Shown here piece after piece: positions 1-64,000 of a DNA stretch of 64,000 nt. The stretch comes from Podarcis bocagei. Taxonomy: Eukaryota. Position 1 is the stretch's first letter. Every line of letters begins with the position of its first letter. The translations under genes and the position numbers were made by a program. The stretch is taken from the NCBI GenBank assembly GCA_964188305.1, contig OZ076892.1; one strand, written 5' to 3'. The notes beneath the pieces are model-generated. The model was not told the origin of the DNA. It did no database searches and saw nothing but the letters and a program-made list of their open reading frames with translations.

Positions 1-717
1 TTGAGTGAACTATGAAAATTAAGCAGATGTGCACAATCCCCTATGCTGTGACTTATCTTTTTTGCATAACTTATTCTGCTTCTGGGAGTTGTAGAAAGGA
101 GCCATAATGAGTAGCCTGCCCCAACCTGAACTACAACTCCCATCAGCTCCTACTAGTGCTGCTGTTGAGAGCTGGAGCAGTTTTAGTCCAAAGCAGCTGG
201 TGGATACCAGGTTGAGGAAGGTTGATATTAGGCATTGAAACCTCCCTTCTCCCTCCTTACTAATGAAAACCATATTCCACGGTTTCTGAGGCTTCTGAGA
301 TTTCACCAGGTGTGGTGCATAGACACCTCACAACCATAAACAGCCCTTTGAAAAGGAGGGGCAGATTTAGGCATTCTGGCAGATTTGCAGCATGCATTGC
401 TGCTCTGGCTTCTAAAAGCCTTTCCAGAGGATTGTTTTACTGTACATTCAATAGCATGGGTGCTTGTCTGATGGTTTCCAAAGGACTTTGCTCCAGCTAG
501 TGCTGTTTTGGTCTGGCTGGTACATTTGAGTACGTGTGGGATGACTTCCATCAAGCAGTGTCCTACTGGGACAGGAGTTGGGAAAACTTTTAAGTTCCTA
601 GTCTTTAAAAGGTGATGCTTGCTCTTAGGATTTGGAAACTTTTTTCCACCCCTACTCCAGAATTGGTAGCCAGTTTTCTTTGCATGGGGCTAAATAGATG
701 AAAGAGTCACAATACAA

Positions 718-1062
718 TAGGGACGCGGACTTATAAAAAATATTGGGGGCGGGGGGGGGGAAAGCTCATGAATAATAAATAAGCTCATGAATATGCAAAT
801 AAAGTGGCGCCGCCTCCTCGTGAGCGAATAGGGGAGAGCGCGCTGCGCCTATTAATCAGCTCCGAAGGAAATTGGGTGGAGCTTTTGCTCGGGAGGGAGG
901 GCAGGAGGCATGCAGCCCGACCCTGTGCATTTTGGGCTGGGGGAGGGGCGGCGATGGCGCTCTGCTGGAGGGGCGCCGGAGATTATTGGGGGGCAGAGCC
1001 CCCCCAAACGAATTTTTGAGGGGGCTCGGGCCCCCTCAAGCCCCATGGAGTCGGCGCCTATG
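718..1062. mobile_element. Putative non-autonomous TIR element
   Basis: Imperfect TIR (TAGGGACGCGGACTT / GAGTCGGCGCCTATG), flanked by CAATACAA on both sides; GC-rich interior with octamer ATGCAAAT at 793-800. Confidence 0.5.
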
Positions 1063-2094
1063 CAATACAATCAGGTTTTGTTCCACTCTAAGATTTTGTT
1101 ATAATTAGTTTTCCATGGTTGGGTAGATTAGAAAACATGTCCAGAGCTTGTAGGGAGGCCTTTGCCAAGGGGAGTCTGTTTGAGAAGACTTAAAGAAAGG
1201 AATTGAGAACAAAGCTCTGATTAACTTGGGATTGTTCTGCTTGAATTTTGAGCGTCTTGTCTTATTATTTATTCATTTATTGTGCTTTTCTCCTGCCTTA
1301 CATCCTGCACTTGCCCAGGGCAGAAATGCAGGCATTGACAACCAAATAAAACAGCCATATAAAAATAATATCCTCTAAAAGCACATTACTTGGTAAAGAA
1401 GAATGTGAACAGTTAAAGCATTGTATTTATTTCATAAAATTTGTACTATGCTTGATTGTAAACTACACTCAAAGTGGTTTACAAATAAAATCAATAAGAT
1501 TTAACAATGATGTAAGACCTTCAAAAAGCTAAAACAACAATAGACTAAAAAAAGATTAAAACACATCAGCTTTCTAAGTATCCGTCTAAACAAAAATGTT
1601 TTCAGCAGGCACCCAAAATAATACAATGAAGGTGCCTGCCTGATGTAAATAGGTGAAGCATTTCAAAGTGTAGGTGCTACCACAGTATAAAATCGAGAGC
1701 TTGCAAATGTGTTTTATGTGGCACCTGTAACTATGCGAGTTCTGCAGATAGTGACCATCAAGTAGACGTAGATGGGGTAAGGTGATTCTTGCAGATAAAC
1801 TGGCCCCAAGTTGAATTTACAACCAGCAGGAAAGAAGCAAAGACCAAACCAAATGCTAAATGGGCAGTCGTTTATTTTTTCACTTCTTTTTATTCTTCTG
1901 GCTATTTCGTAGAGGCGAGAGAAGAACTGAACACATACCCCCAAATTAGCTCTGAGGGTTCCCACAACTTTCTGCAGCAGATTTGATACAGGGATTCAAC
2001 CCATAATTTTTATTATTTTACTTTATTTTACTAAATCCCCATCCTTTCTGCCCAAAATGTATTTCAGAGGTAGATGTTCTCATTGGGGTAACCC

Positions 2095-2470
2095 AGGGAA
2101 GTTGACCCATCCAGTCCAGCATCCTGTTCTCACAATAGCCAACGAGATGCCACAATGGGAAACCCGTAAGCAGGACCAGAGCTCAAGAACGAACTCTCCT
2201 TCTGTGGTTTCCAGCAACGGGTGTTCAGAAGCATCCTTGCCTCCAACTGTGGAGGGAGAGCATAGCTATCATGTCTACTAACCATTGATAGCCCTCTCCT
2301 CCATGAACGTGTTAATCCTCTTTTAAAGCCACGGAGGTTTGTGGCCATCTCTGCTTCTTGGGGGAATGAGTTCCATTGATTCTACCCTCCATGAATAAGG
2401 ACTTTCTTTTGTCAGTCCTGAACCTTCCATCACTCAGCTTGTGGATGTCCACAAGTTCAGGATTCAGAAC
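2095..2470 (-). mobile_element. CR1 LINE 3' fragment
   Basis: Same sequence family as 7097-7580, 23506-23755 and 28908-29458. Confidence 0.65.
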
Positions 2471-4835
2471 CACTGGCAAAGACAGCAAGTTCTTCACTCA
2501 GCATATAATAGATTTATGGAAATCAGTGCCACGTGGGAGTGCCAGCTTCCAAGCCAGCCTCTGTATCTGTGCCTTTTAACTTCAATTTGATGTGCACTGA
2601 CATTTGTAGGGGATGATCTCATTTCCATGGTGTGAAATGGCTTCTTCTGCAGGTCCAGCTGATGTTGAAGGCACTGCTAGGGGGTGAAATGGTGTTAGGA
2701 AACCTGGGCGGACCTTTTCTGGTTAGTTGGTAACCTTTGCCGTTATTTGATGTTGTGACGCCACTGACTTAGATTTAAAAAATAAAAATTAGGCAACCCT
2801 AGATTTGCAGTGCCAACTAGATTTGCAAAGCGAATCTCAACCTCAGTGTCTCCTACAGAACTAAAAGCAGGAAGTAGAGATTTGAATGAATAAACCTTGT
2901 TATGCTTGTAGCTGGCAAATGAAAACCATCCGCTCAAGGAAAGTTGCTGACCTTGTTTTTCCTAATGAAATGTAGCAGAGGGGCAGAGCAGTCAATGCGG
3001 CTTTGATGTTGTGTTTTCCACTGCTGTGCATGGGGCATGCAAAACGGATGAAAATGATTCTAAATGGTTATGATATCCCATGCTGCTTATTTGACTATGC
3101 CTCATGGCAAATAAACCAAGAGTAAATCATTACATTTACACATCTGTAGAGCTCTTTGGGATACTTTGTTTTCTAGCTTTTTTATTTCCTTGAGGGATAA
3201 GCTGGAGGGTGGGTGCAACTAATTAGTAAGACTACTAAGAGAAATTAGAAGGGGAAAATCCTGTACTTGAGTTCTGCCAGCAGTGATATAGCATCATAGA
3301 ACTATAGAGTTGGAAGGGACCCAGGGGTCATCTATTCCAACCTCCTGCAATCACAGCTGAAGAATCCCTGACAGATGGCAATCCAAGTTCAGTTTAAAAA
3401 CCTCAAATGAAGAAGAGTCCATCACCTTCCATCAGAGTCCGTTGCACTATTGAGAATCTCTTGCTGTCGTCCTAATTTTTAGTTGGAATCTCCTTCCTTG
3501 TCATTTAAATCCATTGGTTTGGGTCCTCCCCACTGGAGAAGCCGAAAACTAGCTTGTTCCATCTTCAATGATTCCATGAGGTCAAATTACCTCTCCTACA
3601 ATCCATTGCAGTTAATGTTAGCAGGAGGTGGGTGGGTGGAAGCTCCAGCTGAAGCCAATGAGAGCTTTTTTCCGCCAATGCTATTTGCAGCTTTGGAAGA
3701 GGAGAGTTTTTCATAAGGATCAGAGCTGGAGAATGGAGGGAATAAGGTTCCTCTCCTAATTTCTACCTCTTCGGCCTAGTATTACCTAGTGATTTCTAAC
3801 TACACCATAAAAGTGGTAGATAGTTTGGGCCCCAGCTACTAATTTATTACCACACCCTTTTCTTGAAGAACTCTTGAGGAGAGCTGGGTTCTGAAGCAGT
3901 CTGAAAACCAGGCAGTTTACAAGGCCTGTGGTTTGTGTCTGGAACTTTTTTTTTTTTTTTAGCTGTGGGTTTGGGTACAGAAACTGGAATCTGAACGTTA
4001 TGTTGCAAGATGTACAGCGCAATCCAACCCATGTCTACTCAGAAACAAGCCCTTGGAATCATGGCTTTGCCACAGTTGCAAAATGTGTCATCTGGTTAGT
4101 TCCCTCTTAGAATCCACCAGATCTTTACTTTTTAAAAAATCCACGTATTGTTTTGTGAAAGAGAGTTTGGTTTCCCAGGAAGCTGCTTCTCCGATGTGAG
4201 TCCTTATTTACATCAGGAGATGTGCCTGGTAGTTCAGTGAAACATGTCTTGCATGTTCATAAGACGAGCTCTGCTGTTGGTTAGTCATAGTAGTCAACTT
4301 ATTTGTATACAGCATCACACCCAAATACATCTGTGCTCAAAGAGGGTCACATATGAAATGGTGCAAGTAAAGTTGCATAATAACTACACTTAATTAAATA
4401 ATAATAATCTCACTTTAACATAACACTTAAGAGAAGCAACGAGTGACAACTCATTTAACGTACATCAAAATTTAAGTGAACTTGAAGTTTGGCAATAGGC
4501 CAGTTGACAGTACCCAAGAAGTTTATGCCTCAATCCCAAAAGTCATAAATTCTGCTCATGGTTCCACTGGGAGCAGCTATATTAAGTAAGAGCTGTTTGA
4601 CAGTGGAACGAACTGCCTCAGAAGTGGTTGGAGCCTTTTTAAACACTAGAACTCATGGACATCCAAATAAAGCTGCATGTTGGAAGTTTCAGGACAGATA
4701 GAAGAAAGGACTTCTTCATGTAGCACAGTTACTTTACTCCCACAGGAGGCAGTGACGGCCACCAACTTGAGTGGCTCTAGAAGAGGATTAGACTAATTCT
4801 TGGAGGAGAGGACTGTTGATGGTTCTTAGCCATCC

Positions 4836-5245
4836 CAGTACGTTTCTGAGCACAATTCAAAGTTTTGGTGCTGACCTTTAAAGCCCTAAACGGCCTCGGT
4901 CCAGTATACCTGAAGGAGCGTCTCCACCTCCATCGTTCTGCCCAGACACTGAGGTCCAGCACCGAGGGCCTTCTGGCGGTTCCCTCCCTGCGAGAAGCCA
5001 AGTTACAGGGAACCAGGCAGAGGGCCTTCTCAGTAGTGGCACCTGCCCTGTGGAACGCCCTCCCAACAGATGTCAAAGAAATAAACAACTACCTGACATT
5101 TAGAAGACATCTGAAGGCAGCCCTGTTCAGGGAAGCTTTTAATGTTTGATGGACTACTGAATTTAAATATTTTGTAGGAAGCTGCCCAGAGTGGCTGGGG
5201 AAACCCAGCCAGATGGACGGGGTATAAATAAATTATTATTATTCT
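4836..5245 (+). mobile_element. L2-like LINE 3' fragment inserted into a CR1 3' end (CR1 about 4650-4833 and 5250-5450)
   Basis: ORF2 C-terminus VLTFKALNGLGPVYLKERL...RAFSVVAPALWNALP...LKAALFREAF and a TAAA/TTA tail. CR1 sequence resumes at GCCATGATGGC. Confidence 0.75.
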
Positions 5246-6237
5246 TATTGCCATGATGGCTCTGCTCCGCCTCCACATTTGGAGGCAGCAATGCTCCTAA
5301 ATACCAGGTCCTGGAAACCACAAGAGCGACGAGTGGTCTTATGCTTGGATCCTGCTTGCAGGTTCCCCTTGGGGGCATCTGGTTGGCCCCTGTGCGAAGA
5401 GGATGCTGGACTAGCTGGGCCATTGGCCTGATCCAGAGTCTGTTCTTATGTCTGTGTTACTGGAACCGGGGCTTGGGGTTAAGCTCTCTCCTTAAACATG
5501 AGCTGTAACCAAAAACCCCCACACAGCCTAGGTTTGGAGAAGAGAGACTGGAAAGCCATGTGCTTGGAAACCATTTCAGTTCCACATTACTCTGGCTTTG
5601 CTTTTCCTGGGGGGGAGGAAGACTTAAAACAGTCTGAGTCAAAGCTTTGTTTGAAGAGCTGAGTTTTGAAGCAGGCTTTGCCTGGTTCTTCCAGACTAAA
5701 AAACCATGCTCCTTGTTTCCTTGGCAGCTTGACATGACTGAGGCACAAACCTGGGAATGAGGATAAAAAGTGCCTGTTTAAAATCTTTTGCGTATGACAA
5801 ATTTAAATATTAGATTTGCCTCGTGTTTGTAGAAGGTGCAATACCACACATGTGTATATTTGCATTTTGTATTTTCCTAGATTTGTGAAGCCTGCTCAGA
5901 CCAAGCCTCTTCAGACAGCATGAGTGGTGCTGCTGCTGTGGATTCTGCTGGCTGAGTGGGGCTGTCTCTTCTGGGGAACTCTTGAATCAGTAGAATCCCC
6001 ACAGTCAGTTTGGTGCTCCACCAGAAATTTGCACCTATTATCCACAATTTGGCTTTTGCCCACTCCCTCAGTCATTAGAGTGGCCCTATATCTGACATCA
6101 CACATGGCTGGTCACAACTGGAGTGATTTGTTCATTCATCTGATCTGGCACAAACCACTTGTTTCTGGAACACAGTTTCCTGCTTACGGGTTTCTCACAG
6201 GAATCTTGGTGGCCACTCTGAGAACAAGATGCTAGCT

Positions 6238-6705
6238 CAGGGGTCTGCAACCTTTAAGACAAAAAGAGCCACTTGGACCCGTTTCCGAAGGGGAAAAAAA
6301 ACTGGGAGCCGCAAAACTCGTCATTATAAAAATAACTTTTTTGTCACTTTTTATTATTTCTTTGTTTGACCCCTCAGAATTACTCCTCCTCATAGAAATA
6401 AACGTTAAATTAACAAGTTACCTTTGTGTGTGTGTGTGTGTGTTCTTCACTCCCCTTCAAAACAGTGACCAGCGTACATGCCCCCTTTCAATGTAGCGGG
6501 CGGGCGGGAAGGTGACATTGGGACGGTGCGTGACTAACACACACACAGCCCCCATGCGACGTCACAGCCAGTACAGCGCCTGCCACAGTGAGGAGTGTCG
6601 GGGCGCACAATGCGCCCCCTGCCCTCGCTAGTATCCGCCCCAGAGCCGAGGCAAAGGTGTAAAAGAGCCACATGCGGCTCCGGAGCCGCGGGTTGCAGAC
6701 CCCTG
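6238..6705. mobile_element. hAT-type MITE (copy 1)
   Basis: TIR CAGGGGTCTGCAACC / GGTTGCAGACCCCTG; 8-bp TSD TGCTAGCT; inserted in a CR1 3' end. Confidence 0.9.
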
Positions 6706-7096
6706 TGCTAGCTAGACTAGATGGGCCCCCAGTAGCCAGGCTCTTCTTAAGTTAATTTGTGCTTTCTTCTGTCATGTGCCCTGTTCTGGGACAGGCAAGG
6801 CTGGTAGAAAAATCCATCAAAGCACTTCAAGTCCAGAGGTTGCTCTGTGGTGCCAGATCTCTGCTTCACATCAAGATGAGCTTTGTCATTGTTTGCTTCT
6901 TCAGCCAAGTTTGTCTCCCAACACAGCTTACAATTAAAATGCCCACAAACTTTCACTTATAATAGGGGCTGTGTGGGTCCACCTCTTTGGACACAGCCCA
7001 GGTTCAAGTCCATTCCGGGGTTTGTGCTGATGCTAAAGATGCCATCACAGTAAAAGAGGATTTCCACTGATTGCAGAATCTCTGGTTCATAGCGGT

Positions 7097-7580
7097 TAAG
7101 AACATGAGAAGATCCTGCTGGATCTAGTCCAGCATCCTGTTGTCAGAGTGGCCAACCAGATGCCTCCTTGGGAAGCCCACAAGCAAGACCCAACTACAAG
7201 AGCAACTCTCCCCCCCTGTGTTTTTCAGCAACTGTTACTCAGAAGCAGTGTTGCCTCTGACTATGGAGGCAGAGCATAGCCATTGTGGCTAGTAGCCTTC
7301 AGTAGCCCTCTCCTTCATGAACTTGTCCCTTAAAGCCATCCAGATTGGTGACCATCACTGCCTTCTGTGGGAGTGAGTTTCATAGAAAAATCATACGTTG
7401 CATGGAGAAGTACTTATTTTTATCTGACCTGAACCTTCCAACATTCAGTTTCATTGGACATCCATGAGTTCTAGTGTTATGAAAAAAGGGGGACGGACAT
7501 GTCTCTATCTGCTTTCTGTATGCCATGCATCATTTTATAAATTTCTATCATGTCACCTCTCTTGCCTTTTCTCTAAACTA
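7097..7580 (-). mobile_element. CR1 LINE 3' fragment
   Basis: TAAGAACATGAGAAGATCCTGCTGGATC... is the reverse of the CR1 3' end. Confidence 0.7.
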
Positions 7581-7899
7581 GATTGCATTTGAGGAGTTTT
7601 AACTGAGAACAGGCTGTGCAGAACTGCCCCATGCACACTAGAAAATCTTAGGATTTTGTTGTAGTTTAGTTTTGAGACGTATGTGGTGGGGGTAGGAAAG
7701 GATGTGTCTAGATGTTTGCCCCCCAAGTAGACAGGGTTGTTCCTCTCCAGTACTGGGTGGTACTGTACCAGGTGGCTTAGCAGCCCCTCTCTCCCATGCC
7801 AGGAGAGCACTGCTTTTGAAGTCAAATATTATCTAAATCACCTCTTCTTTTTATTGCAGATAATCATTGGCTTGGGAAATTCCAGACCAGGTGGCTGTC

Positions 7900-10800
7900 A
7901 TGGTGAGTGATTCCTGTTTCCACAGCTTGTACCAAGCTGTGCCCGGTACCCTCTGAGCCCAATAAACAGGGCCATTGTTCTGTGACATTGAGTTGGGGAA
8001 ATAAAACAGACGGTAGACTCACTCTTATCAGAGCAAGAATTATATGATAGTGCCATGGGAAGGTTCCAACAGAGCTGACAGTTGGCAACAGAAAGGTCAG
8101 GGCTGCTGGGTCCTCCTAAATCCTCTTCTGCAGCCTTCGCCAACCTAGTGCCCTCCCAGTGTTGTTGGACTACAACTCCCAAAAGCCCCAGCCAGTGTGC
8201 TGGGAGGGCACCAGATTGGCAAAGGCTGTTCTTCTACTTATCATAATTTCCCACTTCTGTCCTGTGGGAACTTAACCTATATATGCTTTTGTAGGGGGAG
8301 GAGTCAGACCCCACACTGTTTTGGTTAGGTAAACAAGACAAGAGACTATTTATTGCATTTCCATCCCACCTATCCTCCAAGGAGCTCAAGGTGGTATACA
8401 TCCTCATTTTATCCTCACTTCAACCCTGTGAGGTAGGGTAGCTGAGAGATTGTGAATGGCTTAAAATCACCCATAGAGCTTCATGGCTGAGGAGGTCCTG
8501 ACTAGCTCCTTAGCCAACACTCTAACCACTTCACCACACTGGCTCTCTTATACCAAATTAAGATTATTGGTTCATAGAGTCCAGCATGCCTTACTTTGAG
8601 TTGTGATAGTTTCCTTAAGCTTTCAGGCAGGGATCTTTCCCACCACCTGAGATCTTCCTTTAACTGGAGATTGAATTTAGGATCTTCCACCTACTCTGTG
8701 TGTTCTCTAGCATTGAGCTGCAGCTTTCCTAATCTCTACTGGAATTTGGTGTTGCCCACTGGCAACAGGTAAGCAACAGACATCATAGCCACCATTCTGA
8801 AGAAATATAGCACACCTCACAATCTCTGTGCTTTTGCTACTATGGCTTTCAATGAGCTATTTGGAGGCCAGCTGAGTTATTTGGAGCCACAACCACTGGT
8901 ATATCCCTTTTTGTGATGGCATTTAACAGCTGATATTCTTTGGCTTTAGGCAGGAAACCGGGGAACTATCAAAGGAGCTTCCAACTTCAGGGCAGACGAG
9001 GATGCCCAGAAACTTCGTAAGGCCATGAAGGGACTAGGTGAGTCTCTGCCCCCCCCCCCTCTGATGGGGTGGGGAACTTCAAGACCAGGCATTAGAAACC
9101 AGTGGCCCTCCAGACCTCTGTCTGGCCCTTGGGGTTTTCTGTATCAAAGGCTGTCAAAATGGCCTTGGCATAGAATCATAGAATCACAGAGTTGGAAGAG
9201 ACCACAAGGGCCATCGAGTCCAACCCTATCTATGCATCTGTGTACTGTATACATAAAAAGAAATTATCCCTAGAGAATGGTCCGTCTAGCATGGTTGCTG
9301 TCTACTCTGATTGCCATTGGCTCTCCAGGGTATTGTGCAGTGGTCTTCCTTTCTTTGATGCTCAGTCCTTTTAACAAGAGTTGTGATGGATTAGACCTGG
9401 ATCCTTCTGCATGCAAAGCAGGCACTCTAGCACAGAGCATTCACATCTGCCACTCAGTTCTACAGATTAGAGTTGCGGTGGAAAGGCAGGAATTGCCTGC
9501 CAAGCTGTGTCCCCTCCACCAGAATTTTGGACCCCATTCTGCCGTAAGGAGAGTCTAGAAACAGTCAAGGTGCATCACACCAAAGACATAGGTGGACTTG
9601 CAGGTGACTTCCAGGAAGGTGGCCAAGCCACACCCTTAAAGAAGAGTCTTGTTTATCATTGAGGCTCTCAAAACTGAAAGTGTCCTTTTTAAAAAAAATA
9701 AACTGAACCACCGGGGTTCAAGGAGGACTAGAGAATAGCTTATTCATAGCTCCACAGAAGATAAGTGTGATTTCATAGAAATCTGTATCCTAATGGATCT
9801 AGGACATGACAGCTGCGACTTGGTATAGAAAAAAAGAAGAGAGGAAATTTAATTGCCAAATGACCTAATAACCTGGCAACAATGTATCTTCCCTATTTAA
9901 TGACTAGTGTTTTCCCATTGGAAGAGAGCAGAGCTGGGGTTCCCAATAGCTCCCTTGGTGGTCTTGCACAACCTCACCCCACTAGTCTCTATATTGACCC
10001 ATGCTCAGTCCCCTTCATTCACATCCACCTTCTTAGGCTGCATGTGCATCAATGTGTAAACTAGTGGATGTGCATGTGTGTCTGTGAGCATATTTACACT
10101 TCTAGAGATAATTGCTGCTTCCCAGCTTGTCAGTAGTTACCATGGTAAATTGATGTCATTGTCTCTCCACCCCCACGTGGGTTTTCTTGCTTGAATTTCA
10201 AATAAGTTGGTTGCTTTTCTTGCCTCAGGTACAGATGAAGATGCCATTATTGACATTTTGGTTAACAGGAATTTGGCCCAACGGCAGGAGATTAAGATAG
10301 CCTACAAATCCACTATTGGGCGGGTAGGTACATTGAATAGGAACTATGTAGTTCCTTGGTTCTCTCTTCTCCCTGCTCCTCACCTCTAGTTTTTGAGATT
10401 TTAGAAGTTTTATAGTTTAAAATCTGTCATGGCAAGTATTATTATTTTTTTTGTACTGATCAGCCTATAATACTTCACCTGCCCAAATGACATATCTATG
10501 TCCTCCCTTGAGTCTGCTTCCCCCTCACCTGTGGTTTCCCCAACTTTTAAATAGCCACTCACTTAGTCACCTTTGATGAATAGGAATACTTTTCAAGCAG
10601 CCAGAAAAAGCATGATTTCTTTCTCTTCCCCAGTCCTCTGCACGCTTATTTTATTTAAAATCATCTTAAATCCCAATATTACAAAAAAGTCATTAAAGTC
10701 AAAGACACAATAAACTGCTCCAGTACTGAAGAAAAACAAGTTCTGCAGTTGAAAGCATATACAGAAGAGGAGCCTGCTAACGAGTCTTCAGGCTGGCAGT

Positions 10801-12780
10801 CCAAAAATGTGAAGGAGCGGAAAGGCCATTTTTGTTCTTTAGCTGACTACAGATCAAGCAAGGGGGTGGTCAAACAGACCTCACCCTGGTAGGGAGTTCC
10901 ACAGTCTGAGCATGAACACTTAAAATACCTTCTCCTCTGCTTGGGGTCCAGGGAAAATGGCAGGCTCATACGGCCACATAGGCCTAGCGCAGTTGGAAGT
11001 CAGCAGGCAGGCTAGTTAAAAACGTATCTAATTTGGGGGAATTTATTTGCAAGGCTAGGCTGAATGTTGGACAGCAGAGCAAGGGTTAAGTGTCTCATCA
11101 GCCGTGCATGTGCTCTGGGGCCTTTGGCAAGTCACACAAGTGCAGTTTCGTTTGCCCATTTGGAAAATGGGACTATTAAAAACCTCAAGGGGAGTTTAAC
11201 CTCAGAGGCCTGTAAAGCACTTATCAGATTCTAAGTATGGTGAACTATGTTTAATAAAAGTAAGTAGCAAAGGTAGCAGTGAGTGCTCATAGTTCTGAGG
11301 GCTTTGGGAGGTAATAAAGGAATATTCCAGTGATGTATACAAATGATTAATATGCATACATCAGTCACCATCCATAAAAATGAATTTACAGGTCCCCTCC
11401 ATTGGCAGTGATGTTAATAATTGGCAGACGTTCTCAGCCTGTAGTACAAATATTTGTCTTAAGTAAACCTCTGTGAATCCAGACTATAAAATTCTTTGGA
11501 GTAAAACCCATTTTTTCTTGTTTGGCTAATGACCTCAAAGCAGTATGAAACAAGCTGTTCTTGTTTTTTTGTTTAAAGAAAGAAAAGGTTGGGTTCTTCC
11601 TCCCCACTCCCGGGGGGGGGGGTTCACCTTATTGCATTCCTGTTAAGCCAAGTGGAGGAGCTCCACTCTCACTAACTTTTCTTACCTCTGATGTGCTTAA
11701 AAGCACATTTTCACAGTTGTTTCTCTGTGAGATATTCACCCAAAACATGTCTTTCCCCAACAGGATTTGATTGACGACTTGAAGTCTGAGTTGAGTGGGA
11801 ATTTTGAAAGGGTTATCATTGGACTGATGACACCCATCACTCTGTATGACGTGCAGGAGCTGAAAAGAGCTGTCAAGGTTTGCAAAGGCTTGTAACAGAA
11901 GCCCAAGTATGAGTGGACTCTGCCCAATAAGCATAATTCCTACAGTATTGTCATGTAAAATTGGGTGGGACGTAACTGGGGTCTGCACACAGATCACGTA
12001 ACTGGAATGCACATTTTGCTGGACAGGGCCTGGTTTCCAGAGTATGTGGTACTAGGATCATGGAATCATAGAATGGTAGCCTTGGAAAAGAGACCCAACT
12101 GGTCAAATAGTCCAATCCTGTGCAATGCAGGTATCACAGCCAGGAAGGAGAGATGGGAAGGGAAACAGAACTTCCAGTGGGTTCAGATAAAACCATGTTG
12201 CAGCCAAAGAAAAGTTGCCCTGGAGCAACCTGGATGGGTCTGCTTTGGGTGTGATGAATTCCGGCTACAGGGCCCCACCACACTGGTGTTTGATAGTGGG
12301 TGCATTCTGCAACGTGCTCTTGACACAATAATAGTGCCCTGGTGGTGGATTTATTCCTCTTTCATCTCTGCTGGGGTGCTTCCCTGTGCATCTGGACTAT
12401 GGCACAACAGAAAAAGGAGAAGAATAAACCGGAATGTTTGTGGTATAAAAAGTAATCTGATTTCAGCAGATATGTGAAGTGAAGCAGAGAGACCACCCCA
12501 AAATATTTGCAGGCACACACCATCATCAATGTGTGATAAAAAGGGCAGAACCCTCTGAGCAGAATGAAAACCACTGTAGAATGAGCACTGCTGCCTTCTC
12601 ATCTGTTTTAAAGCCAGTGGGTACTTTCCCACCCCCCATCTTTGTGTTTCTCTAAGTTGTTGGTTTTTTTCAAAGAAAGGACTCCTTGGGGAGGTTTAGC
12701 ATTTAAATCCTGCCTGCATTGGGATGAGAACTCTCCCTTTCTCCCTAGTGGTCATTCTGTTCATGTTCTCTGTCTGTTTG

Positions 12781-12822
<42 letters not shown>

Positions 12823-15800
12823 GGGGCCGGGACAGATGAGGGCTGCCTCATAGAAATATTGGCTTCTCGTACCAACCCGGAAATCAGACAGATTAATGAA
12901 ACCTACAAACATCGTGAGTATAAAGAGATGTTTGTGAGTTTCTTCCTGTGGTATTTGCTTGCGTGGGAGAACTTGGTGTTAGGATGTGCCCAGATCTGTC
13001 TAGAAATCTTCCTTCCTGAATCGGCTGCCTGAGGTAGTTACCTTGTCGTGTGGTGGGAATGAACGTGACTCTAATTTCTCAGTACTCTCTGGAGTAATTT
13101 CAGTAACCCTACCCCGCTATAGCCATTGTGTCTTGGCTTTCTTGACAGAGTATGGGGTTAGCCTTGAGGACGACATCGTCTCGGACACCTCCTCCATGCT
13201 CCGGAGAGTGCTGGTGTCTCTTTCCACTGTAAGTAATCAGGTTGGCCAAGGCTGCCTTATGGCAAGCTTTCACAACCACCTCTCCCTCATTTCTTTCTTT
13301 GTCAGTATTTAAGGCAGACATGCTATGAACCACTTGCATGATGCTTGTCCCCTGGTTCGGGACCCCTTGGTACAGACTACATCCAAGGGCATTTTGCTGC
13401 CTTGGAATCTCCCCTCATTTAAGCTGGATACATTGGATCAGTGGTTCCCAAACTTTTTGGGACACACTTTTTTGGGGAATGAGTTCCATAGACTCATCTC
13501 CAGTGCCCCCTACCCTACCCTATAAAAAAGCATTATTCAGAATAGTGGTTTACATGACCAGAGGATGATAATAACAAAATGAAATTCAAAACAGTAACAG
13601 TTAATTGCACACTTATTCAAAATCCAATTAAAACTGTTTAGTTTAATTAATTCAGCAAAATTGATGAACTTGATCCAGTGATAGCAGTTTTTCAAAGTCT
13701 GATAGTCATTGACACCTACAGTGCCCCGCTAGGAAATTCCCACCCCCTGCATTAGACTGAATTTAACCTATGCCTCTTGTTTCCAGGGCAACAGAGATGA
13801 GAGCAGCTATGTTGATGAGGGCCTGGCCGTGCAAGATGCCCAGGTCTGTAACTCTTTGCACTTGGGGAACAGATCTTACTGCAGAAAAATACCACATTGG
13901 GGCAGCAGCTTATATCACAGTTGCCTCCTTCTGGGGAGTGAGTTCTTCTAACCCAGGGCTATTTCTCTCTGCTGTGATTTTAAACAATGTGTGACATAAG
14001 CTCCACCTTTTTACCTACTTGGAACTTGTCTGGGCTATTGGATGCCGCAGCCAAGCTCTTGTTTAGACCTCCCTTCTCCCCTCACAGGCTCTGCTTCCCT
14101 CCCAGGTTTCCTTGTCCTTCTGCACTGACCTTTTAAAAATTGATGCCTTTTTATCTGCACTTCTCATTTTCAGTGTCTGTACGAAGCTGGGGAGAAAAGG
14201 TGGGGCACTGATGAGGCCCAGTTCATGAGTATCCTGTGCTCAAGAAGCAGAAACCACCTTTTGAGGGGTAAGAGGCTGAACATTTTGGATGGTTGTTGTA
14301 CAGAGACTCCCCTTGGGCATCTGGGATGCTTTCAGAATATGTGCAAAGGGGAGGGAGCCCTTTCTTGTACATATGCCAAGAGGGTAGGAATTTAAAGTGT
14401 CTCTTTACCACACTTAAATGTAGGAAATTTCATCATCGTCAACCTAAGTTTATTTGTATGCTGTTTTTCCATGGTAAAACCAAGCTCAAAGAGGTTCAGA
14501 ACCACACACAGACTAAAATATAACAGCATTTCAAGGTAATGCATCAACAATGACAAAACATAACACAATTTTTTTTAAAAATCACATTAATATCAATCAG
14601 GCAAACAAACATCTCATTTTAATAAACACTGAAACAATGTCTAACAGTAAAATATAGGACATTCAGAGGCCATTTCTTAGCAATGGCAAAAGGGAAGCTA
14701 AAAAGCAAGCATGTGATTTGCCACATGACAGTTGGAGGTTTGTAGTCTAAGCAAAGGCAGTAACATGACTCTTAAGGGTGGAGCCAGCCCTGGCGTGACT
14801 TCTAAGGATGTGTAACCAGCCCTGACAGATACTCTTACTACAGTTTCCTTTTGGGACTCTTCCCAACTTAATTTCTTTCTCCTGTGGAGGAGCGTACATG
14901 AGATGCTCTTCCGGATTGCAAAATTCATACAGCATTTATGTGCTGCCATAGTGCCTTTCTTTCATGCCCATGGAAACTTGCATTGGCATGAACCCCTGGG
15001 AAGGAGATCTGCATCTTCCTGTTTTTTGCTCCACCGGTTCTTACAGTAAGAGTTGGCTTCAAGACAAGTCTGCTGCATTTGCTTTGCTACCACCTGTTGG
15101 TGCTTGTCTTTCATTCACTCTGTGGGTTTTTAATCCTCCTCCTCCTTCTAGATAAATGAAAGTTTGTGAGCCAGTGAGCAGTATGCAGAGCACTGTAGCT
15201 CGGAAGATGTGCAAACACAAGCAGCTTCCTGAACCTTCGAGGGCCTTTTGCATTTTTGCCTTTAAGCTCAATCCAAAAATGGATTGCCTTGGCCAAACCT
15301 TAATTAATTGATGGGGCTGTAAAGTAAGGACACAGTTTGAGACTACACTAATGTAGACTGAAAAAAGGCAAAATATGGAAGGTTGTCTTTCCTTTTAACA
15401 CCTACAATATATAGAAACCTTTAAAAAACAACAACCCATAAGTCCACACACACACGGTTTTAGAAACCCCCGTGTCTGTTCAACCCAACTTGCCACTGCA
15501 CAATATTTCTTTTTTTTCCTTTTTCTTTAATTCTTTCAACATATACAACATCACAGAGATAAATTAAGTAATTTATCACCAGAAGCTGGTGTTTAGGCAA
15601 TACGTGCAGTTCTTATCCCAGACTACTTTTTGTATAGAAGGCAATAAATAGTTTATTAAGCAAAAAGTTTTATAATGTGAGGGGAGCTGTCTGTTTTTGT
15701 TTTTAGCTATGTACATAATGAAACTGTGCTATTGATTTACAAAAGAGACTTTATGTTTCAAGCTTTGTGCCAATTTTATTATTTTTCTACAAGTGCTGTT

Positions 15801-18800
15801 TGCCACTCTGTTCTACCAATTTGTCAGAGAAACACTGTCTAAGTTCCTCCAGAATCTTGTTGTTATGCAGCTGGGTGCTAGGAGAAGAGAATTTACTAAA
15901 AGTTAAAACTGTAAAAGTTAATACTGTCTCCCATAAATGGATTGAGAACAGCCAGAGACATTTTATCCAGTAAGTGGTTTTATTTGAACAAATACTTCAT
16001 CCCAGAACTGAGCCACTGAGCGACATGCCATTTTTACACCTCTATTATTGAGGCCAAGACCAATTTAAAAGGAAATTTTCTCCATATTGAGATCCACACC
16101 TCTTTACTGATGCTAATCTGCCAATCAGCTTTCCATATCTCCTATAAACCATCTGTTGTGTCCATGTTTATTTGGATCAACACGTTATACAGTCTAGACA
16201 ATAGAATCTGTTCTATCTCTTTAGCAGCGTTCAACTATAATCCAAAGGGGAAACTGATGTGGTTTGGTATATCAAAGTTTCACAGTAACCAAGAGATTCT
16301 ATATTCCTTGAGTTGAAATTTCTACAAATCCCTTGGGCGTGGCTGAGGTTGTGTAAATAGTGTCAGAGTTTGTTTAAACCTGCACTGTGGAGGAGTAAAG
16401 GTAAAATATTTCTACTGAACTGCCATTTTATTTTAAAATAATCATAAGTCAAATATCAGAAACCTGGGAACTCCCCTAATGTTCTATGTTCTAGCTCATC
16501 TAAGCAGCAAAACAGAGGGCAATTTTAAGTGTTGTTGCCAGTGCTCATCCTACTCAAAGTCATTTAAACTAATAGACATGGCCAACTTTTGTCAATTAAT
16601 TTCAGTGAGCCTACTCTTAGTAGAAATTAGTTGAATAAAATCCTAAATATGTGGGCTTCTAGATTTGGCACCTTTTTTACTTTTAATTTGCTAGTAAAAC
16701 CCTCCTTCTGCTTTCCAGTGTTCGATGACTACAGGAAGATTGCTAACAAAGACATTACGGAGAGCATTCAATCTGAAATGTCAGGAGATCTTGAGGATGC
16801 CTTGTTAGCGATAGGTGAGTCATTTACTGAGCTGCTGAAATGAAACGGGGGATGGGATGGTCTTGTGGGGCAACTTGAAAGAGCTATGGAGGTGCCTTGC
16901 AATGATGGTCTTGGTTTCTGCACCCTTCTCTCAAGAAGTCCAATAAACTCTACATGAAGATTATCCAGCAGCCCTGTGAGATAGGCTTGACTGAGATAGT
17001 TTGGCTCAGGTCACCCGGTGAATTTCATGGTTTATGCCCAGGATAGCTAATGCAATGCCTCCTTCCATGTGAGCCTTCGAAGCTCCTTAATATCTGCAGG
17101 GGAGACTCCCCCGCATTCTGGTAACAGTTTGTTCAAACGTGAGAAATCGCTTCTTTGGTCACATCCAGACTGGAACTCCCTGTCTTGGGAGGTTGATTTG
17201 CCTCCCACACTGACCTTCCATTGTCTGCTGAAGGTGTTTTTATTCTAAAGCCTTTTGGCCTGCTGGGCTGAGGTGTATTAGTGTAAAGCTGTTTTTGTCT
17301 CCAAACTGATACTGTGGCATTTCTTTGTTTTACTGATTTCATCAATATCTGTTAGAATTTAGTATTTGCAAAGGGTCGTTGCAATAGAATGATTTATAAC
17401 TCACCCCCTTTAGCAAATAATGATCTGACTTTCACGTAACCATAGCAAAAAAACAAACTATGATTTAACATGAACAAAATTAATGTTGAACAAGTTGGAA
17501 CAAATCTGGGTAACAGATCATGGTTTGTTTGGAGAGAACTAGCACTTGAGGCAAAATGGGTTCGGACATTTTATAATATACTGTATGTATTTTAATGGAT
17601 GTGTTTTCTGTGTTGTTTTAATTCTGTTAAGAGTTTAATTACTTTTAAGCAATTATCTTTTATATATTTTTAGCTTTTTGTATTTTATCTGCGTTGTTTT
17701 AATTTGTGTAAGCCGGCTTGAATCCTGGTCTGGGGAAAAGGCAGGATATAAATAAATATAATAATAAAGGTAAAGGTACCCCTGACCGTTAGGTCCAGTC
17801 GCGGACGACTCTGGGGTTGCGCGCTCATCTCGCTCTATAGGCCGAGGGAGCTGGCGTTTGTCCGCAGACAGTTCTGGGTCATATGGCCAGCATGACTAAG
17901 CCGCTTCTGATGAACCAGAGCAGCTCAAGGAAACATCGTTTACCTTCCCGGTGGAGCGGTAGTCTCGTAATCTGGGGAACCGGGTTCGCGTCTCCGCTCC
18001 TCCACATGCAGCTGCTGGGTGACCTTGGGCCAGTCACACTTCTGTGAAGTCTCTCAGCCCCACTCACCTCACAGAGTGTTTGTTGTGGGGGTGAAGGGAA
18101 AGGAGAATGTTAGCTGCTTTGAGACTCCTTAAAGGGAGTGAAAGGCGGGATATCAAATCCAAACTCTTCTTCTTCTTCTTCTTTTGAACTGCTAGGTGGG
18201 CAGGAGGTGGGACCAAACAATGGGAGCTCACCCCGTTGCAGGGATTCAAACTGCCTTCCACTCATCAAGCCCTAGGCTCTGTGGTTTAAACTACAGCGCC
18301 ACCCATGTCCCTGTAATATAATAATAGTAAATAATAAATGGTGACAACCCAGACTCCTCGGAGCTCCTTGGACAAGCCAAACTCCTGTTTCCTTGGAAGA
18401 AGGCAGCAGCAGAGCGAGAATCAACGCTTCAAAATAAAACCATAGTTTTTGTTTTAAACTGTAGTTCAATGTGATATTTGAACTTGGCCAATAATAATAT
18501 CATGACTGATCAGGGATTTGAATCTATGACTTCCCAGGCCAGGTCTGACCCTCCAGCTCATAGACTCATAGAAGTGTAGAATTGGAAAGGACTCCAGGGG
18601 TCATCTAGTCCAGCCCCCTGCAATGCAGGAATCTCAACTAGATCATACATGATTGATGGCCATCCAACCTCTGCTTAAAAAGTTGGACTCCAATTCCAAG
18701 CAGCCACAGCCAGCATATGCACCGGTTGGGGATGCTGGAAGTTGTAGTCTAGCAACCTCTGGAGGGCAACAGGTTTCCCCCACCCTTATTCTAGAGAGTC

Positions 18801-20087
18801 CTTCATGCTTTCTCACTGGATAATGGCTGCTGATGAAGGGACTCCTATGTTGGGCAGTTTCCTCTTGGCCAAGTACAGTTGACACCACACTTTCTTTCTT
18901 CAAAAATGCAGGCCCTCTGTTTGCTTGAAAAACTATATTCCTTGATCATGAGCTTGTCTGGTTCCAGCTCTCTTTTCTAGCTTTGCTAACCTCGCTTCCT
19001 TTGTTTTTCTCCTTGCAGTAAACTGTATAAGAAATAGGCATGCCTACTTTGCTGAAAGGCTGTACAAATCCATGAAGGTAAATGGGACAGGGGAGAGAGA
19101 AAGGTTTGAATGTGCCTTGTTTGTTTGTTTGTTTGTTTGTTTGTTTGTTTTAATGCAAAAACCGAGTGACCAGTTGCTTGTTTTCTCTCTCCCCCCCTCC
19201 AATCAAGGGTTTAGGGACAAATGACGACACCCTCATTCGAGTAATGGTCTCCCGCTGTGAGATAGACATGATAGATATCAAGGCAGAGTTCAAGCGGATG
19301 TATGGAAAATCCCTCTACTCCTTCATTAAGGTGAGCTTGCATTTTTTGTTCATTTGTTTCCCCATCCAATTCTAGCACCTTTAAATTCCCATGTAGGCCT
19401 CAAGCCTAATGAAGCTTTGAGCTGCTCTCTCTCATTGCTGTGAGGCTTGGGCAGGAGAATTCCCTGCAGGAACAATGTCCCCAAAGAGGCTTACACTCAT
19501 GTGAGCAGCCTGGAGCAGTGTTTAATGGCCATAGCAAAGCCGGATACAAACCACCACCACCCACAATGTTGCTCTCCAGATATGTTGAACTACATCTAGC
19601 ATGGCAGCGTCTGTAGTCTAGAACTCACATCCTCTTGAAATCAGGCGGGCACCCTGACTGCACGCTTTTCGGTGGCTGCTAAATGGTTTTTGTTTAGACA
19701 AGTACAATGTGGGTGTATGTTTTAATCTCCTTTTAGTTTATTGTCGATTTTAAAACATTCAAAAGATAAAGTGTTGCTTTTACTGATAACTTTGTTTTCG
19801 TCTCCTTGTAAATTGCTTTGAGCTTTGCTTTTTTAGTCAAGTAGTGTATCAACTTTATGAAATAAATAAGGTAAATCTCCCATCAGTCTCTGTCAGCATG
19901 GCCTTATGGCGCTGGGGCTGATGAGAGCTGTCGTCCAAAACCTCTGTTGAGCACCCGGTTGGGGGACACTGCTTTAAACCATTAATCAAAAGTGTGAATT
20001 GACAGTGGCTTCAAATTTCTCTTTCAGGGCGATACCTCAGGAGACTACAGGAAAGTCCTGCTCCTCCTTTGTGGTGGGGAAGACTAA
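7900..20087 (+). CDS. ANXA4: Annexin A4, 12 coding exons, 319 aa
   Basis: Exons with GT-AG boundaries: 7900-7902 (ATG; exon starts 7860), 8950-9037, 10229-10323, 11764-11877, 12823-12913, 13149-13228, 13787-13843, 14174-14267, 16719-16814, 19019-19077, 19208-19330, 20028-20087 (TAA). They sum to 960 nt. Translation [38 protein letters not shown]...[19 protein letters not shown] has four annexin repeats (GxGT[DN]/WGTDE). The short N-terminus and the neighbour GMCL1 support A4. Confidence 0.95.
12784..12820 (+). repeat. (CT)n microsatellite forming the polypyrimidine tract of an ANXA4 acceptor
   Basis: The CT run directly abuts the AG at 12821-12822. Confidence 0.9.
17768..18311 (-). mobile_element. 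Sauria/Squam1-type SINE carrying a nested Squam3-type SINE (about 17955-18182, +)
   Basis: AGGTAAAGGTA tail and a tRNA-derived head (CAGCGCCACCCATGTCCC on plus). The inserted SINE ends in (TTC)n. Confidence 0.75.
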
Positions 20088-20624
20088 CAGCCCAAATGGC
20101 CTCTTGCCTTTTCCTGCACCCATGCAGCACGTCTTGCCCACGCTGCCTGCAGTCTCAATCTCTTGCAGTAATCCTTTTATGCCAGTTTTGCATCATGCTA
20201 ACCTAGATTTTGTGTACTATAATAGGTTTGGAAATAATTTCTCCTTGGAATCATTGGCAGATAATATACGTGTGGGGAGCTCTGAATCTTTTTTGTGCCC
20301 TGGCTTCTAAAATTAGACCTGCAAACGTGTTTGTGATTTAAACAAAAAAAACCCCACAAAACCTGGCAACTCTCAAATTTCCTGCAGGTCCTCTTGACTA
20401 GGTTTCATTTGCCTATACTCCTCACTCCTGAAGGGATTGCACAGAAGGGACTGCTGACCACCTAAGTCAGCCTTCCTCACCTGGTGACCTCCAGCTGTTG
20501 CCAAACCATAACCCCCTCCATCCTTGGACGTTGACTACAGACTGGTTGGAGTTGGTGGGTGTTACTCTCCAGAGGTTTTGGGCTGTATCAGGCTAGGGAA
20601 TGCTAGCTTTGGTATTCTGTTGAT

Positions 20625-20868
20625 CAGGCACATCCAACTCCCAAGAGACTGTGATCTACTCCCACTCTAAAAATACTGGCAGTGATCTACCCATTGTCAA
20701 TGCCAAGAGCTGTTGAACTTTTTTGGGGGAGAGTTGCTCAGAGTTGTTGAGCTTTGTTTAGGGATTGATCAGGAGCACCACGGAGATCTCTTACTTTGAT
20801 CCTGTGATCGACTGGAAATGCCCCCGCGATCGACTGGTAGATCACGATCGACCTGTTGGACATGCCTG
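20625..20868. mobile_element. hAT-type MITE downstream of the ANXA4 stop codon
   Basis: TIR CAGGCACATCCAAC / GTTGGACATGCCTG; TSD CTGTTGAT/CTGTAGAT (7/8). Confidence 0.7.
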
Positions 20869-22476
20869 CTGTAGATTTATAAATGAAATATAGGCCTTCC
20901 TTGCAGTCTGAAGTGAAACAGAGGAAATTGCCTTATATTGAGTTAGACAATTGGTCCATCTAGCTCAGCACTGTCTACACTGACTGGCAGCAACTCCCAA
21001 AGATTCCAGAGAAGAGTCTCTCCTGGAGATTCCAGGATCTGGGACCTTCTGTATGCAAAGCAGGTGCTCTGTGGCCCTTCCCCAAAGTACATCCCCCACA
21101 CAACTACACCCTCATATACAGGAGGCTGCGTAAGCATTGTTACTTAGCTTCACATGCCCACCAAAATTTGCCAGGAACAAATATTGCATAATGAAGGGGC
21201 AGTGCAGGATTTCATCCCTTGGCCTCACTATAACTGCTAGCAGAATGCCCTGTACATTGTATTTCTTACCCTAATCCCCCAGAGGCCAACCACACGTTTT
21301 ATTCATTTCTTAACATTCTTAGGGCCTGGTGTTTTGAAGAGGAGCCCCCGAGCCAGGTGACTTGTTCTCCTGTTGTCTTCATTTCCCCAGAATTCTTTTG
21401 GGGCCTCAACAAATAAGGCCCCAAGGCATTCTGGGCAAATGGCAATGGCAGCAGCTGCACTGCCTGGTGCTTGCCTTATTGGTTCGGGGCTCCCTGTAAT
21501 GACCCAGCCATACCACCTTTACACAGTACCCTTCATACGCATGGCAAGGGAGACTCGCTTTTCAGTCAATGTATATGGGAACTGCTGCTTGCATGAGTCA
21601 TTTTAAAAATTGTTCTTTTTAGTAAATCTGGATATTGCCAAGTCCAGCCTCTTGTTTAGTTCCCAAAGGGGGTTGTGCTTCATTCCCATTTATGTGTAGT
21701 TGATTTCAAGAATTTTGCCCTTTTTAAGAAAATAAGGTGCTTCTGGAGGGAAATTGAGGAGGGCAGTTTCAGCTTGACTGAGGTTGAAGGGAGGTCACCT
21801 CTCTACAATGCTTCTGCCTTCCTCCCAAGTTTAGCCCCTTTGCTTTACATTTTTTTAAAAAAATATGCACAATGGCTTAAAATTTCACACATGTTCTGAA
21901 CAGAAAATCTGTGTCCAGAACAAAACATGTTCACAGCAAATGAATGTAATTTGGCTCCTACTCAGAATGCTAGAGCACTTATTTAAAACAAAACAATCCT
22001 CCCCTGCTGTCTTCTGTGGTGCCTTTGGAATCACAAGTTGTAAATTGCTGTGTCTGTATATATTCTGCTGCCAAAAAATGTAACACCTTTTTGTGCCTTT
22101 CCTGTGAAATGCAAAAAGTTAAACAGTCTGATACAAATTCTCAGCACCAAGAGTGATAAAGGTTGACTCTTTTGAATGTGATATAGATATGAGTGCAGGA
22201 AGCTCTGCCTTTGATTGGAACAGAAGCATGAAAAGAAATCGTCTCCTCCACTCTTCCACTAGAGAGCAATTCTGATCTAGGAAACAGTTTATGTACAGCA
22301 GCTGGTCCAAATGTCACTCACTGCTCAGAAAGCCCTCTCATCTGTGCTTTGAAAAAAACAAAAACCTATCAGGTTGTGATTTACTTTCGTTTCATGTTTG
22401 TGTGAATTCTATTTTGCTTCTAAAAGAGTGGGAATTGAACATGAGATTTGAGTCAGGTTTCAGTCTTCTAAAACTA

Positions 22477-23208
22477 CCGTATTTTTCGCACCATAGGACG
22501 CACCGGACAATAGGACGCACTTTGTTTTAGAGGGGGGAGAACAAGAAAAAAAAATTCTCCCCCTCTCTGCCCAGCGCCCCTTCAGTGAAGCGGCAGGAGG
22601 CGCTGCATAGAGAGGGGGAGAACTTTCCCCCTCTTGTTTTCCCGCTCTAAAACAAGGTGCCGTTTAAGGTGCGTTCAGGCGGCTACCTTGGAAGCCTGGA
22701 GAGCGAGAGGGGTCGGTGTGCACTGACCCCTCTCGCTCTCCAGGCTTCAGGTTCCTTTCGACCTGCTCTTTGGGGCTGGCGGGGGGAAGCCCACCACCAG
22801 CCCCAAAGAGCAGGTCAGGGAGCAGCGGAGAGGCGCAGCGGAGAGGCTCCTGCCATAGCCGCGCGTCACCTCTCCAGCCGGGAGAGGGTCGCGGGGCTAT
22901 GACTTCTTTAGCCCCGTGCGCGCTCTCCCGGCTGGAGAGGTGACGCGCGGCTATGGCAGGAGCCTCTATAGCCGCGCGTCACCTCTCCAGCCGGGAGAGG
23001 GTCGCGGGGGGCTTCTTTAGCCCCGCGCACGCGCTCTCTCGGCTGGAGAGGTGACACGGGGCTGTAGAGGTTCCTGCCATAGCTGCGTGTCACCTCTCCA
23101 GCCGGGAGAGGGTCGCGGGGCTATGGCGTCTTCGCTCCATAGGACGCACACACATTTCCCCTTCATTTTTGAAGGGGAAAAAGTGTGTCCTATACAGCGA
23201 AAAATACA
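22477..23208. mobile_element. TA-flanked Tc1/mariner-type non-autonomous element with internal palindromic repeats (relative at about 32396-32873)
   Basis: TA-CCGTATTTTTCGC...GCGAAAAATACAG-TA termini; repeated inverted GCGCGTCACCTCTCCAGCCGGGAGAG units at ~22855-23120. Confidence 0.75.
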
Positions 23209-23505
23209 GTAGTTCTCCTTTAGAAGACAACCCTGACTTCTGGTTAAATGGGAAACAACTGTAAAGCCATTGCAAAAAGGTGGCAGTGCAACAGGCGGTT
23301 GAAATGGCATCATCCTGCTAGCTTTCCACTCTAATAAACCAAAGATGTGTTTGCTGTAAACTTAGCTTTTTTTTAAAAAAATGGAGTAGAAGCCTCCTGG
23401 TAAGATGGACAAGAGAAGACTGTAGGGACTGAACACGAGGCTCTGGACAAGCACCCTAGGAAATAAATATTCTGTAGTGCCCCTTCACCCACCAAAGGAA
23501 TCTTG

Positions 23506-23755
23506 CTAAGAACTTAAGAAGAGCTGTGCTGGATCAGGCCAGTGACCCATCCTCTTCTCAGAGTAGCCAACCAGATGCCCCAACGGGAAGCCTAAAGCAG
23601 GACTGGAACATAAGAGCAATCTCCCCACCTGTGATTTCCTGCAACTAGCATTCAGAAGCATTGCTGCCTCTGACTGTCGGCCGAGCATAGCCATCAAGGC
23701 TAGTAGCCATCAATAGCCCTCTCCTCCATGAATTTGTCTAACCTTTTAAAGCCGT
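23506..23755 (-). mobile_element. CR1 LINE 3' fragment
   Basis: TAAGAACTTAAGAAGAGCTGTGCTGGATCAGGCC... is the reverse of the CR1 3' end. Confidence 0.7.
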
Positions 23756-25277
23756 AGGTATTGTAGTAAATGAGGGTAGCAAATGTGATTAAGTTTCCCA
23801 AAAACATCCCTAAAGCTGCCCGTGCCACAACTGGTAAGGAATTGGCAAGTTTAGAATCAAGGAACGTCTCTTTCCTGGAAGCCTTACGACGGCCTGGGCA
23901 TAGCAGCATCTTTGCTTGATCCCAAAAGAGAGATCAGGCTCTAGAGTCAGCTGGAGAGTAGCAGCCACATCATACAAGAAACTAGAAAAGCCAACAAGAA
24001 AGTTGGGAGCATCAAAACACGGCAGAGAAATATGCAGGTCTGTAAGGTTCTGGGGAGGAGCTTATGTGATTTTTATCATCTGCAACCATATTGTTTGTTA
24101 GTTCAGAGCCCTTGCTAAAGGTACTCGTTTTAGAGAAGCAGTGACTCAGGCCCCCAAGAGGACATGGTGCTGGAGAACTCCCTGCTCTGCCAAGGTTGAG
24201 AGGCGAGTTTAAGATCTAAGCTTCGGATCCAGATTTCTGAAGGAACAAAGACACCTCCTCCCTATCCCCCTCCTTGCAAGGGTACCGACAAGCATTTCTC
24301 ATTCTCAAACATTGAAAGGAGTGCCTTTACATCATGGCAAAGGACAGGGCCCTCTCCACTGTAGTGTGCTGCTTATAGAATGCCCTCCCCCTCAAGAGTA
24401 CAATTAGTACAGATGCAGAATAGGAAAAGTCGCCCCTCCTTGCCTGGGTTTCTGTTGGCTACTAGGTCTTCAGTGTGCTGCAGCAACTGGTGTTTCTTCC
24501 CCTGGGTGGCAATTTTAACAATGTTTTGAATTTCTAGGGCATGAAAACTCTTCCTATTCTTAACTGTTTGTGTCATGCCCTAGGATGAAGGTCAAGCTGG
24601 AAATACATTTAATAAATAAACCCAAACTATCCCTTCTTTGGAGGAATTGGCCACTGACAGCTCACTTTCTCTGGGGCATCATTGTCAGGGAACTGCCATC
24701 GGAGCCAGGGGGAGAGGGAGGGCTCCAGAGGGATTCCGGAGAGCGTCCCGGGAGGGAGAGAAGCAGCACATCTTCTGGGGAAGGAAATCAGCGTAGCACC
24801 AGTGGCGAAGGGGGGCAGATGGGGGAATCGGCGAGGTGGCTCCATGACTCCTTGCTGGGAACCAGTGGGGAGAGCACGGGTCCTCCGCTGCCCACACCCT
24901 CCCTGCGCAGAAGGCTTCCGCAGAGGGAGAGTAGGCGGAGACTAGGCGTCAAAGAACTTCTTTGCTGGAAGAAGTTCAAGAAACGCCCACTGACGGATTC
25001 TGCCAGCGATTGAGACAGCCATGGGCGAGTGGCTGTCCGGACAGAAAGGGTTCACTCAGGCATCCCAGCCAGGTGTGGCGCCGATTTACGCACGAGCAAC
25101 CCCTAGAACCATTACAGTCATACTGACCAAGACTGCTGGGCCACTAAAGACACACGTAAATAAACAATTCAGAGGCCAAGGCTTGTCTTGGAAATAGTAT
25201 TTTCCTCCAAAAATAAATAGGATACAAATGAACATAGGCGAAGTGCAAAGTTAGACAAACTAGGTCCCCTGCAGCTG

Positions 25278-28200
25278 CTAATCCATTTCCTCTTCCTCCA
25301 GGCCAGGCAGGAGGCTGCTCAAACTCTCCCGTGGTGGCTCTGGCACGTGGGGATCATATGTCCATCTGGGAAAGACCCGCTTGTAGAGGGTCATCAGCAC
25401 TGTGTCCTGGGACTTCAACTGCCCATCAAACTGACATTTCATGTGGCCATGGGTACCTGCCAGCAGAGAAGAGAGGGGGAGGCAGCAGTTTAAAACACAG
25501 TTCAGAAAGAGAGATCTGCTGGCATGCTCATAAGCTAAGCGCCCCCATCCCCTTCAAGAGCTGGGCCCGCATACTTACCCAGAGGCTCCTTGATGTGCCC
25601 CCGGCGCCCCCACTTGGTCCGGAGCTCCACTGGCTTGAACCACAATACATCCTCTGTAGGATATGAGAGAAAACAAAGAGTAGGTGGAACTCAGCTGCTG
25701 CCCACTGGTGCACATTCCAAAATGAAATTCCCCAGGCCTTGCTTTCATTCACAGGGTGCTCTGGAATACAGTGGGGTGGAAGGTGTCCATAGGATAGCAC
25801 TGAACTAGCAGAACCTCCCTCTGGCTCAATATTCAGGCACTGCATTCCCAGGGGGAAATGAGTGTCGATTATTATATTTATTTACATCCCACCTTTTCCC
25901 TGGGACTCGAGGCAGCTGACACAAAACAACACAGGTAAAACACAAAAAGCTAAAAAGCAATTGAGCTTTATTAGAATTGAAACTATATAAAACAAATCTA
26001 TTAAGATACAGATAATAAAAACAGCACGGCACTATTATGAGCTCTTTCCTTAAAAAGCAGCCAGTTCCCTAAGACCTGTTGGACTAAAACAGTCTTCACT
26101 TGCCAGCAGAAGGACAAGAAAGGGAGCCAGTCTAGCTTCCCTAGGGCCCTCCAGAGACTCAGAGCAGCCACTGAGAAAAGAGCCTTCCCCGAAGATCTGA
26201 GTCTGGGTTATTCCACAGCAGCTAGCTTGCCATCCCATAGACAAACCCACCAGACTGGCAGCATGTGGACAGGCAAGGCCTGTGCTGCCTTGCAGACCCA
26301 AGTCTAGGGCATTTCCCCAGCTCCTCCCTAACAAGCAGCAGCTCTGCCAGACACTCTTCCCTCTGGGTCCCACCATACCTCTGTTGAAGAACATGTAGCG
26401 CACAACTGCCATCTTGCTGAGGATCTTGAATGGGTGGCCACTGAGCACCACTCGCTTGATCACCAGCCGGTCAGGGTCGACACTGAGCAGGGAGCCTGTG
26501 GCCAGGAGGCTGTGAGCTCCTGCAGAGAAACGCAATTATCAAGCGGGCTGCTGGATGGGCAACAGCGCTCAGTTCTAGGAGCCAGCTCACCACAGCCTGT
26601 GCAATAAATGCAGGCTTCACCCAGCCAACAAAACAGTAGTAGCATTGCACCACTTTTCAAGTGGGAAAAGATATCAATAGTAACCAGCTGGCATCTATGG
26701 CGAGGGGCTGGAAATGCTCTTGGCTCAAAGCCAGAGTCGTCAATCCTTTTCTGCTACCCATGCTAAAAAAAGGAAAGGAAAAGGAACACCCACCCACACA
26801 TCACAGTGACCATTCAACAGCACCAACACAAATATTTAAAAACTGCAGCAGTGCCACCAGTAAATAAGACAGGGTAGTTCAAACAGACAGCTGTTCTCAA
26901 CGAGCCAAGTAGATTCCAAGTTGCTGTCAAAACAGCAGTTCCTAAACTTTTTCAGGGCCACTGCCCATTTGTTCCATAAACCCACCCCCCAGTGTCCCCA
27001 AAGCTACAAAAATCATTACTGCATGAACTAGTAAGGAAGACAGTAACACAATAAAATTCAAAACACATTTATTCAAAAAACCAATTCAAACTATTTGGTT
27101 CAATGAATTCAACAAAACCAAGGGAATTGATGAATTGATACCAGCTTTTCAAAGTCTTGGGACACCTCTGCTGCCCCCGCTCTGCCTCTCAGTGCCCCCC
27201 AGGTAATCCCACCCCGAGGCGATACTGCCCACTTTGGACACCACTGCTGTAGACAACCTTCCCCAGTCCATCACCTGCTGGCTGCTTCAGACTACGCCTC
27301 CCATCAGCCCCAGTCAGCACAACTGCAGTCCAAAGCATTGGGAGGGCAGCAGACTGGAACAGGCTGCTGCTCATGGGCAGGAACTGAGGGAGCAGCAGGA
27401 GAAGGCCCAGGGCTGACAACCCACCTGCCCCAAAGGCCCTCCCCCTAATGCCAAACTCACCATTGCTTTTCTGTCTGAACAGCAGCACAGAAGCAGGTGG
27501 GAAAGTGATGGGGCCGTAGATGGTGGCAACCGTGGCGGTGTCTGCCCGCAGAAACTGCTCCAGCTTGTGCTTGTCCGCTGAGGGAAGGAAAGCACACCGT
27601 CAGCCCCTGCCCTGGAGCCGCAGGAAGCTCTCTTTCACCAATCATCAGCCCCTTTGTGGAATTACAAGGCTACAGAGCTCTGTCCAGGAAAGCTCCCAGG
27701 GACAGAATGGAAAGCTGTGGCTGCAGCCTCTGCCACTGAAGGACCAGCCTCACCTTGCTCCCCTTTTCCTGGGAGCATCAGGAAGGAGCTGCCTGGCACT
27801 CAGACCGGTCAAGCAAGTGCGTCTGTCTGGCTCAGGGCAAGTAGCTGTGTGATGTCCCAGGCAGCACTGAAGCCCAGGATGATGCAGCTAGAAAGGTAGC
27901 AGGGGCCTTCTGCATCCCAGCCAGAAGGTCCACCTGGTCTACCTTCCAGTGGTAGGTGGAGCAACAGAAGTGAGCCTTACCTTTGACTTATCATTGGCTA
28001 GCAGGCTATATAGTATTCCAACCATGCAAACATCAGACACACACAAACACACTTCTTTGTCCAGGCAAACAATGTAGTGCAATTGCACCTCACACCCACC
28101 CCTTACTTGTAAAAATTGAATTACATGCATTCTGGTGGCACCCTTCCAGGCAACAGCTGCAGTGGAGGAAGGAGAGAGACTAGGACAGAACAAAGGAGGG

Positions 28201-31200
28201 AGGCAGGCAGGGGAAGAAGAAATATTTTTCTCTGCTCAGCAGACAGATGGAGGTGCAAGCAGAAGATAAAGGCTGGAATGGATCTGCAGCAGCTGCTGCC
28301 TCTTTGCTGCCTGCCTCTTTGCTCCCTTCTGAAGCCAAGGGAGCAGCATTTAGTCACCTGACAAGTGGAGACACAGGGAAGTCCTCCACATGGAGTTCCC
28401 CCCATTGCCAGCCAGCAGCTTTTGGCTATGTGCAATTTTGTGTACAGAAGCCTCATGTGAGATGCATTTGCACTATACATTCCAGACCACCCAAAGTATT
28501 CAACGACGGCACAACACAGGGCTGGGGCATCTGAAGACCCACTACCCTGTTCCACATGTTCAGCATAGGACTTTCACCAAGACTTCTCTGGACACACACA
28601 CTCACAGAACCAACTGCAGGGGCCCAAACAGGAAGCCTGGGGCACGGGAGGGGGGAAATGCTCATTCACCTGAACTGTGCTGGGAGTAGAGCGGGGAGGC
28701 TCGGAAGCGGCGGAAGCCGCAATGGACAATCACCTCCTCCTTAGACCGGACGGGCTCGCTGTCACCCGGCTGGCGTCTGACCAGGAGGTTGAGCACAGAC
28801 ATCTGCAGAGAGCGCGGAGAAGAAAAGGGGAGGAAAAGAGGGAGCCTTAGGAATAGCCCAAACTCACACCCAAGAGAAGCCTCTGATCACCAAATGCTTG
28901 TCAGGTGTCATAAGAACAGAACAAGATCCTGGCTGCAGGATCAGGCCAAAGGGGGCCCATCTGGTCCAGCATTCTGTTCTCACAGCGGCCACACGGCCCT
29001 GGGAAACCTGCAAGCAAGACAAGAGCACTTTCCCCTCCTGTGGCTTTCAGAAACTAGTATTCAGAAGCACTGCTGCCTCCAACTGGGGAGGCAGAGCAGA
29101 CCCATTGTGGCTGGTAGCCATTGATAACCCTCTGCTTCATTAATTTGTCTAATCTTCTTTTAAAGCCATCCAGGTTAGCAGCCAATCACTGTGGGAGGGA
29201 GTTCCATAGTTTAACTATGCGCTTCGTGAAGAAGGACTTTATTTCATCTGTCCTAAATCTTACATTCTGCTTCATTTACATTTACATTCTGCTTCATTTG
29301 GATGTTCACAAGTACTTGTGTTGAGGGGGAGAAACTTTTCTTTATCTACTTTCTCCATGTGATGCTAAATTTAACAAGCTTCTATCATGTCTCTTCTTAC
29401 TTGCCTTTTCCTCAGATGCTGCAACCTTTCCCCTTGATCATTTTGGTTGCCCTTCCAACGTTAGACAGGTTCAGACATTGTGATGAAAGGCCGTCGGCTT
29501 AAGTGAGGGGGGCACAGCACAGCTGGGTGTGGCCAGAACCCCCAATTGCTCCCCTCCCCATTCACCTTTTGTTCGTAAGGAAGCAGCGTGAAGAGCAACA
29601 GAGGCACCTGCTGCCGGAAACTCTCCATGACCGAGACGGGGACACTGCAGATGTGCAGCGTGACATAACAGCCGACCTGCGGAAAGGGAAGACAGAGGGT
29701 GAAAGAGCGAACCTGGCAGCGCCTGGAGCAAAGTAGGAAGTGGTGGGTTCAGAAAGCAGGAAGGAGCAGAAACTCTGCCCATCAGCAAACAGGTACTGGA
29801 GACCAGAAAAGGACTGTAAGGAATTTGGAAACACCAGCCTTTACCAAGCTGGTCAACCAAGATGGCCATACGATGCTGATGTGAGCTGTCCTTCAAAGCA
29901 TTTGAAGAGCACCAGATTGGCAAAGGCTGCCCCAGACAACCAAATGCCAAGAGCTGGTTTAAATGTGCACAGACTCATTGCATGTGAAACCCCAAGCAAT
30001 GGATGAGGATGGGCAAGGCCCCACCACCCCCGCTTTCTCTAAAGCAGGGGTGGGCAGCCTAAGGCCCTCCAACTGTGGCTGGCCAACAGCTCCCATTCAC
30101 CCTGCCTACTAGCTGCGGCTGACAGGAGCTACAAGCCCAGCAGCATCAGGGGCCATGGGCTTGCCACCCTGGGCCTAGTTTGCAAGCTCTGGTGCAGTTT
30201 CACCTGATGCAGTTTCACCCAAACTGAGAAATCTCAATAATAAGCTGAGGTCGCACATCAAGGGCTACCAAATGAAGAAGTGTGCATGCACACGAAAGCT
30301 CATACCAATAACAAACTTCGGTGGTCTCTAAGGCAGTGTTTCCCAACCACTGTTCCGCGGCACACTAGTGTGCCGCGAGATGTTGCCTGGTGTGCCGCGG
30401 GAAAAATTAAAAAATTCGAAAGTTTTTTTTTTTTAAGTCAAATTTTCGATTGGGGCGCCGTCACTAGATGACCCCTGGGGTTCCCTCCCTCCCTCCCGCT
30501 CTGCGCCTCCCTCCTCCTCCTCCGGGGAGGCCCTTCCTGGCTCTCGGCCAAGGCTTGGCGGCTGCCACTCACTCACTCGCTCGCCCACCCGTCCCTCCAT
30601 CCCTGCACCCGGCCTCTCCCCCTCCATCCCCGGCGCGGGGGCTGCCGGGATCCGTAGTCCCCTCGCCCTTGGGCTCCGCGCCCGCGCGGGGTGCGCAAAC
30701 TACGTTTCCCAGCGTGGCCTGGCGGGCCGGGCGTTTTGTTTGAAGCGCTCTTCTCCCGGCCATGGAATGAGCGCAGCGGCGGCGGCCGGGCGGGCAGGGG
30801 CTCTTCCGCGCAGACCCCGCGCAGCCTGCCTGCGCCCCCGCGGAGATCGGGCGGCAGGATGGAGCCCGGGAATCCCCGCGGAGGCGGAGCGGCGGCTGCC
30901 CCCCAGGTAGGGCTGCGTCGGGGGTTTTTTATTTTTGCAATGCTGCATCCGCGCCGGAGGGGACGCATCGGACCGCGGGGAGACCCCTTGGCGGGCGTGC
31001 AAGGCAATGCATGCGTGCAGGCGTTGCATGGAGTGCAGTGCAATGCAATGGCAACGCGGCACCCTGCATGCATGCATGCAACTTCCACCGGCGCTCCGGA
31101 CTTGGCAGGTGAGGGGGGTCCCCAGTGGGCGGCAGAGAGAGCCGGGAGGGCGAAGGGGAGCCGGGGGGAGCAGCGCTGCTCTCCGAGCCGAGCCCGGGGG

Positions 31201-34200
31201 GAAACTTCGGCGTCGTTGCGCCGGGTGTTGGAAGCGGAGGCTGGCGGGGGCCCCTCACCTGCAAAACCTGGTCGCCTCTCATATATTTCGTGCATTGCAT
31301 TCATCGCCCGCTTTCTCCTCCAAGGAGCTCCCGGGGGCGCGCGTGGTTCTCCCCGTGTTATCCTCGCAACAACAGCCCTGCGAGGTGGGTCAGGTGAGTG
31401 GCCCAAGGGAGCACCCAGGGATTGTCCTGGCCAGGTGGGGTGATTTGAACCCTGCTCTCTGCCCGGTCTTCGTCCTCATTTAGCCCCCACATGTGCATGA
31501 CTGTGCATGACTGAGGATTTCCCCCCTCGTCTTGGCTATGGTGTGAGTCTGTGCTGTTAATTAATGGGGTTCTGCCTTCGGAGAAGATGAGCCAGCCCTC
31601 AAGGAGGTGATTATGTAATTTGCTAGCAATTCATGTCCCTCCCGGCGTGACGCTGCGCGCTGACGTCACGGGGCTGTAATGGTGGTGTGCCTCGAGATTT
31701 TTTTCATGAAACAAGTGTGCCTTTGCCCAAAAAAGGTTGGGAAACACTGCTCTAAGGTGCTACTGGACGGAATTTTTTTATTTTGTTTCAACTACGGCAG
31801 ACCAACACAACTACCTACCTGTGGCCAAATGAAGCTCCAAGTTCCAAAGCCTACACTGATTATCCAGCTGAGGTTATGAACACACCCTAATGCCTTATAC
31901 AGAATCGAACCATTGGTTCAACTAGCCCAGGGGTCTGCAACCTTTAAGACAAAAAGAGCCACTTGGACCCGTTTCCGAAGGGAAAAAAACCTGGGAGCCG
32001 CAAAACCATTGCGACATTTAAAACAAATATATCTCCGGAGCCGCGATCTGACAGCGGGCGGGAAGGTGACGTCGGGACGGTGCGTGACTAACGCACGCAC
32101 TGCCCCCATGCGACGTCACAGCCAGTACAGTGCCCGCCACAGTGGGGAGTGTCGGGGCGCACAATGCGCCTCCTCCCCTTGCTAGTATCCGCCCCGGAGC
32201 CGCGGCAAAGGTGTAAAAGAGCCACATGCGGCTCTGGAGCTGCGGGTTGCAGACCCCTGAACTAGCCCAATACTCAGCAAACTGAAGTTAGCAGGGGGAC
32301 AAACAAGATGCCTTCACCCAGTGTAGCTCCCCTTTATTACAAGACAACAACATAACCCACACACACCCCGGACAGCATACAAATTGATATGGCTACCGTT
32401 TTTTTCGCTCTATAAGACGCACTTTTCCCCTCCTAAAAAGTAAGGGGAAATGTGTGTGCGTCTTACGGAGCGAATGCAGTGTGCGCAGCTATCCCAGAAG
32501 CCAGAACAGCAAGAGGGATTGCTGCACAGCGCTCCCTCTTGCTGTTCTAGCTTCTGGCTTAGCTCCTCAGTCCCTTCCCCCACCTCCCAGAAAAGCCCCC
32601 AAGAGCTGCGCTCCCTTTAAAGAGCCGTGCTGAGCGTGTGTGCAGCTCTTGGGGGCTTTTCCCTGAGGAGGGAGAAGGGCAACCCGTCAGTGACAGGCTG
32701 CCCTTCTCCCTCCTGGGGGAAAAGCCTACAAGCGCCGCGCACACGTTGCGCCTGGGATGCATACATGCTCTGCTCAGCGCTCCCTTTAAAGAATTTTTTT
32801 TCCTTGCATTCCCCCTCTAAAAACTAGGTGCGTCTTATGGTCAACGGTGCATCTTATGGAGTGAAAAATACGGTAATTTGATCCAGCAACCCCACCCCCA
32901 CTCACACACAAGCAAAACTCACTGCAAGCAGCTGAATGCATCCAACCATGCTCTGGGCTCCCCAATTTCTCTCACCGCCAACAAAAACTAACAACTGAAT
33001 AGATGAAGAACCTATCCACGTGACGCGGACACAAGACCCAACGCATGCACCATGCAAAAGACGGAAAAATCATTACCCCCTTCCTTCTCCCACCCCTCTC
33101 TCTCTCCTTACCTTTCTCCCCCACTCACAATGTCTATGATAGAACTATCTCACAGCAAATGTAACAGACCTGCAGATAGGAGTTTATGAACTAAAAAAAG
33201 AAACACGCCCTTTTATGTACCTTTGTTATCCATGAAATCATTTCAATAAAAGCAATAGTAAAAAAAACCTAGCCCATTATTGTGGACTAGCCTTCTTCAA
33301 CCTGATGCCCCCCCCCCCGAGGTTTTGCACCATGGCTGCTATCAGACCCCATCAGCTTCTGCATGAGGCTAGGGCTAAAGGGAATTGCAGTCCAAAACAC
33401 CTGGCAGGCATCAGATGGGGGAGGCTGCTCTGGACTGTCCTGGAGGGGAGCCAGGAGCAAGGAAGGGGGCCTGAGGCTATGCCCCTGCCCAGAGGAAACT
33501 TTATTTAGGCCCATCTCTGGCTTCCAAGATTTCAGAAGACCAGGCGCCTTGCACTTTCCAGCTTCTCTTTGCAAACTTGCTCTCATGTTTGAAGGAAAGC
33601 CCACAAGGTGCTCAAGCTTCTCAGTTCTGTGCTGAGTTGTTGCAGGTTCTACACAACCAAGGAATCGCAGGCCACAGGCAACCCCAGCTGATATGGCTTT
33701 TGCCCTCCACCATGGCATGGACTAGCTCAAGCCACATGGAGCTCTTGCCCCTGCAGGCGCTTTTGGCTCGCTCCGGTTTTGCCCTGAGCTTGCTTCAGGG
33801 GAAGCTGGGTGCAAATGATCCCATGCCCACAGTCAGGCTGTCTCCCACACTTCTGCCCTCCAGCTCTGCAATTTTTTAACAGGACCGATGGGACCAAGGA
33901 GCCTTCAGGGTGTCTGGCAGAACCAGACCAGATCTGGAGCCTGGAGGAAAGGTCTACCTCAGCTCCACTGCTCTCCTCCTCCAGCTGCCGGAAGACGTGT
34001 TTCCTCGTCCGTGAGAAATCCTGGAACTGGAAGATCCGGGCATAGTCGCTGGGCAGGTTCTCTTTGGGGTCCCATGGAGAGGTCCGGAAACTTTTTAGTC
34101 CTCTGTACTTTTGGAACCTGGAGACAACCAGAGGGAGTCAGCGCTCCAAGAGACCCAGCCTCCTGCCTTTGCCTTTCCCACACTCAGCAGAGGAGCTGCC

Positions 34201-37200
34201 TGTGAACCAGCTTCAGGAGGAGCTGCAAGGCTCCTCTGTTCCCAAAGCCCAGCCGAACATGAACCTGGGCATCAAGACTCAGCCTCGCTTTGGCAACTGG
34301 CCGTGATAAATGTAGCAAACCAGGGCAGACCTCGCTATCCCATTGCAGGCACTCCTACCTTTTCACCCTGCATGTATGAGGCTCTTACCGGATCCGGGCC
34401 GCCACATCTCGTGGTGTGTCCACCTCATCTGGAAACATCTCCTCCTGCCGCTCCTGCCTGTACTTCTCCAGAATTGCCTCGTTGTCCTCCATCTTCTCAT
34501 CGTCCAGGAGGGTCATGTCTGGACCCTCCTCTTCCTCTGTGGCCTCTTCATCCTCCTCCTCCTCCTCTTCACTGCCACTCCCATCCTAGCATACGAAAAA
34601 GCAACCCACATGGGGTTGTGAGAGACAAGAGAGAAAGTGTTTGAAGAAAGAAACCTTTTAAAGGAAAAAGGCACCATGTCTACGTAATTGGTATACTACT
34701 ACTTGAAGAATGACACGAAATGAAAAATAAAATAAAATACTAGGCTGGCAGTCAAGACAGACACTCATGGCTTGCCATCTCTCTTTGCTATGCTCTTATA
34801 ACCATGTTCTTCTTTATGGATCACAGAAGATCCACAGCTGAGTGGAAGACGATCTGCCTTGCAAGCAACAGGTCCCACATTCAATTCCTGATGGCATGTC
34901 CAGGTAGGGCTAGGAGAGCTCTGCCAGTCAGAGCAGACAATATCGAGCAATATCGAGCAATGGTCTGACTCTGCATATGGCGGCTTCCTATCCCCCTCCC
35001 CGAATTCTGACCTCTCAGTGCTATGCACCCACAATGCCGCTCTTCATTCCACCATCAGCAGGGGTCCACTAATCTATCTCACCACCAAAACATGTTCCTG
35101 GCTCTCAAGAGAGGATGCCAAGCAGGAGATGACTCCTTCTGCTGGGTCCCGCTAGCTCCAAGGTTCAAGCCTCTCTCCAGCAGTTTCCTACTTTCTTCCT
35201 AACACAAATCAAGTAAGAGATTCCCTTTGCCTCTCCACCCCACCCTTTGAACACATGCCAAAAGACTTTGACAGAATTGGCAGCAAGCACAGAGTCCAGC
35301 TAGTAAGCCAAGCCAACATTTTAGGGTTCCTGCACATCAAGTCCCCCGCTTCTTGCACCCAGCTGTTCCTGAACAGTCCAGAATACCTACAATGAACCCA
35401 TTCTCCCCCGCCCTCCTCCTTCCCCACTTGTCCACCAGATGTCCGGCGACACCTTCCTGCTGTGCACTAACCCCAATCCCATTACCTGGGAGATGGGCTC
35501 TTCCACCATATTCTCTTCCTTGTCTTCCTCCTCATCATCCTCCTCACTGCCACTCTCCAATTCGTCATTGTTGTCCAGGATCCAGGCAGCCTGGTAGGCA
35601 GATGTGCCTTTGGGGACACTCTTGGTCATCTTCTTCCTCTGTGCCAGGGACTCTGGAAGTGCAAGCGCAGTTAGCCAGCATGAGAGAGAGAGAGAGAGAG
35701 AAAGCGCTCACCGCTCCTCATCTGGCCAAACTGAAGCAGTTACAGCAAAGGCTGCTTTACAGCACCAGGAAAGTGAAGCTGAACTATTTAAAAGAACACA
35801 CTGCTTGTGCTTTTACACACTACCATTAAAAAGCGATAAAACGATTTGCTATACCAAAAACTATAAACCTACCCAGACATTTAAAAAGCTAGCTCAAGCT
35901 GCAATCTGTTTTTTGTATATTGTTATTTAGACTTTCTGAATGTCTCAAATAATTCTTGATGATTTTTCTTAGTGATAATTCTATTGGGTTTACAAAAAAA
36001 AAATCACTTTGAGGGTTTTTCTTTTTACAATCAAGCAGTGTACAGTAGTGCCCCGCAAGACGAATGCCTCGCAAGACAAAAAACTCGCTAGACGAAAGGT
36101 TTTTTCGTCCGCGATTTGCCTCGCAAGACGAATTCCCCTATGGGCTTGCTTCGCAAGACGAAAGCCCATAGGGAAATCTCCGGGGACCTCTTTTAAATGC
36201 TAGCGGTGGGGAGCAAAGCCTTTCCCCCCCCCTCCGGCCTTCAGAAGAGGTCCAGGAAGGCTGGCGGGGGCCAAAAGGCTTTGCTCCCCAGCGCCAGCAT
36301 TTTAAAAGCAGTCCGGCATAGCAGGGAAGCGCTTCCTGCTATCCCGGACGGCTTTTGAAGGCAGGAGAGATCCGCGAAGCCTGGGCGCGCTGCGCGCAGG
36401 CTTCGGCATGCCGGCAAGTCTCCGCCAGCAGCGGCAGAGCTGCCGCTGCTGGCAGAGAGATCCGCGAAGCCTGGGCGCGCTGCGCGCAGGCTTCGGCATG
36501 CCGGCAAGTCTCCACCAGCAGCGGCAACGCTGCCGCTGCTGGGGGAGAGATCTGCGAAGCCTGGGCGCGCTGCGCGCAGGCTTCTGCATGCCGGCAAGTC
36601 TCCGCCAGCAGCGGCAACGCTGCCGCTGCTGGGGGAGAGATCTGCGAAGCCTGGGCATGCCGGCAAGTCTCCGCCAGCAGCGGCAACGCTGCCGCTGCTG
36701 GGGGAGAGATCTGGGAGGCCTGGGCGCGCTGCGCGCAGGCTTCGGCATGCCGGCAAGTCTCCGCCAGCAGCGGCAACGCTGCCGCTGCTGGGGGAGAGAT
36801 CTGCGAAGCCTGGGCATGCCGGCAAGTCTCCGCCAGCAGCGGCAACGCTGCCGCTGCTGGGGGAGAGATCTGCGAGGCCTGGGCGCGCTGCGCGCAGGCT
36901 TCGGCATGCCGGCAAGTCTCCGCCAGCAGCGGCAACGCTGCCGCTGCTGGGGGAGAGATCTGCGAAGCCTGGGCATGCCGGCAAGTCTCCGCCAGCAGCG
37001 GCAACGCTGCCGCTGCTGGGGGAGAGATCTGCGAGGCCTGGGCGCGCTGCGCGCAGGCTTCGGCATGCCGGCAAGTCTCCGCCAGCAGCGGCAACGCTGC
37101 CGCTGCTGGGGGAGAGATCTGCGAAGCCTGGGCATGCCGGCAAGTCTCCGCCAGCAGCGGCAACGCTGCCGCTGCTGGGGGAGAGATCTGCGAAGCCTGG

Positions 37201-40200
37201 GCATGCCGGCAAGTCTCCGCCAGCAGCGGCAACGCTGCCGCTGCTGGGGGAGAGATCTGCGAGGCCTGGGCGCGCTGCGCGCAGGCTTCGGCATGCCGGC
37301 AAGTCTCCGCCAGCAGCGGCAACGCTGCCGCTGCTGGGGGAGAGATCTGCGAGGCCTGGGCGCGCTGCGCGCAGGCTTCGGCATGCCGGCAAGTCTCCGC
37401 CAGCAGCGGCAACGCTGCCGCTGCTGGGGGAGAGATCTGCGAAGCCTGGGCATGCCGGCAAGTCTCCGCCAGCAGCGGCAACGCTGCCGCTGCTGGGGGA
37501 GAGATCTGCGAGGCCTGGGCGCGCTGCGCGCAGGCTTCGGCATGCCGGCAAGTCTCCGCCAGCAGCGGCAACGCTGCCGCTGCTGGGGGAGAGATCTGCG
37601 AGGCCTGGGCGCCCTGCTGCCCCACCTGGCCCCGCCGCCCCACTTCGGAAAGGTGTTCCGAAGTGGGGCGCGGGGGCGGGGACACCTGGCCCCGCTGCCC
37701 CACTTCAGAAAGCTGTTCCGAAGTGGGGCGGGGGGGCAGGGACACCTGGCCCCGCCGCCCCACTTTGGAAAGGTGTTCCGAAGTGGGGCGCGGGGGCGGG
37801 GACACCTGGCCCCGCCGCCCCACTTCAGAAAGCTGTTCCGAAGTGGGGCGGGGGGGGCAGGGACACCTGGCCCCGCCGCCCCACTTTGGAAAGGTGTTCC
37901 GAAGTGGGGCGCGGGGGCGGGGACACCTGGCCCCGCCGCCCCACTTCAGAAAGCTGTTCCGAAGTGGGGCGGGGGGGCAGGGACACCTTCTGAAGGCGGG
38001 CAGGGGGCGAAAGTCTTTGTCCCCCCTGCCTGCCTTCCCAGGGGCTTTTAAATCGCCCCGGACAGCGGAGAAGTCCTCCGCTGTCCGGAGCGATTTTAAA
38101 ATGCCGCCCGCCAGCATTTTAAGATCGCCCCGCACAGCGGAGAAGTCCTCCGCTGTCCCAGGGTTTTTTAAAATGCTGGGGGTGGGAAGAAAAGCCCTTG
38201 TCCCCCCCCCCCAGCCTTCAGAAGAGGTCCGGGGACAGACTGTCCCCGGACCTGGCCTGAAGGTGGTTTCCCTAGGAACGCATTAATTGATTTTCAATGC
38301 ATTCCTATGGGAAACCGTGCATCGCAAGACGAAAAACCCGCAAGACGAAGAGAATTGCGGAACGAATTAATTTCGTCTTGCGAGGCACCACTGTATAATG
38401 TTAATGAAATATATAACTTAACAGGGAAGCAGCGTTTGAAGCCCAACCCAGACCATAATGAGCCTGAAAGAGAAGGAGAGCCTCAGCCCGGCCCACGTGC
38501 AAAGCGACATCCTTCAAGACAGCTGGTCTAAAGGAAGAGGCAGGTAGGATGGACAAGGCTCAGACTGACCCTCAGCCTCTTTCAGCTCCTCCTCGGTGGG
38601 CCAGGTCTGCTCTCCATCCATGGGGTCAGGGGTCACTTCTGACTGCAGAGACTCTTGCTTGCTGGCATCAGCCTTGCTGAGCACCTTCACGTCTTCCTCC
38701 ATCTCCTCTTCTCTCCTGACAAGGTCATCCTAGAAACCGGGGAGAGAAGTTCAAGCATGGCCACCTGGGGGCAAAGGAGATGCTTTCTCCCCCACCCCCA
38801 CAAGCATTTGCTGCCTCCTCCTACCTTCCAGTTCCTGCCCCCCCCCCTACCAGCCAGGCAAAAGAACCTACCTGGTCCCCCATGCTCCTTGGGTTTATTT
38901 TTGCAGTTCTGGAGTTTAGAGCAAAGGGCTCTGGGGAGGCATCCACCTGACTCATCTGGAAGTCCCCGTGTCCCACAATATGCACCAAGCTGTTCACGTT
39001 CAGGCTCCGTCCCCTGACGTAGCCAGACACCTTCAGGGTCCCCACCAAGGCGCTGTCTGTGCTGGGCACGAAAGTGGCGGCAGTGGCCAGCAGGTGAGCC
39101 CGGCGGTCTCGGAAGGCCAGGTGCCGCTGCTTCTGGCTGGCCAGGTGCTGCAGCAGCAGGGCGGACTCCTGCTCTGTGTCGAGGGGGAAGAGCCTGTCTT
39201 CAGGGAACCTCTTCTCGATGGCTTTGTTCAGCTTCTTGCGACAGTCAATCTGCTTCTTTAGCGGTTGGTCAGAAAGACCTTGAACAGCAAGGCCTGCAGG
39301 TGACAAACGGGAGAGAAGCATCAACGGCTGGGTAGGCTTTAATGTCTGCTTACAGGCAGCTGTGAAGCTCAGGGGACCCCCCAAGGCAGCGTGGACCAAA
39401 TCCTCTAGATGCCAGCAAGGTATCCCTGAGATGAAGAGTCTCAGGTACCTTCATCTCAGGGTTGGGGGTTCAAGCCCCACATTCAGCAAAAAGTTTCCTG
39501 CATTGCAGGGGATTGGACCTGATAATCCTTGGGGTCCTTTCCAACTCTACAATTCTACAAACATAAGCAGCCTTGCAGCACTGACTGGAAGCCCACTGCC
39601 CATCCCTTCCATAAGTTGGTATAAGTTCAACAACACAGGGTGAGGCATAGTGGATCAGATCGAAAATTTGTCTCATCCGCCATCCCATTTCCAATTCAGG
39701 CCTGCCAAATGTCTCTTGATAAACAGGCACGACAGCCCTGCCCTGTTTGTGTACAATATCTGTGGCTTGGGGGGAGACTGTTAATTAACATGGTTGCTCA
39801 ATTTAGCTCTCACAGGCAGCAGCTGTGAAAGATCTGTCCCTCTTTGTGAATTGGTTTAATCCCTTTTAATATGAGACCTGATGGGCAGCTCTCTCTGGCC
39901 TCTGCCACCAGCCACAGGATCAAGGGCCCCCTCCCCTGCCTCCCAGGAAGAACACGATGGCAAGGAGATCAGTCCGGCCCCATCCATCAGCCAAAGGAAC
40001 ATGAGCTGCAAGCTTACACCCGCCTTCCCAGCCAGAAATAACACTTGGCTCTGACTGTCATTTGCCCCAAGGGAGAGGAAAGAACCTTCTGGCCCCACCC
40101 TTTGGCCAAAGAGAAAAGAGCCACAATCCACTGTTCAGACAAGAACATCAGCAAGGGAGGATCAGCATTGCCTAAACTGAATGTAAATGCTTGTAACTTA

Positions 40201-42378
40201 GCACTTCATTCTGACCTTGAAGGACTGTTTCCTGTCCCTTTTCCTGCCACTCCCTAAGTTTACATGTTGCATTTTTAGTTTATATGCCTGTTGGCATAGC
40301 CTGCCTGCCTGCCTCTAACTTGAGCCGCTTTGTCTGTAAATCAGGATAAAAAGAACAGTAAATCCCCCTGTGTCTTAACTGGAGGTTACCTGGCTCCCTC
40401 ACACAGTCTATAATTCAGATGGTCTTCCTAGTTATGCAGTTTGGTCTCCCCACTTCAAACCCTGGCATCCAAACACTGTTCTGCTAGTAGGGATTCGGTA
40501 AAGGAAGAGCCCCCTCCTGCTAGCACAGCAGCTTTTGACACTGTTCTCACCATAGCTGGGGAGGCCCTGTGCAAAGATGCAGGAAAGGCAGTAGTCTCCA
40601 GCGGCATCCCAGCCCTCGTGAGGATCCAGCACAAAAAGGAGGGTGTCTGCAACCTTGGCCAGGTCCAGCACAGCATGGAGGTTCCCTGGGTGATAAGAAA
40701 GGCGCAGGTGAAGGTGGAGCCTGGCGTGTTGCAACAACAGTGTCTCAGTAGGCCAAGGTGCCCCTACCTGTGTCAGCCACCACAAAGCGCCACCGGAGTC
40801 TGGATTGGTGGCACAGCAGGCCAAAACCTGGTGGCCCCATCTTGGTTTGGCACACGGTAGAAGCTGCACTGCTCTGAAACAGGCTCAAGGCTCTTGGGAT
40901 AGCGACGCCAGCATGCAGCGGGACTACCACCACCAAGTGGGGTGGCCCATCCTTGCGACCCAAGTTCCGCTTTTCTTCCAACACCTGTGACCAAGAGAAA
41001 GCAAACATAGGCCCTTTCATGGAGGAGAGGACTATTGATGGCCACTAAGCACAACGACTATGCTCTGCCGTCAGAGGCAGCAATGCTGCTGAACGCCAGC
41101 TGCTGGAAACTGCAGGAGAGGAGAGGACACTTTTGTTTGAATCCTGCTTGCAGGTTTCCCATAGGCATCTGGAATAGATGGCCTCCTTTGGCCTGATCCA
41201 GCAGATGCCCTTCTTATGTTTTTCTCCCTCCCCTGTAGAAGCAGGAAGAGGCTTGCCCTCCACCCCACCAGCTTCTCACTGACTCACCATCTCCCTGCAC
41301 TGCCGGCGGAGCTGCCAGGCCCGATGCTTGCGGTCCAATTTGGCCAAATTGCGGTGCCGCTGCTGGCTGAGTGTCTTAGCAGGGACCCGGCCTAAGGAAA
41401 GGGCGGAGAGAGAAGAGAAAAAGCTCTCAATGCGTACGGTGCTACGCTATACATAACAGAATTCAGAGGAAGACATGGAGTTAGGGGAACTGTTTAAATA
41501 CTGCTCTTGAGCATATGCACCCACGCTGCTGAGCCAAGCTTATCCTTATGACTCATTGCCCACCAATCATTTGATTTGGTCTATTTATTTATTTATTTAA
41601 TCAAATTGATATATCGCTTGATTGAATAAAACCTCAAAGCAGTTTACAATATGAATAAAGCGAGAATTTTTTTCTGTAAAAACAATCAAAACGTTCCAAA
41701 AACAATTTAAAAAAGCTATAAACTAAAAACACACCAGCGTTCTAGATAACTGGGTATTTAAGCAAAAATGTTTTTAGCAGGTGCTGAAAAGAGTGCAGTG
41801 AAGGCGCCTGCCCGGTATCAATAGGCGGGGAGTTCCAAAGCTCAGGCGCTGCCACAGGGGAAGATCAATTTCTTACAGCTGCAGAAAGAAGCGCTATGTG
41901 GCACCTGTAATCCTGCCAATTCCGCTGATCGGAGTGGTTTCAAGAGGGCGTACATGTGGTAAAAGGGGGTCTCGCCGCTAAAGTTCTCTGGCACAGCCAT
42001 CGGCAGCATCCAGGCTCTGCCTGTCTCGGAAGAGCCCCCCCCCCCCGAGGGACCAGCTGAAGCAGGAATAAGCAAACTCGGCCCTTTAGATGTTTTGGGA
42101 CTACAACTCCCATCATCCCTAGCTAACAGGACCAGTGGTGAGGGATGGTGGGAATTGTAGTCTCGAATCATCTGGCGGGCCGAGTTTGCCTATGCCTGAG
42201 CTGAAGGATGCCATCGACTTCACGCAGGACAGGACTGCGTATACATGTACAGACGGGCCTCCTCACCGCCCTGCTTCTTCGCGCTGCTCCCGCTGTGCCT
42301 CCCGCTCTTGTGCGGTTTGTTCTGCTGCTTCAGGGCCCCGGCCCGGTGGGCCCCGCCGCCTCCGCTCTTCCTCGCCAT
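25278..42378 (-). CDS. TSR1: Pre-rRNA-processing protein TSR1 homolog, 15 coding exons, 809 aa
   Basis: Exons (high to low): 42378-42267, 41391-41288, 40984-40768, 40685-40551, 39293-38872, 38729-38570, 35652-35486, 34585-34389, 34117-33958, 29676-29566, 28802-28670, 27577-27461, 26519-26379, 25653-25579, 25456-25278 (TAG). They sum to 2430 nt with consistent phases. Motifs: [63 protein letters not shown]. Confidence 0.96.
28860..29500 (-). pseudogene. SNORD91: Degenerate SNORD91-family C/D snoRNA in TSR1 intron 10, apparently interrupted by a CR1 fragment
   Basis: Minus-strand AATGTCTGAACCTG-T-CTAA (29479-29461) has 14-nt complementarity to 28S rRNA CAGGUUCAGACAUU followed by a D'-like box. 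The C-box position reads CCGACGG (29497-29491). A putative 3' half lies at 28907-28860. Human TSR1 hosts SNORD91A/B. Confidence 0.6.
28908..29458 (-). mobile_element. 5'-truncated CR1 LINE fragment
   Basis: Squamate CR1 3'-end motif (GCTGGACCAGATGGGCC...GGCCTGATCC...TTCTTA) and ORF2 C-terminal remnants (GGGCAACCAAAATGATCAAGGG). Confidence 0.75.
30334..31749. mobile_element. Non-autonomous hAT (Charlie-like) element with CpG-rich interior
   Basis: TIR CAGTGTTTCCCAACC / GGTTGGGAAACACTG; perfect 8-bp TSD CTCTAAGG. Confidence 0.9.
31928..32259. mobile_element. hAT-type MITE (copy 2, same family, internally shorter)
   Basis: Same TIRs as 6238-6705; 8-bp TSD AACTAGCC. Confidence 0.9.
36360..37610. 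repeat. GC-rich minisatellite of 90-bp and 69-bp units (15 units plus a partial one)
   Basis: Unit order [15 protein letters not shown]. Each unit has the hairpin CCAGCAGCGGCA-ACGC-TGCCGCTGCTGG. Confidence 0.95.
37620..37988. repeat. 60/61-bp palindromic minisatellite, about 6 copies
   Basis: GACACCTGGCCCCGCCGCCCCACTTCGGAA-AGGTG-TTCCGAAGTGGGGCG..., with alternating AGGTG/AGCTG variants. Confidence 0.93.
41020..41220 (+). mobile_element. CR1 LINE 3' fragment
   Basis: ATGGAGGAGAGGACTATTGATGGC...GGCCTGATCCAGCAG...TTCTTATGTT. Confidence 0.65.
42063..42198. mobile_element. Short palindromic hAT MITE in TSR1 intron 1 (related copies about 43827-43950 and 60056-60191)
   Basis: Long inverted arms; 8-bp TSD AGCTGAAG. 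Confidence 0.85.
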
Positions 42379-43250
42379 GGCCACGCGCTCCCTTCGCCTG
42401 GGCGCCAGGCAGGAAGTGACGTGTCTACGCTTCCGCTAACACAAACCAAGACCCGCCCCCGGGCCGAGAATGGCCGCTCTCTGCTCCTGACCTCCTCCGG
42501 GGCTGTGGGCCGCTCTAGCCTTCCTCTCGAAGGGTCCCTCCGCTTTGCCAGTCGTACGGCTGCGAAAGGCTCCGCGCAGGCGCGTTGTGTTGTTGTGGGG
42601 GCCAGCCGGGATTATGGCGTGGGCCGTTGCGGCGCATGCGCTGTGCGTCGGCCGGCCGCCGTGGCTATAATGGCGGCGGCCGTTGCTGCCGCTGGTCGCT
42701 AAGTCGCCGGCGGCCGCGGCCTTGGCGTGGGCCCCATGAGGAGGAGGCAGGCGAGCGGCCATGGGCTTGCTGAGCAGCAGGGCGTGGCGGGGGCGGCCGG
42801 CGGCGGCCGCCGCTGCCCCGCACGGCGAAGGTCCGGCGGGGGCTGTGGCGGCGGGCCTGAGGGGCGTCGGAGGCCGAGGCGGGGCTGCCGTCGCCGCCAA
42901 GAGGAAGCGGGGCGACCTGGGCGCGTACCCGAGCGACACGGACAGCGACGACGAGAGCGAGAGGGAGGAGCGGCTGCTCAACACCCCGAGGAGGTACTTC
43001 GCCTCAGGGCAGCGGCGCGTTCGCCTGCGGGACTCGCTGCCTCAGGATGCCGCCTTGGAGGACCCGCTTGAGGCCTCCAGCGTCCGAGGCAGCCAGCCTC
43101 CGAGGGCAAGGTGCTGCGGAACAAGCGGGGGCCGCTGCGGGGAACTGCGCTGGGCTGCAGGTGAAGGGGGGGGGTCATCGGCCTTCTGCAGCCCCCTCCG
43201 GGGAACCGAGGCAGCCGCTTCATACCGAGTCAGGCCGATGCGATTCCTGC
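42250..43250. promoter_or_regulatory. CpG island / bidirectional promoter shared by TSR1 and GMCL1
   Basis: Very GC- and CpG-rich; start codons about 380 bp apart and divergent. ETS-CRE-like GGAAGTGACGT at ~42412, NRF1-like GCGCAGGCGC (42574) and GCGCATGCGC (42632), YY1-like AATGGCGGC (~42669). Confidence 0.85.
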
Positions 43251-46200
43251 GTTGCAGGAGGTTGGACTAGATGATCCTCGGGACCTTGCCAACTCCTACC
43301 ATGCTGTGATCGGCCCATCTTGCTCAGTGCTTTCTACAGGGCCAGTGGTTCCCAAACATTAAACCACAGAGACGAGGACTTGCATATCAGAAGGTCGGCG
43401 GTTCGAATCCCCACAAAGGGGTGAGCTACCGTTGCTCGTCCCTGCTCCTGCCAGCCTAACAGTTCAAAAGCAGGTCAAGTGCAAGTAGATAAACAGGTAC
43501 CACTCCAGCTGGAAGGTAAACGGCGTTTCCGTGCGCTGCTCTGGTTCGCCAGAAGGGGCTTAGTCATGCTGACCACATGAAGCTGTACGCCGGCTCCCTC
43601 GGCCAATATAGCAAAATGAGCGCCGCAACCCCAGAGTCAGCCACGACTGGACCTAATGGTCAGGGGTCCCTTTACCTTACCACCATAAACTCGTCCCCGT
43701 GCCCCCCATTATTCAGAATATTGCATGCCTCACTGAGGAAGATAACGCCACAAAATTTAAAATAGTAACAACTGATTGCATATTAATTCAAAACCCAGTT
43801 AAAACTGCTTAGTTTAATTAATTCGGCCTTTCTCAAAGTTGGATCCCCAGGTGTTGGAATACAACTCCCATCACACCTCACTACCAGGGCCAGTGATCGG
43901 GGTGATGGGATTTGTAGTCCAACAACATCTGGGGAGCCAAGTTTGAGAGAGGATGAATTAATTCAACAAAATGTGACCCAGTGGCTTCAGCTTGTCAAAA
44001 TCTGTTAGTCATTTACTCTACCAACAGCCACCTGCCACGCCGCTTAGTGCCTCCCACTAGGAATTTCTCTGCCCTGTTACGGTAAAATCCGGGTGCGTGA
44101 GGGCACAGCCACCCAGCTCGTCGGACAAAGTCCGCGGGTCCTAGCGGAGAAGAAAGGAGCTCAGCCGGACACAGGAGCAAAGTACGAAGATCCGAGTTTA
44201 TTGCGCAACAGGTTCAAAATGGCATTGAACCCCGAGTATGGGGTGACATAGACTTTTAAAAGTTCCCTCCATAACCCAGAATACAGTGCAGGAAACGTCA
44301 TGAATACATTATGGGAAGGTCATGTTTCGTGGATTACATCATGAATACATTTCACACGTCATGAATAGATTATGGAAGGGGTGGGATCACATTCATTAAC
44401 ATTTCAGATGAGGGAGGGGGAATATGCGGAGGGAGAAATATGCATAGATAAACATTTATCAAGTACCGGTGGTGGCAAGACAATGGGTCAGAGATATGCA
44501 TCGTCTGCCACTTAATATTGCCTAGAGGAAGGGTTTGGCGAAACGATCTGACAGGATTAGGAAGTTCCTGCGTACGTGACCCGCCGCTTTGGGGATTATG
44601 GAAGTAGGAACAACATCATGGAGTCCAGGGAGAGCTGAGTTGAATGACACCAAGAGTGAGGAAATCGGAGCTACGGTCGATTTTATATCAATTTTTAGAG
44701 ATTTCAAAGGTTTCCAGGCTATTCCGTACTGTAGAGTGAAAGGTAGAACAGAATGGATACATTTTGGCAGGCGGAAGCAGAATGGATACATTGTAACTAG
44801 ATTTTGACAGGTTTACGAGGTCCCTGGTTTCGGATCCATTGTTCTCACAGCGGGGGGCCGTCCGCAGCTTGTTAGGAGTGAAATGAGGCGTGCAGGAGCT
44901 CCTGGAGCTAGCTCTTTGCAGGACGAATGCATGGCTGTGATTGGCTAAAGCGCGGCCATAGGAATAAGTGGAGAAGAGAAACACTCGGTCTACTCGTTCT
45001 AAGTATGGGGCGCAGATAGGCATAGGAAAGATAGAGAATATATTTATAGATATTCGAGCTTATTTCGCTCGGGAAAGGGTCTGGGAAAAGTGTGGTGCTT
45101 GTGCAACGGTGAAGGGGTTTTGAGGGTGGGTGTGCGGTGGCACCCTCGAGGTCATCGCCTCGGTCAGTCAGGAAGAGGGGGAAAAAGGCACCCCCCCCCT
45201 CCTCAGTCCGTATCAGTCCCCCATTCGGAGATAGATTTGCATTAAAGTTCTGTAAGAACTTGCAAATCCTTTCTCCGCACCATTGGAGCACTAAATCTCG
45301 GTGATCTCATATTCCCCTTCTCCCAAATGTCTCATCTGTACGTAGTCTGGGAAGGTGGGAGCATGTCGGGAGCGGGAATAAGCTCGAAGAGGAAAGGAGC
45401 TAGTGGAGGCAGAATGACGGAGGAGAGAGCAGCAAGGGGTAATACAATGCATAGTACAACACAGGATGGAGACACAAAGGAAAACAGTTAAAATGGTAAA
45501 CAACACGACTTTCAATAGTTGCCTGAGCCATCCCAGCTTGGGCAACCATCCCCATAAGTCCACATCGGAGAGTCCCTCATGCTGGATGTCGTGAAGCTTC
45601 CCTGCTAGCTCATGAATGTTATTTAAATGCCCAGTTATGTTTAAGGTCTGATCAGTCACATATGTACAGCACTCTGTGCCTATTAATGCGCAGGTGCCTC
45701 CTTGACTGGACAAGAGGAAGTCTGTCGCGATTCTCGTTTGCAGGCTCAATTGTCTTACCTCGGATAGTTCCGACATTAGGGAGTCTGTGATCTGGGTTGC
45801 CTCTTGCATGAATTTGAGGAGGATATCGGTGAGTCGGAGAATATCCACGTGGTTTGAACCGGCACCGTAGGCGGGGAAAAGCGCTCGGCCCACGGTCTCT
45901 CCATTCGCAGCGGCGTCTGACAGGTCTGACAGCTCTTTCTGTTCCCTCTTATTTCTTTGTCTCCCGGGGGGTAGGTGTGGAAGTATCCTAATTCCGGGGA
46001 CAATGTAGCCGACGAAGCAGGATCCGGACATGTGTGGGCTCACCCATGTGTACGCGCGATGTCCGCATACCCAGAATAAGCCGCTGAGGTAAGACTCCAT
46101 TCTGCCTGAAGCAAAGGTTTGCAGCAGCATGGAGTCCGTGACTTGGGGCTTCCAGTCGGAGGGGTGTCCCACGACAGCGGCCCAGGCAGTGGTGAGGTTA

Positions 46201-49200
46201 GGGAAAGTCCGGGGACCCCTAGCGTTGATGATGGTGACTAGTCCAGTCGGTAGGATTTCTAGAGTGGAGGTACACGTACTGGACCCAATGAAGGTTCCTT
46301 CTCCGGAGAAGCGGCGGCAAAGGGGTCCCTTGGTAGGGCCTGTAAGGTAGAGGTACTGATGCGTCAAGTTGAGTGCGGTTAAATTCCAGGACGTAACGTT
46401 TCCAGAGCGAAATTGTTCCAAAGTCACTGGTACTGGGACAAGTGGGAGGCTCTGCTGGAGGTGACTGGGTGCGTGGGCACAGATCCAGCAGTCTGGGTAG
46501 GGTGCTTCTTTCGCCACCTGGCTGAGAAGTTTAATGTAGGAATTTTGCTCCCAGGAAGAAAGGAGGTCTTCTCCCGGGAGCGCAGAGTCTGTGCCGAATT
46601 GCCTAGGTGCTGTACCGACTGGATGGAGTGGGTCGGTGGTATTTAATAGTTGCCGGTCTCTGGCGATTCCGCCGCACCTCAGGGGTCCAGCGTGATCCCA
46701 GGAGGGGGGGCGTGAAGGGTGTATGGGATGGTGCCAACCCTCTAGATATTCGGCCCCTTTCCAATCACGGGTGTACCCAAGGTTCCATAAACAGCAGAAC
46801 CGCCGCAGGCAGAGACCTTGGAGTTGGGGTTTCCGGGTCTCTGGGGTGGAGAGGAGACACTGGAACCCGAAAATCAAGTTTCCAGAGGGGCGACTGGAGT
46901 CCGTGTAAGCGTGGGAGGCCCCTCCTATCTCGACTTCGGTCCAGTTCGGGCTTTGCGTGATTTCCCCGCCTTTGTATAGGAGATAAGTCCCGTTATGGCA
47001 AGTCAGGCGGTAGGAAGAATGGTCCAGAGTGAGGGCAGCAGACCCAATGCGGCGTAGGTCCTTGTTTCGGATGAAAAGTTCCCAGTATTCGTCATTGGTG
47101 AGTCGGGGTACTAGAGAGTGGCGCAGTAGGGTCCGAGACTCAGGAAGGCAGAAATCAAAGTCCCCCATTCGGTCAGGGTTAGATCTTCCCCCTGTTTCGA
47201 CCTCGTGATAATCCAAGAAGTGATAGTCAGTTTGTAGTCCTGTACAATGGTTTGATGAAGCAGACGTGGTCCTGAAGAAGGTGGCGAGGAGAAGGGCGGT
47301 GCAGGCAAAACCCATGGCAGGTGCGCGTGTAGGGAGAGAGGTAGTTCGGAAGTTGTAAACTGTCGACGGAACTGTCAGATGAGGTGGGATGGAGCGGTGA
47401 CGTAGGGAGCTGTCAGACGGAGCTGTCAGATAAGGCAAGATGGAGCGGTGACATAGAGAGCTGTCAAACGAAGCTGTCAGATGAGGCAGGATGGAGCGGT
47501 GACGTAGAGAGCTGTCAAACGAAGCTGTCAGATGAGGCAGGATGGAGCGGTGACGTAGAGAGCTGTCAAACGAAGCTGTCAGATGAGGCAGGATGGAGCG
47601 GTGACGTAGAGAGCTGTCAAATGGAGCTGTCAGATGAACTGTCAAGCGCGTTTGAGACGTAATTTGAGAGCGTCGGTGTCAGGGACGATCTCGGATGTCC
47701 AGTTGGATGTCGTGGCGACTGGTCCGGTCTGTTGAGCCCGATCTTGGCCCCGATCTGCTGGCCCGGTCTGTTGAGCCCGATCTTGGCCCCGATCTGCTGG
47801 TCCGGTCTGTTCTTCGTCGTCGTCGATGTACGAGGTCGGCGGTGTGGGAGGGGTCGAGAAAGTGAAGTCCTCGCCGGGGTTTTCCTCCGTCTGTTGAGGG
47901 GGTGGCGCGGGCTTACACCTGGTGTGATGGATCCACGAATTCTTCTCCCCTACTTTTACAGCGGTTGGTGATGTCAAGAGGATTTGGTAGGGGCCCTCCC
48001 AGGCGGGTTGAAGGGGTTCCTTTTGATAAACTTTGATGAGGATCCAGTCGCCGGGATCGAAGGAGTGGGCTTGCACGTCGATGGGCAGGTTCTGTCCTTC
48101 GATGGCCGCGTACTGGTGGAGGCGCTGTAGCTGCGTCTGGAGCTGAATGACATAGTTAGTGAGTTCTGCTTCTCCTAGTTCGAGCTCCGAAAGGGGAAAT
48201 AGAGTATTATAGACGGGAGGGGGTCTCCCAAATAGGAGTTCGTACGGAGACAGTCTCAAGGGTCCGGTAGGGGCACTCCGTATATTGTGGAGAACTAATG
48301 GGAGAGCATTTGTCCACTTTAGTCCAGTTAGCCTACAGAGTTTGCCAAGTTGTATTTTAATTTCTTGGTTCATGCGCTCTACTTGGCCCGAAGATTGTGG
48401 GTGATAGGGTGTATGAAGATCCCATTTTATTTGTAGAGCCTTTGCGACTAATTGTACTATTTGAGCCGTGAAATGGGTTCCCCTGTCGCTGTCTAGTCGG
48501 CGGGGAACCCCAAATCGGGGTATGATGTCCTGCAGAAGGGCTCTGGCTACTACAGAGGCAGTTGGCTTCCTACAGGGAAATCCTTCTACCCAGGAAGAGA
48601 GTTTGTCTATTATGATGAGGGCATGTTTGAAGCCTTGGCAGGGTGGCAGATCGATAAAATCTAGTTGCAGGCTTTCGAAAGGGACGAATGCCCATAGTCT
48701 GGCCCCTGGGGGTGCTCTGGGTTGTCGTTTGGGGTTGTAGGAACTACAGGTAATACAGTTCTTTGATGCTGTTGTGGCCGCGACTGCCAAGCCTGGTGCG
48801 TACCAGGATCTCTTAACATGTTCTATCAGTCTCCCCTTTCCCCAATGCGTTTGTTGATGGAGAACCCTCACCAATTTTGAAACCCATGTTTTTGGAAGGA
48901 CGGGCCTGCCATCAGGGAGGATCCAAATATCATTTTGTTGGACTGCACCCACTGAGCGCCAGAGAGTCTTTTCTTCCTCGGGGGCTTCTTTGTAAATCTG
49001 TGTGGGATCTATATTGAGTGGGATCTGTAGGGCTTGAAACTCTGATTCTTGGTTGGGGGGGCGGAGTGCGGCTGCTTGAGCCGCGTTATCGGCTCGTCTG
49101 TTGCCTCTTGAAACTGGGTCCCTGCCTCGGGTATGTGCTTTACAGTGAACGACTGCGATTGCATCGGGCATGTGGATGGCGGTCAGTAGCCTCTCCACTA

Positions 49201-52200
49201 GGGCAGCGTGTGAAATTTTAGAGCCTGCAGCTGTTAGGAAGCCCCTTTGTAGCCAGATTTGACCAGTGGTGTGGACTAATCCGAAACAATATTTGCTATC
49301 AGTGTAGATGGTGGCCCGCTTGCCCTCACTGAGTTCGCAGGCGCGTATGAGCGCTATCAATTCTGCAGCTTGGGCGCTATATTGTGGGTTGATCGGGTTG
49401 GATTCTAAGACTTCAAAGTCCGTAACCACAGCATACCCCGTCTTCCTCTCCCCTTCTACTACCCTGGAGCTGCCGTCTGTGTAGAGTACAAGGTCCGGGT
49501 TTTCCAAGGGTAGGTGATCGAGGTCTTCCCTGGGTTTCTCGGCTTGACGGACTATTGTGGCACAGTCGTGGTGTGGGGTCCCATCGTCGGGGAGGGGTAG
49601 AAGGGTGGCTGGGTTAAGGGAGTTGACTCTTTTTATGGTGACGTTTGATGGGGTTAGCAAGAGGGCTTCATACTTGTTTAGTCGGGAATTTGAAAAGTGA
49701 TGACAGCCTCGTAGAGTTAGGAGGGTGGAGACGGAGTGGGGAACATGAACAATGATTTCATGCCCCAAGACTGTTTCTTGAGCTTTTTCGAGGAGGGTTG
49801 CCGCGGCGGCTATAGCTCGCAGGCAGCTCACTGCCCCCTTTGCTGTATTGTCCAATTGTAGGCTGTAATATGCCACAGGTCTTTCTTTATCCCGGAAAGG
49901 TTGAGTCAGTACCCCTGAGGCTACCCCCATTTGCTCATGGATAAACAGGTTGAAGGGGATTCTGTAGTCGGGTAAGCCTAGCGCAGGGGCTGACCTTAGT
50001 TCCCGTTTCAATCGTTCAAATGATTTGTATGCTTCTTCTTCCCAAACTAAGGTGTCGGGGTGGTCTTGGCGGGTCATGGCAGACAGCGGTTTCGTTATTT
50101 CGCTGTAGCCTGCGATCCAGGCTCTACAGAAGCCTGCCATTCCTAGGAATCCTCGTAGTTGTCGCTTGGTTTTGGGAAGGGGGATTTTTGTAACGGCTTC
50201 TATTCTATCTGTTGCTAAGCTTCGGGTGCCCACCCCTAGGATGTGGCCAAGGTACTTTACTTCCTGCTTACAATATTGTAGCTTTTTTGGTGACACTTTG
50301 TGTCCCTTCCTGGCTAGTTCGGCAAGGAGGTGCTTGGTGTCTGTTTTGCACGCTTCCTCGCTGGTAGAACAAAGGAGCAGGTCATCTACATAAAGAAGGA
50401 GAGCAGAGCTGGCTGGGAGGTGTATATCTTGCAAATCTTGGTGTAGGATTGCTGAGAAGATTGCGGGTGACTCCACGTACCCCTGGGGCAACCTTGTCCA
50501 GGTTAATTGACTGGGTCCCCATGTGAAGGCGAAGAGGAATTGGCTAGCTGGATCTAATGGTATACTAAAGAAGGCGGAGCATAGATCTGCAGCGGTATAC
50601 CACTTGGTTTCTGCGGGTATGGCATTTAGGAGGGAGTTCGGGTTGCCCACTACTGGGTGACGGGGTATTACAAATTGATTTACTAATCTTAAATCCTGGA
50701 CGAAGCGATATCGGACTGGGGCTCCCTCGGCGGACGGTTTCTTTACTGGTAATACAGGTGTATTGCATGGGGATGCGCAAGGAACCAGGATCCCCTTTTC
50801 GAGAAAGTCTTCTATCATCGGGGTTAACCCCTCAATGGCCTCCTTGGGTAAGGGGTATTGTTTAGTACACGGGAAGGGTAGGTCAGTCCTATAGGTAATT
50901 TTTACCGGGACGGCCGATAGGAGGAGGCCTACTGAGGTTGACTCGGTGCCCCATAGAGAGGGGGGTAGATTGTCCTCCAGCTCGGGAGGGAGTTCGGGAA
51001 ACTGCCTATCTGTCTTCACTTCCTCCATCATTCCTTGAAATTCAGGGATTGAGTCTTCAGGCATATATAGGTAGATACCTTCTCGGGAGCATTTAATTGT
51101 TGCGTTTAGTTTGCAGAGTAAGTCTCTTCCGAGGAGATTCACCGGACTACTGGTTAAGAGGAAGGTATGCTCGGCGAGTAGAGGTCCGAGGGTAACTTTA
51201 GTTGGACGTGATAGGGGACATGTGCGGGGTATCCCATCCAGACCCATAACCTTTTTTGTTTCTGAACCTGGTTCCAGGTGACTGTCCGTTAAAGTGGAGT
51301 ATGTGGCCCCGGTGTCCAGTAGGCATTGATAAGGATGGCCATCTATCTCTATGGTGCAAAATGGGTCTTCGGAGGATAGCGTTAGGACTGGACAGATAGT
51401 TTGAGTTTGGTCGGGACCCCCTTCTGATTGTCAATACGTTTGTTGGTCGTCTGGAGGGGGTTGGTTAGGGGGGTGTAGAGGTGGAGCAGTGGCGTTTGCC
51501 CAAGGGTGGGTGGACGGAGTTATCGCCGGCATTTGTGTTCTCAGTCCCTGCGGGGGTGTTTGCGTTTTAGTAGGGACATTCGGGAGCGGTGGGTTGTAAG
51601 AGGCTGGGGCGGCTCGAGGGTTGTAGGGCACAGGAGGTTGGTTCTGGTACCCGTAGGTCGTGTTGGAATGTACTTCACGAGTCACATTGTTGAGGTAGGG
51701 ACAGAATCTTTTAATGTGTCCTTCCTCTTGGCAGTAAAAACACCCTCCTGCGGCTGGTCCCCATGGTCTATGAGGGTTCGGTGGTCCTCCTCCCCGGGCT
51801 CCCTTTCCTCGACTGAAACCCCTGCCCCTGCTGTAGTTTGGTTCCATGCTAAGGGCCAGGATCTGTTCCGTTTCGGGCTTGGGGTCTCTCTTCTTCCTCT
51901 CGTCTCGGGAGTTAAAGACGGATTTTGCGATGGAGAGGATTTCGCTAATACTCTTTCCATCATACCCTATTTGCAGGTTTAGGGCTTTTCTAATATCAGG
52001 GCAGGCTTGATCCTTGAAGAAGCCCTTCACAATGACCTCGTGTTGAGGATTATCTGGGTCGATCCCTCCCCAAGTCTTGATGGCTGATACTAGCCTGGTG
52101 TAATAGTCGGATGGGTGTTCATTGGCCCCTTGCAACACAGTTTGGACTTTAGTCCAGTTGACTGTACGCTGGCCAGCGGCCTTAATGCCGTCCAATATCG

Positions 52201-55200
52201 CCTTCTTGAATAAATCTAAGCACCATGTTCCGTCTGTGGTATTATAGTCCCAGGTTGGTTCGGTGCGTAGGCATTGGGCTGTGAGTGCCTCAACACCTCG
52301 TGGGCGTCCTGCCTGGTAGTTCGGGAGTTCGATTGCTTCCCCGGCCTTGGCTAAAATATCTGCCTTTTCGGCTTCGTTGAAAAGGGCATTTAGGAGAACA
52401 TGAACGTCTGGCCAAGTCGGCTTGTGGGTCGAAAAAATAGCGCTGACCTGACGGTGGCACTTATCCGGGTCATCTCTTAAAGATGGCATTTGATTCGACC
52501 AGGTTACCAGGTCTGCCGTATAAAATGGTTGGTGAGTGTACACCATCCGAGGAGGTCCATCCGGCTGGAGGGGTGGGATTGGCAGGGCCCTTAAGGGCAT
52601 CTGGACGGCTGCGGATTCCGTCTGTTTAGACGTCCCCGGGGTCTCTTTAAGTTTTTCTAAGAGGCTGGGGTCTCTCAAGGTGGCCTCTAGTATTTCTTTA
52701 GCTCGCTGATTCAGAGCTACAGGGTTTGAGCCTTCTGGGGTAGCGTTCTGAATCTCCTTAGCTCGCTGCCTGGTTATTCGTGGGCTCGTGCCCCCCCGTG
52801 CCCCTGGTTCCCGTGTGTCTTCATCGCTATCTGATTGACCCCCTGGGGCGGGTGGAATTGGTTGCCTATAGTAGAAGGGGATGAGCGCTTGTTCTATGGA
52901 GTCTTCTTCTCCAGGGTATCCCTCGTATGGGGGGGGCAAGGACGACCTTCCATGACTTAAGACGGGCAGCTGATAGGTCGTTGTTCCTTTGGTGCCTTGG
53001 AGCAGCCCTTTGACCGTCTCAAAGGTGGCCAGGTATTCCAATTGACGGGGCTTTTCCTCTAACAAATAATTTTTAAGATGTTGTAGACGGTCTTCGTTAA
53101 AGGAGCCACCCTTTGGCCAGCGTAACTCTGGTTTTGCAGAGGCAGTTCCGGCGGGCCAAGTGTCTCTACAGAGATCTTCTAACTTCTGTCTCGACAGCAA
53201 CTTATGCCCGGGAATAGATTTCCAATAGGAGATGACGAATTCGAGGGGGGAGTCGGGGTCCCTCTGGGATTCAGATGGCTTCCTTGAAGCCTTCCTCCCG
53301 GAGCGAGCCCGTTCATGCTTAGAGGCCTGGGTACCCATTTTATTCACGCGTGTCTAGACAGAAAGAGGGGAGAGAGGGGTCGGTAAGGATTGGTATACCT
53401 AGGGAATTGGTATGCCTAACGCTGGGGTTTATAGTAAAGCGGGGTCTCTAGCTGCTTGGCAACTTCCTTAGAGAAAGTTTTGAGAGCTCTATCTACCTGA
53501 TTCTTATGTTCCCTTTACAATTCTCTATTTCCTATAACCTGGGGTTTCCTTCCACTCTGCCGGTCCCGCCCAATTCCTCATGGGCTATCCCTCCTGGCAA
53601 CCTCCTACCTATCGTCACACTCTCAGGAAAAGGGGCCCTACTGGACGCTCGCGTAGTGCGATGCCAGATCGGGTGATCCCTGGATAGGTTCCGAACGGAA
53701 AATCCCCCTTGCTTTCGGAAGCGGACTCACGCACGATACACGTGTTACGTGGCCCGACCGGTGCGGCTGGGATTGATTGATAGGAAAGCAAGACCCCTTC
53801 CTGCCCCCTCCGTAAGGGCGCTCGGGAAGTTCGGAAAAGAACTCCAACCCCTTGCTTTCGACTGAGATGCCCGTTGCAGAGAGTCGGCTGTCTTTCCAAG
53901 CCGGGTCTCTCCGTCTTACTTTCGGACTCTCAATCGGTGCGGCTGGCTGGAGAGTTTGAGGAGAAAGAGATAGAGCTCAGAACCCCCCTTTCGGGTCGAG
54001 CGGCAGTCCACGGTCTCTCTCACCACTTGGACCAAGATACAGGCGAGAAGGAGCGATAGAGAGGAGGGCAGAGAATTCAGTTGCCAGGAGATTCCACCCC
54101 CTTCCCACCAGTGCACTGGATTTCCTTTTCCTATACTCACGTGTCTTCTACGATGATCCCGGGATCGGTGAGCAAGCCGGCTGGATCCCTCTTTGCTCCC
54201 CGACTGAACTCTGGGACTTCAGATTACCGCCCGGAAGATGGCCGGAGGTCCAAAGGATCTTCCCGGGCAAAATGGCCCGGTGCCGGCTGAAGATTTCGGG
54301 GCCCCCGGTCAGCAACACGGGAGAACGCTTCAGGTCCCTGCTTGGGCGCCAAATGTTACGGTAAAATCCGGGTGCGTGAGGGCACAGCCACCCAGCTCGT
54401 CGGACAAAGTCCGCGGGTCCTAGCGGAGAAGAAAGGAGCTCAGCCGGACACAGGAGCAAAGTACGAAGATCCGAGTTTATTGCGCAACAGGTTCAAAATG
54501 GCATTGAACCCCGAGTATGGGGTGACATAGACTTTTAAAAGTTCCCTCCATAACCCAGAATACAGTGCAGGAAACGTCATGAATACATTATGGGAAGGTC
54601 ATGTTTCGTGGATTACATCATGAATACATTTCACACGTCATGAATAGATTATGGAAGGGGTGGGATCACATTCATTAACATTTCAGATGAGGGAGGGGGA
54701 ATATGCGGAGGGAGAAATATGCATAGATAAACATTTATCAAGTACCGGTGGTGGCAAGACAATGGGTCAGAGATATGCATCGTCTGCCACTTAATATTGC
54801 CTAGAGGAAGGGTTTGGCGAAACGATCTGACAGGATTAGGAAGTTCCTGCGTACGTGACCCGCCGCTTTGGGGATTATGGAAGTAGGAACAACATCATGG
54901 AGTCCAGGGAGAGCTGAGTTGAATGACACCAAGAGTGAGGAAATCGGAGCTACGGTCGATTTTATATCAATTTTTAGAGATTTCAAAGGTTTCCAGGCTA
55001 TTCCGTACTGTAGAGTGAAAGGTAGAACAGAATGGATACATTTTGGCAGGCGGAAGCAGAATGGATACATTGTAACTAGATTTTGACAGGTTTACGAGGT
55101 CCCTGGTTTCGGATCCATTGTTCTCACAGCGGGGGGCCGTCCGCAGCTTGTTAGGAGTGAAATGAGGCGTGCAGGAGCTCCTGGAGCTAGCTCTTTGCAG

Positions 55201-58200
55201 GACGAATGCATGGCTGTGATTGGCTAAAGCGCGGCCATAGGAATAAGTGGAGAAGAGAAACACTCGGTCTACTCGTTCTAAGTATGGGGCGCAGATAGGC
55301 ATAGGAAAGATAGAGAATATATTTATAGATATTCGAGCTTATTTCGCTCGGGAAAGGGTCTGGGAAAAGTGTGGTGCTTGTGCAACGGTGAAGGGGTTTT
55401 GAGGGTGGGTGTGCGGTGGCACCCTCGAGGTCATCGCCTCGGTCAGTCAGGAAGAGGGGGAAAAAGGCACCCCCCCCCTCCTCAGTCCGTATCAGCCCCC
55501 TCTGGGAAGCACTGGCCTACAGTGACTGAGAGGAGCATTCCAAGGTTTCAGACAGGGAGTCTCTCCCAAGCTGTACCTGGAGATCCCAGCAGGGATTGGA
55601 CCCAGGCCCTTCTTCAGGCAAAGCACATGCTTTACTTTTGAGCTACTGGCCTTCCCATTTTGCAGATTCAAGCACTATTGTAGCAGGAACAGAAGTTCCA
55701 ACAGAACGTGCACATGCCTGGCAACATCTTAAAAGTAGCTAAATGACATACATTCTTGGCGCCTTAGGTGAGCCTGTGTTTTAAAGCTAAACTAGATATG
55801 ATCCTCAGCAGCAGGATGAGGCTGGTAATGCAAAAAAATTATGTCCCTTATGAGAGCTTCCAGGCAGGTAAAGGAAATGGCATTGGCTGAGCCAGAATAT
55901 GCTCTGTAATATCCACTTTTTAAAGGCTTTTTTAGAAGGCTCATGATTGCTTTTAGAATTACTCCTGATTGCTTCAGCTCATAAAGAAGCATGATGTTGG
56001 GATAACTGTAGGCTTTCTTAAACAAAATGTAACTTGAAACCAACCTTGTAACCATTGACTTTGGTAAAAACCATGGAAAGTGGATCAAATTGGTTCAATG
56101 GGATGCTTGCAAGGAAGGTTCATCTGTCCAACAAGCTTTCAAAATGTTATGTTTAGTGTTACGTGCTGGAATTCAACACTTGTTTTTTCCCCTCCCCTTA
56201 ATCCAGGAAAAAATTAAAAAGCACTTCCAAGTATATATATCAGACTTTATTTCTAAACGGTGAAAACAGTGATATTAAGATTTGTGCTCTGGGAGAAGAA
56301 TGGAACTTGCACAAGATATACTTATGTCAGGTAAGAATAAAATATTTTTTTCCAGGCAGATCTTGGGCTCTAATTCTAAATACCTTTATTAGGGAGCAAG
56401 TCCCACTGAACTCCGTGGAACTTGTTTCTGAGTAAGCATGCAGGGGATAGTGCCGTTAGACACACTCTCCTTATCCCTTGCCTGCCGCTATGTCCAGAAT
56501 TCTCAAGAGCAGCAGTGAGGTGTACATTAATGGCTAACAAAGCATACTTTAGCTTAGCTTGAATAAATTAAACATAACATATTGTTTCCCTTGGAAAAGA
56601 TAAGGTTGTCAAAGGGAATATACTACTGTACAAATAGACTTTATTCTTTTGATCTCTCAGGTAAACTTCTGTGAGTGATAGCATCTCATAATGGGGTCAC
56701 CTCCTGCTGTGATGGAAAGTTCTAGTAGAGCAGTAATTTTCACTTCCTTGGATGGAAAACTAGCTATTTCTAGTTTTATATGAATTACATTTTAATGAAA
56801 AGGTATACTTACATGGTGTGTGTATGTGTGTGTTAATTTACCTACACCTAACTTTGTATGGATACGGCAATGTATGTATGTCTGTAGCATGAGACCACCC
56901 TTGTACATCTATTTGTATGTCTTGTATGTGGTTCCTTTTCCAGTACCCTTCTAAATTGCTGCCCATGGGAGTTTTTGTTCAAATTTCAGGCAGTATTCAA
57001 TATTATTGTAATTACTTCTTCCCCCTCTTGTTTTACAGTTGGTAGTTTAGGTTTGTTTGGATAAAACGATTCATAATCTTAGTTGTGTTTTCTCCAAACT
57101 TAGTTAAAACCAGTGTTTCATTACTCCTGAAACAGGAAGTTGTGACTTAATGGTGATGTACTAACCAGGAATGAAAGCCTTGTTTGATCCTGGTTTTTGT
57201 TCCTGAATCTATTTCAGAGATAATGGGAAACCATAGCTTGCTTTAACTAGGATCAAACACTAGAGTAGGTACATGGGGTGGTGGGTACTACATGGTCTGA
57301 ACACTCGTTTCTAGTGTCATAAACCATGGCACATAAAGTTGAGAGTGTTCAGACTGATACTTTAGAGATCAAACATGCTTGAAATAAAGGCTAATGAAGA
57401 ATTTGCTTGAAATTTATTAGGAATGGAAGAGATCTGCCATAATGCCTCCTGATATGGACATACAGCTTACTTTCTTTGTACCATATTAATTTGCATATAT
57501 TCTTACATTTTAAGCATTTGAATTAAATTCAGGGTCTTTTTTTGTAGTCTGGCTACTTTTCGAGTATGTTCAGCGGTTCTTGGAAGGAATCGGAAATGCA
57601 TACAATAGAATTGGAAATTCCTGATCAGAATATTGATGTAGAAGGTAAGCAAAGGATGATGTTCCTTTTTTACAGAAGACATGGGTACTTGTCAAGTCAG
57701 CTAAGATTTTTTATTATTATTATCAAAAGTTGTTTATTAAAACATTATTTGAATCACATTTACAGTTGGAAATTTGGGGAATGTGTTGGGAGAAGATTCT
57801 AGAGAACTCATTAGAAAATGGGTTTCTCCATTTGGGAGTAGTGTTAAAGAAAGTAGCCAGGCACCTTGGGACTTCTTTAAAACTTTTTATGTTGTCAGTG
57901 TGAAAAACACAAGATGAACTGACCCACTCCCACCAGAATTTTTATTACAAAAGAGCAGAGCATTTGAAAATCTGTTTTTTATTTGTTGATGTAGAAAACA
58001 GTTGTTTGCTAAAGTCTGCCTACTCTGTTCCAGTGACTTAAGAGTTACCCCTTAGTTTTAGGTTAGGTTGGCTATTATGGATCATTGGCGTAACGTAGGA
58101 TTTTATATTTGTCATGTTCCTGACCTGTCATAATAGCTGTTTCTGTTGAGCTGTTTGGCTTCTCAGCAGCTTTTCCCTGCTGCTTAATACTTCTTAATGC

Positions 58201-61200
58201 ATTTGACTGCTTTTCCTGCACGGGATATACTCCTCCAAGTTTCTTAGTTGCTAGTTCTGCAGTTTGTTTTCCTTTCTTAAGTGTTGTCGATGTGTTGAAA
58301 GTTCTTAGAGGGTTTCCGGACATTAAATTTTTAAACATCACTTGAACACTTGCATTTGATGGAAAGGAATTAATTAACTAAAAACACTAATAATTTAACT
58401 GTGTGTAATATACCCATCCTCTACATTTGCTTTGATGGGATGCTTGTTTCCCAGCCTTACAGGTAGCATTTGGGTCACTTTATCGAGATGAAGTGTTAAT
58501 AAATCCCAGCAGAGTCATTGCACTCCTAGCAGCAGCTAGCATGCTGCAATTGGTAAGTAGAAATGGCTACCTTTATTTGGCACCCTCCCCCTTCAGTTTA
58601 TAAGCTATGGGGCATTTGTAAAATGTTTAACTTCGTAAAAGACCCAGAGTCATCATCCGGTGCCCTTTTCTGTGAACCCCCTCCATAGGGGTCTAGAGGG
58701 TGGCAACATGGGAAGGGGCCTTTTCAGTGGTGGTTCCATGCTTGTGGAATTCTCTCCCTAGCAAGGCATGCTGGCACCTTCTTTATATGTTTTAGACACC
58801 TGGGTAAAACCTTTTTGTTTTACCTGGGCTGGTGGCCTTTCATTTTGAGGGTTTTCCGAGATTTGTGGGGCAGGATCTGTGAGACCTGTCTTTAATTTGT
58901 ATAGATGTGTTTTTAGGCTTTTGTTGATTGTGTATGTTATAACAGATTTGTGTTCATACTATTTTTGTAAGTTGCTTTATTCATCATTTTCCTGACAAAA
59001 GGGACCCAAATATAAATGATGATAATAAGTAAGAAGACTCATTTCATAATGCAAAGCTGAACATTTTGTGAATGCCCTGTAACTTTTCCTGTTAACAATC
59101 TCCATCTTCTGCTGCTTCTCTGTATTATATATGCAATGTATGTGTTCAAAGGTTGTATGTTCAATCCCTCTAAGGCAGCAGTGGGGAACCTCTGGCCCTT
59201 CAGTTGGTGTTGGACTCCCAGCTTTCCTTCAGCCCCAGCCAGCATGGTCAAGGTCTAGGGATTTGAGAATAGTGGACCAACAGCACCTGGAGGGCTGCAG
59301 GTTCCCTGCTCCTGCTCCAAGGGCTCTCATGTAGGAAAGCTAGAAAAGTGTCTTTTTGGACTGCTGCTAGCAGTTCATGCACACAATAACTAGTTTGACT
59401 TGGCATAAATAGTTTCTTATGTTTCAAAATGGGGGCAACCGAACAATGCTTAAACTGGAGGTATATATAGGTTTTTTCCAGGCTTTTAGGTATTATCAAT
59501 ACTTTATCTACTGAGTTCACCTTCTTCCTAGGCTATTCTGGGAAGTAGATTACACATACTATTTAGGCATTGGAGATTTTTTTCTGTCATTGTGTATTTT
59601 CAGGATGGCTTAATACAGCAATGTGGTGAGACAATGAAGGAAACAATTAATGCAAAAACTGTGTGCAGCTATTATAATTCTGCAGGAACATATGGATTAG
59701 ATTCCCTGAAAAAAAAGCAAGTATCTTCTTTGCATTGAAATGAGCTTTATCTAATGAGAAGGCATTTCTAAAAATAGTGTGATTCCCCTTGGAATCACTT
59801 TGGGAAGCAGCTAATGTGGCTCCTTCATGGGCATTCTTTCATTATCCTGTTTTGTACATTACTCTGAAAAGTATGTTCTTTGGGATATGCATGTTCCTAT
59901 AAAAAATAAGTTTTAGGTAAGTTAAAGTAGGTGTGACATTCTGAAAACATTTCTGCCCAATACAGTGCAGCTGGGACTTCTGAGCATTGTGGGCTGTGGT
60001 ATCCGGGAATCAGAAAATTGGAAGGATGACACAGGCTCAGAGTGATACTTTATTTCAGGCTTCCTCAAACTCAGCCCTCCAGATGTTTTGAGACTACAAT
60101 TCCCATCATCCCTGACCACTGGTCCTGCTAGCTAGGGATCATGGGAGTTGTAGGCCAAAAACATCTGGAGGGCCGAGGTTGAGGAAGCCTGGTTTATATT
60201 GTTGGATGCATTGGGAATGTAAGATCCATGGTGGGAGTGAAGGGGATTATAGCAGAGTGGGCGGGCATTGCATGTGGGGACTTCATGGTATACGGTGATA
60301 TTTGGTAATACGGAGCAAGTATCTACTCTGCAAGTTGTTTAAAATGTTCTTCTAGATGTTTAATTGTTTGGGGAAATCATCTTTCTGTGCACTCTGATAA
60401 GACTGATATATGTTAAATCTAGGTGCCTTGAATGGCTCTTAAACAACCTGATGACACACCAGTGTGTGGAACTCGTCAAAGAACTCAGGTATTGAGATTT
60501 CAGCTATCTTGGATTAACTGAGATACTGAGAGATGTTTAGCCTAAAATTATACAAATTTAAATGAATCTGTTCATTATCTTGACATTTCATGTGCCATGT
60601 CTTCTGTTCCAGTATAAACCTCATGAAACAGCTGATCAGTTCCTCTAACCTGTTTGTCATGCAAGTGGAGATGGATGTGTACACTGCTCTGAAAAAGGTA
60701 GTAACCAAGGCCCAGATAGTCCTGTTTGTGTGAAACAGTTGCCCTATTGTTGGATTTGCACCAAACCAGGCTTAATCCACAGTTGCTCTGGTCCAGGTGC
60801 TGCTGTGGCATAAAACATTCTTATTTCTAGTACAGGCAGCCCCTGTTTACAAGGCAATTAATTTCGAAGGCACCATGTGCATCAGTGAAATCGTGTATAC
60901 AGTGGTACAGTGGTGCCTTGCAAGACGAAATTAATTCGTTCTGCGCGTTTTTTCGTCTTGCAAAGCACGGTCAAGTCGCAACTGCACCTCTTCAAGCGGT
61001 TTTAAGAAAAAGGAAACAAACTTGCAGGACGTTTTCATCTTGCGAAGCAAGCCCATAGGGAAATTCGTCTTGCACAGCAACTCAAAAAACAAAAAACTCT
61101 TTCGTCTTGCGAGTTTTTCGTCTTCCGAGGCATTCGTCTTGCGAGGTACCACTGTACCTTGGTTCTCAAACTTGATCCGTTCTGGAAGTCTGTTCCAAAA

Positions 61201-63921
61201 CCACAATGTTCCAAAACCAAGGCACGCTTTCCCCTAGAAAGTACTGTAATGCAAAACGGATTAATCTGTTTAAGACTTTTTAAAACAACCCCTAAAACAG
61301 CAATTTAACATGAATTTTACTCTCTAACAAGACCATTGATCCATAAAATGAAAGCAATAATCAATGTACTGTACTATCAAATAAAAATTTAAATTATTAT
61401 TTTTCTTACCTGCACTGATGATAGTCATTGTTTGGATGGGGGACTTTTATCCATTTCCGCAGTCACACAATCAATCAATCAATCAATCAGTAGCTGAACT
61501 GGGTTCCACACAGTCCCAAAAACAAATTAACCAAAAAGGCCTCAAAAACAAAAACACAAAATAAATAGCAAAAACAAAAGTGCCAAGCATCAAACCTAAT
61601 CCATTCCGGACATCCATTTGACTTCCGAAATATTCGAAAACCAGGGCACAGCTGATTGGTGCAGGCACCCTGGAAACAGTAGCCGACAGCCACATTGGAC
61701 ATTCGGCTTCTGAAAAACATTCGAAAACTAGAACACTTACTTCCAGGTTTTCAGTGTTTGGGAACCAAGGCGTTTGAGAACCAAGGTGACACTGTAATTG
61801 AAACCCATTGAAAAAGCCTGCAAACCCCCCATTCTGCCTCTGCCCTGCCCCCCTTTCCACTCTTTTAATAGCGTTTCAGAGACGTTGTTATGATGTTTCT
61901 AGGTTACTTCAAGGTTCGGCACAATGCGCGTAAACTTTGTCACACTCATACTGAACGCACGTAAATGGGGCTGCTTGTAAAAGGGGTGTGTGTGTGTGTG
62001 TTTTCACATTGAATGGAAAATGTTCCAATGGAAAATTTTAAACTTACACCATTTTATTTTTATCCAGTGGATGTTCCTTCAACTGGTGCCTTCTTGGAAT
62101 GGATCTCTAAAGCACCTTTTAAATGAAGCAGATGTTTGGTTTTCCAAGCGTAAAAAAGGTATTTGTGCAGCTCTGGAGTTTGTGAATGACTGTGCATGTT
62201 GGAAATCTAAAATCTTCTCTTTGTGCAAGATGTACCTTGAAGATGTTAATACGCAATTGGCCTATTTAATGTGGGCTGGAAAGCATTTATCCTTTATTTA
62301 GCTTCATAATCTATAGTTCTATGTGTGATCCTGAGCACTTAAAAAAAAGCAGGATCTAGTTGTATTAAAACAGGTGAAATTAAAGTGAGTGAATGAAAAT
62401 AAAATTGTTCCAATTTAAAGGAAAATCTGATATTTTTCAGCTTTGCCTGCAGAATGCATTTCCCACTTTCTGTTACTGTACAATTGACCATAAATAGTTT
62501 GGGTGGAATCCAATGAAGTCATTGTTAGCAGAATGACTTCTGTGAGTGCAACGACACTTCTCTTGATGTGTGCTCCCACACACCCCGAAATTGGCTACAG
62601 AGGGTTGAGTGATCCCCCAGAGCAGATTTGGGAGGAGGGGCAGGACCAGTTCAACTGTGCAAGCTTAACGAAAAAGTTTTTGAACTCATAACGGCTTGCT
62701 TATTATCACATTGCAGATTTTGGGGATGGCATCTCATTCTTGGAATCAGAACCAGGAAGTGCGTTTTTGGCAGTTTTCAGACACTTACGGCTGCAGTACA
62801 TAGTCAGCGATCTGGCATCAGCAAAAATTGTTGAGCGAGATGGTCTGATACCTGCAGGTAAGATTGGAGCAGCTCTCTCTTTCCCCCTTGGCCGCAGACA
62901 AGGTGGGTTCAGGACTGAATATGTGGCCATGCTGGGGGGGGGGGGTCAGATCCAATTTACTAATGTGAAAGTGGTGTGGATCAAGCGGTGTGGATCAAGT
63001 GGGGTTTGGGTGCAAAGGATTCCTACAGCTTAATGCAGGATTGCAGGATCTCTGATTAGGAATACCATTTCCCTGTCCCCTCAAAATGCAGGGACTGGTG
63101 AACATGCTTCCGTAGCTATAGTGCTGTCCTGGGCTCAGGTTCCATATGTGGTGAATGTCATAAGTGAAAGGCTTATTTGGTTGCAGTATGTTCTAGGCTT
63201 GTGTTTTCTGCATGTCTTGGGAATGCCGCCATACGATTGTCGCTGTAGAGTTTATTCTAGTTTAGTAAACAAGAAAGTTTTGGCACTCTCTGGAAGTTGT
63301 TGGGAGGAACTGGGGTTTTGTGTCAACATGACAAGGTGGAAGATTTTACAGAAAAATGCAGAACTAAACTGAGTGAGATTTAATGGTTAGAAAGGTAAGC
63401 TGAAGGGGCATGAGAATGAGGTGAACTGGCAAATGTTGAGATGAGAGGAAATTAGTGATTTGGAACTGAGGCCTGTTTAAGTTGGACTGAAGTGGCAAAA
63501 AGGATGGATGAATTAAATACTCTGAGCACCAAATTTTATAGAAACCATTCCAGGTAAGGTCTTAGCTGAAACTGGATTACCTAGGCACAAATTAATGACT
63601 GCCCATTTTTCATTTTAACCATAGTAGTGTGTGTGTGTTTGTGTGCATGTTCTTTCAAACAATGGAACCCCCCCTTCTTTTTCTTTACTTCTATCACACT
63701 AGCTGAATCGTTTAGTGTAGAGTGGTGGGATCCTATAGTTTAGCAACATGCATAGATTTGTCTAAGTTATAAGACTTTTTAAAGTGCTGCTTAACTTATA
63801 TTCCCCATCTGTAAAAGACCCACTTTGATTTTTTTAAATTTTAAATTTTAGAATGGCTGTCCTCTGTTTACAAACAGCAGTGGTTTGCCATGCTCAGAGC
63901 AGAACAAGACAATGACATTGG
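42761..63921 (+). CDS. GMCL1: Germ cell-less protein-like 1 (BTB/BACK), exons 1-10; gene continues beyond the window
   Basis: Exons 42761-42993, 56207-56330, 57548-57644, 58455-58552, 59604-59716 (GC donor), 60423-60488, 60613-60697, 62068-62158, 62717-62857, 63852-63921. Translation MGLLSSR...KRKR...LLNTPRRKKLKSTSKYIYQTLFLNGENSDIKICALGEEWNLHKIYLCQSGYFSSMFSGSWKES... matches vertebrate GMCL1 as I recall it. Confidence 0.96.
43359..43680 (+). mobile_element. Sauria/Squam1-type SINE
   Basis: TTAAACCACAGAG...GGTTCGAATCCC (B box)...GGGGTCCCTTTACCTTAC tail. Confidence 0.8.
44075..45215 (-). repeat. ERV 3' LTR (1141 bp)
   Basis: Preceded on the minus strand by a purine-rich PPT-like tract. TTTAAAA TATA-like box at ~44254-44261 and AATAAA (plus TTTATT) at 44197-44202. 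Confidence 0.97.
45216..45228 (-). promoter_or_regulatory. Polypurine tract
   Basis: Minus strand ...GAATGGGGGAC immediately precedes the 3' LTR (TGATAC). Confidence 0.7.
45291..47315 (-). CDS. env: ERV Env (gamma-type, SU-TM), 674 aa
   Basis: First ATG at 47315 gives signal peptide MGFACTALLLATFF. SU CWIC (CXXC), furin site RQRNKR, ISD-like LQTRIATDFLLSSQGGTC, CX6CC (CALIGTECC), hydrophobic TM anchor and a tail with YxxPhi (YVQM). Confidence 0.95.
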   Translation of the reverse strand: MGFACTALLLATFFRTTSASSNHCTGLQTDYHFLDYHEVETGGRSNPDRMGDFDFCLPESRTLLRHSLVPRLTNDEYWELFIRNKDLRRIGSAALTLDHSSYRLTCHNGTYLLYKGGEITQSPNWTEVEIGGASHAYTDSSRPSGNLIFGFQCLLSTPETRKPQLQGLCLRRFCCLWNLGYTRDWKGAEYLEGWHHPIHPSRPPSWDHAGPLRCGGIARDRQLLNTTDPLHPVGTAPRQFGTDSALPGEDLLSSWEQNSYIKLLSQVAKEAPYPDCWICAHAPSHLQQSLPLVPVPVTLEQFRSGNVTSWNLTALNLTHQYLYLTGPTKGPLCRRFSGEGTFIGSSTCTSTLEILPTGLVTIINARGPRTFPNLTTAWAAVVGHPSDWKPQVTDSMLLQTFASGRMESYLSGLFWVCGHRAYTWVSPHMSGSCFVGYIVPGIRILPHLPPGRQRNKREQKELSDLSDAAANGETVGRALFPAYGAGSNHVDILRLTDILLKFMQEATQITDSLMSELSEVRQLSLQTRIATDFLLSSQGGTCALIGTECCTYVTDQTLNITGHLNNIHELAGKLHDIQHEGLSDVDLWGWLPKLGWLRQLLKVVLFTILTVFLCVSILCCTMHCITPCCSLLRHSASTSSFPLRAYSRSRHAPTFPDYVQMRHLGEGEYEITEI
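47368..47640 (-). repeat. 51-bp tandem repeat (about 5 copies) in the pol-env spacer
   Basis: Minus-strand unit CATCTGACAGCTTCGTTTGACAGCTCTCTACGTCACCGCTCCATCCTGCCT. Confidence 0.95.
47642..51430 (-). CDS. pol: ERV Pro-Pol (protease, RT, RNase H, integrase), in frame with gag behind a single TGA
   Basis: The frame is open from the codon after the gag TGA: LLDTGATYSTL (protease), LPQGYVESP and YVDD (RT), YTDGSS and YTDSKY (RNase H), HQQTH...CITC, LQLDF/DSDRG/QVERMN (integrase DDE), WEGPY. The ORF-track start at 51247 is an internal Met. Confidence 0.96.
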   Translation of the reverse strand, partial: QSEGGPDQTQTICPVLTLSSEDPFCTIEIDGHPYQCLLDTGATYSTLTDSHLEPGSETKKVMGLDGIPRTCPLSRPTKVTLGPLLAEHTFLLTSSPVNLLGRDLLCKLNATIKCSREGIYLYMPEDSIPEFQGMMEEVKTDRQFPELPPELEDNLPPSLWGTESTSVGLLLSAVPVKITYRTDLPFPCTKQYPLPKEAIEGLTPMIEDFLEKGILVPCASPCNTPVLPVKKPSAEGAPVRYRFVQDLRLVNQFVIPRHPVVGNPNSLLNAIPAETKWYTAADLCSAFFSIPLDPASQFLFAFTWGPSQLTWTRLPQGYVESPAIFSAILHQDLQDIHLPASSALLLYVDDLLLCSTSEEACKTDTKHLLAELARKGHKVSPKKLQYCKQEVKYLGHILGVGTRSLATDRIEAVTKIPLPKTKRQLRGFLGMAGFCRAWIAGYSEITKPLSAMTRQDHPDTLVWEEEAYKSFERLKRELRSAPALGLPDYRIPFNLFIHEQMGVASGVLTQPFRDKERPVAYYSLQLDNTAKGAVSCLRAIAAAATLLEKAQETVLGHEIIVHVPHSVSTLLTLRGCHHFSNSRLNKYEALLLTPSNVTIKRVNSLNPATLLPLPDDGTPHHDCATIVRQAEKPREDLDHLPLENPDLVLYTDGSSRVVEGERKTGYAVVTDFEVLESNPINPQYSAQAAELIALIRACELSEGKRATIYTDSKYCFGLVHTTGQIWLQRGFLTAAGSKISHAALVERLLTAIHMPDAIAVVHCKAHTRGRDPVSRGNRRADNAAQAAALRPPNQESEFQALQIPLNIDPTQIYKEAPEEEKTLWRSVGAVQQNDIWILPDGRPVLPKTWVSKLVRVLHQQTHWGKGRLIEHVKRSWYAPGLAVAATTASKNCITCSSYNPKRQPRAPPGARLWAFVPFESLQLDFIDLPPCQGFKHALIIIDKLSSWVEGFPCRKPTASVVARALLQDIIPRFGVPRRLDSDRGTHFTAQIVQLVAKALQIKWDLHTPYHPQSSGQVERMNQEIKIQLGKLCRLTGLKWTNALPLVLHNIRSAPTGPLRLSPYELLFGRPPPVYNTLFPLSELELGEAELTNYVIQLQTQLQRLHQYAAIEGQNLPIDVQAHSFDPGDWILIKVYQKEPLQPAWEGPYQILLTSPTAVKVGEKNSWIHHTRCKPAPPPQQTEENPGEDFTFSTPPTPPTSYIDDDEEQTGPADRGQDRAQQTGPADRGQDRAQQTGPVATTSNWTSEIVPDTDALKLRLKRA
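47719..47811 (-). repeat. 39-bp in-frame tandem duplication in the integrase C-terminal tail
   Basis: Encodes QTGPADRGQDRAQ x2 plus QTGP. Confidence 0.9.
51431..53338 (-). CDS. gag: ERV Gag, 635 aa
   Basis: ATG in strong context (aaaATGG). Myristoylation-type MGTQASK, PPPY late domain, major homology region VLQGANEHPSDYYTRL, single CCHC knuckle CFYCQEEGHIKRFC, ends in TGA. Confidence 0.95.
   Translation of the reverse strand: MGTQASKHERARSGRKASRKPSESQRDPDSPLEFVISYWKSIPGHKLLSRQKLEDLCRDTWPAGTASAKPELRWPKGGSFNEDRLQHLKNYLLEEKPRQLEYLATFETVKGLLQGTKGTTTYQLPVLSHGRSSLPPPYEGYPGEEDSIEQALIPFYYRQPIPPAPGGQSDSDEDTREPGARGGTSPRITRQRAKEIQNATPEGSNPVALNQRAKEILEATLRDPSLLEKLKETPGTSKQTESAAVQMPLRALPIPPLQPDGPPRMVYTHQPFYTADLVTWSNQMPSLRDDPDKCHRQVSAIFSTHKPTWPDVHVLLNALFNEAEKADILAKAGEAIELPNYQAGRPRGVEALTAQCLRTEPTWDYNTTDGTWCLDLFKKAILDGIKAAGQRTVNWTKVQTVLQGANEHPSDYYTRLVSAIKTWGGIDPDNPQHEVIVKGFFKDQACPDIRKALNLQIGYDGKSISEILSIAKSVFNSRDERKKRDPKPETEQILALSMEPNYSRGRGFSRGKGARGGGPPNPHRPWGPAAGGCFYCQEEGHIKRFCPYLNNVTREVHSNTTYGYQNQPPVPYNPRAAPASYNPPLPNVPTKTQTPPQGLRTQMPAITPSTHPWANATAPPLHPPNQPPPDDQQTY
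54334..54351 (-). promoter_or_regulatory. Primer-binding site, tRNA-Lys3(UUU)-like
   Basis: TGGCGCCCAAGCAGGGAC, 2 nt after the 5' LTR; 16/18 identical to the tRNA-Lys3 PBS TGGCGCCCGAACAGGGAC. Confidence 0.85.
54354..55494 (-). repeat. ERV 5' LTR (1141 bp)
   Basis: Direct repeat of 44075-45215 (offset 10279). Minus strand reads TGATACGG...CCGTAACA, followed by TT and the PBS. Confidence 0.97.
60833..61977. mobile_element. Three nested TA-targeting Tc1/mariner-type MITEs (60833-61977 contains 60900-61794, which contains 60908-61154)
   Basis: Three TIR pairs, each flanked by TA; the innermost lies in the CAGTGG-TA-CC TIR of the middle one. Confidence 0.75.
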
Positions 63922-64000
63922 GTATGTATAGCACACCCCTTTTCCTATAAGTTTGTAAGTGCACCCCCTTCTCCTCCGGTACAGGCATCTCAGAATGTGG

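Follow-up and report, generated by a model that had tools for sequence, protein, structure and literature searches.

A provirus that lies complete within a host gene raises the question of whether it is a recent arrival, by what means it expresses its genes and spreads, and to which retroviral lineage it belongs. In the window (the whole stretch of 64,000 nucleotides of Podarcis bocagei DNA that was analysed, from contig OZ076892.1 of assembly GCA_964188305.1), a provirus of 11,420 bp with exact boundaries occupies the minus strand at 44075-55494, antisense within intron 1 of GMCL1, which it lengthens from about 1.8 kb to 13.2 kb. The features are as follows.

42761..42993, plus: coding part of GMCL1 exon 1, within a CpG island; the provirus is 1081 bp away
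44071..44074, no strand: left copy of the target-site duplication (TSD), GCCC
44075..45215, minus: 3' LTR, 1141 bp, same as the 5' LTR
44202, minus: AATAAA in the 3' LTR (position by offset from the 5' LTR copy)
45216..45226, minus: short polypurine tract (PPT)
45291..47315, minus: env, 674 aa
46566..47252, minus: N-terminal SU domain, Env aa 22-250
47372..47637, minus: 51-bp tandem array, 5.2 copies
47642..51430, minus: pro-pol, 1262 codons, in the frame of gag
47719-47811, minus: 39-bp repeat in the integrase tail, within pro-pol
51425..51433, minus: gag stop and putative readthrough signal TGA-CAA-TCA (type I, CAR-YYA)
51434..53338, minus: gag, 635 aa from the ATG, with Gly2, PPPY, p30 capsid and a single CCHC finger
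54135..54140, minus: candidate splice donor GTGAGT
54334..54351, minus: primer-binding site (PBS), tRNA-Lys(UUU) isodecoder type
54354..55494, minus: 5' LTR, 1141 bp
54640 and 54579 (TGACGT repeats), 54540 (TTTTAAAA) and 54481 (AATAAA), minus: motifs of the 5' LTR
55495..55498, no strand: right copy of the TSD, GCCC
56207..56330, plus: GMCL1 exon 2; the provirus is 712 bp away

The layout is that of a complete class I endogenous retrovirus (ERV), LTR-PBS-gag-pro-pol-env-PPT-LTR, bounded by the TSD. The initial annotation, made from the sequence only, had claimed a PBS, a PPT, a 4-bp TSD and undamaged gag (635 aa), pro-pol and env (674 aa); GCCC was found at both ends, PBS and PPT were located, and all frames are open, with a single in-frame TGA (51433-51431) separating gag from pro-pol. 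Pfam domains comprise p30, protease, RT, RNase H, integrase core, H2C2, the C-terminal domain and TLV_coat, and the catalytic motifs, also described as intact, were all found in protease, RT, RNase H and integrase (DTGA, LPQG, YVDD, RNase H TDGS, integrase HHCC, D-D-E and GPY). The PPT, which is short and has a single T inside, is unchanged in six sibling 3' LTR loci, the leader holds a single ATG, and U3 appears to be long. Two U3 ORFs (111 and 89 aa) were rejected as genes, being whole only in 3 LTRs (at least 98%) of 18 tested, and no Pfam family was found for them. The putative readthrough signal, the orphan Env domain, the apparently switched primer site and the GMCL1 context did not form part of the initial annotation.

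The age of the insertion can be judged from its LTRs. The two copies (44075-45215 and 54354-55494), previously called identical by eye, differ at 0 of 1141 positions when aligned, which alone bounds the age to less than about 0.26-1.3 million years (95%), if the rate is taken as 5e-9 to 1e-9 per site and year. A solo LTR with its own TSD, 100% identical, lies elsewhere in the genome (G000:C15:12686659), and the claim of a recent insertion is thus upheld. Siblings sit at independent sites, and the LTR pairs of five of them differ by 0-2 substitutions and 0-1 gaps each. The provirus has a CpG o/e of 0.70, host DNA one of 0.24-0.26. Both LTR identity and open frames could in principle be produced by an assembly-consensus artefact, since repeats can become homogenised when short reads are used for polishing; none of the listed contigs extends across the provirus, and single-base gaps occur in four sibling LTR pairs. 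Such an origin is nevertheless highly improbable, as the two LTRs share 14-22 substitutions absent from the nearest siblings, the internal region carries 95-246 differences relative to five siblings, mostly synonymous in the four of them that were tested, and the PBS sequence is private to this copy. A majority consensus would have erased such private differences.

The suspected polymorphism of the insertion also gained support. Contigs from X3 (another sample with the species label of X1) and X4 (another species) match the right flank from exactly 55495 and then run on for 152 non-matching letters, and the X1 contig continues for 29 bases from the flank into the LTR. Judged from contig ends, in a comparison of coordinates, both another individual and a related species therefore appear to have an empty site, and the insertion is probably polymorphic among individuals. 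A polymorphic insertion in GMCL1 would make any effect on the host gene measurable between carriers and non-carriers. A targeting preference for CpG islands was considered but gained no support, an island flank being present at one of six young sites (the GMCL1 provirus, o/e 0.83); the flank of the solo LTR site is intermediate in CpG-island character.

Recent insertion does not by itself imply present activity, and a recent but silent fossil, of a lineage whose replication took place in the past few hundred thousand years and has since ceased, falls only a little short of an even chance. The age permitted by LTR identity at the assumed rates is compatible with it, and the RNA of the one run examined (12 in 100 of the run read, 150 reads placed) gave a depth on the provirus of at most 2.75 per direction and zero over env; because 44% of the placed reads continue into sequence that does not match the window, none is assignable to this copy. 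The listing of data sets that contain the sequence included none of RNA. Close relatives are moreover present in a second species (share 0.59; 16 runs of share 0.35 or less were set aside), and the family may thus predate a species split. On the other hand, a conspecific seems to have an empty site, the identical solo LTR shows that this LTR type has inserted a second time, and the sibling LTR pairs are nearly identical. This alternative touches present activity only and leaves anatomy and mechanism unaffected.

The mode of spread is reflected in the other copies of the family. Set against the four closest copies, the provirus gave a dN/dS of 0.050-0.098 in each of nine comparisons; of 22 comparisons overall, 20 could be computed, and all of these lie within 0.029-0.111. 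Env scored 0.07-0.10 against the closest siblings; such low ratios, env included, point to spread by reinfection. The PBS is of a tRNA-Lys(UUU) variant type and differs from the site of the closest siblings, no tRNA gene matching it exactly being present in the assembly; judged from these sequences, the primer site of this copy is switched in tRNA-Lys type relative to its siblings. Taken with the mosaic structure of the subfamilies, env dN/dS and the switched primer site indirectly support reinfection. Amplification within germ cells, by retrotransposition or complementation and without infection, would accord with the many dispersed copies in one genome and with the location of this copy, in intron 1 of a gene whose name refers to a germ-cell function. 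However, intracellular amplifiers usually lose env, and here purifying selection acts on env just as on pol and an internal stop is absent from 61 of 66 env matches, which makes this route unlikely and reinfection the preferred reading. Co-option of env in the manner of a syncytin was rejected as well: co-opted genes typically occupy a single fixed locus in an otherwise decayed provirus, whereas this element is multi-copy, has all frames open and appears to be missing from its site in two other samples. All three frames are open in 7 of the 16 close-family internal regions examined, open Pol of 99-100% identity occurs in at least 39 copies of an unrelated family on the gamma side, and the genome carries dozens of equally intact ERVs, so that the rarity implied by the initial annotation was overstated.

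The junction between gag and pol suggests how Pol may be made, the proportion between Gag and Gag-Pol being essential for retroviruses. Three lacertid families, 63-69% identical in Pol, contributed 64 env-bearing loci, in which 56 junctions were found, and all 56 read TGA-CAA-YYA; 33 of these junctions are independent of the motif definition, and the remaining eight loci have no protease start within the 7.5 kb fetched. Each of the four YYA codons is represented (Ser, Leu, Pro), and the constraint therefore falls on bases rather than residues. CAA is never CAG, the A at +6 is held over Ser, Leu and Pro codons, and over the codons next after the signal 3 of 48 third positions are invariant. TAG-G was read at each of 30 loci in a control family from the gamma side. 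From its sequence, the hexamer CAR-YYA right after the stop appears to be a type I readthrough signal, readthrough itself being putative; CAR-YYA is described as working in mammalian systems, UGA included, without downstream structure (PMC13517186). Downstream folding showed no excess at any of four close-family junctions (z +0.7 to +1.3), with a program that cannot model pseudoknots; across seven junctions z was near or above 0 at five, and −3.5 and −1.9 at two, one from family 2 and one from family 3, and structure independence may therefore not be general. Alternatively, Pol could be expressed by splicing, an internal promoter or reinitiation, with TGA-CAA-YYA kept as a protease cleavage site or RNA element. 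The Gln at +1 might belong to a cleavage site, and the flanks of the gag UGA of Candida Tca2 are reported to have failed to direct readthrough in yeast (PMC2194720). Constraint on protein would, however, leave the avoidance of CAG and the fixed A at +6 unexplained, and the exact agreement with the tested consensus, together with gag and pol in frame in all seven fully open close-family copies, renders these routes improbable in comparison with readthrough. A six-base signal kept over three lizard families provides a natural series in which convergence can be tested with a reporter.

For env, a spliced RNA may be produced. From the stop codon of pol to the start codon of env the sequence contains 13 AG dinucleotides, each of them within YGACAG, which makes the 51-bp array a candidate set of tandem splice acceptors, and the GTGAGT donor candidate recurs at the matching place in close-family copies. 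The RNA reads, which leave this part uncovered, showed no splice joint for env. Env has a signal peptide, CWIC at 276, an RNKR cleavage site, a hydrophobic stretch about 20 residues past cleavage, CX6CC and a membrane span. CXXC in SU and CX6CC in TM are the marks of the main group of gamma-type Envs; the EnvR supergroup, with CX7-9CC in TM, was rejected. A special link of TM to filovirus GP2 was also dismissed, the likeness to syncytin-1 being equally strong and thus a general gamma-type TM likeness. The N-terminal SU domain of about 230 residues is cysteine-rich, predicted to be all-beta and, from its position, a probable receptor-binding domain (RBD). No relatives were detected beyond lacertid elements and no Pfam family was found; an atlas search gave a best score of 0.79, a lead only. 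The weak domain-only model (pLDDT 61) aligned best with a PRYSPRY domain (Z 5.3, rmsd 3.5, 103 aligned); PDB and BFVD yielded nothing for it at E 0.001, none of 48,161 chains reached a Z of 8, and the full-length Env model (pLDDT 42) likewise gave no match at E 0.001. The domain searches show neither a new fold nor a difference.

An RT phylogeny, proposed in the initial annotation, placed the provirus in a lacertid clade (support 98/92) outside gammaretroviruses, on the fish, amphibian, turtle and opossum side of a tree that contains no named epsilonretrovirus; references of that kind were looked for in five clusters without a find. A clade with MLV-like rows was rejected (p-AU 2.95e-06) in a test that used 57 of 118 rows and a group named after inspection of a quick tree. 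The closest solved RT is that of MLV (E 7e-153), other RT entries scoring E 1e-41 or weaker, which puts the RT nearest to the gamma/epsilon group. Class I markers are given as a single gag-pro-pol frame with a stop, GPY/F and no dUTPase (PMC1224870), and the provirus has a one-frame gag-pro-pol with a stop, a GPY motif and no dUTPase. It is not a gammaretrovirus, given the rejected RT clade and TGA-CAA-TCA in place of UAG-G, although the single zinc finger does fit. Epsilonretroviruses are described as having a UAG-R stop context and two zinc fingers (PMC3542737, PMC1224870); TGA-CAA-TCA, a single finger and the lack of conserved accessory ORFs set the provirus apart.

Taken together, the locus is probably a recent, polymorphic provirus of a lacertid class I lineage, non-gammaretroviral and on the epsilon-like (fish, amphibian, turtle) side of the RT tree, with the following proposed mechanism. 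Unspliced RNA would yield Gag, and a few percent of ribosomes would pass the TGA owing to CAA-YYA and produce Gag-Pro-Pol without an MLV-type pseudoknot, while env would be expressed from RNA in which the donor (54140) is joined to an acceptor located within the TGACAG array or immediately ahead of it. The orphan SU domain, added to an ordinary gamma-type SU core and TM, would bind the receptor. The lineage may have spread by Env-dependent germ-line reinfection, with recombination between subfamilies, and a recent round of replication in the ancestry of this copy may have been primed by a tRNA-Lys(UUU) isodecoder replacing the primer of its siblings. A bolder reading, which is rather doubtful as a whole, is that the lacertid group is still entering germ lines, comprises the first vertebrate retroviruses with structure-free type I readthrough and carries an RBD other than RBD-C/RBD-R. 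The lineage provides an example, in reptiles, of a recent invasion of the germ line, as well as an orphan Env domain.

Among known systems, the closest are lacertid ERV proteins (P. muralis, P. lilfordi, Zootoca vivipara) that exist as unnamed automatic gene models: P. muralis A0A670IS81 (Pol) and A0A670JBW8 (Env) are each 92% identical to the provirus proteins, and Zootoca vivipara ERV Pol is 82-86% identical; these elements belong to the same RT clade as the provirus. A viral contig collection held no relative. No published description of the lineage was found in the literature searched, as the suggestion of an undescribed lineage had anticipated, although Dfam/Repbase may carry its families under a repeat name and the Hotzel survey may include its Env. 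A Podarcis Env of EnvR group 1, described in that survey (10.1101/2024.03.17.585361), shares the host genus and the gamma type, but has CX9CC and no N-terminal domain, whereas the Env described here has CX6CC and about 250 residues ahead of CXXC. Moloney and Rauscher MLV resemble the provirus in p30 capsid, single CCHC finger, GPY, in-frame gag-pol stop and CXXC/CX6CC Env; they differ in Pol (about 44% identity), in RT clade, in using UAG-G with a pseudoknot (PMC3542737) instead of TGA-CAA-YYA, and in lacking the Lys primer and 1141-bp LTR. In SSSV, ZFERV and the cane toad ERV gag likewise ends with UGA, but the contexts reported for WDSV, SSSV, ZFERV and the cane toad ERV (UAG-GAU, UGA-AGA, UGA-CGA and UGA-AGU) contain no CAR-YYA (PMC13517186), and unlike these epsilon-like viruses the provirus has one zinc finger and a U3 without a conserved accessory ORF. 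The reviews of readthrough, in their treatment of retroviruses, give signals only as type III or unexplained UGA contexts and list no retrovirus with a type I signal; one restricts animal viruses to types II and III, and another assigns the insect Providence virus to type I. Stop-CAA-YYA, a signal met with chiefly in plant viruses, is common to the lacertid elements and the type I signals of tobacco mosaic virus (TMV), benyviruses, pomoviruses and Providence virus, and three family-2 copies carry CAA-TGA-CAA-TTA, the TMV context with TGA replacing TAG. The same type I motif is reportedly used by SIRE1, a plant retroelement. The lacertid signal differs from the type I signals of these viruses in having UGA instead of UAG and in residing in a vertebrate retrovirus.

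The provirus is real and young, and its parts, all on the minus strand, are as follows.

44075-55494, minus strand: provirus, delimited by its LTRs and target site duplication (TSD)
Within it, minus strand: gag, open, 635 aa, by ORF reading
Within it, minus strand: pro-pol, open, 1262 codons, in the gag frame after one TGA, by ORF reading
Within it, minus strand: env, open, 674 aa, by ORF reading

The LTR pair differs at 0 of 1141 positions, the TSD GCCC stands at either end, the expected Pfam domains were detected in gag, pro-pol and env, and the catalytic motifs are present, in agreement with the initial annotation, which had described an intact element with matching LTRs, this TSD, open frames and catalytic motifs and proposed the LTR alignment. 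Under assumed rates, the identical LTRs place its age below about 0.26-1.3 million years. The CpG o/e is 0.70 in the provirus vs 0.24-0.26 in host DNA, and another chromosome carries a solo LTR that is identical over all 1141 bases and flanked by a TSD of its own. Among LTR loci L004-L030, TSDs are mostly 4 bp, with an apparent 5 bp in L010/L011, L012, L016 and L030. The pairs L006/L008 and L007/L009 are independent insertions (their TSDs differ) with identical 5' LTRs and 3' LTRs that share a one-base shortening, which is either real or a systematic sequencing effect.

The provirus lies antisense within intron 1 of the host gene GMCL1, 1081 bp past exon 1, since 10 RNA reads splice on the plus strand from 56328 to 57546, the letters of 4 loose RNA-read ends at 56205 map from 42969 onward, and the exon there has 100 % identity to GMCL1 from birds, turtles and mammals. 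Sequencing samples were compared at this site in 4 of 24 listed runs, over 45216-58000. The flank contig of X1, a possible source sample and hence not independent, begins 29 bases within the LTR, without differences. The contigs of X3 (X1's species label; different sample and study) and X4 (another species) both start exactly at 55495 and carry 152 further letters, a length that would extend to 43919, inside the repeat at 43828-43961 of the left flank. From their coordinates and the length of the 152 letters, both are read as the empty site. X3 and X4 also contain sequences closely related to the internal region, at approximately two to six times the flank depth, which is depth and not copy number. 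Of the earlier proposal of a recent, possibly polymorphic insertion, recency is borne out by the LTR identity, and the provirus is now probably insertionally polymorphic on the reading of the X3 and X4 contigs. On the minus strand, window 26050-42380 contains exons with AARP2CN and RIBIOP_C domains, which we take to be probably TSR1; this gene stands head to head with GMCL1, with a CpG island at ~42300-43000 in between. The GC-rich tandem arrays at window 36360-37988 (units of 69, 90 and 60 bases), which hold long stop-free frames on both strands, are probably an intronic minisatellite.

The proteins nearest to the provirus are from Podarcis muralis (92 %), P. lilfordi and Zootoca, and ERV proteins labelled Podarcis have 99-100 % matches in this genome, which marks the host as a lacertid of wall-lizard type. 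Copy counts are floors, because only part of the search candidates were scored (40 of 960 for the LTR, 17 of 764 for the internal region and 66 of 2120 for env). The Env type is common to three families, namely the close family 1 (Pol 87-99 % where whole) and two others at about 69 % and about 63 %. The proposed copy count yielded, besides the solo LTR, 16 close-family internal regions for examination, 7 with all three frames open and gag and pol in frame, and 9 with stops, frameshifts or truncations. Against the four closest copies, dN/dS is 0.050-0.070 for pol, 0.066-0.098 for env and 0.091 for gag (one pair), and it is 0.029-0.111 in all 20 computable of 22 comparisons. Percent identity between subfamilies varies gene by gene, and one sibling copy is 96 % identical in the internal region and 87 % in the LTR, which suggests that the subfamilies recombined. 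Taken together, the open frames, low dN/dS and signs of recombination favour spread by reinfection.

In the own-genome assembly, two proviral internal regions stand in tandem at G000:C2:1377776-1395561, apparently with a common middle LTR, and the integrase of the family 2 provirus L059 (G000:C5:101288900-101298800) is split by ~4 kb of another LTR element in opposite orientation, copia-like by eye. The integrase-tail repeat (window 47719-47811) varies from 2 to 7 units of CAGACCGG within families 1 and 2, and was absent from family 3 among the family copies compared. Young intact ERVs are not rare in this genome, and youth and intactness are ordinary here, because the unrelated gamma-side family (loci L083-L120) has at least 39 dispersed copies with open Pol 99-100 % identical and a TAG-G junction; it is a larger recent burst than the provirus's family.

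Placement by RT relied on two trees, a quick one of 118 rows and a careful one limited to 57 of these, with midpoint rooting and reference rows that include no named epsilonretrovirus. The lacertid-labelled, own-genome and close unnamed rows form a clade (support 98/92) that has a turtle element as its sister and falls on the fish/amphibian/turtle/opossum side; a clade with MLV-like rows was rejected (p-AU 3e-6, for a group chosen once the quick tree had been seen). The lineage may be termed 'epsilon-like', a label that rests on the clade Mu host range in the accessible part of PMC6001957. The initial annotation had called for such a phylogeny and supposed the lineage probably undescribed; it is apparently so, no description of it having turned up in the literature searched.

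Among 15 sibling internal regions, 11 have one common Lys primer site, presumably of the Lys-CUU type, 3 have a site exactly complementary to the tRNA-Lys(UUU) gene that was found most often, and in 1 the site was not found. The provirus has a third type, with a single occurrence in the assembly and one mismatch to two Lys(UUU) isodecoder genes; the five bases past it equal tRNA positions 58-54 with the exception of 58, where the closest siblings lack one base. The primer tRNA is the template for the site, and according to the accessible text of PMC11251516 synthesis normally halts at m1A58, so the provirus site may, with moderate strength, be the trace of priming by a different tRNA in which synthesis ran past the m1A58 stop.

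In the stretch from the pol stop to the env ATG, 13 of 13 AGs lie within YGACAG, and the other family 1 and 2 loci (23 tested) have 6-31 TGACAG copies between pol and env. Such copies are absent before env in family 3 (3 of 3 loci), which has an ordinary pyrimidine tract there. The simplest reading is that the repeats would form a tandem array of weak candidate splice acceptors. At window ~47455, minus strand, one ATG within the array of 51-bp repeats is out of frame with env and has no counterpart in the four closest siblings.

Judged by CWIC at 276, RNKR, CX6CC and a membrane span, the provirus Env is a main-group gamma-type Env. The Podarcis EnvR Env, as portrayed in the accessible part of Hotzel, is not this Env, whose CX6CC is of the main-group type. 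All 16 matches in a word search carry a lacertid label or no name. A profile search gave 1415 matches; in the best 150, coverage of residues 22-250 is confined to lacertid or unnamed rows, with the exception of one tortoise row beginning at residue 226, and the best outside match, from the amphisbaenian Rhineura, begins at position 254, without the N-terminal domain. This domain (22-250), predicted to be all-beta (pLDDT 61), is from its position likely receptor-binding; structure comparison assigned it no fold. In the immunosuppressive-domain region (env aa 525-542), the close family has LQTRIATDFLL vs QN-R-A/C-LD-like residues in the other families.

The main new point, ahead of this orphan Env domain, is a conserved type I readthrough signal (stop-CAR-YYA, tobacco mosaic type). 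The provirus gag stop reads TGA-CAA-TCA, and the junction, present in 25 of 29 fetched internal loci, is TGA-CAA-YYA in all 25, with TCA, CTA, CCA and TTA all occurring. Across 21 distinct sequences, just 3 of the 48 codons that follow have an invariant third base. A pattern built from these junctions occurs at 121 places in the genome vs 84 for the control. On contigs C1-C15, 52 of 64 env-bearing loci are preceded by it at a distance of 3-9 kb, in the same orientation (position only for unfetched loci); 4 of the remaining 12 have TGA-CAA-TTA with different neighbouring bases, and in 8 the protease start was not found within the 7.5 kb fetched. Outside this count are 17 rows located on C16-C20 and on small contigs; direct reading of 5 of them showed the motif in 3 and no junction in 2. 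The gamma-side family has TAG-G at 30 of 30 loci. We infer that the gag stop is read through in the lacertid families.

In the accessible part of PMC3542737, type I is defined as UAG-CAR-YYA, with plant viruses and Providence virus as members, and gamma- and epsilonretroviruses are classed as type III. CAR-YYA in a retrovirus was not found in the titles and abstracts searched, whose coverage of subscription literature is thin. The available text of PMC13517186 restricts animal viruses to types II and III and states that the type I motif is active in mammalian systems without structure; the three fish and toad retroviruses given there have UGA-AGA, UGA-CGA and UGA-AGU, whereas the lacertid families have TGA-CAA-YYA.

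Follow-up and report, generated by a model that had tools for sequence, protein, structure and literature searches.

A UGA-CAA-UCA gag-pol junction in a young lacertid endogenous retrovirus: a candidate readthrough signal combining a tobamovirus-type hexamer with a predicted extended stem-loop

How does a lizard retrovirus make its Gag-Pol when gag and pro-pol lie in one frame, separated by a UGA that is followed directly by the hexamer CAA-UCA? The question is raised by a provirus in a stretch of 64,000 nucleotides of Podarcis bocagei (GenBank assembly GCA_964188305.1, contig OZ076892.1), which was analyzed as a whole and is called the window throughout. A first-pass annotation of its letters had proposed a purely sequence-based recoding signal, in place of the UAG and pseudoknot of murine leukemia virus (MLV).

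The provirus and its gag-pol junction

The element is an intact and very young class I provirus, as indicated by two LTRs (54354-55495 and 44075-45216) that are completely identical across 1142 nt, together with a 4-bp GGGC duplication. Its parts are the following:

54354..55494, minus strand: 5' LTR, about 1141 nt, TG...CA, same as the 3' LTR; 4-bp target-site duplication GGGC
54334..54351, minus strand: primer-binding site, which we take to be tRNA-Lys-like
51431..53338, minus strand: gag, 635 codons plus stop, with a Gag_p30 domain, one CCHC knuckle and a proline-rich tail with a Tyr end
51431..51433, minus strand: UGA stop of gag, the candidate readthrough codon; related Gags end at the same C-terminal position
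51425..51430, minus strand: CAA-UCA hexamer (+4..+9), which fits the type I CAR-YYA consensus
47642..51430, minus strand: pro-pol, 1262 codons in the gag frame, with protease (DTG at residue 39), RT, RNase H and integrase
45291..47315, minus strand: env, 674 aa from the first Met, with a TLV_coat match
44075..45215, minus strand: 3' LTR, with a G-rich polypurine tract just ahead

At the junction the minus strand reads ACG TAT TGA CAA TCA GAA GGG GGT CCC (51439 to 51413). The layout given in the first-pass annotation, i.e., gag, TGA, CAATCA and pol in one frame up to the end of integrase, was confirmed: the frame comprises 1898 codons between the gag ATG at 53338 and the pol stop at 47644-47642, with the TGA as the sole internal stop, Pfam matches to Gag_p30 lie upstream of it and those to RVP, RVT_1, RNase H, rve and MLVIN_C downstream (with TLV_coat in the third frame), and the protease motif LLDTGA is found 37 codons 3' of the TGA. 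The first Met of pro-pol is residue 62, past the catalytic Asp of the protease, so that a separately started Pol would be without that Asp. No in-frame Met was found ahead of this Asp between the junction and the protease, nor any slippery heptamer around the junction, which leaves readthrough as the simplest way to obtain Pol. Judging from the sequence, Gag-Pol is very probably made by readthrough of the UGA gag stop, in accord with the first-pass annotation; the hexamer is active after UGA in mammalian cells (PMC4132726, PMC3159437), and activity after UGA is described in PMC3542737 as well.

By local base composition, a CARYYA after a given stop is expected by chance in 1 in 215 to 1 in 327 cases; the pattern is matched by 9 of the 1898 in-frame dicodons and follows 11 of the 5235 stop triplets counted on both strands of the whole window. 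The match at the junction is unusual but post hoc, because several other leaky motifs would have drawn notice too. CARYYA is reportedly used for stop codon suppression in SIRE1, and fused reporters such as those of the OPRL1 type can overestimate readthrough. UGA-CARYYA in an OPRL1 reporter gave approximately 15% readthrough, with UGA equal to UAG and all six bases mattering (PMC4132726), while the addition of CARYYA on top of the stem-loop in a VEEV reporter raised readthrough from 7.6% to 10.1% (PMC3159437). In the literature searched, subscription papers apart, CARYYA was reported neither at a retroviral junction nor in any vertebrate virus; the motif is not mentioned in the accessible portions of PMC8672886, PMC12233894, and PMC11387191, and 12 of the 14 supplementary files of PMC10435555 contain no junction sequence.

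Several other features of the element and its surroundings were recorded. A consensus-like splice donor is present at 54140 (minus strand) in the 1-kb leader, with a second donor-like site at 53730, and a strong polypyrimidine acceptor at 53354 (minus strand) lies 16 nt ahead of the gag ATG; the donor at 54140 and this acceptor suggest a gag/gag-pol mRNA from which the leader has been spliced out. Between the pol stop and the env Met lies a tandem repeat of 51 nt (5.2 copies, 47372-47637), a 39-nt repeat (47719-47811) encodes a QQTGPADRGQDRA repeat at the integrase C-terminus, and the Pol of relatives has similar repeats. The provirus lies upstream of the host gene TSR1, about 1.7 kb from what appears to be its first coding exon (44075 vs. 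~42350), and is oriented like the gene, on which the 3' LTR could therefore have an effect. Pfam Tsr1 domains were detected at 40432-40884, 38821-39450, and 26050-26535, with a CpG island at ~42.0-43.5 kb. Between TSR1 exons, GC-rich tandem arrays (36360-37988; periods 159/90/69 and 60/120) are open in all six frames over 487-654 codons and give no Pfam match that exceeds the cut-off.

Relatives and conservation of the junction

The nearest Pol proteins belong to Podarcis and Zootoca (83-92% identity), followed by a second lacertid family (66-71%) and then by a turtle (53%). Single-protein scans of metagenome and viral contigs recovered no close relatives, and alignment scans of such contigs recovered distant ones only. 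In an RT tree of 54 rows, the window is grouped with lacertid rows only (95/90); it belongs neither to the starred 15-row group with the MLV-type rows (98/97) nor to the starred 7-row group (95/86) with L092 and L093, presumably WDSV-like and SSSV-like, respectively, and deeper forks lack resolution. By its RT sequence the element is placed outside the gammaretroviruses, and MLV, against which the first-pass annotation had set it, is thus the wrong baseline.

A panel of 99 junction loci was compiled. In 71 of them a stop is located at most 70 codons from the protease motif, and 43 have a long frame upstream; the latter show 14 distinct 9-mer contexts, three with UGA (L093, L064, and L031). UGA is not unusual among non-gamma retroviruses (these loci and PMC13517186 section 4.1.2). 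L031 is a class I element from a metagenome contig, and its junction reads UGA-CUA-G, a vertebrate cellular readthrough motif. Vertebrate-type retroviral sequence was also seen in contigs filed as bacterial genomes (L094-L098), where it is probably host DNA contamination.

On the protein sequences of relatives, the stop is a feature of the lineage, with its position kept. The Gags P0232, P0124, and P0128 (76-82% local identity) have the same end residue as the window, in DQ(E/D)(T/N)Y, and the tails of P0151, P0152, and P0214 (44-56% identity) are unalignable, yet have a Tyr at their end; P0175 also ends in Tyr in spite of such tails. The shared terminal Tyr would either serve cleavage by the protease or act on readthrough as 5' context. 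No fused Gag-Pol spanning the junction was found among relatives in protein searches with the stop read as X.

For the hexamer, inference in relatives was made from one gene model and by parsimony. P0135, a Podarcis lilfordi gene model, is read out of frame in its final 15 codons, which reveals the junction sequence. Only one register of the window accommodates it (1 of 11376 positions, allowing no more than a single change in any codon), and by this indirect reading the model implies NGA-YAA-YU(R), most simply CAA-YUA, with a Ser to Leu change that stays within the consensus. Third positions differ in 9 of the 12 preceding gag codons of this lineage, and 11 of its 22 residues past +12 differ from the window, so the hexamer is not carried simply by strong protein conservation. 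One related lizard lineage therefore appears to keep the CARYYA pattern. As to hexamer conservation, which the first-pass annotation had put forward as a check, this lineage is compatible with it by the indirect reading, and none of the 71 other junctions in the panel carries CARYYA.

Junction-covering contigs were available from four runs of four organisms, many at 83-91% identity, with 40 differences listed of 183. Among these 40, none falls in 51418-51441, while 51417, 51442, and 51449 differ; given how densely differences occur, 9 nt in a row free of them would be expected in about half of cases, which makes this a weak test of hexamer conservation. The listed differences seem biased towards high-share ones, and share depends on the contigs covering each part. 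A shortage of third-position differences in the 35 codons 3' of the stop (1/35 vs. 20/74, p 0.002, among the 40 listed of 183) was left unused.

Predicted structure downstream of the stop

In a pseudoknot scan at the junction, 20 of 40 shuffles were as good as the native sequence, i.e., none was detected, whereas the same scan recognized one in all six gamma-type controls (0-1 of 40 shuffles as good), in agreement with the first-pass statement that an MLV-type pseudoknot is lacking. The first 100 nt past the stop fold worse than shuffles (z +1.9). In the panel, L031 passed the scan (0/40 shuffles) and L094 nearly did (1/40). Published text on WDSV and SnRV likewise describes no pseudoknot (PMC3835772), and since an extended stem-loop is given for epsilonretroviruses in Table 5 of PMC3542737, the search was widened to long-range helices. 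The candidate obtained in the window consists of the following elements:

51422..51430, minus strand: spacer (+4..+12), 9 nt, from the stop to the predicted stem
51398..51421, minus strand: 5' arm of the predicted extended stem-loop (+13..+36)
51226..51251, minus strand: 3' arm of the predicted stem (+183..+208), over the protease codons VMGLDGIP, which we take to be the protease flap region; 146-nt loop

The predicted stem (-26.8 kcal/mol) is the main element of the centroid fold and has 22 pairs at p>0.5 when folded to +225; the probabilities of 0.75-0.98 obtained on folding to +230 are descriptive only, as this end was chosen after the helix was known and gives 7-14 pairs in five of the six gamma controls too. 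None of the 100 codon shuffles was as good. Synonymous recoding matched it in 6 of 300 cases, pseudo-stops did so in 4 of 178, and long-range controls in 1 of 91. The stem is thus predicted to be better than three controls at p ~0.02, in dependence on fold length: it is outcompeted by other pairing on folding to +300, a competitor being pairing with +245..+254, and has a probability of ~0.3 at +400. Whole-region MFE z-scores are unremarkable (+0.3 to +1.9, and -0.29). The 3' arm lies beyond the ~100-nt span that the first-pass annotation had proposed for examination.

Three of the 40 listed sequence differences (of 183) are located in the arms: 51417 keeps its pair (G-U to A-U), but with 51398 and 51251 combined the innermost pair is lost. 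Listed differences are no scarcer in the arms overall (3 in 50 nt vs. 24 in 329 nt, again among the 40 listed of 183). The residues of the related protein P0141 exclude 1 of 20 pairs, a modest result against nulls of 20/1889 and 425/5000 (8.5%). Three further observations were set aside: a shorter helix from the first fold (+16..+22 with +123..+129, z 0.29) is broken by the listed differences 51417, 51308, and 51311; the count of differences in the 3' arm (0/8 vs. 20/66, p 0.07, when +183 is left out; 1/9 when it is included) was given no weight; and a duplex of +10..+70 with the 5' leader (~53615; 1 of 20 controls as good) is gappy and driven by purine/pyrimidine content.

Comparable helices were predicted at six of nine other non-gamma junctions (L093, L002, L075, L094, L096, and L098; at most 1 of 100 synonymous recodings as good), where they start at +9..+13, and for L093, L094, L096, and L098 the Gly-rich protease segment on which the 3' arm ends is the one also used in the window. 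The synonymous null was not beaten in L092 (75/100 as good), L064, and L031, nor at any of the four gamma junctions (5-40/100 as good). This long-range helix of distant non-gamma class I junctions may be a stimulator of epsilon-like readthrough.

Readthrough systems and rival explanations

Type I signals, UAG-CAR-YYA, are used for the TMV replicase, the pomovirus coat protein and in the insect Providence virus (UAG-CAA-CUA; PMC3542737 Table 5, PMC3159437). The lizard junction resembles the tobamoviral ones in having CAR-YYA right after the stop and no compact pseudoknot, and differs from them in its UGA instead of UAG, its vertebrate host, its predicted long-range stem and its -1 base, which is U (UAU-UGA) instead of the conserved A of tobamoviruses. 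The closest overall layout is that of the benyvirus coat protein (UAG-CAA-UUA, a 9-nt spacer and a stem-loop; PMC3159437), although UAG and a compact hairpin with an 8-nt loop are found there, in contrast to UGA and a loop of 146 nt in the lizard element. In alphaviruses (type II; VEEV and SINV), UGA-C, a spacer of 8-12 nt, and a stem loop of 100-154 nt are all like those seen here, and the geometry of the 146-nt loop is close to that of SINV and VEEV (PMC3159437), but the triplet after the lizard stop is CAA and not CGG or CUA, so that only the +4 C is common, and the lizard stem is a predicted one.

Junctions of epsilon-related viruses include WDSV UAG, SSSV UGAAGA, ZFERV UGACGA, and RMEV UGAAGU, with SnRV also having gag-stop-pol (PMC13517186 section 4.1.2), and the stop at the XtERV-S junction is TGA (PMC8278194). 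They share with the lizard element gag and pol in the same frame, a stop at the end of NC and, in several, UGA; the distance from stop to protease motif is 37 codons in the lizard element and 38 in the WDSV-like L092. None of them has CARYYA, however, and the lizard RT forms its own lacertid clade and does not join the WDSV/SSSV-like loci. MoMLV (type III) likewise obtains Gag-Pol by suppression of an in-frame stop, but its RT clade is separate, its stop lies 25 codons ahead of the protease motif instead of 37, and its UAG-G, purine-rich 8-nt spacer, and H-type pseudoknot are all missing from the lizard element, where UGA-CAAUCAGA stands against the gammaretroviral UAG-G with its purine-rich spacer. 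By sequence, the junction falls outside canonical type I, having UGA and lacking the -1 A, outside type II, having CAA, and outside type III, lacking both UAG-G and a pseudoknot; with the stem as predicted the signal would be most like that of benyviruses (hexamer plus stem after 9 nt) or alphaviruses (UGA-C plus extended stem).

We tentatively favor a compound signal, made of the tobamovirus-type hexamer and an alphavirus-like extended stem-loop, as a plausible reading. It builds on features seen directly at the junction (the frame, the stop and its position, the hexamer and the absence of a pseudoknot) and adds the predicted stem; we infer from these both the readthrough and what each part would contribute. 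The UGA with CAA-UCA would provide a leaky local context in which termination is weakened inside the ribosome, while the 5' arm, 9 nt past the stop, would pair with protease-coding RNA about 150 nt onward, and this long-range stem at the mRNA entry channel would slow termination and raise readthrough, as in alphaviruses and probably benyviruses. A near-cognate tRNA would then sometimes be accepted at the UGA, giving Gag-Pol at a few percent. That the structure does the work by itself, in a type II-like manner with UGA-C and the extended stem-loop acting and the match at +5..+9 being coincidence or a by-product of the encoded residues, seems to us rather unlikely, even if local contexts vary freely among non-gamma retroviruses (14 9-mers at 43 loci) while a long-range helix recurs, and the chance of a post hoc CARYYA match per stop is as given above. 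The P0135 lineage speaks against it, as a residue changes there yet the consensus is still fitted amid highly diverged third positions of the tail, and with half of the residues past +12 replaced, protein conservation is no simple explanation for the hexamer. The first-pass proposal, a purely sequence-based type I signal for which 3' structure is unneeded, is doubtful given the extended stem-loop predicted from 9 nt past the stop, and we hold it to be unlikely. Type I motifs do act in mammals without downstream structure (PMC13517186 section 2.5), and the absence of a pseudoknot, the poor folding of the first 100 nt and the sensitivity of the long-range stem to fold length are all in its favor; set against these are the performance of the predicted stem over its three nulls, its counterparts in distant relatives, a stem start that fits the stimulator spacing of 8-12 nt (PMC3159437), and the use of CAA-UUA together with a required downstream element in benyviruses (PMC3159437). 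It is equally improbable, in our estimate, that the lacertid lineage converged on the plant-virus hexamer after UGA and retains it under selection, with the hexamer alone setting how much Gag is made relative to Gag-Pol and the stem dispensable.

Routes other than readthrough fare considerably worse. Pol might be translated from a spliced RNA lacking the stop, with gag joined in frame to pro-pol, as could be read from the automatic gene models of relatives (P0004, P0006, and P0140-P0143) that skip the stop into pre-protease residues, or be made in another way, the UGA junction of Tca2 being one that need not be a simple readthrough signal (PMC2194720). These models nevertheless use at least four different splice points, as predictors avoiding a stop would produce, no polypyrimidine acceptor pattern was found between the stop and the protease motif, the same-frame gag-stop-pol arrangement is the readthrough hallmark of gamma- and epsilonretroviruses (PMC13517186 section 4.1), and a separately initiated Pol would miss its catalytic Asp, so we consider such routes very unlikely. 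Hardly credible is the notion that the UGA arose in a fused gag-pol frame, as a nonsense change specific to this copy or through faulty assembly, or that it encodes selenocysteine: the six related Gags that end at the same point as the window or in the same Tyr largely refute it, the protein searches yielded no fused Gag-Pol across the junction, and no Rfam family, SECIS included, reached its gathering score within the window.

UGA junctions in non-gamma retroviruses were already known, and what appears new here, against the papers searched, is the CARYYA hexamer at such a junction. A 2026 review reports in its sections 2.1 and 4.1.2 that animal viruses have no type I contexts and calls the cis-signals of epsilon-like viruses unknown (PMC13517186), but the insect Providence virus is an exception among animal viruses (PMC3542737), and the claim is therefore limited to vertebrate viruses. 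For these the reviews record no such context, in line with the first-pass view that it is unusual for a vertebrate. With CAR-YYA at the junction of a vertebrate retrovirus that has been active recently, the range of type I signals would extend to vertebrate viruses. The predictions suggest a conserved structural module to which different local contexts can be joined (CAR-YYA in the lizard element, CUAG in L031, purine-rich ones elsewhere), and a long-range stem common to the lizard element and several fish-type junctions would offer a testable answer to how pseudoknot-free readthrough operates in non-gamma class I retroviruses.
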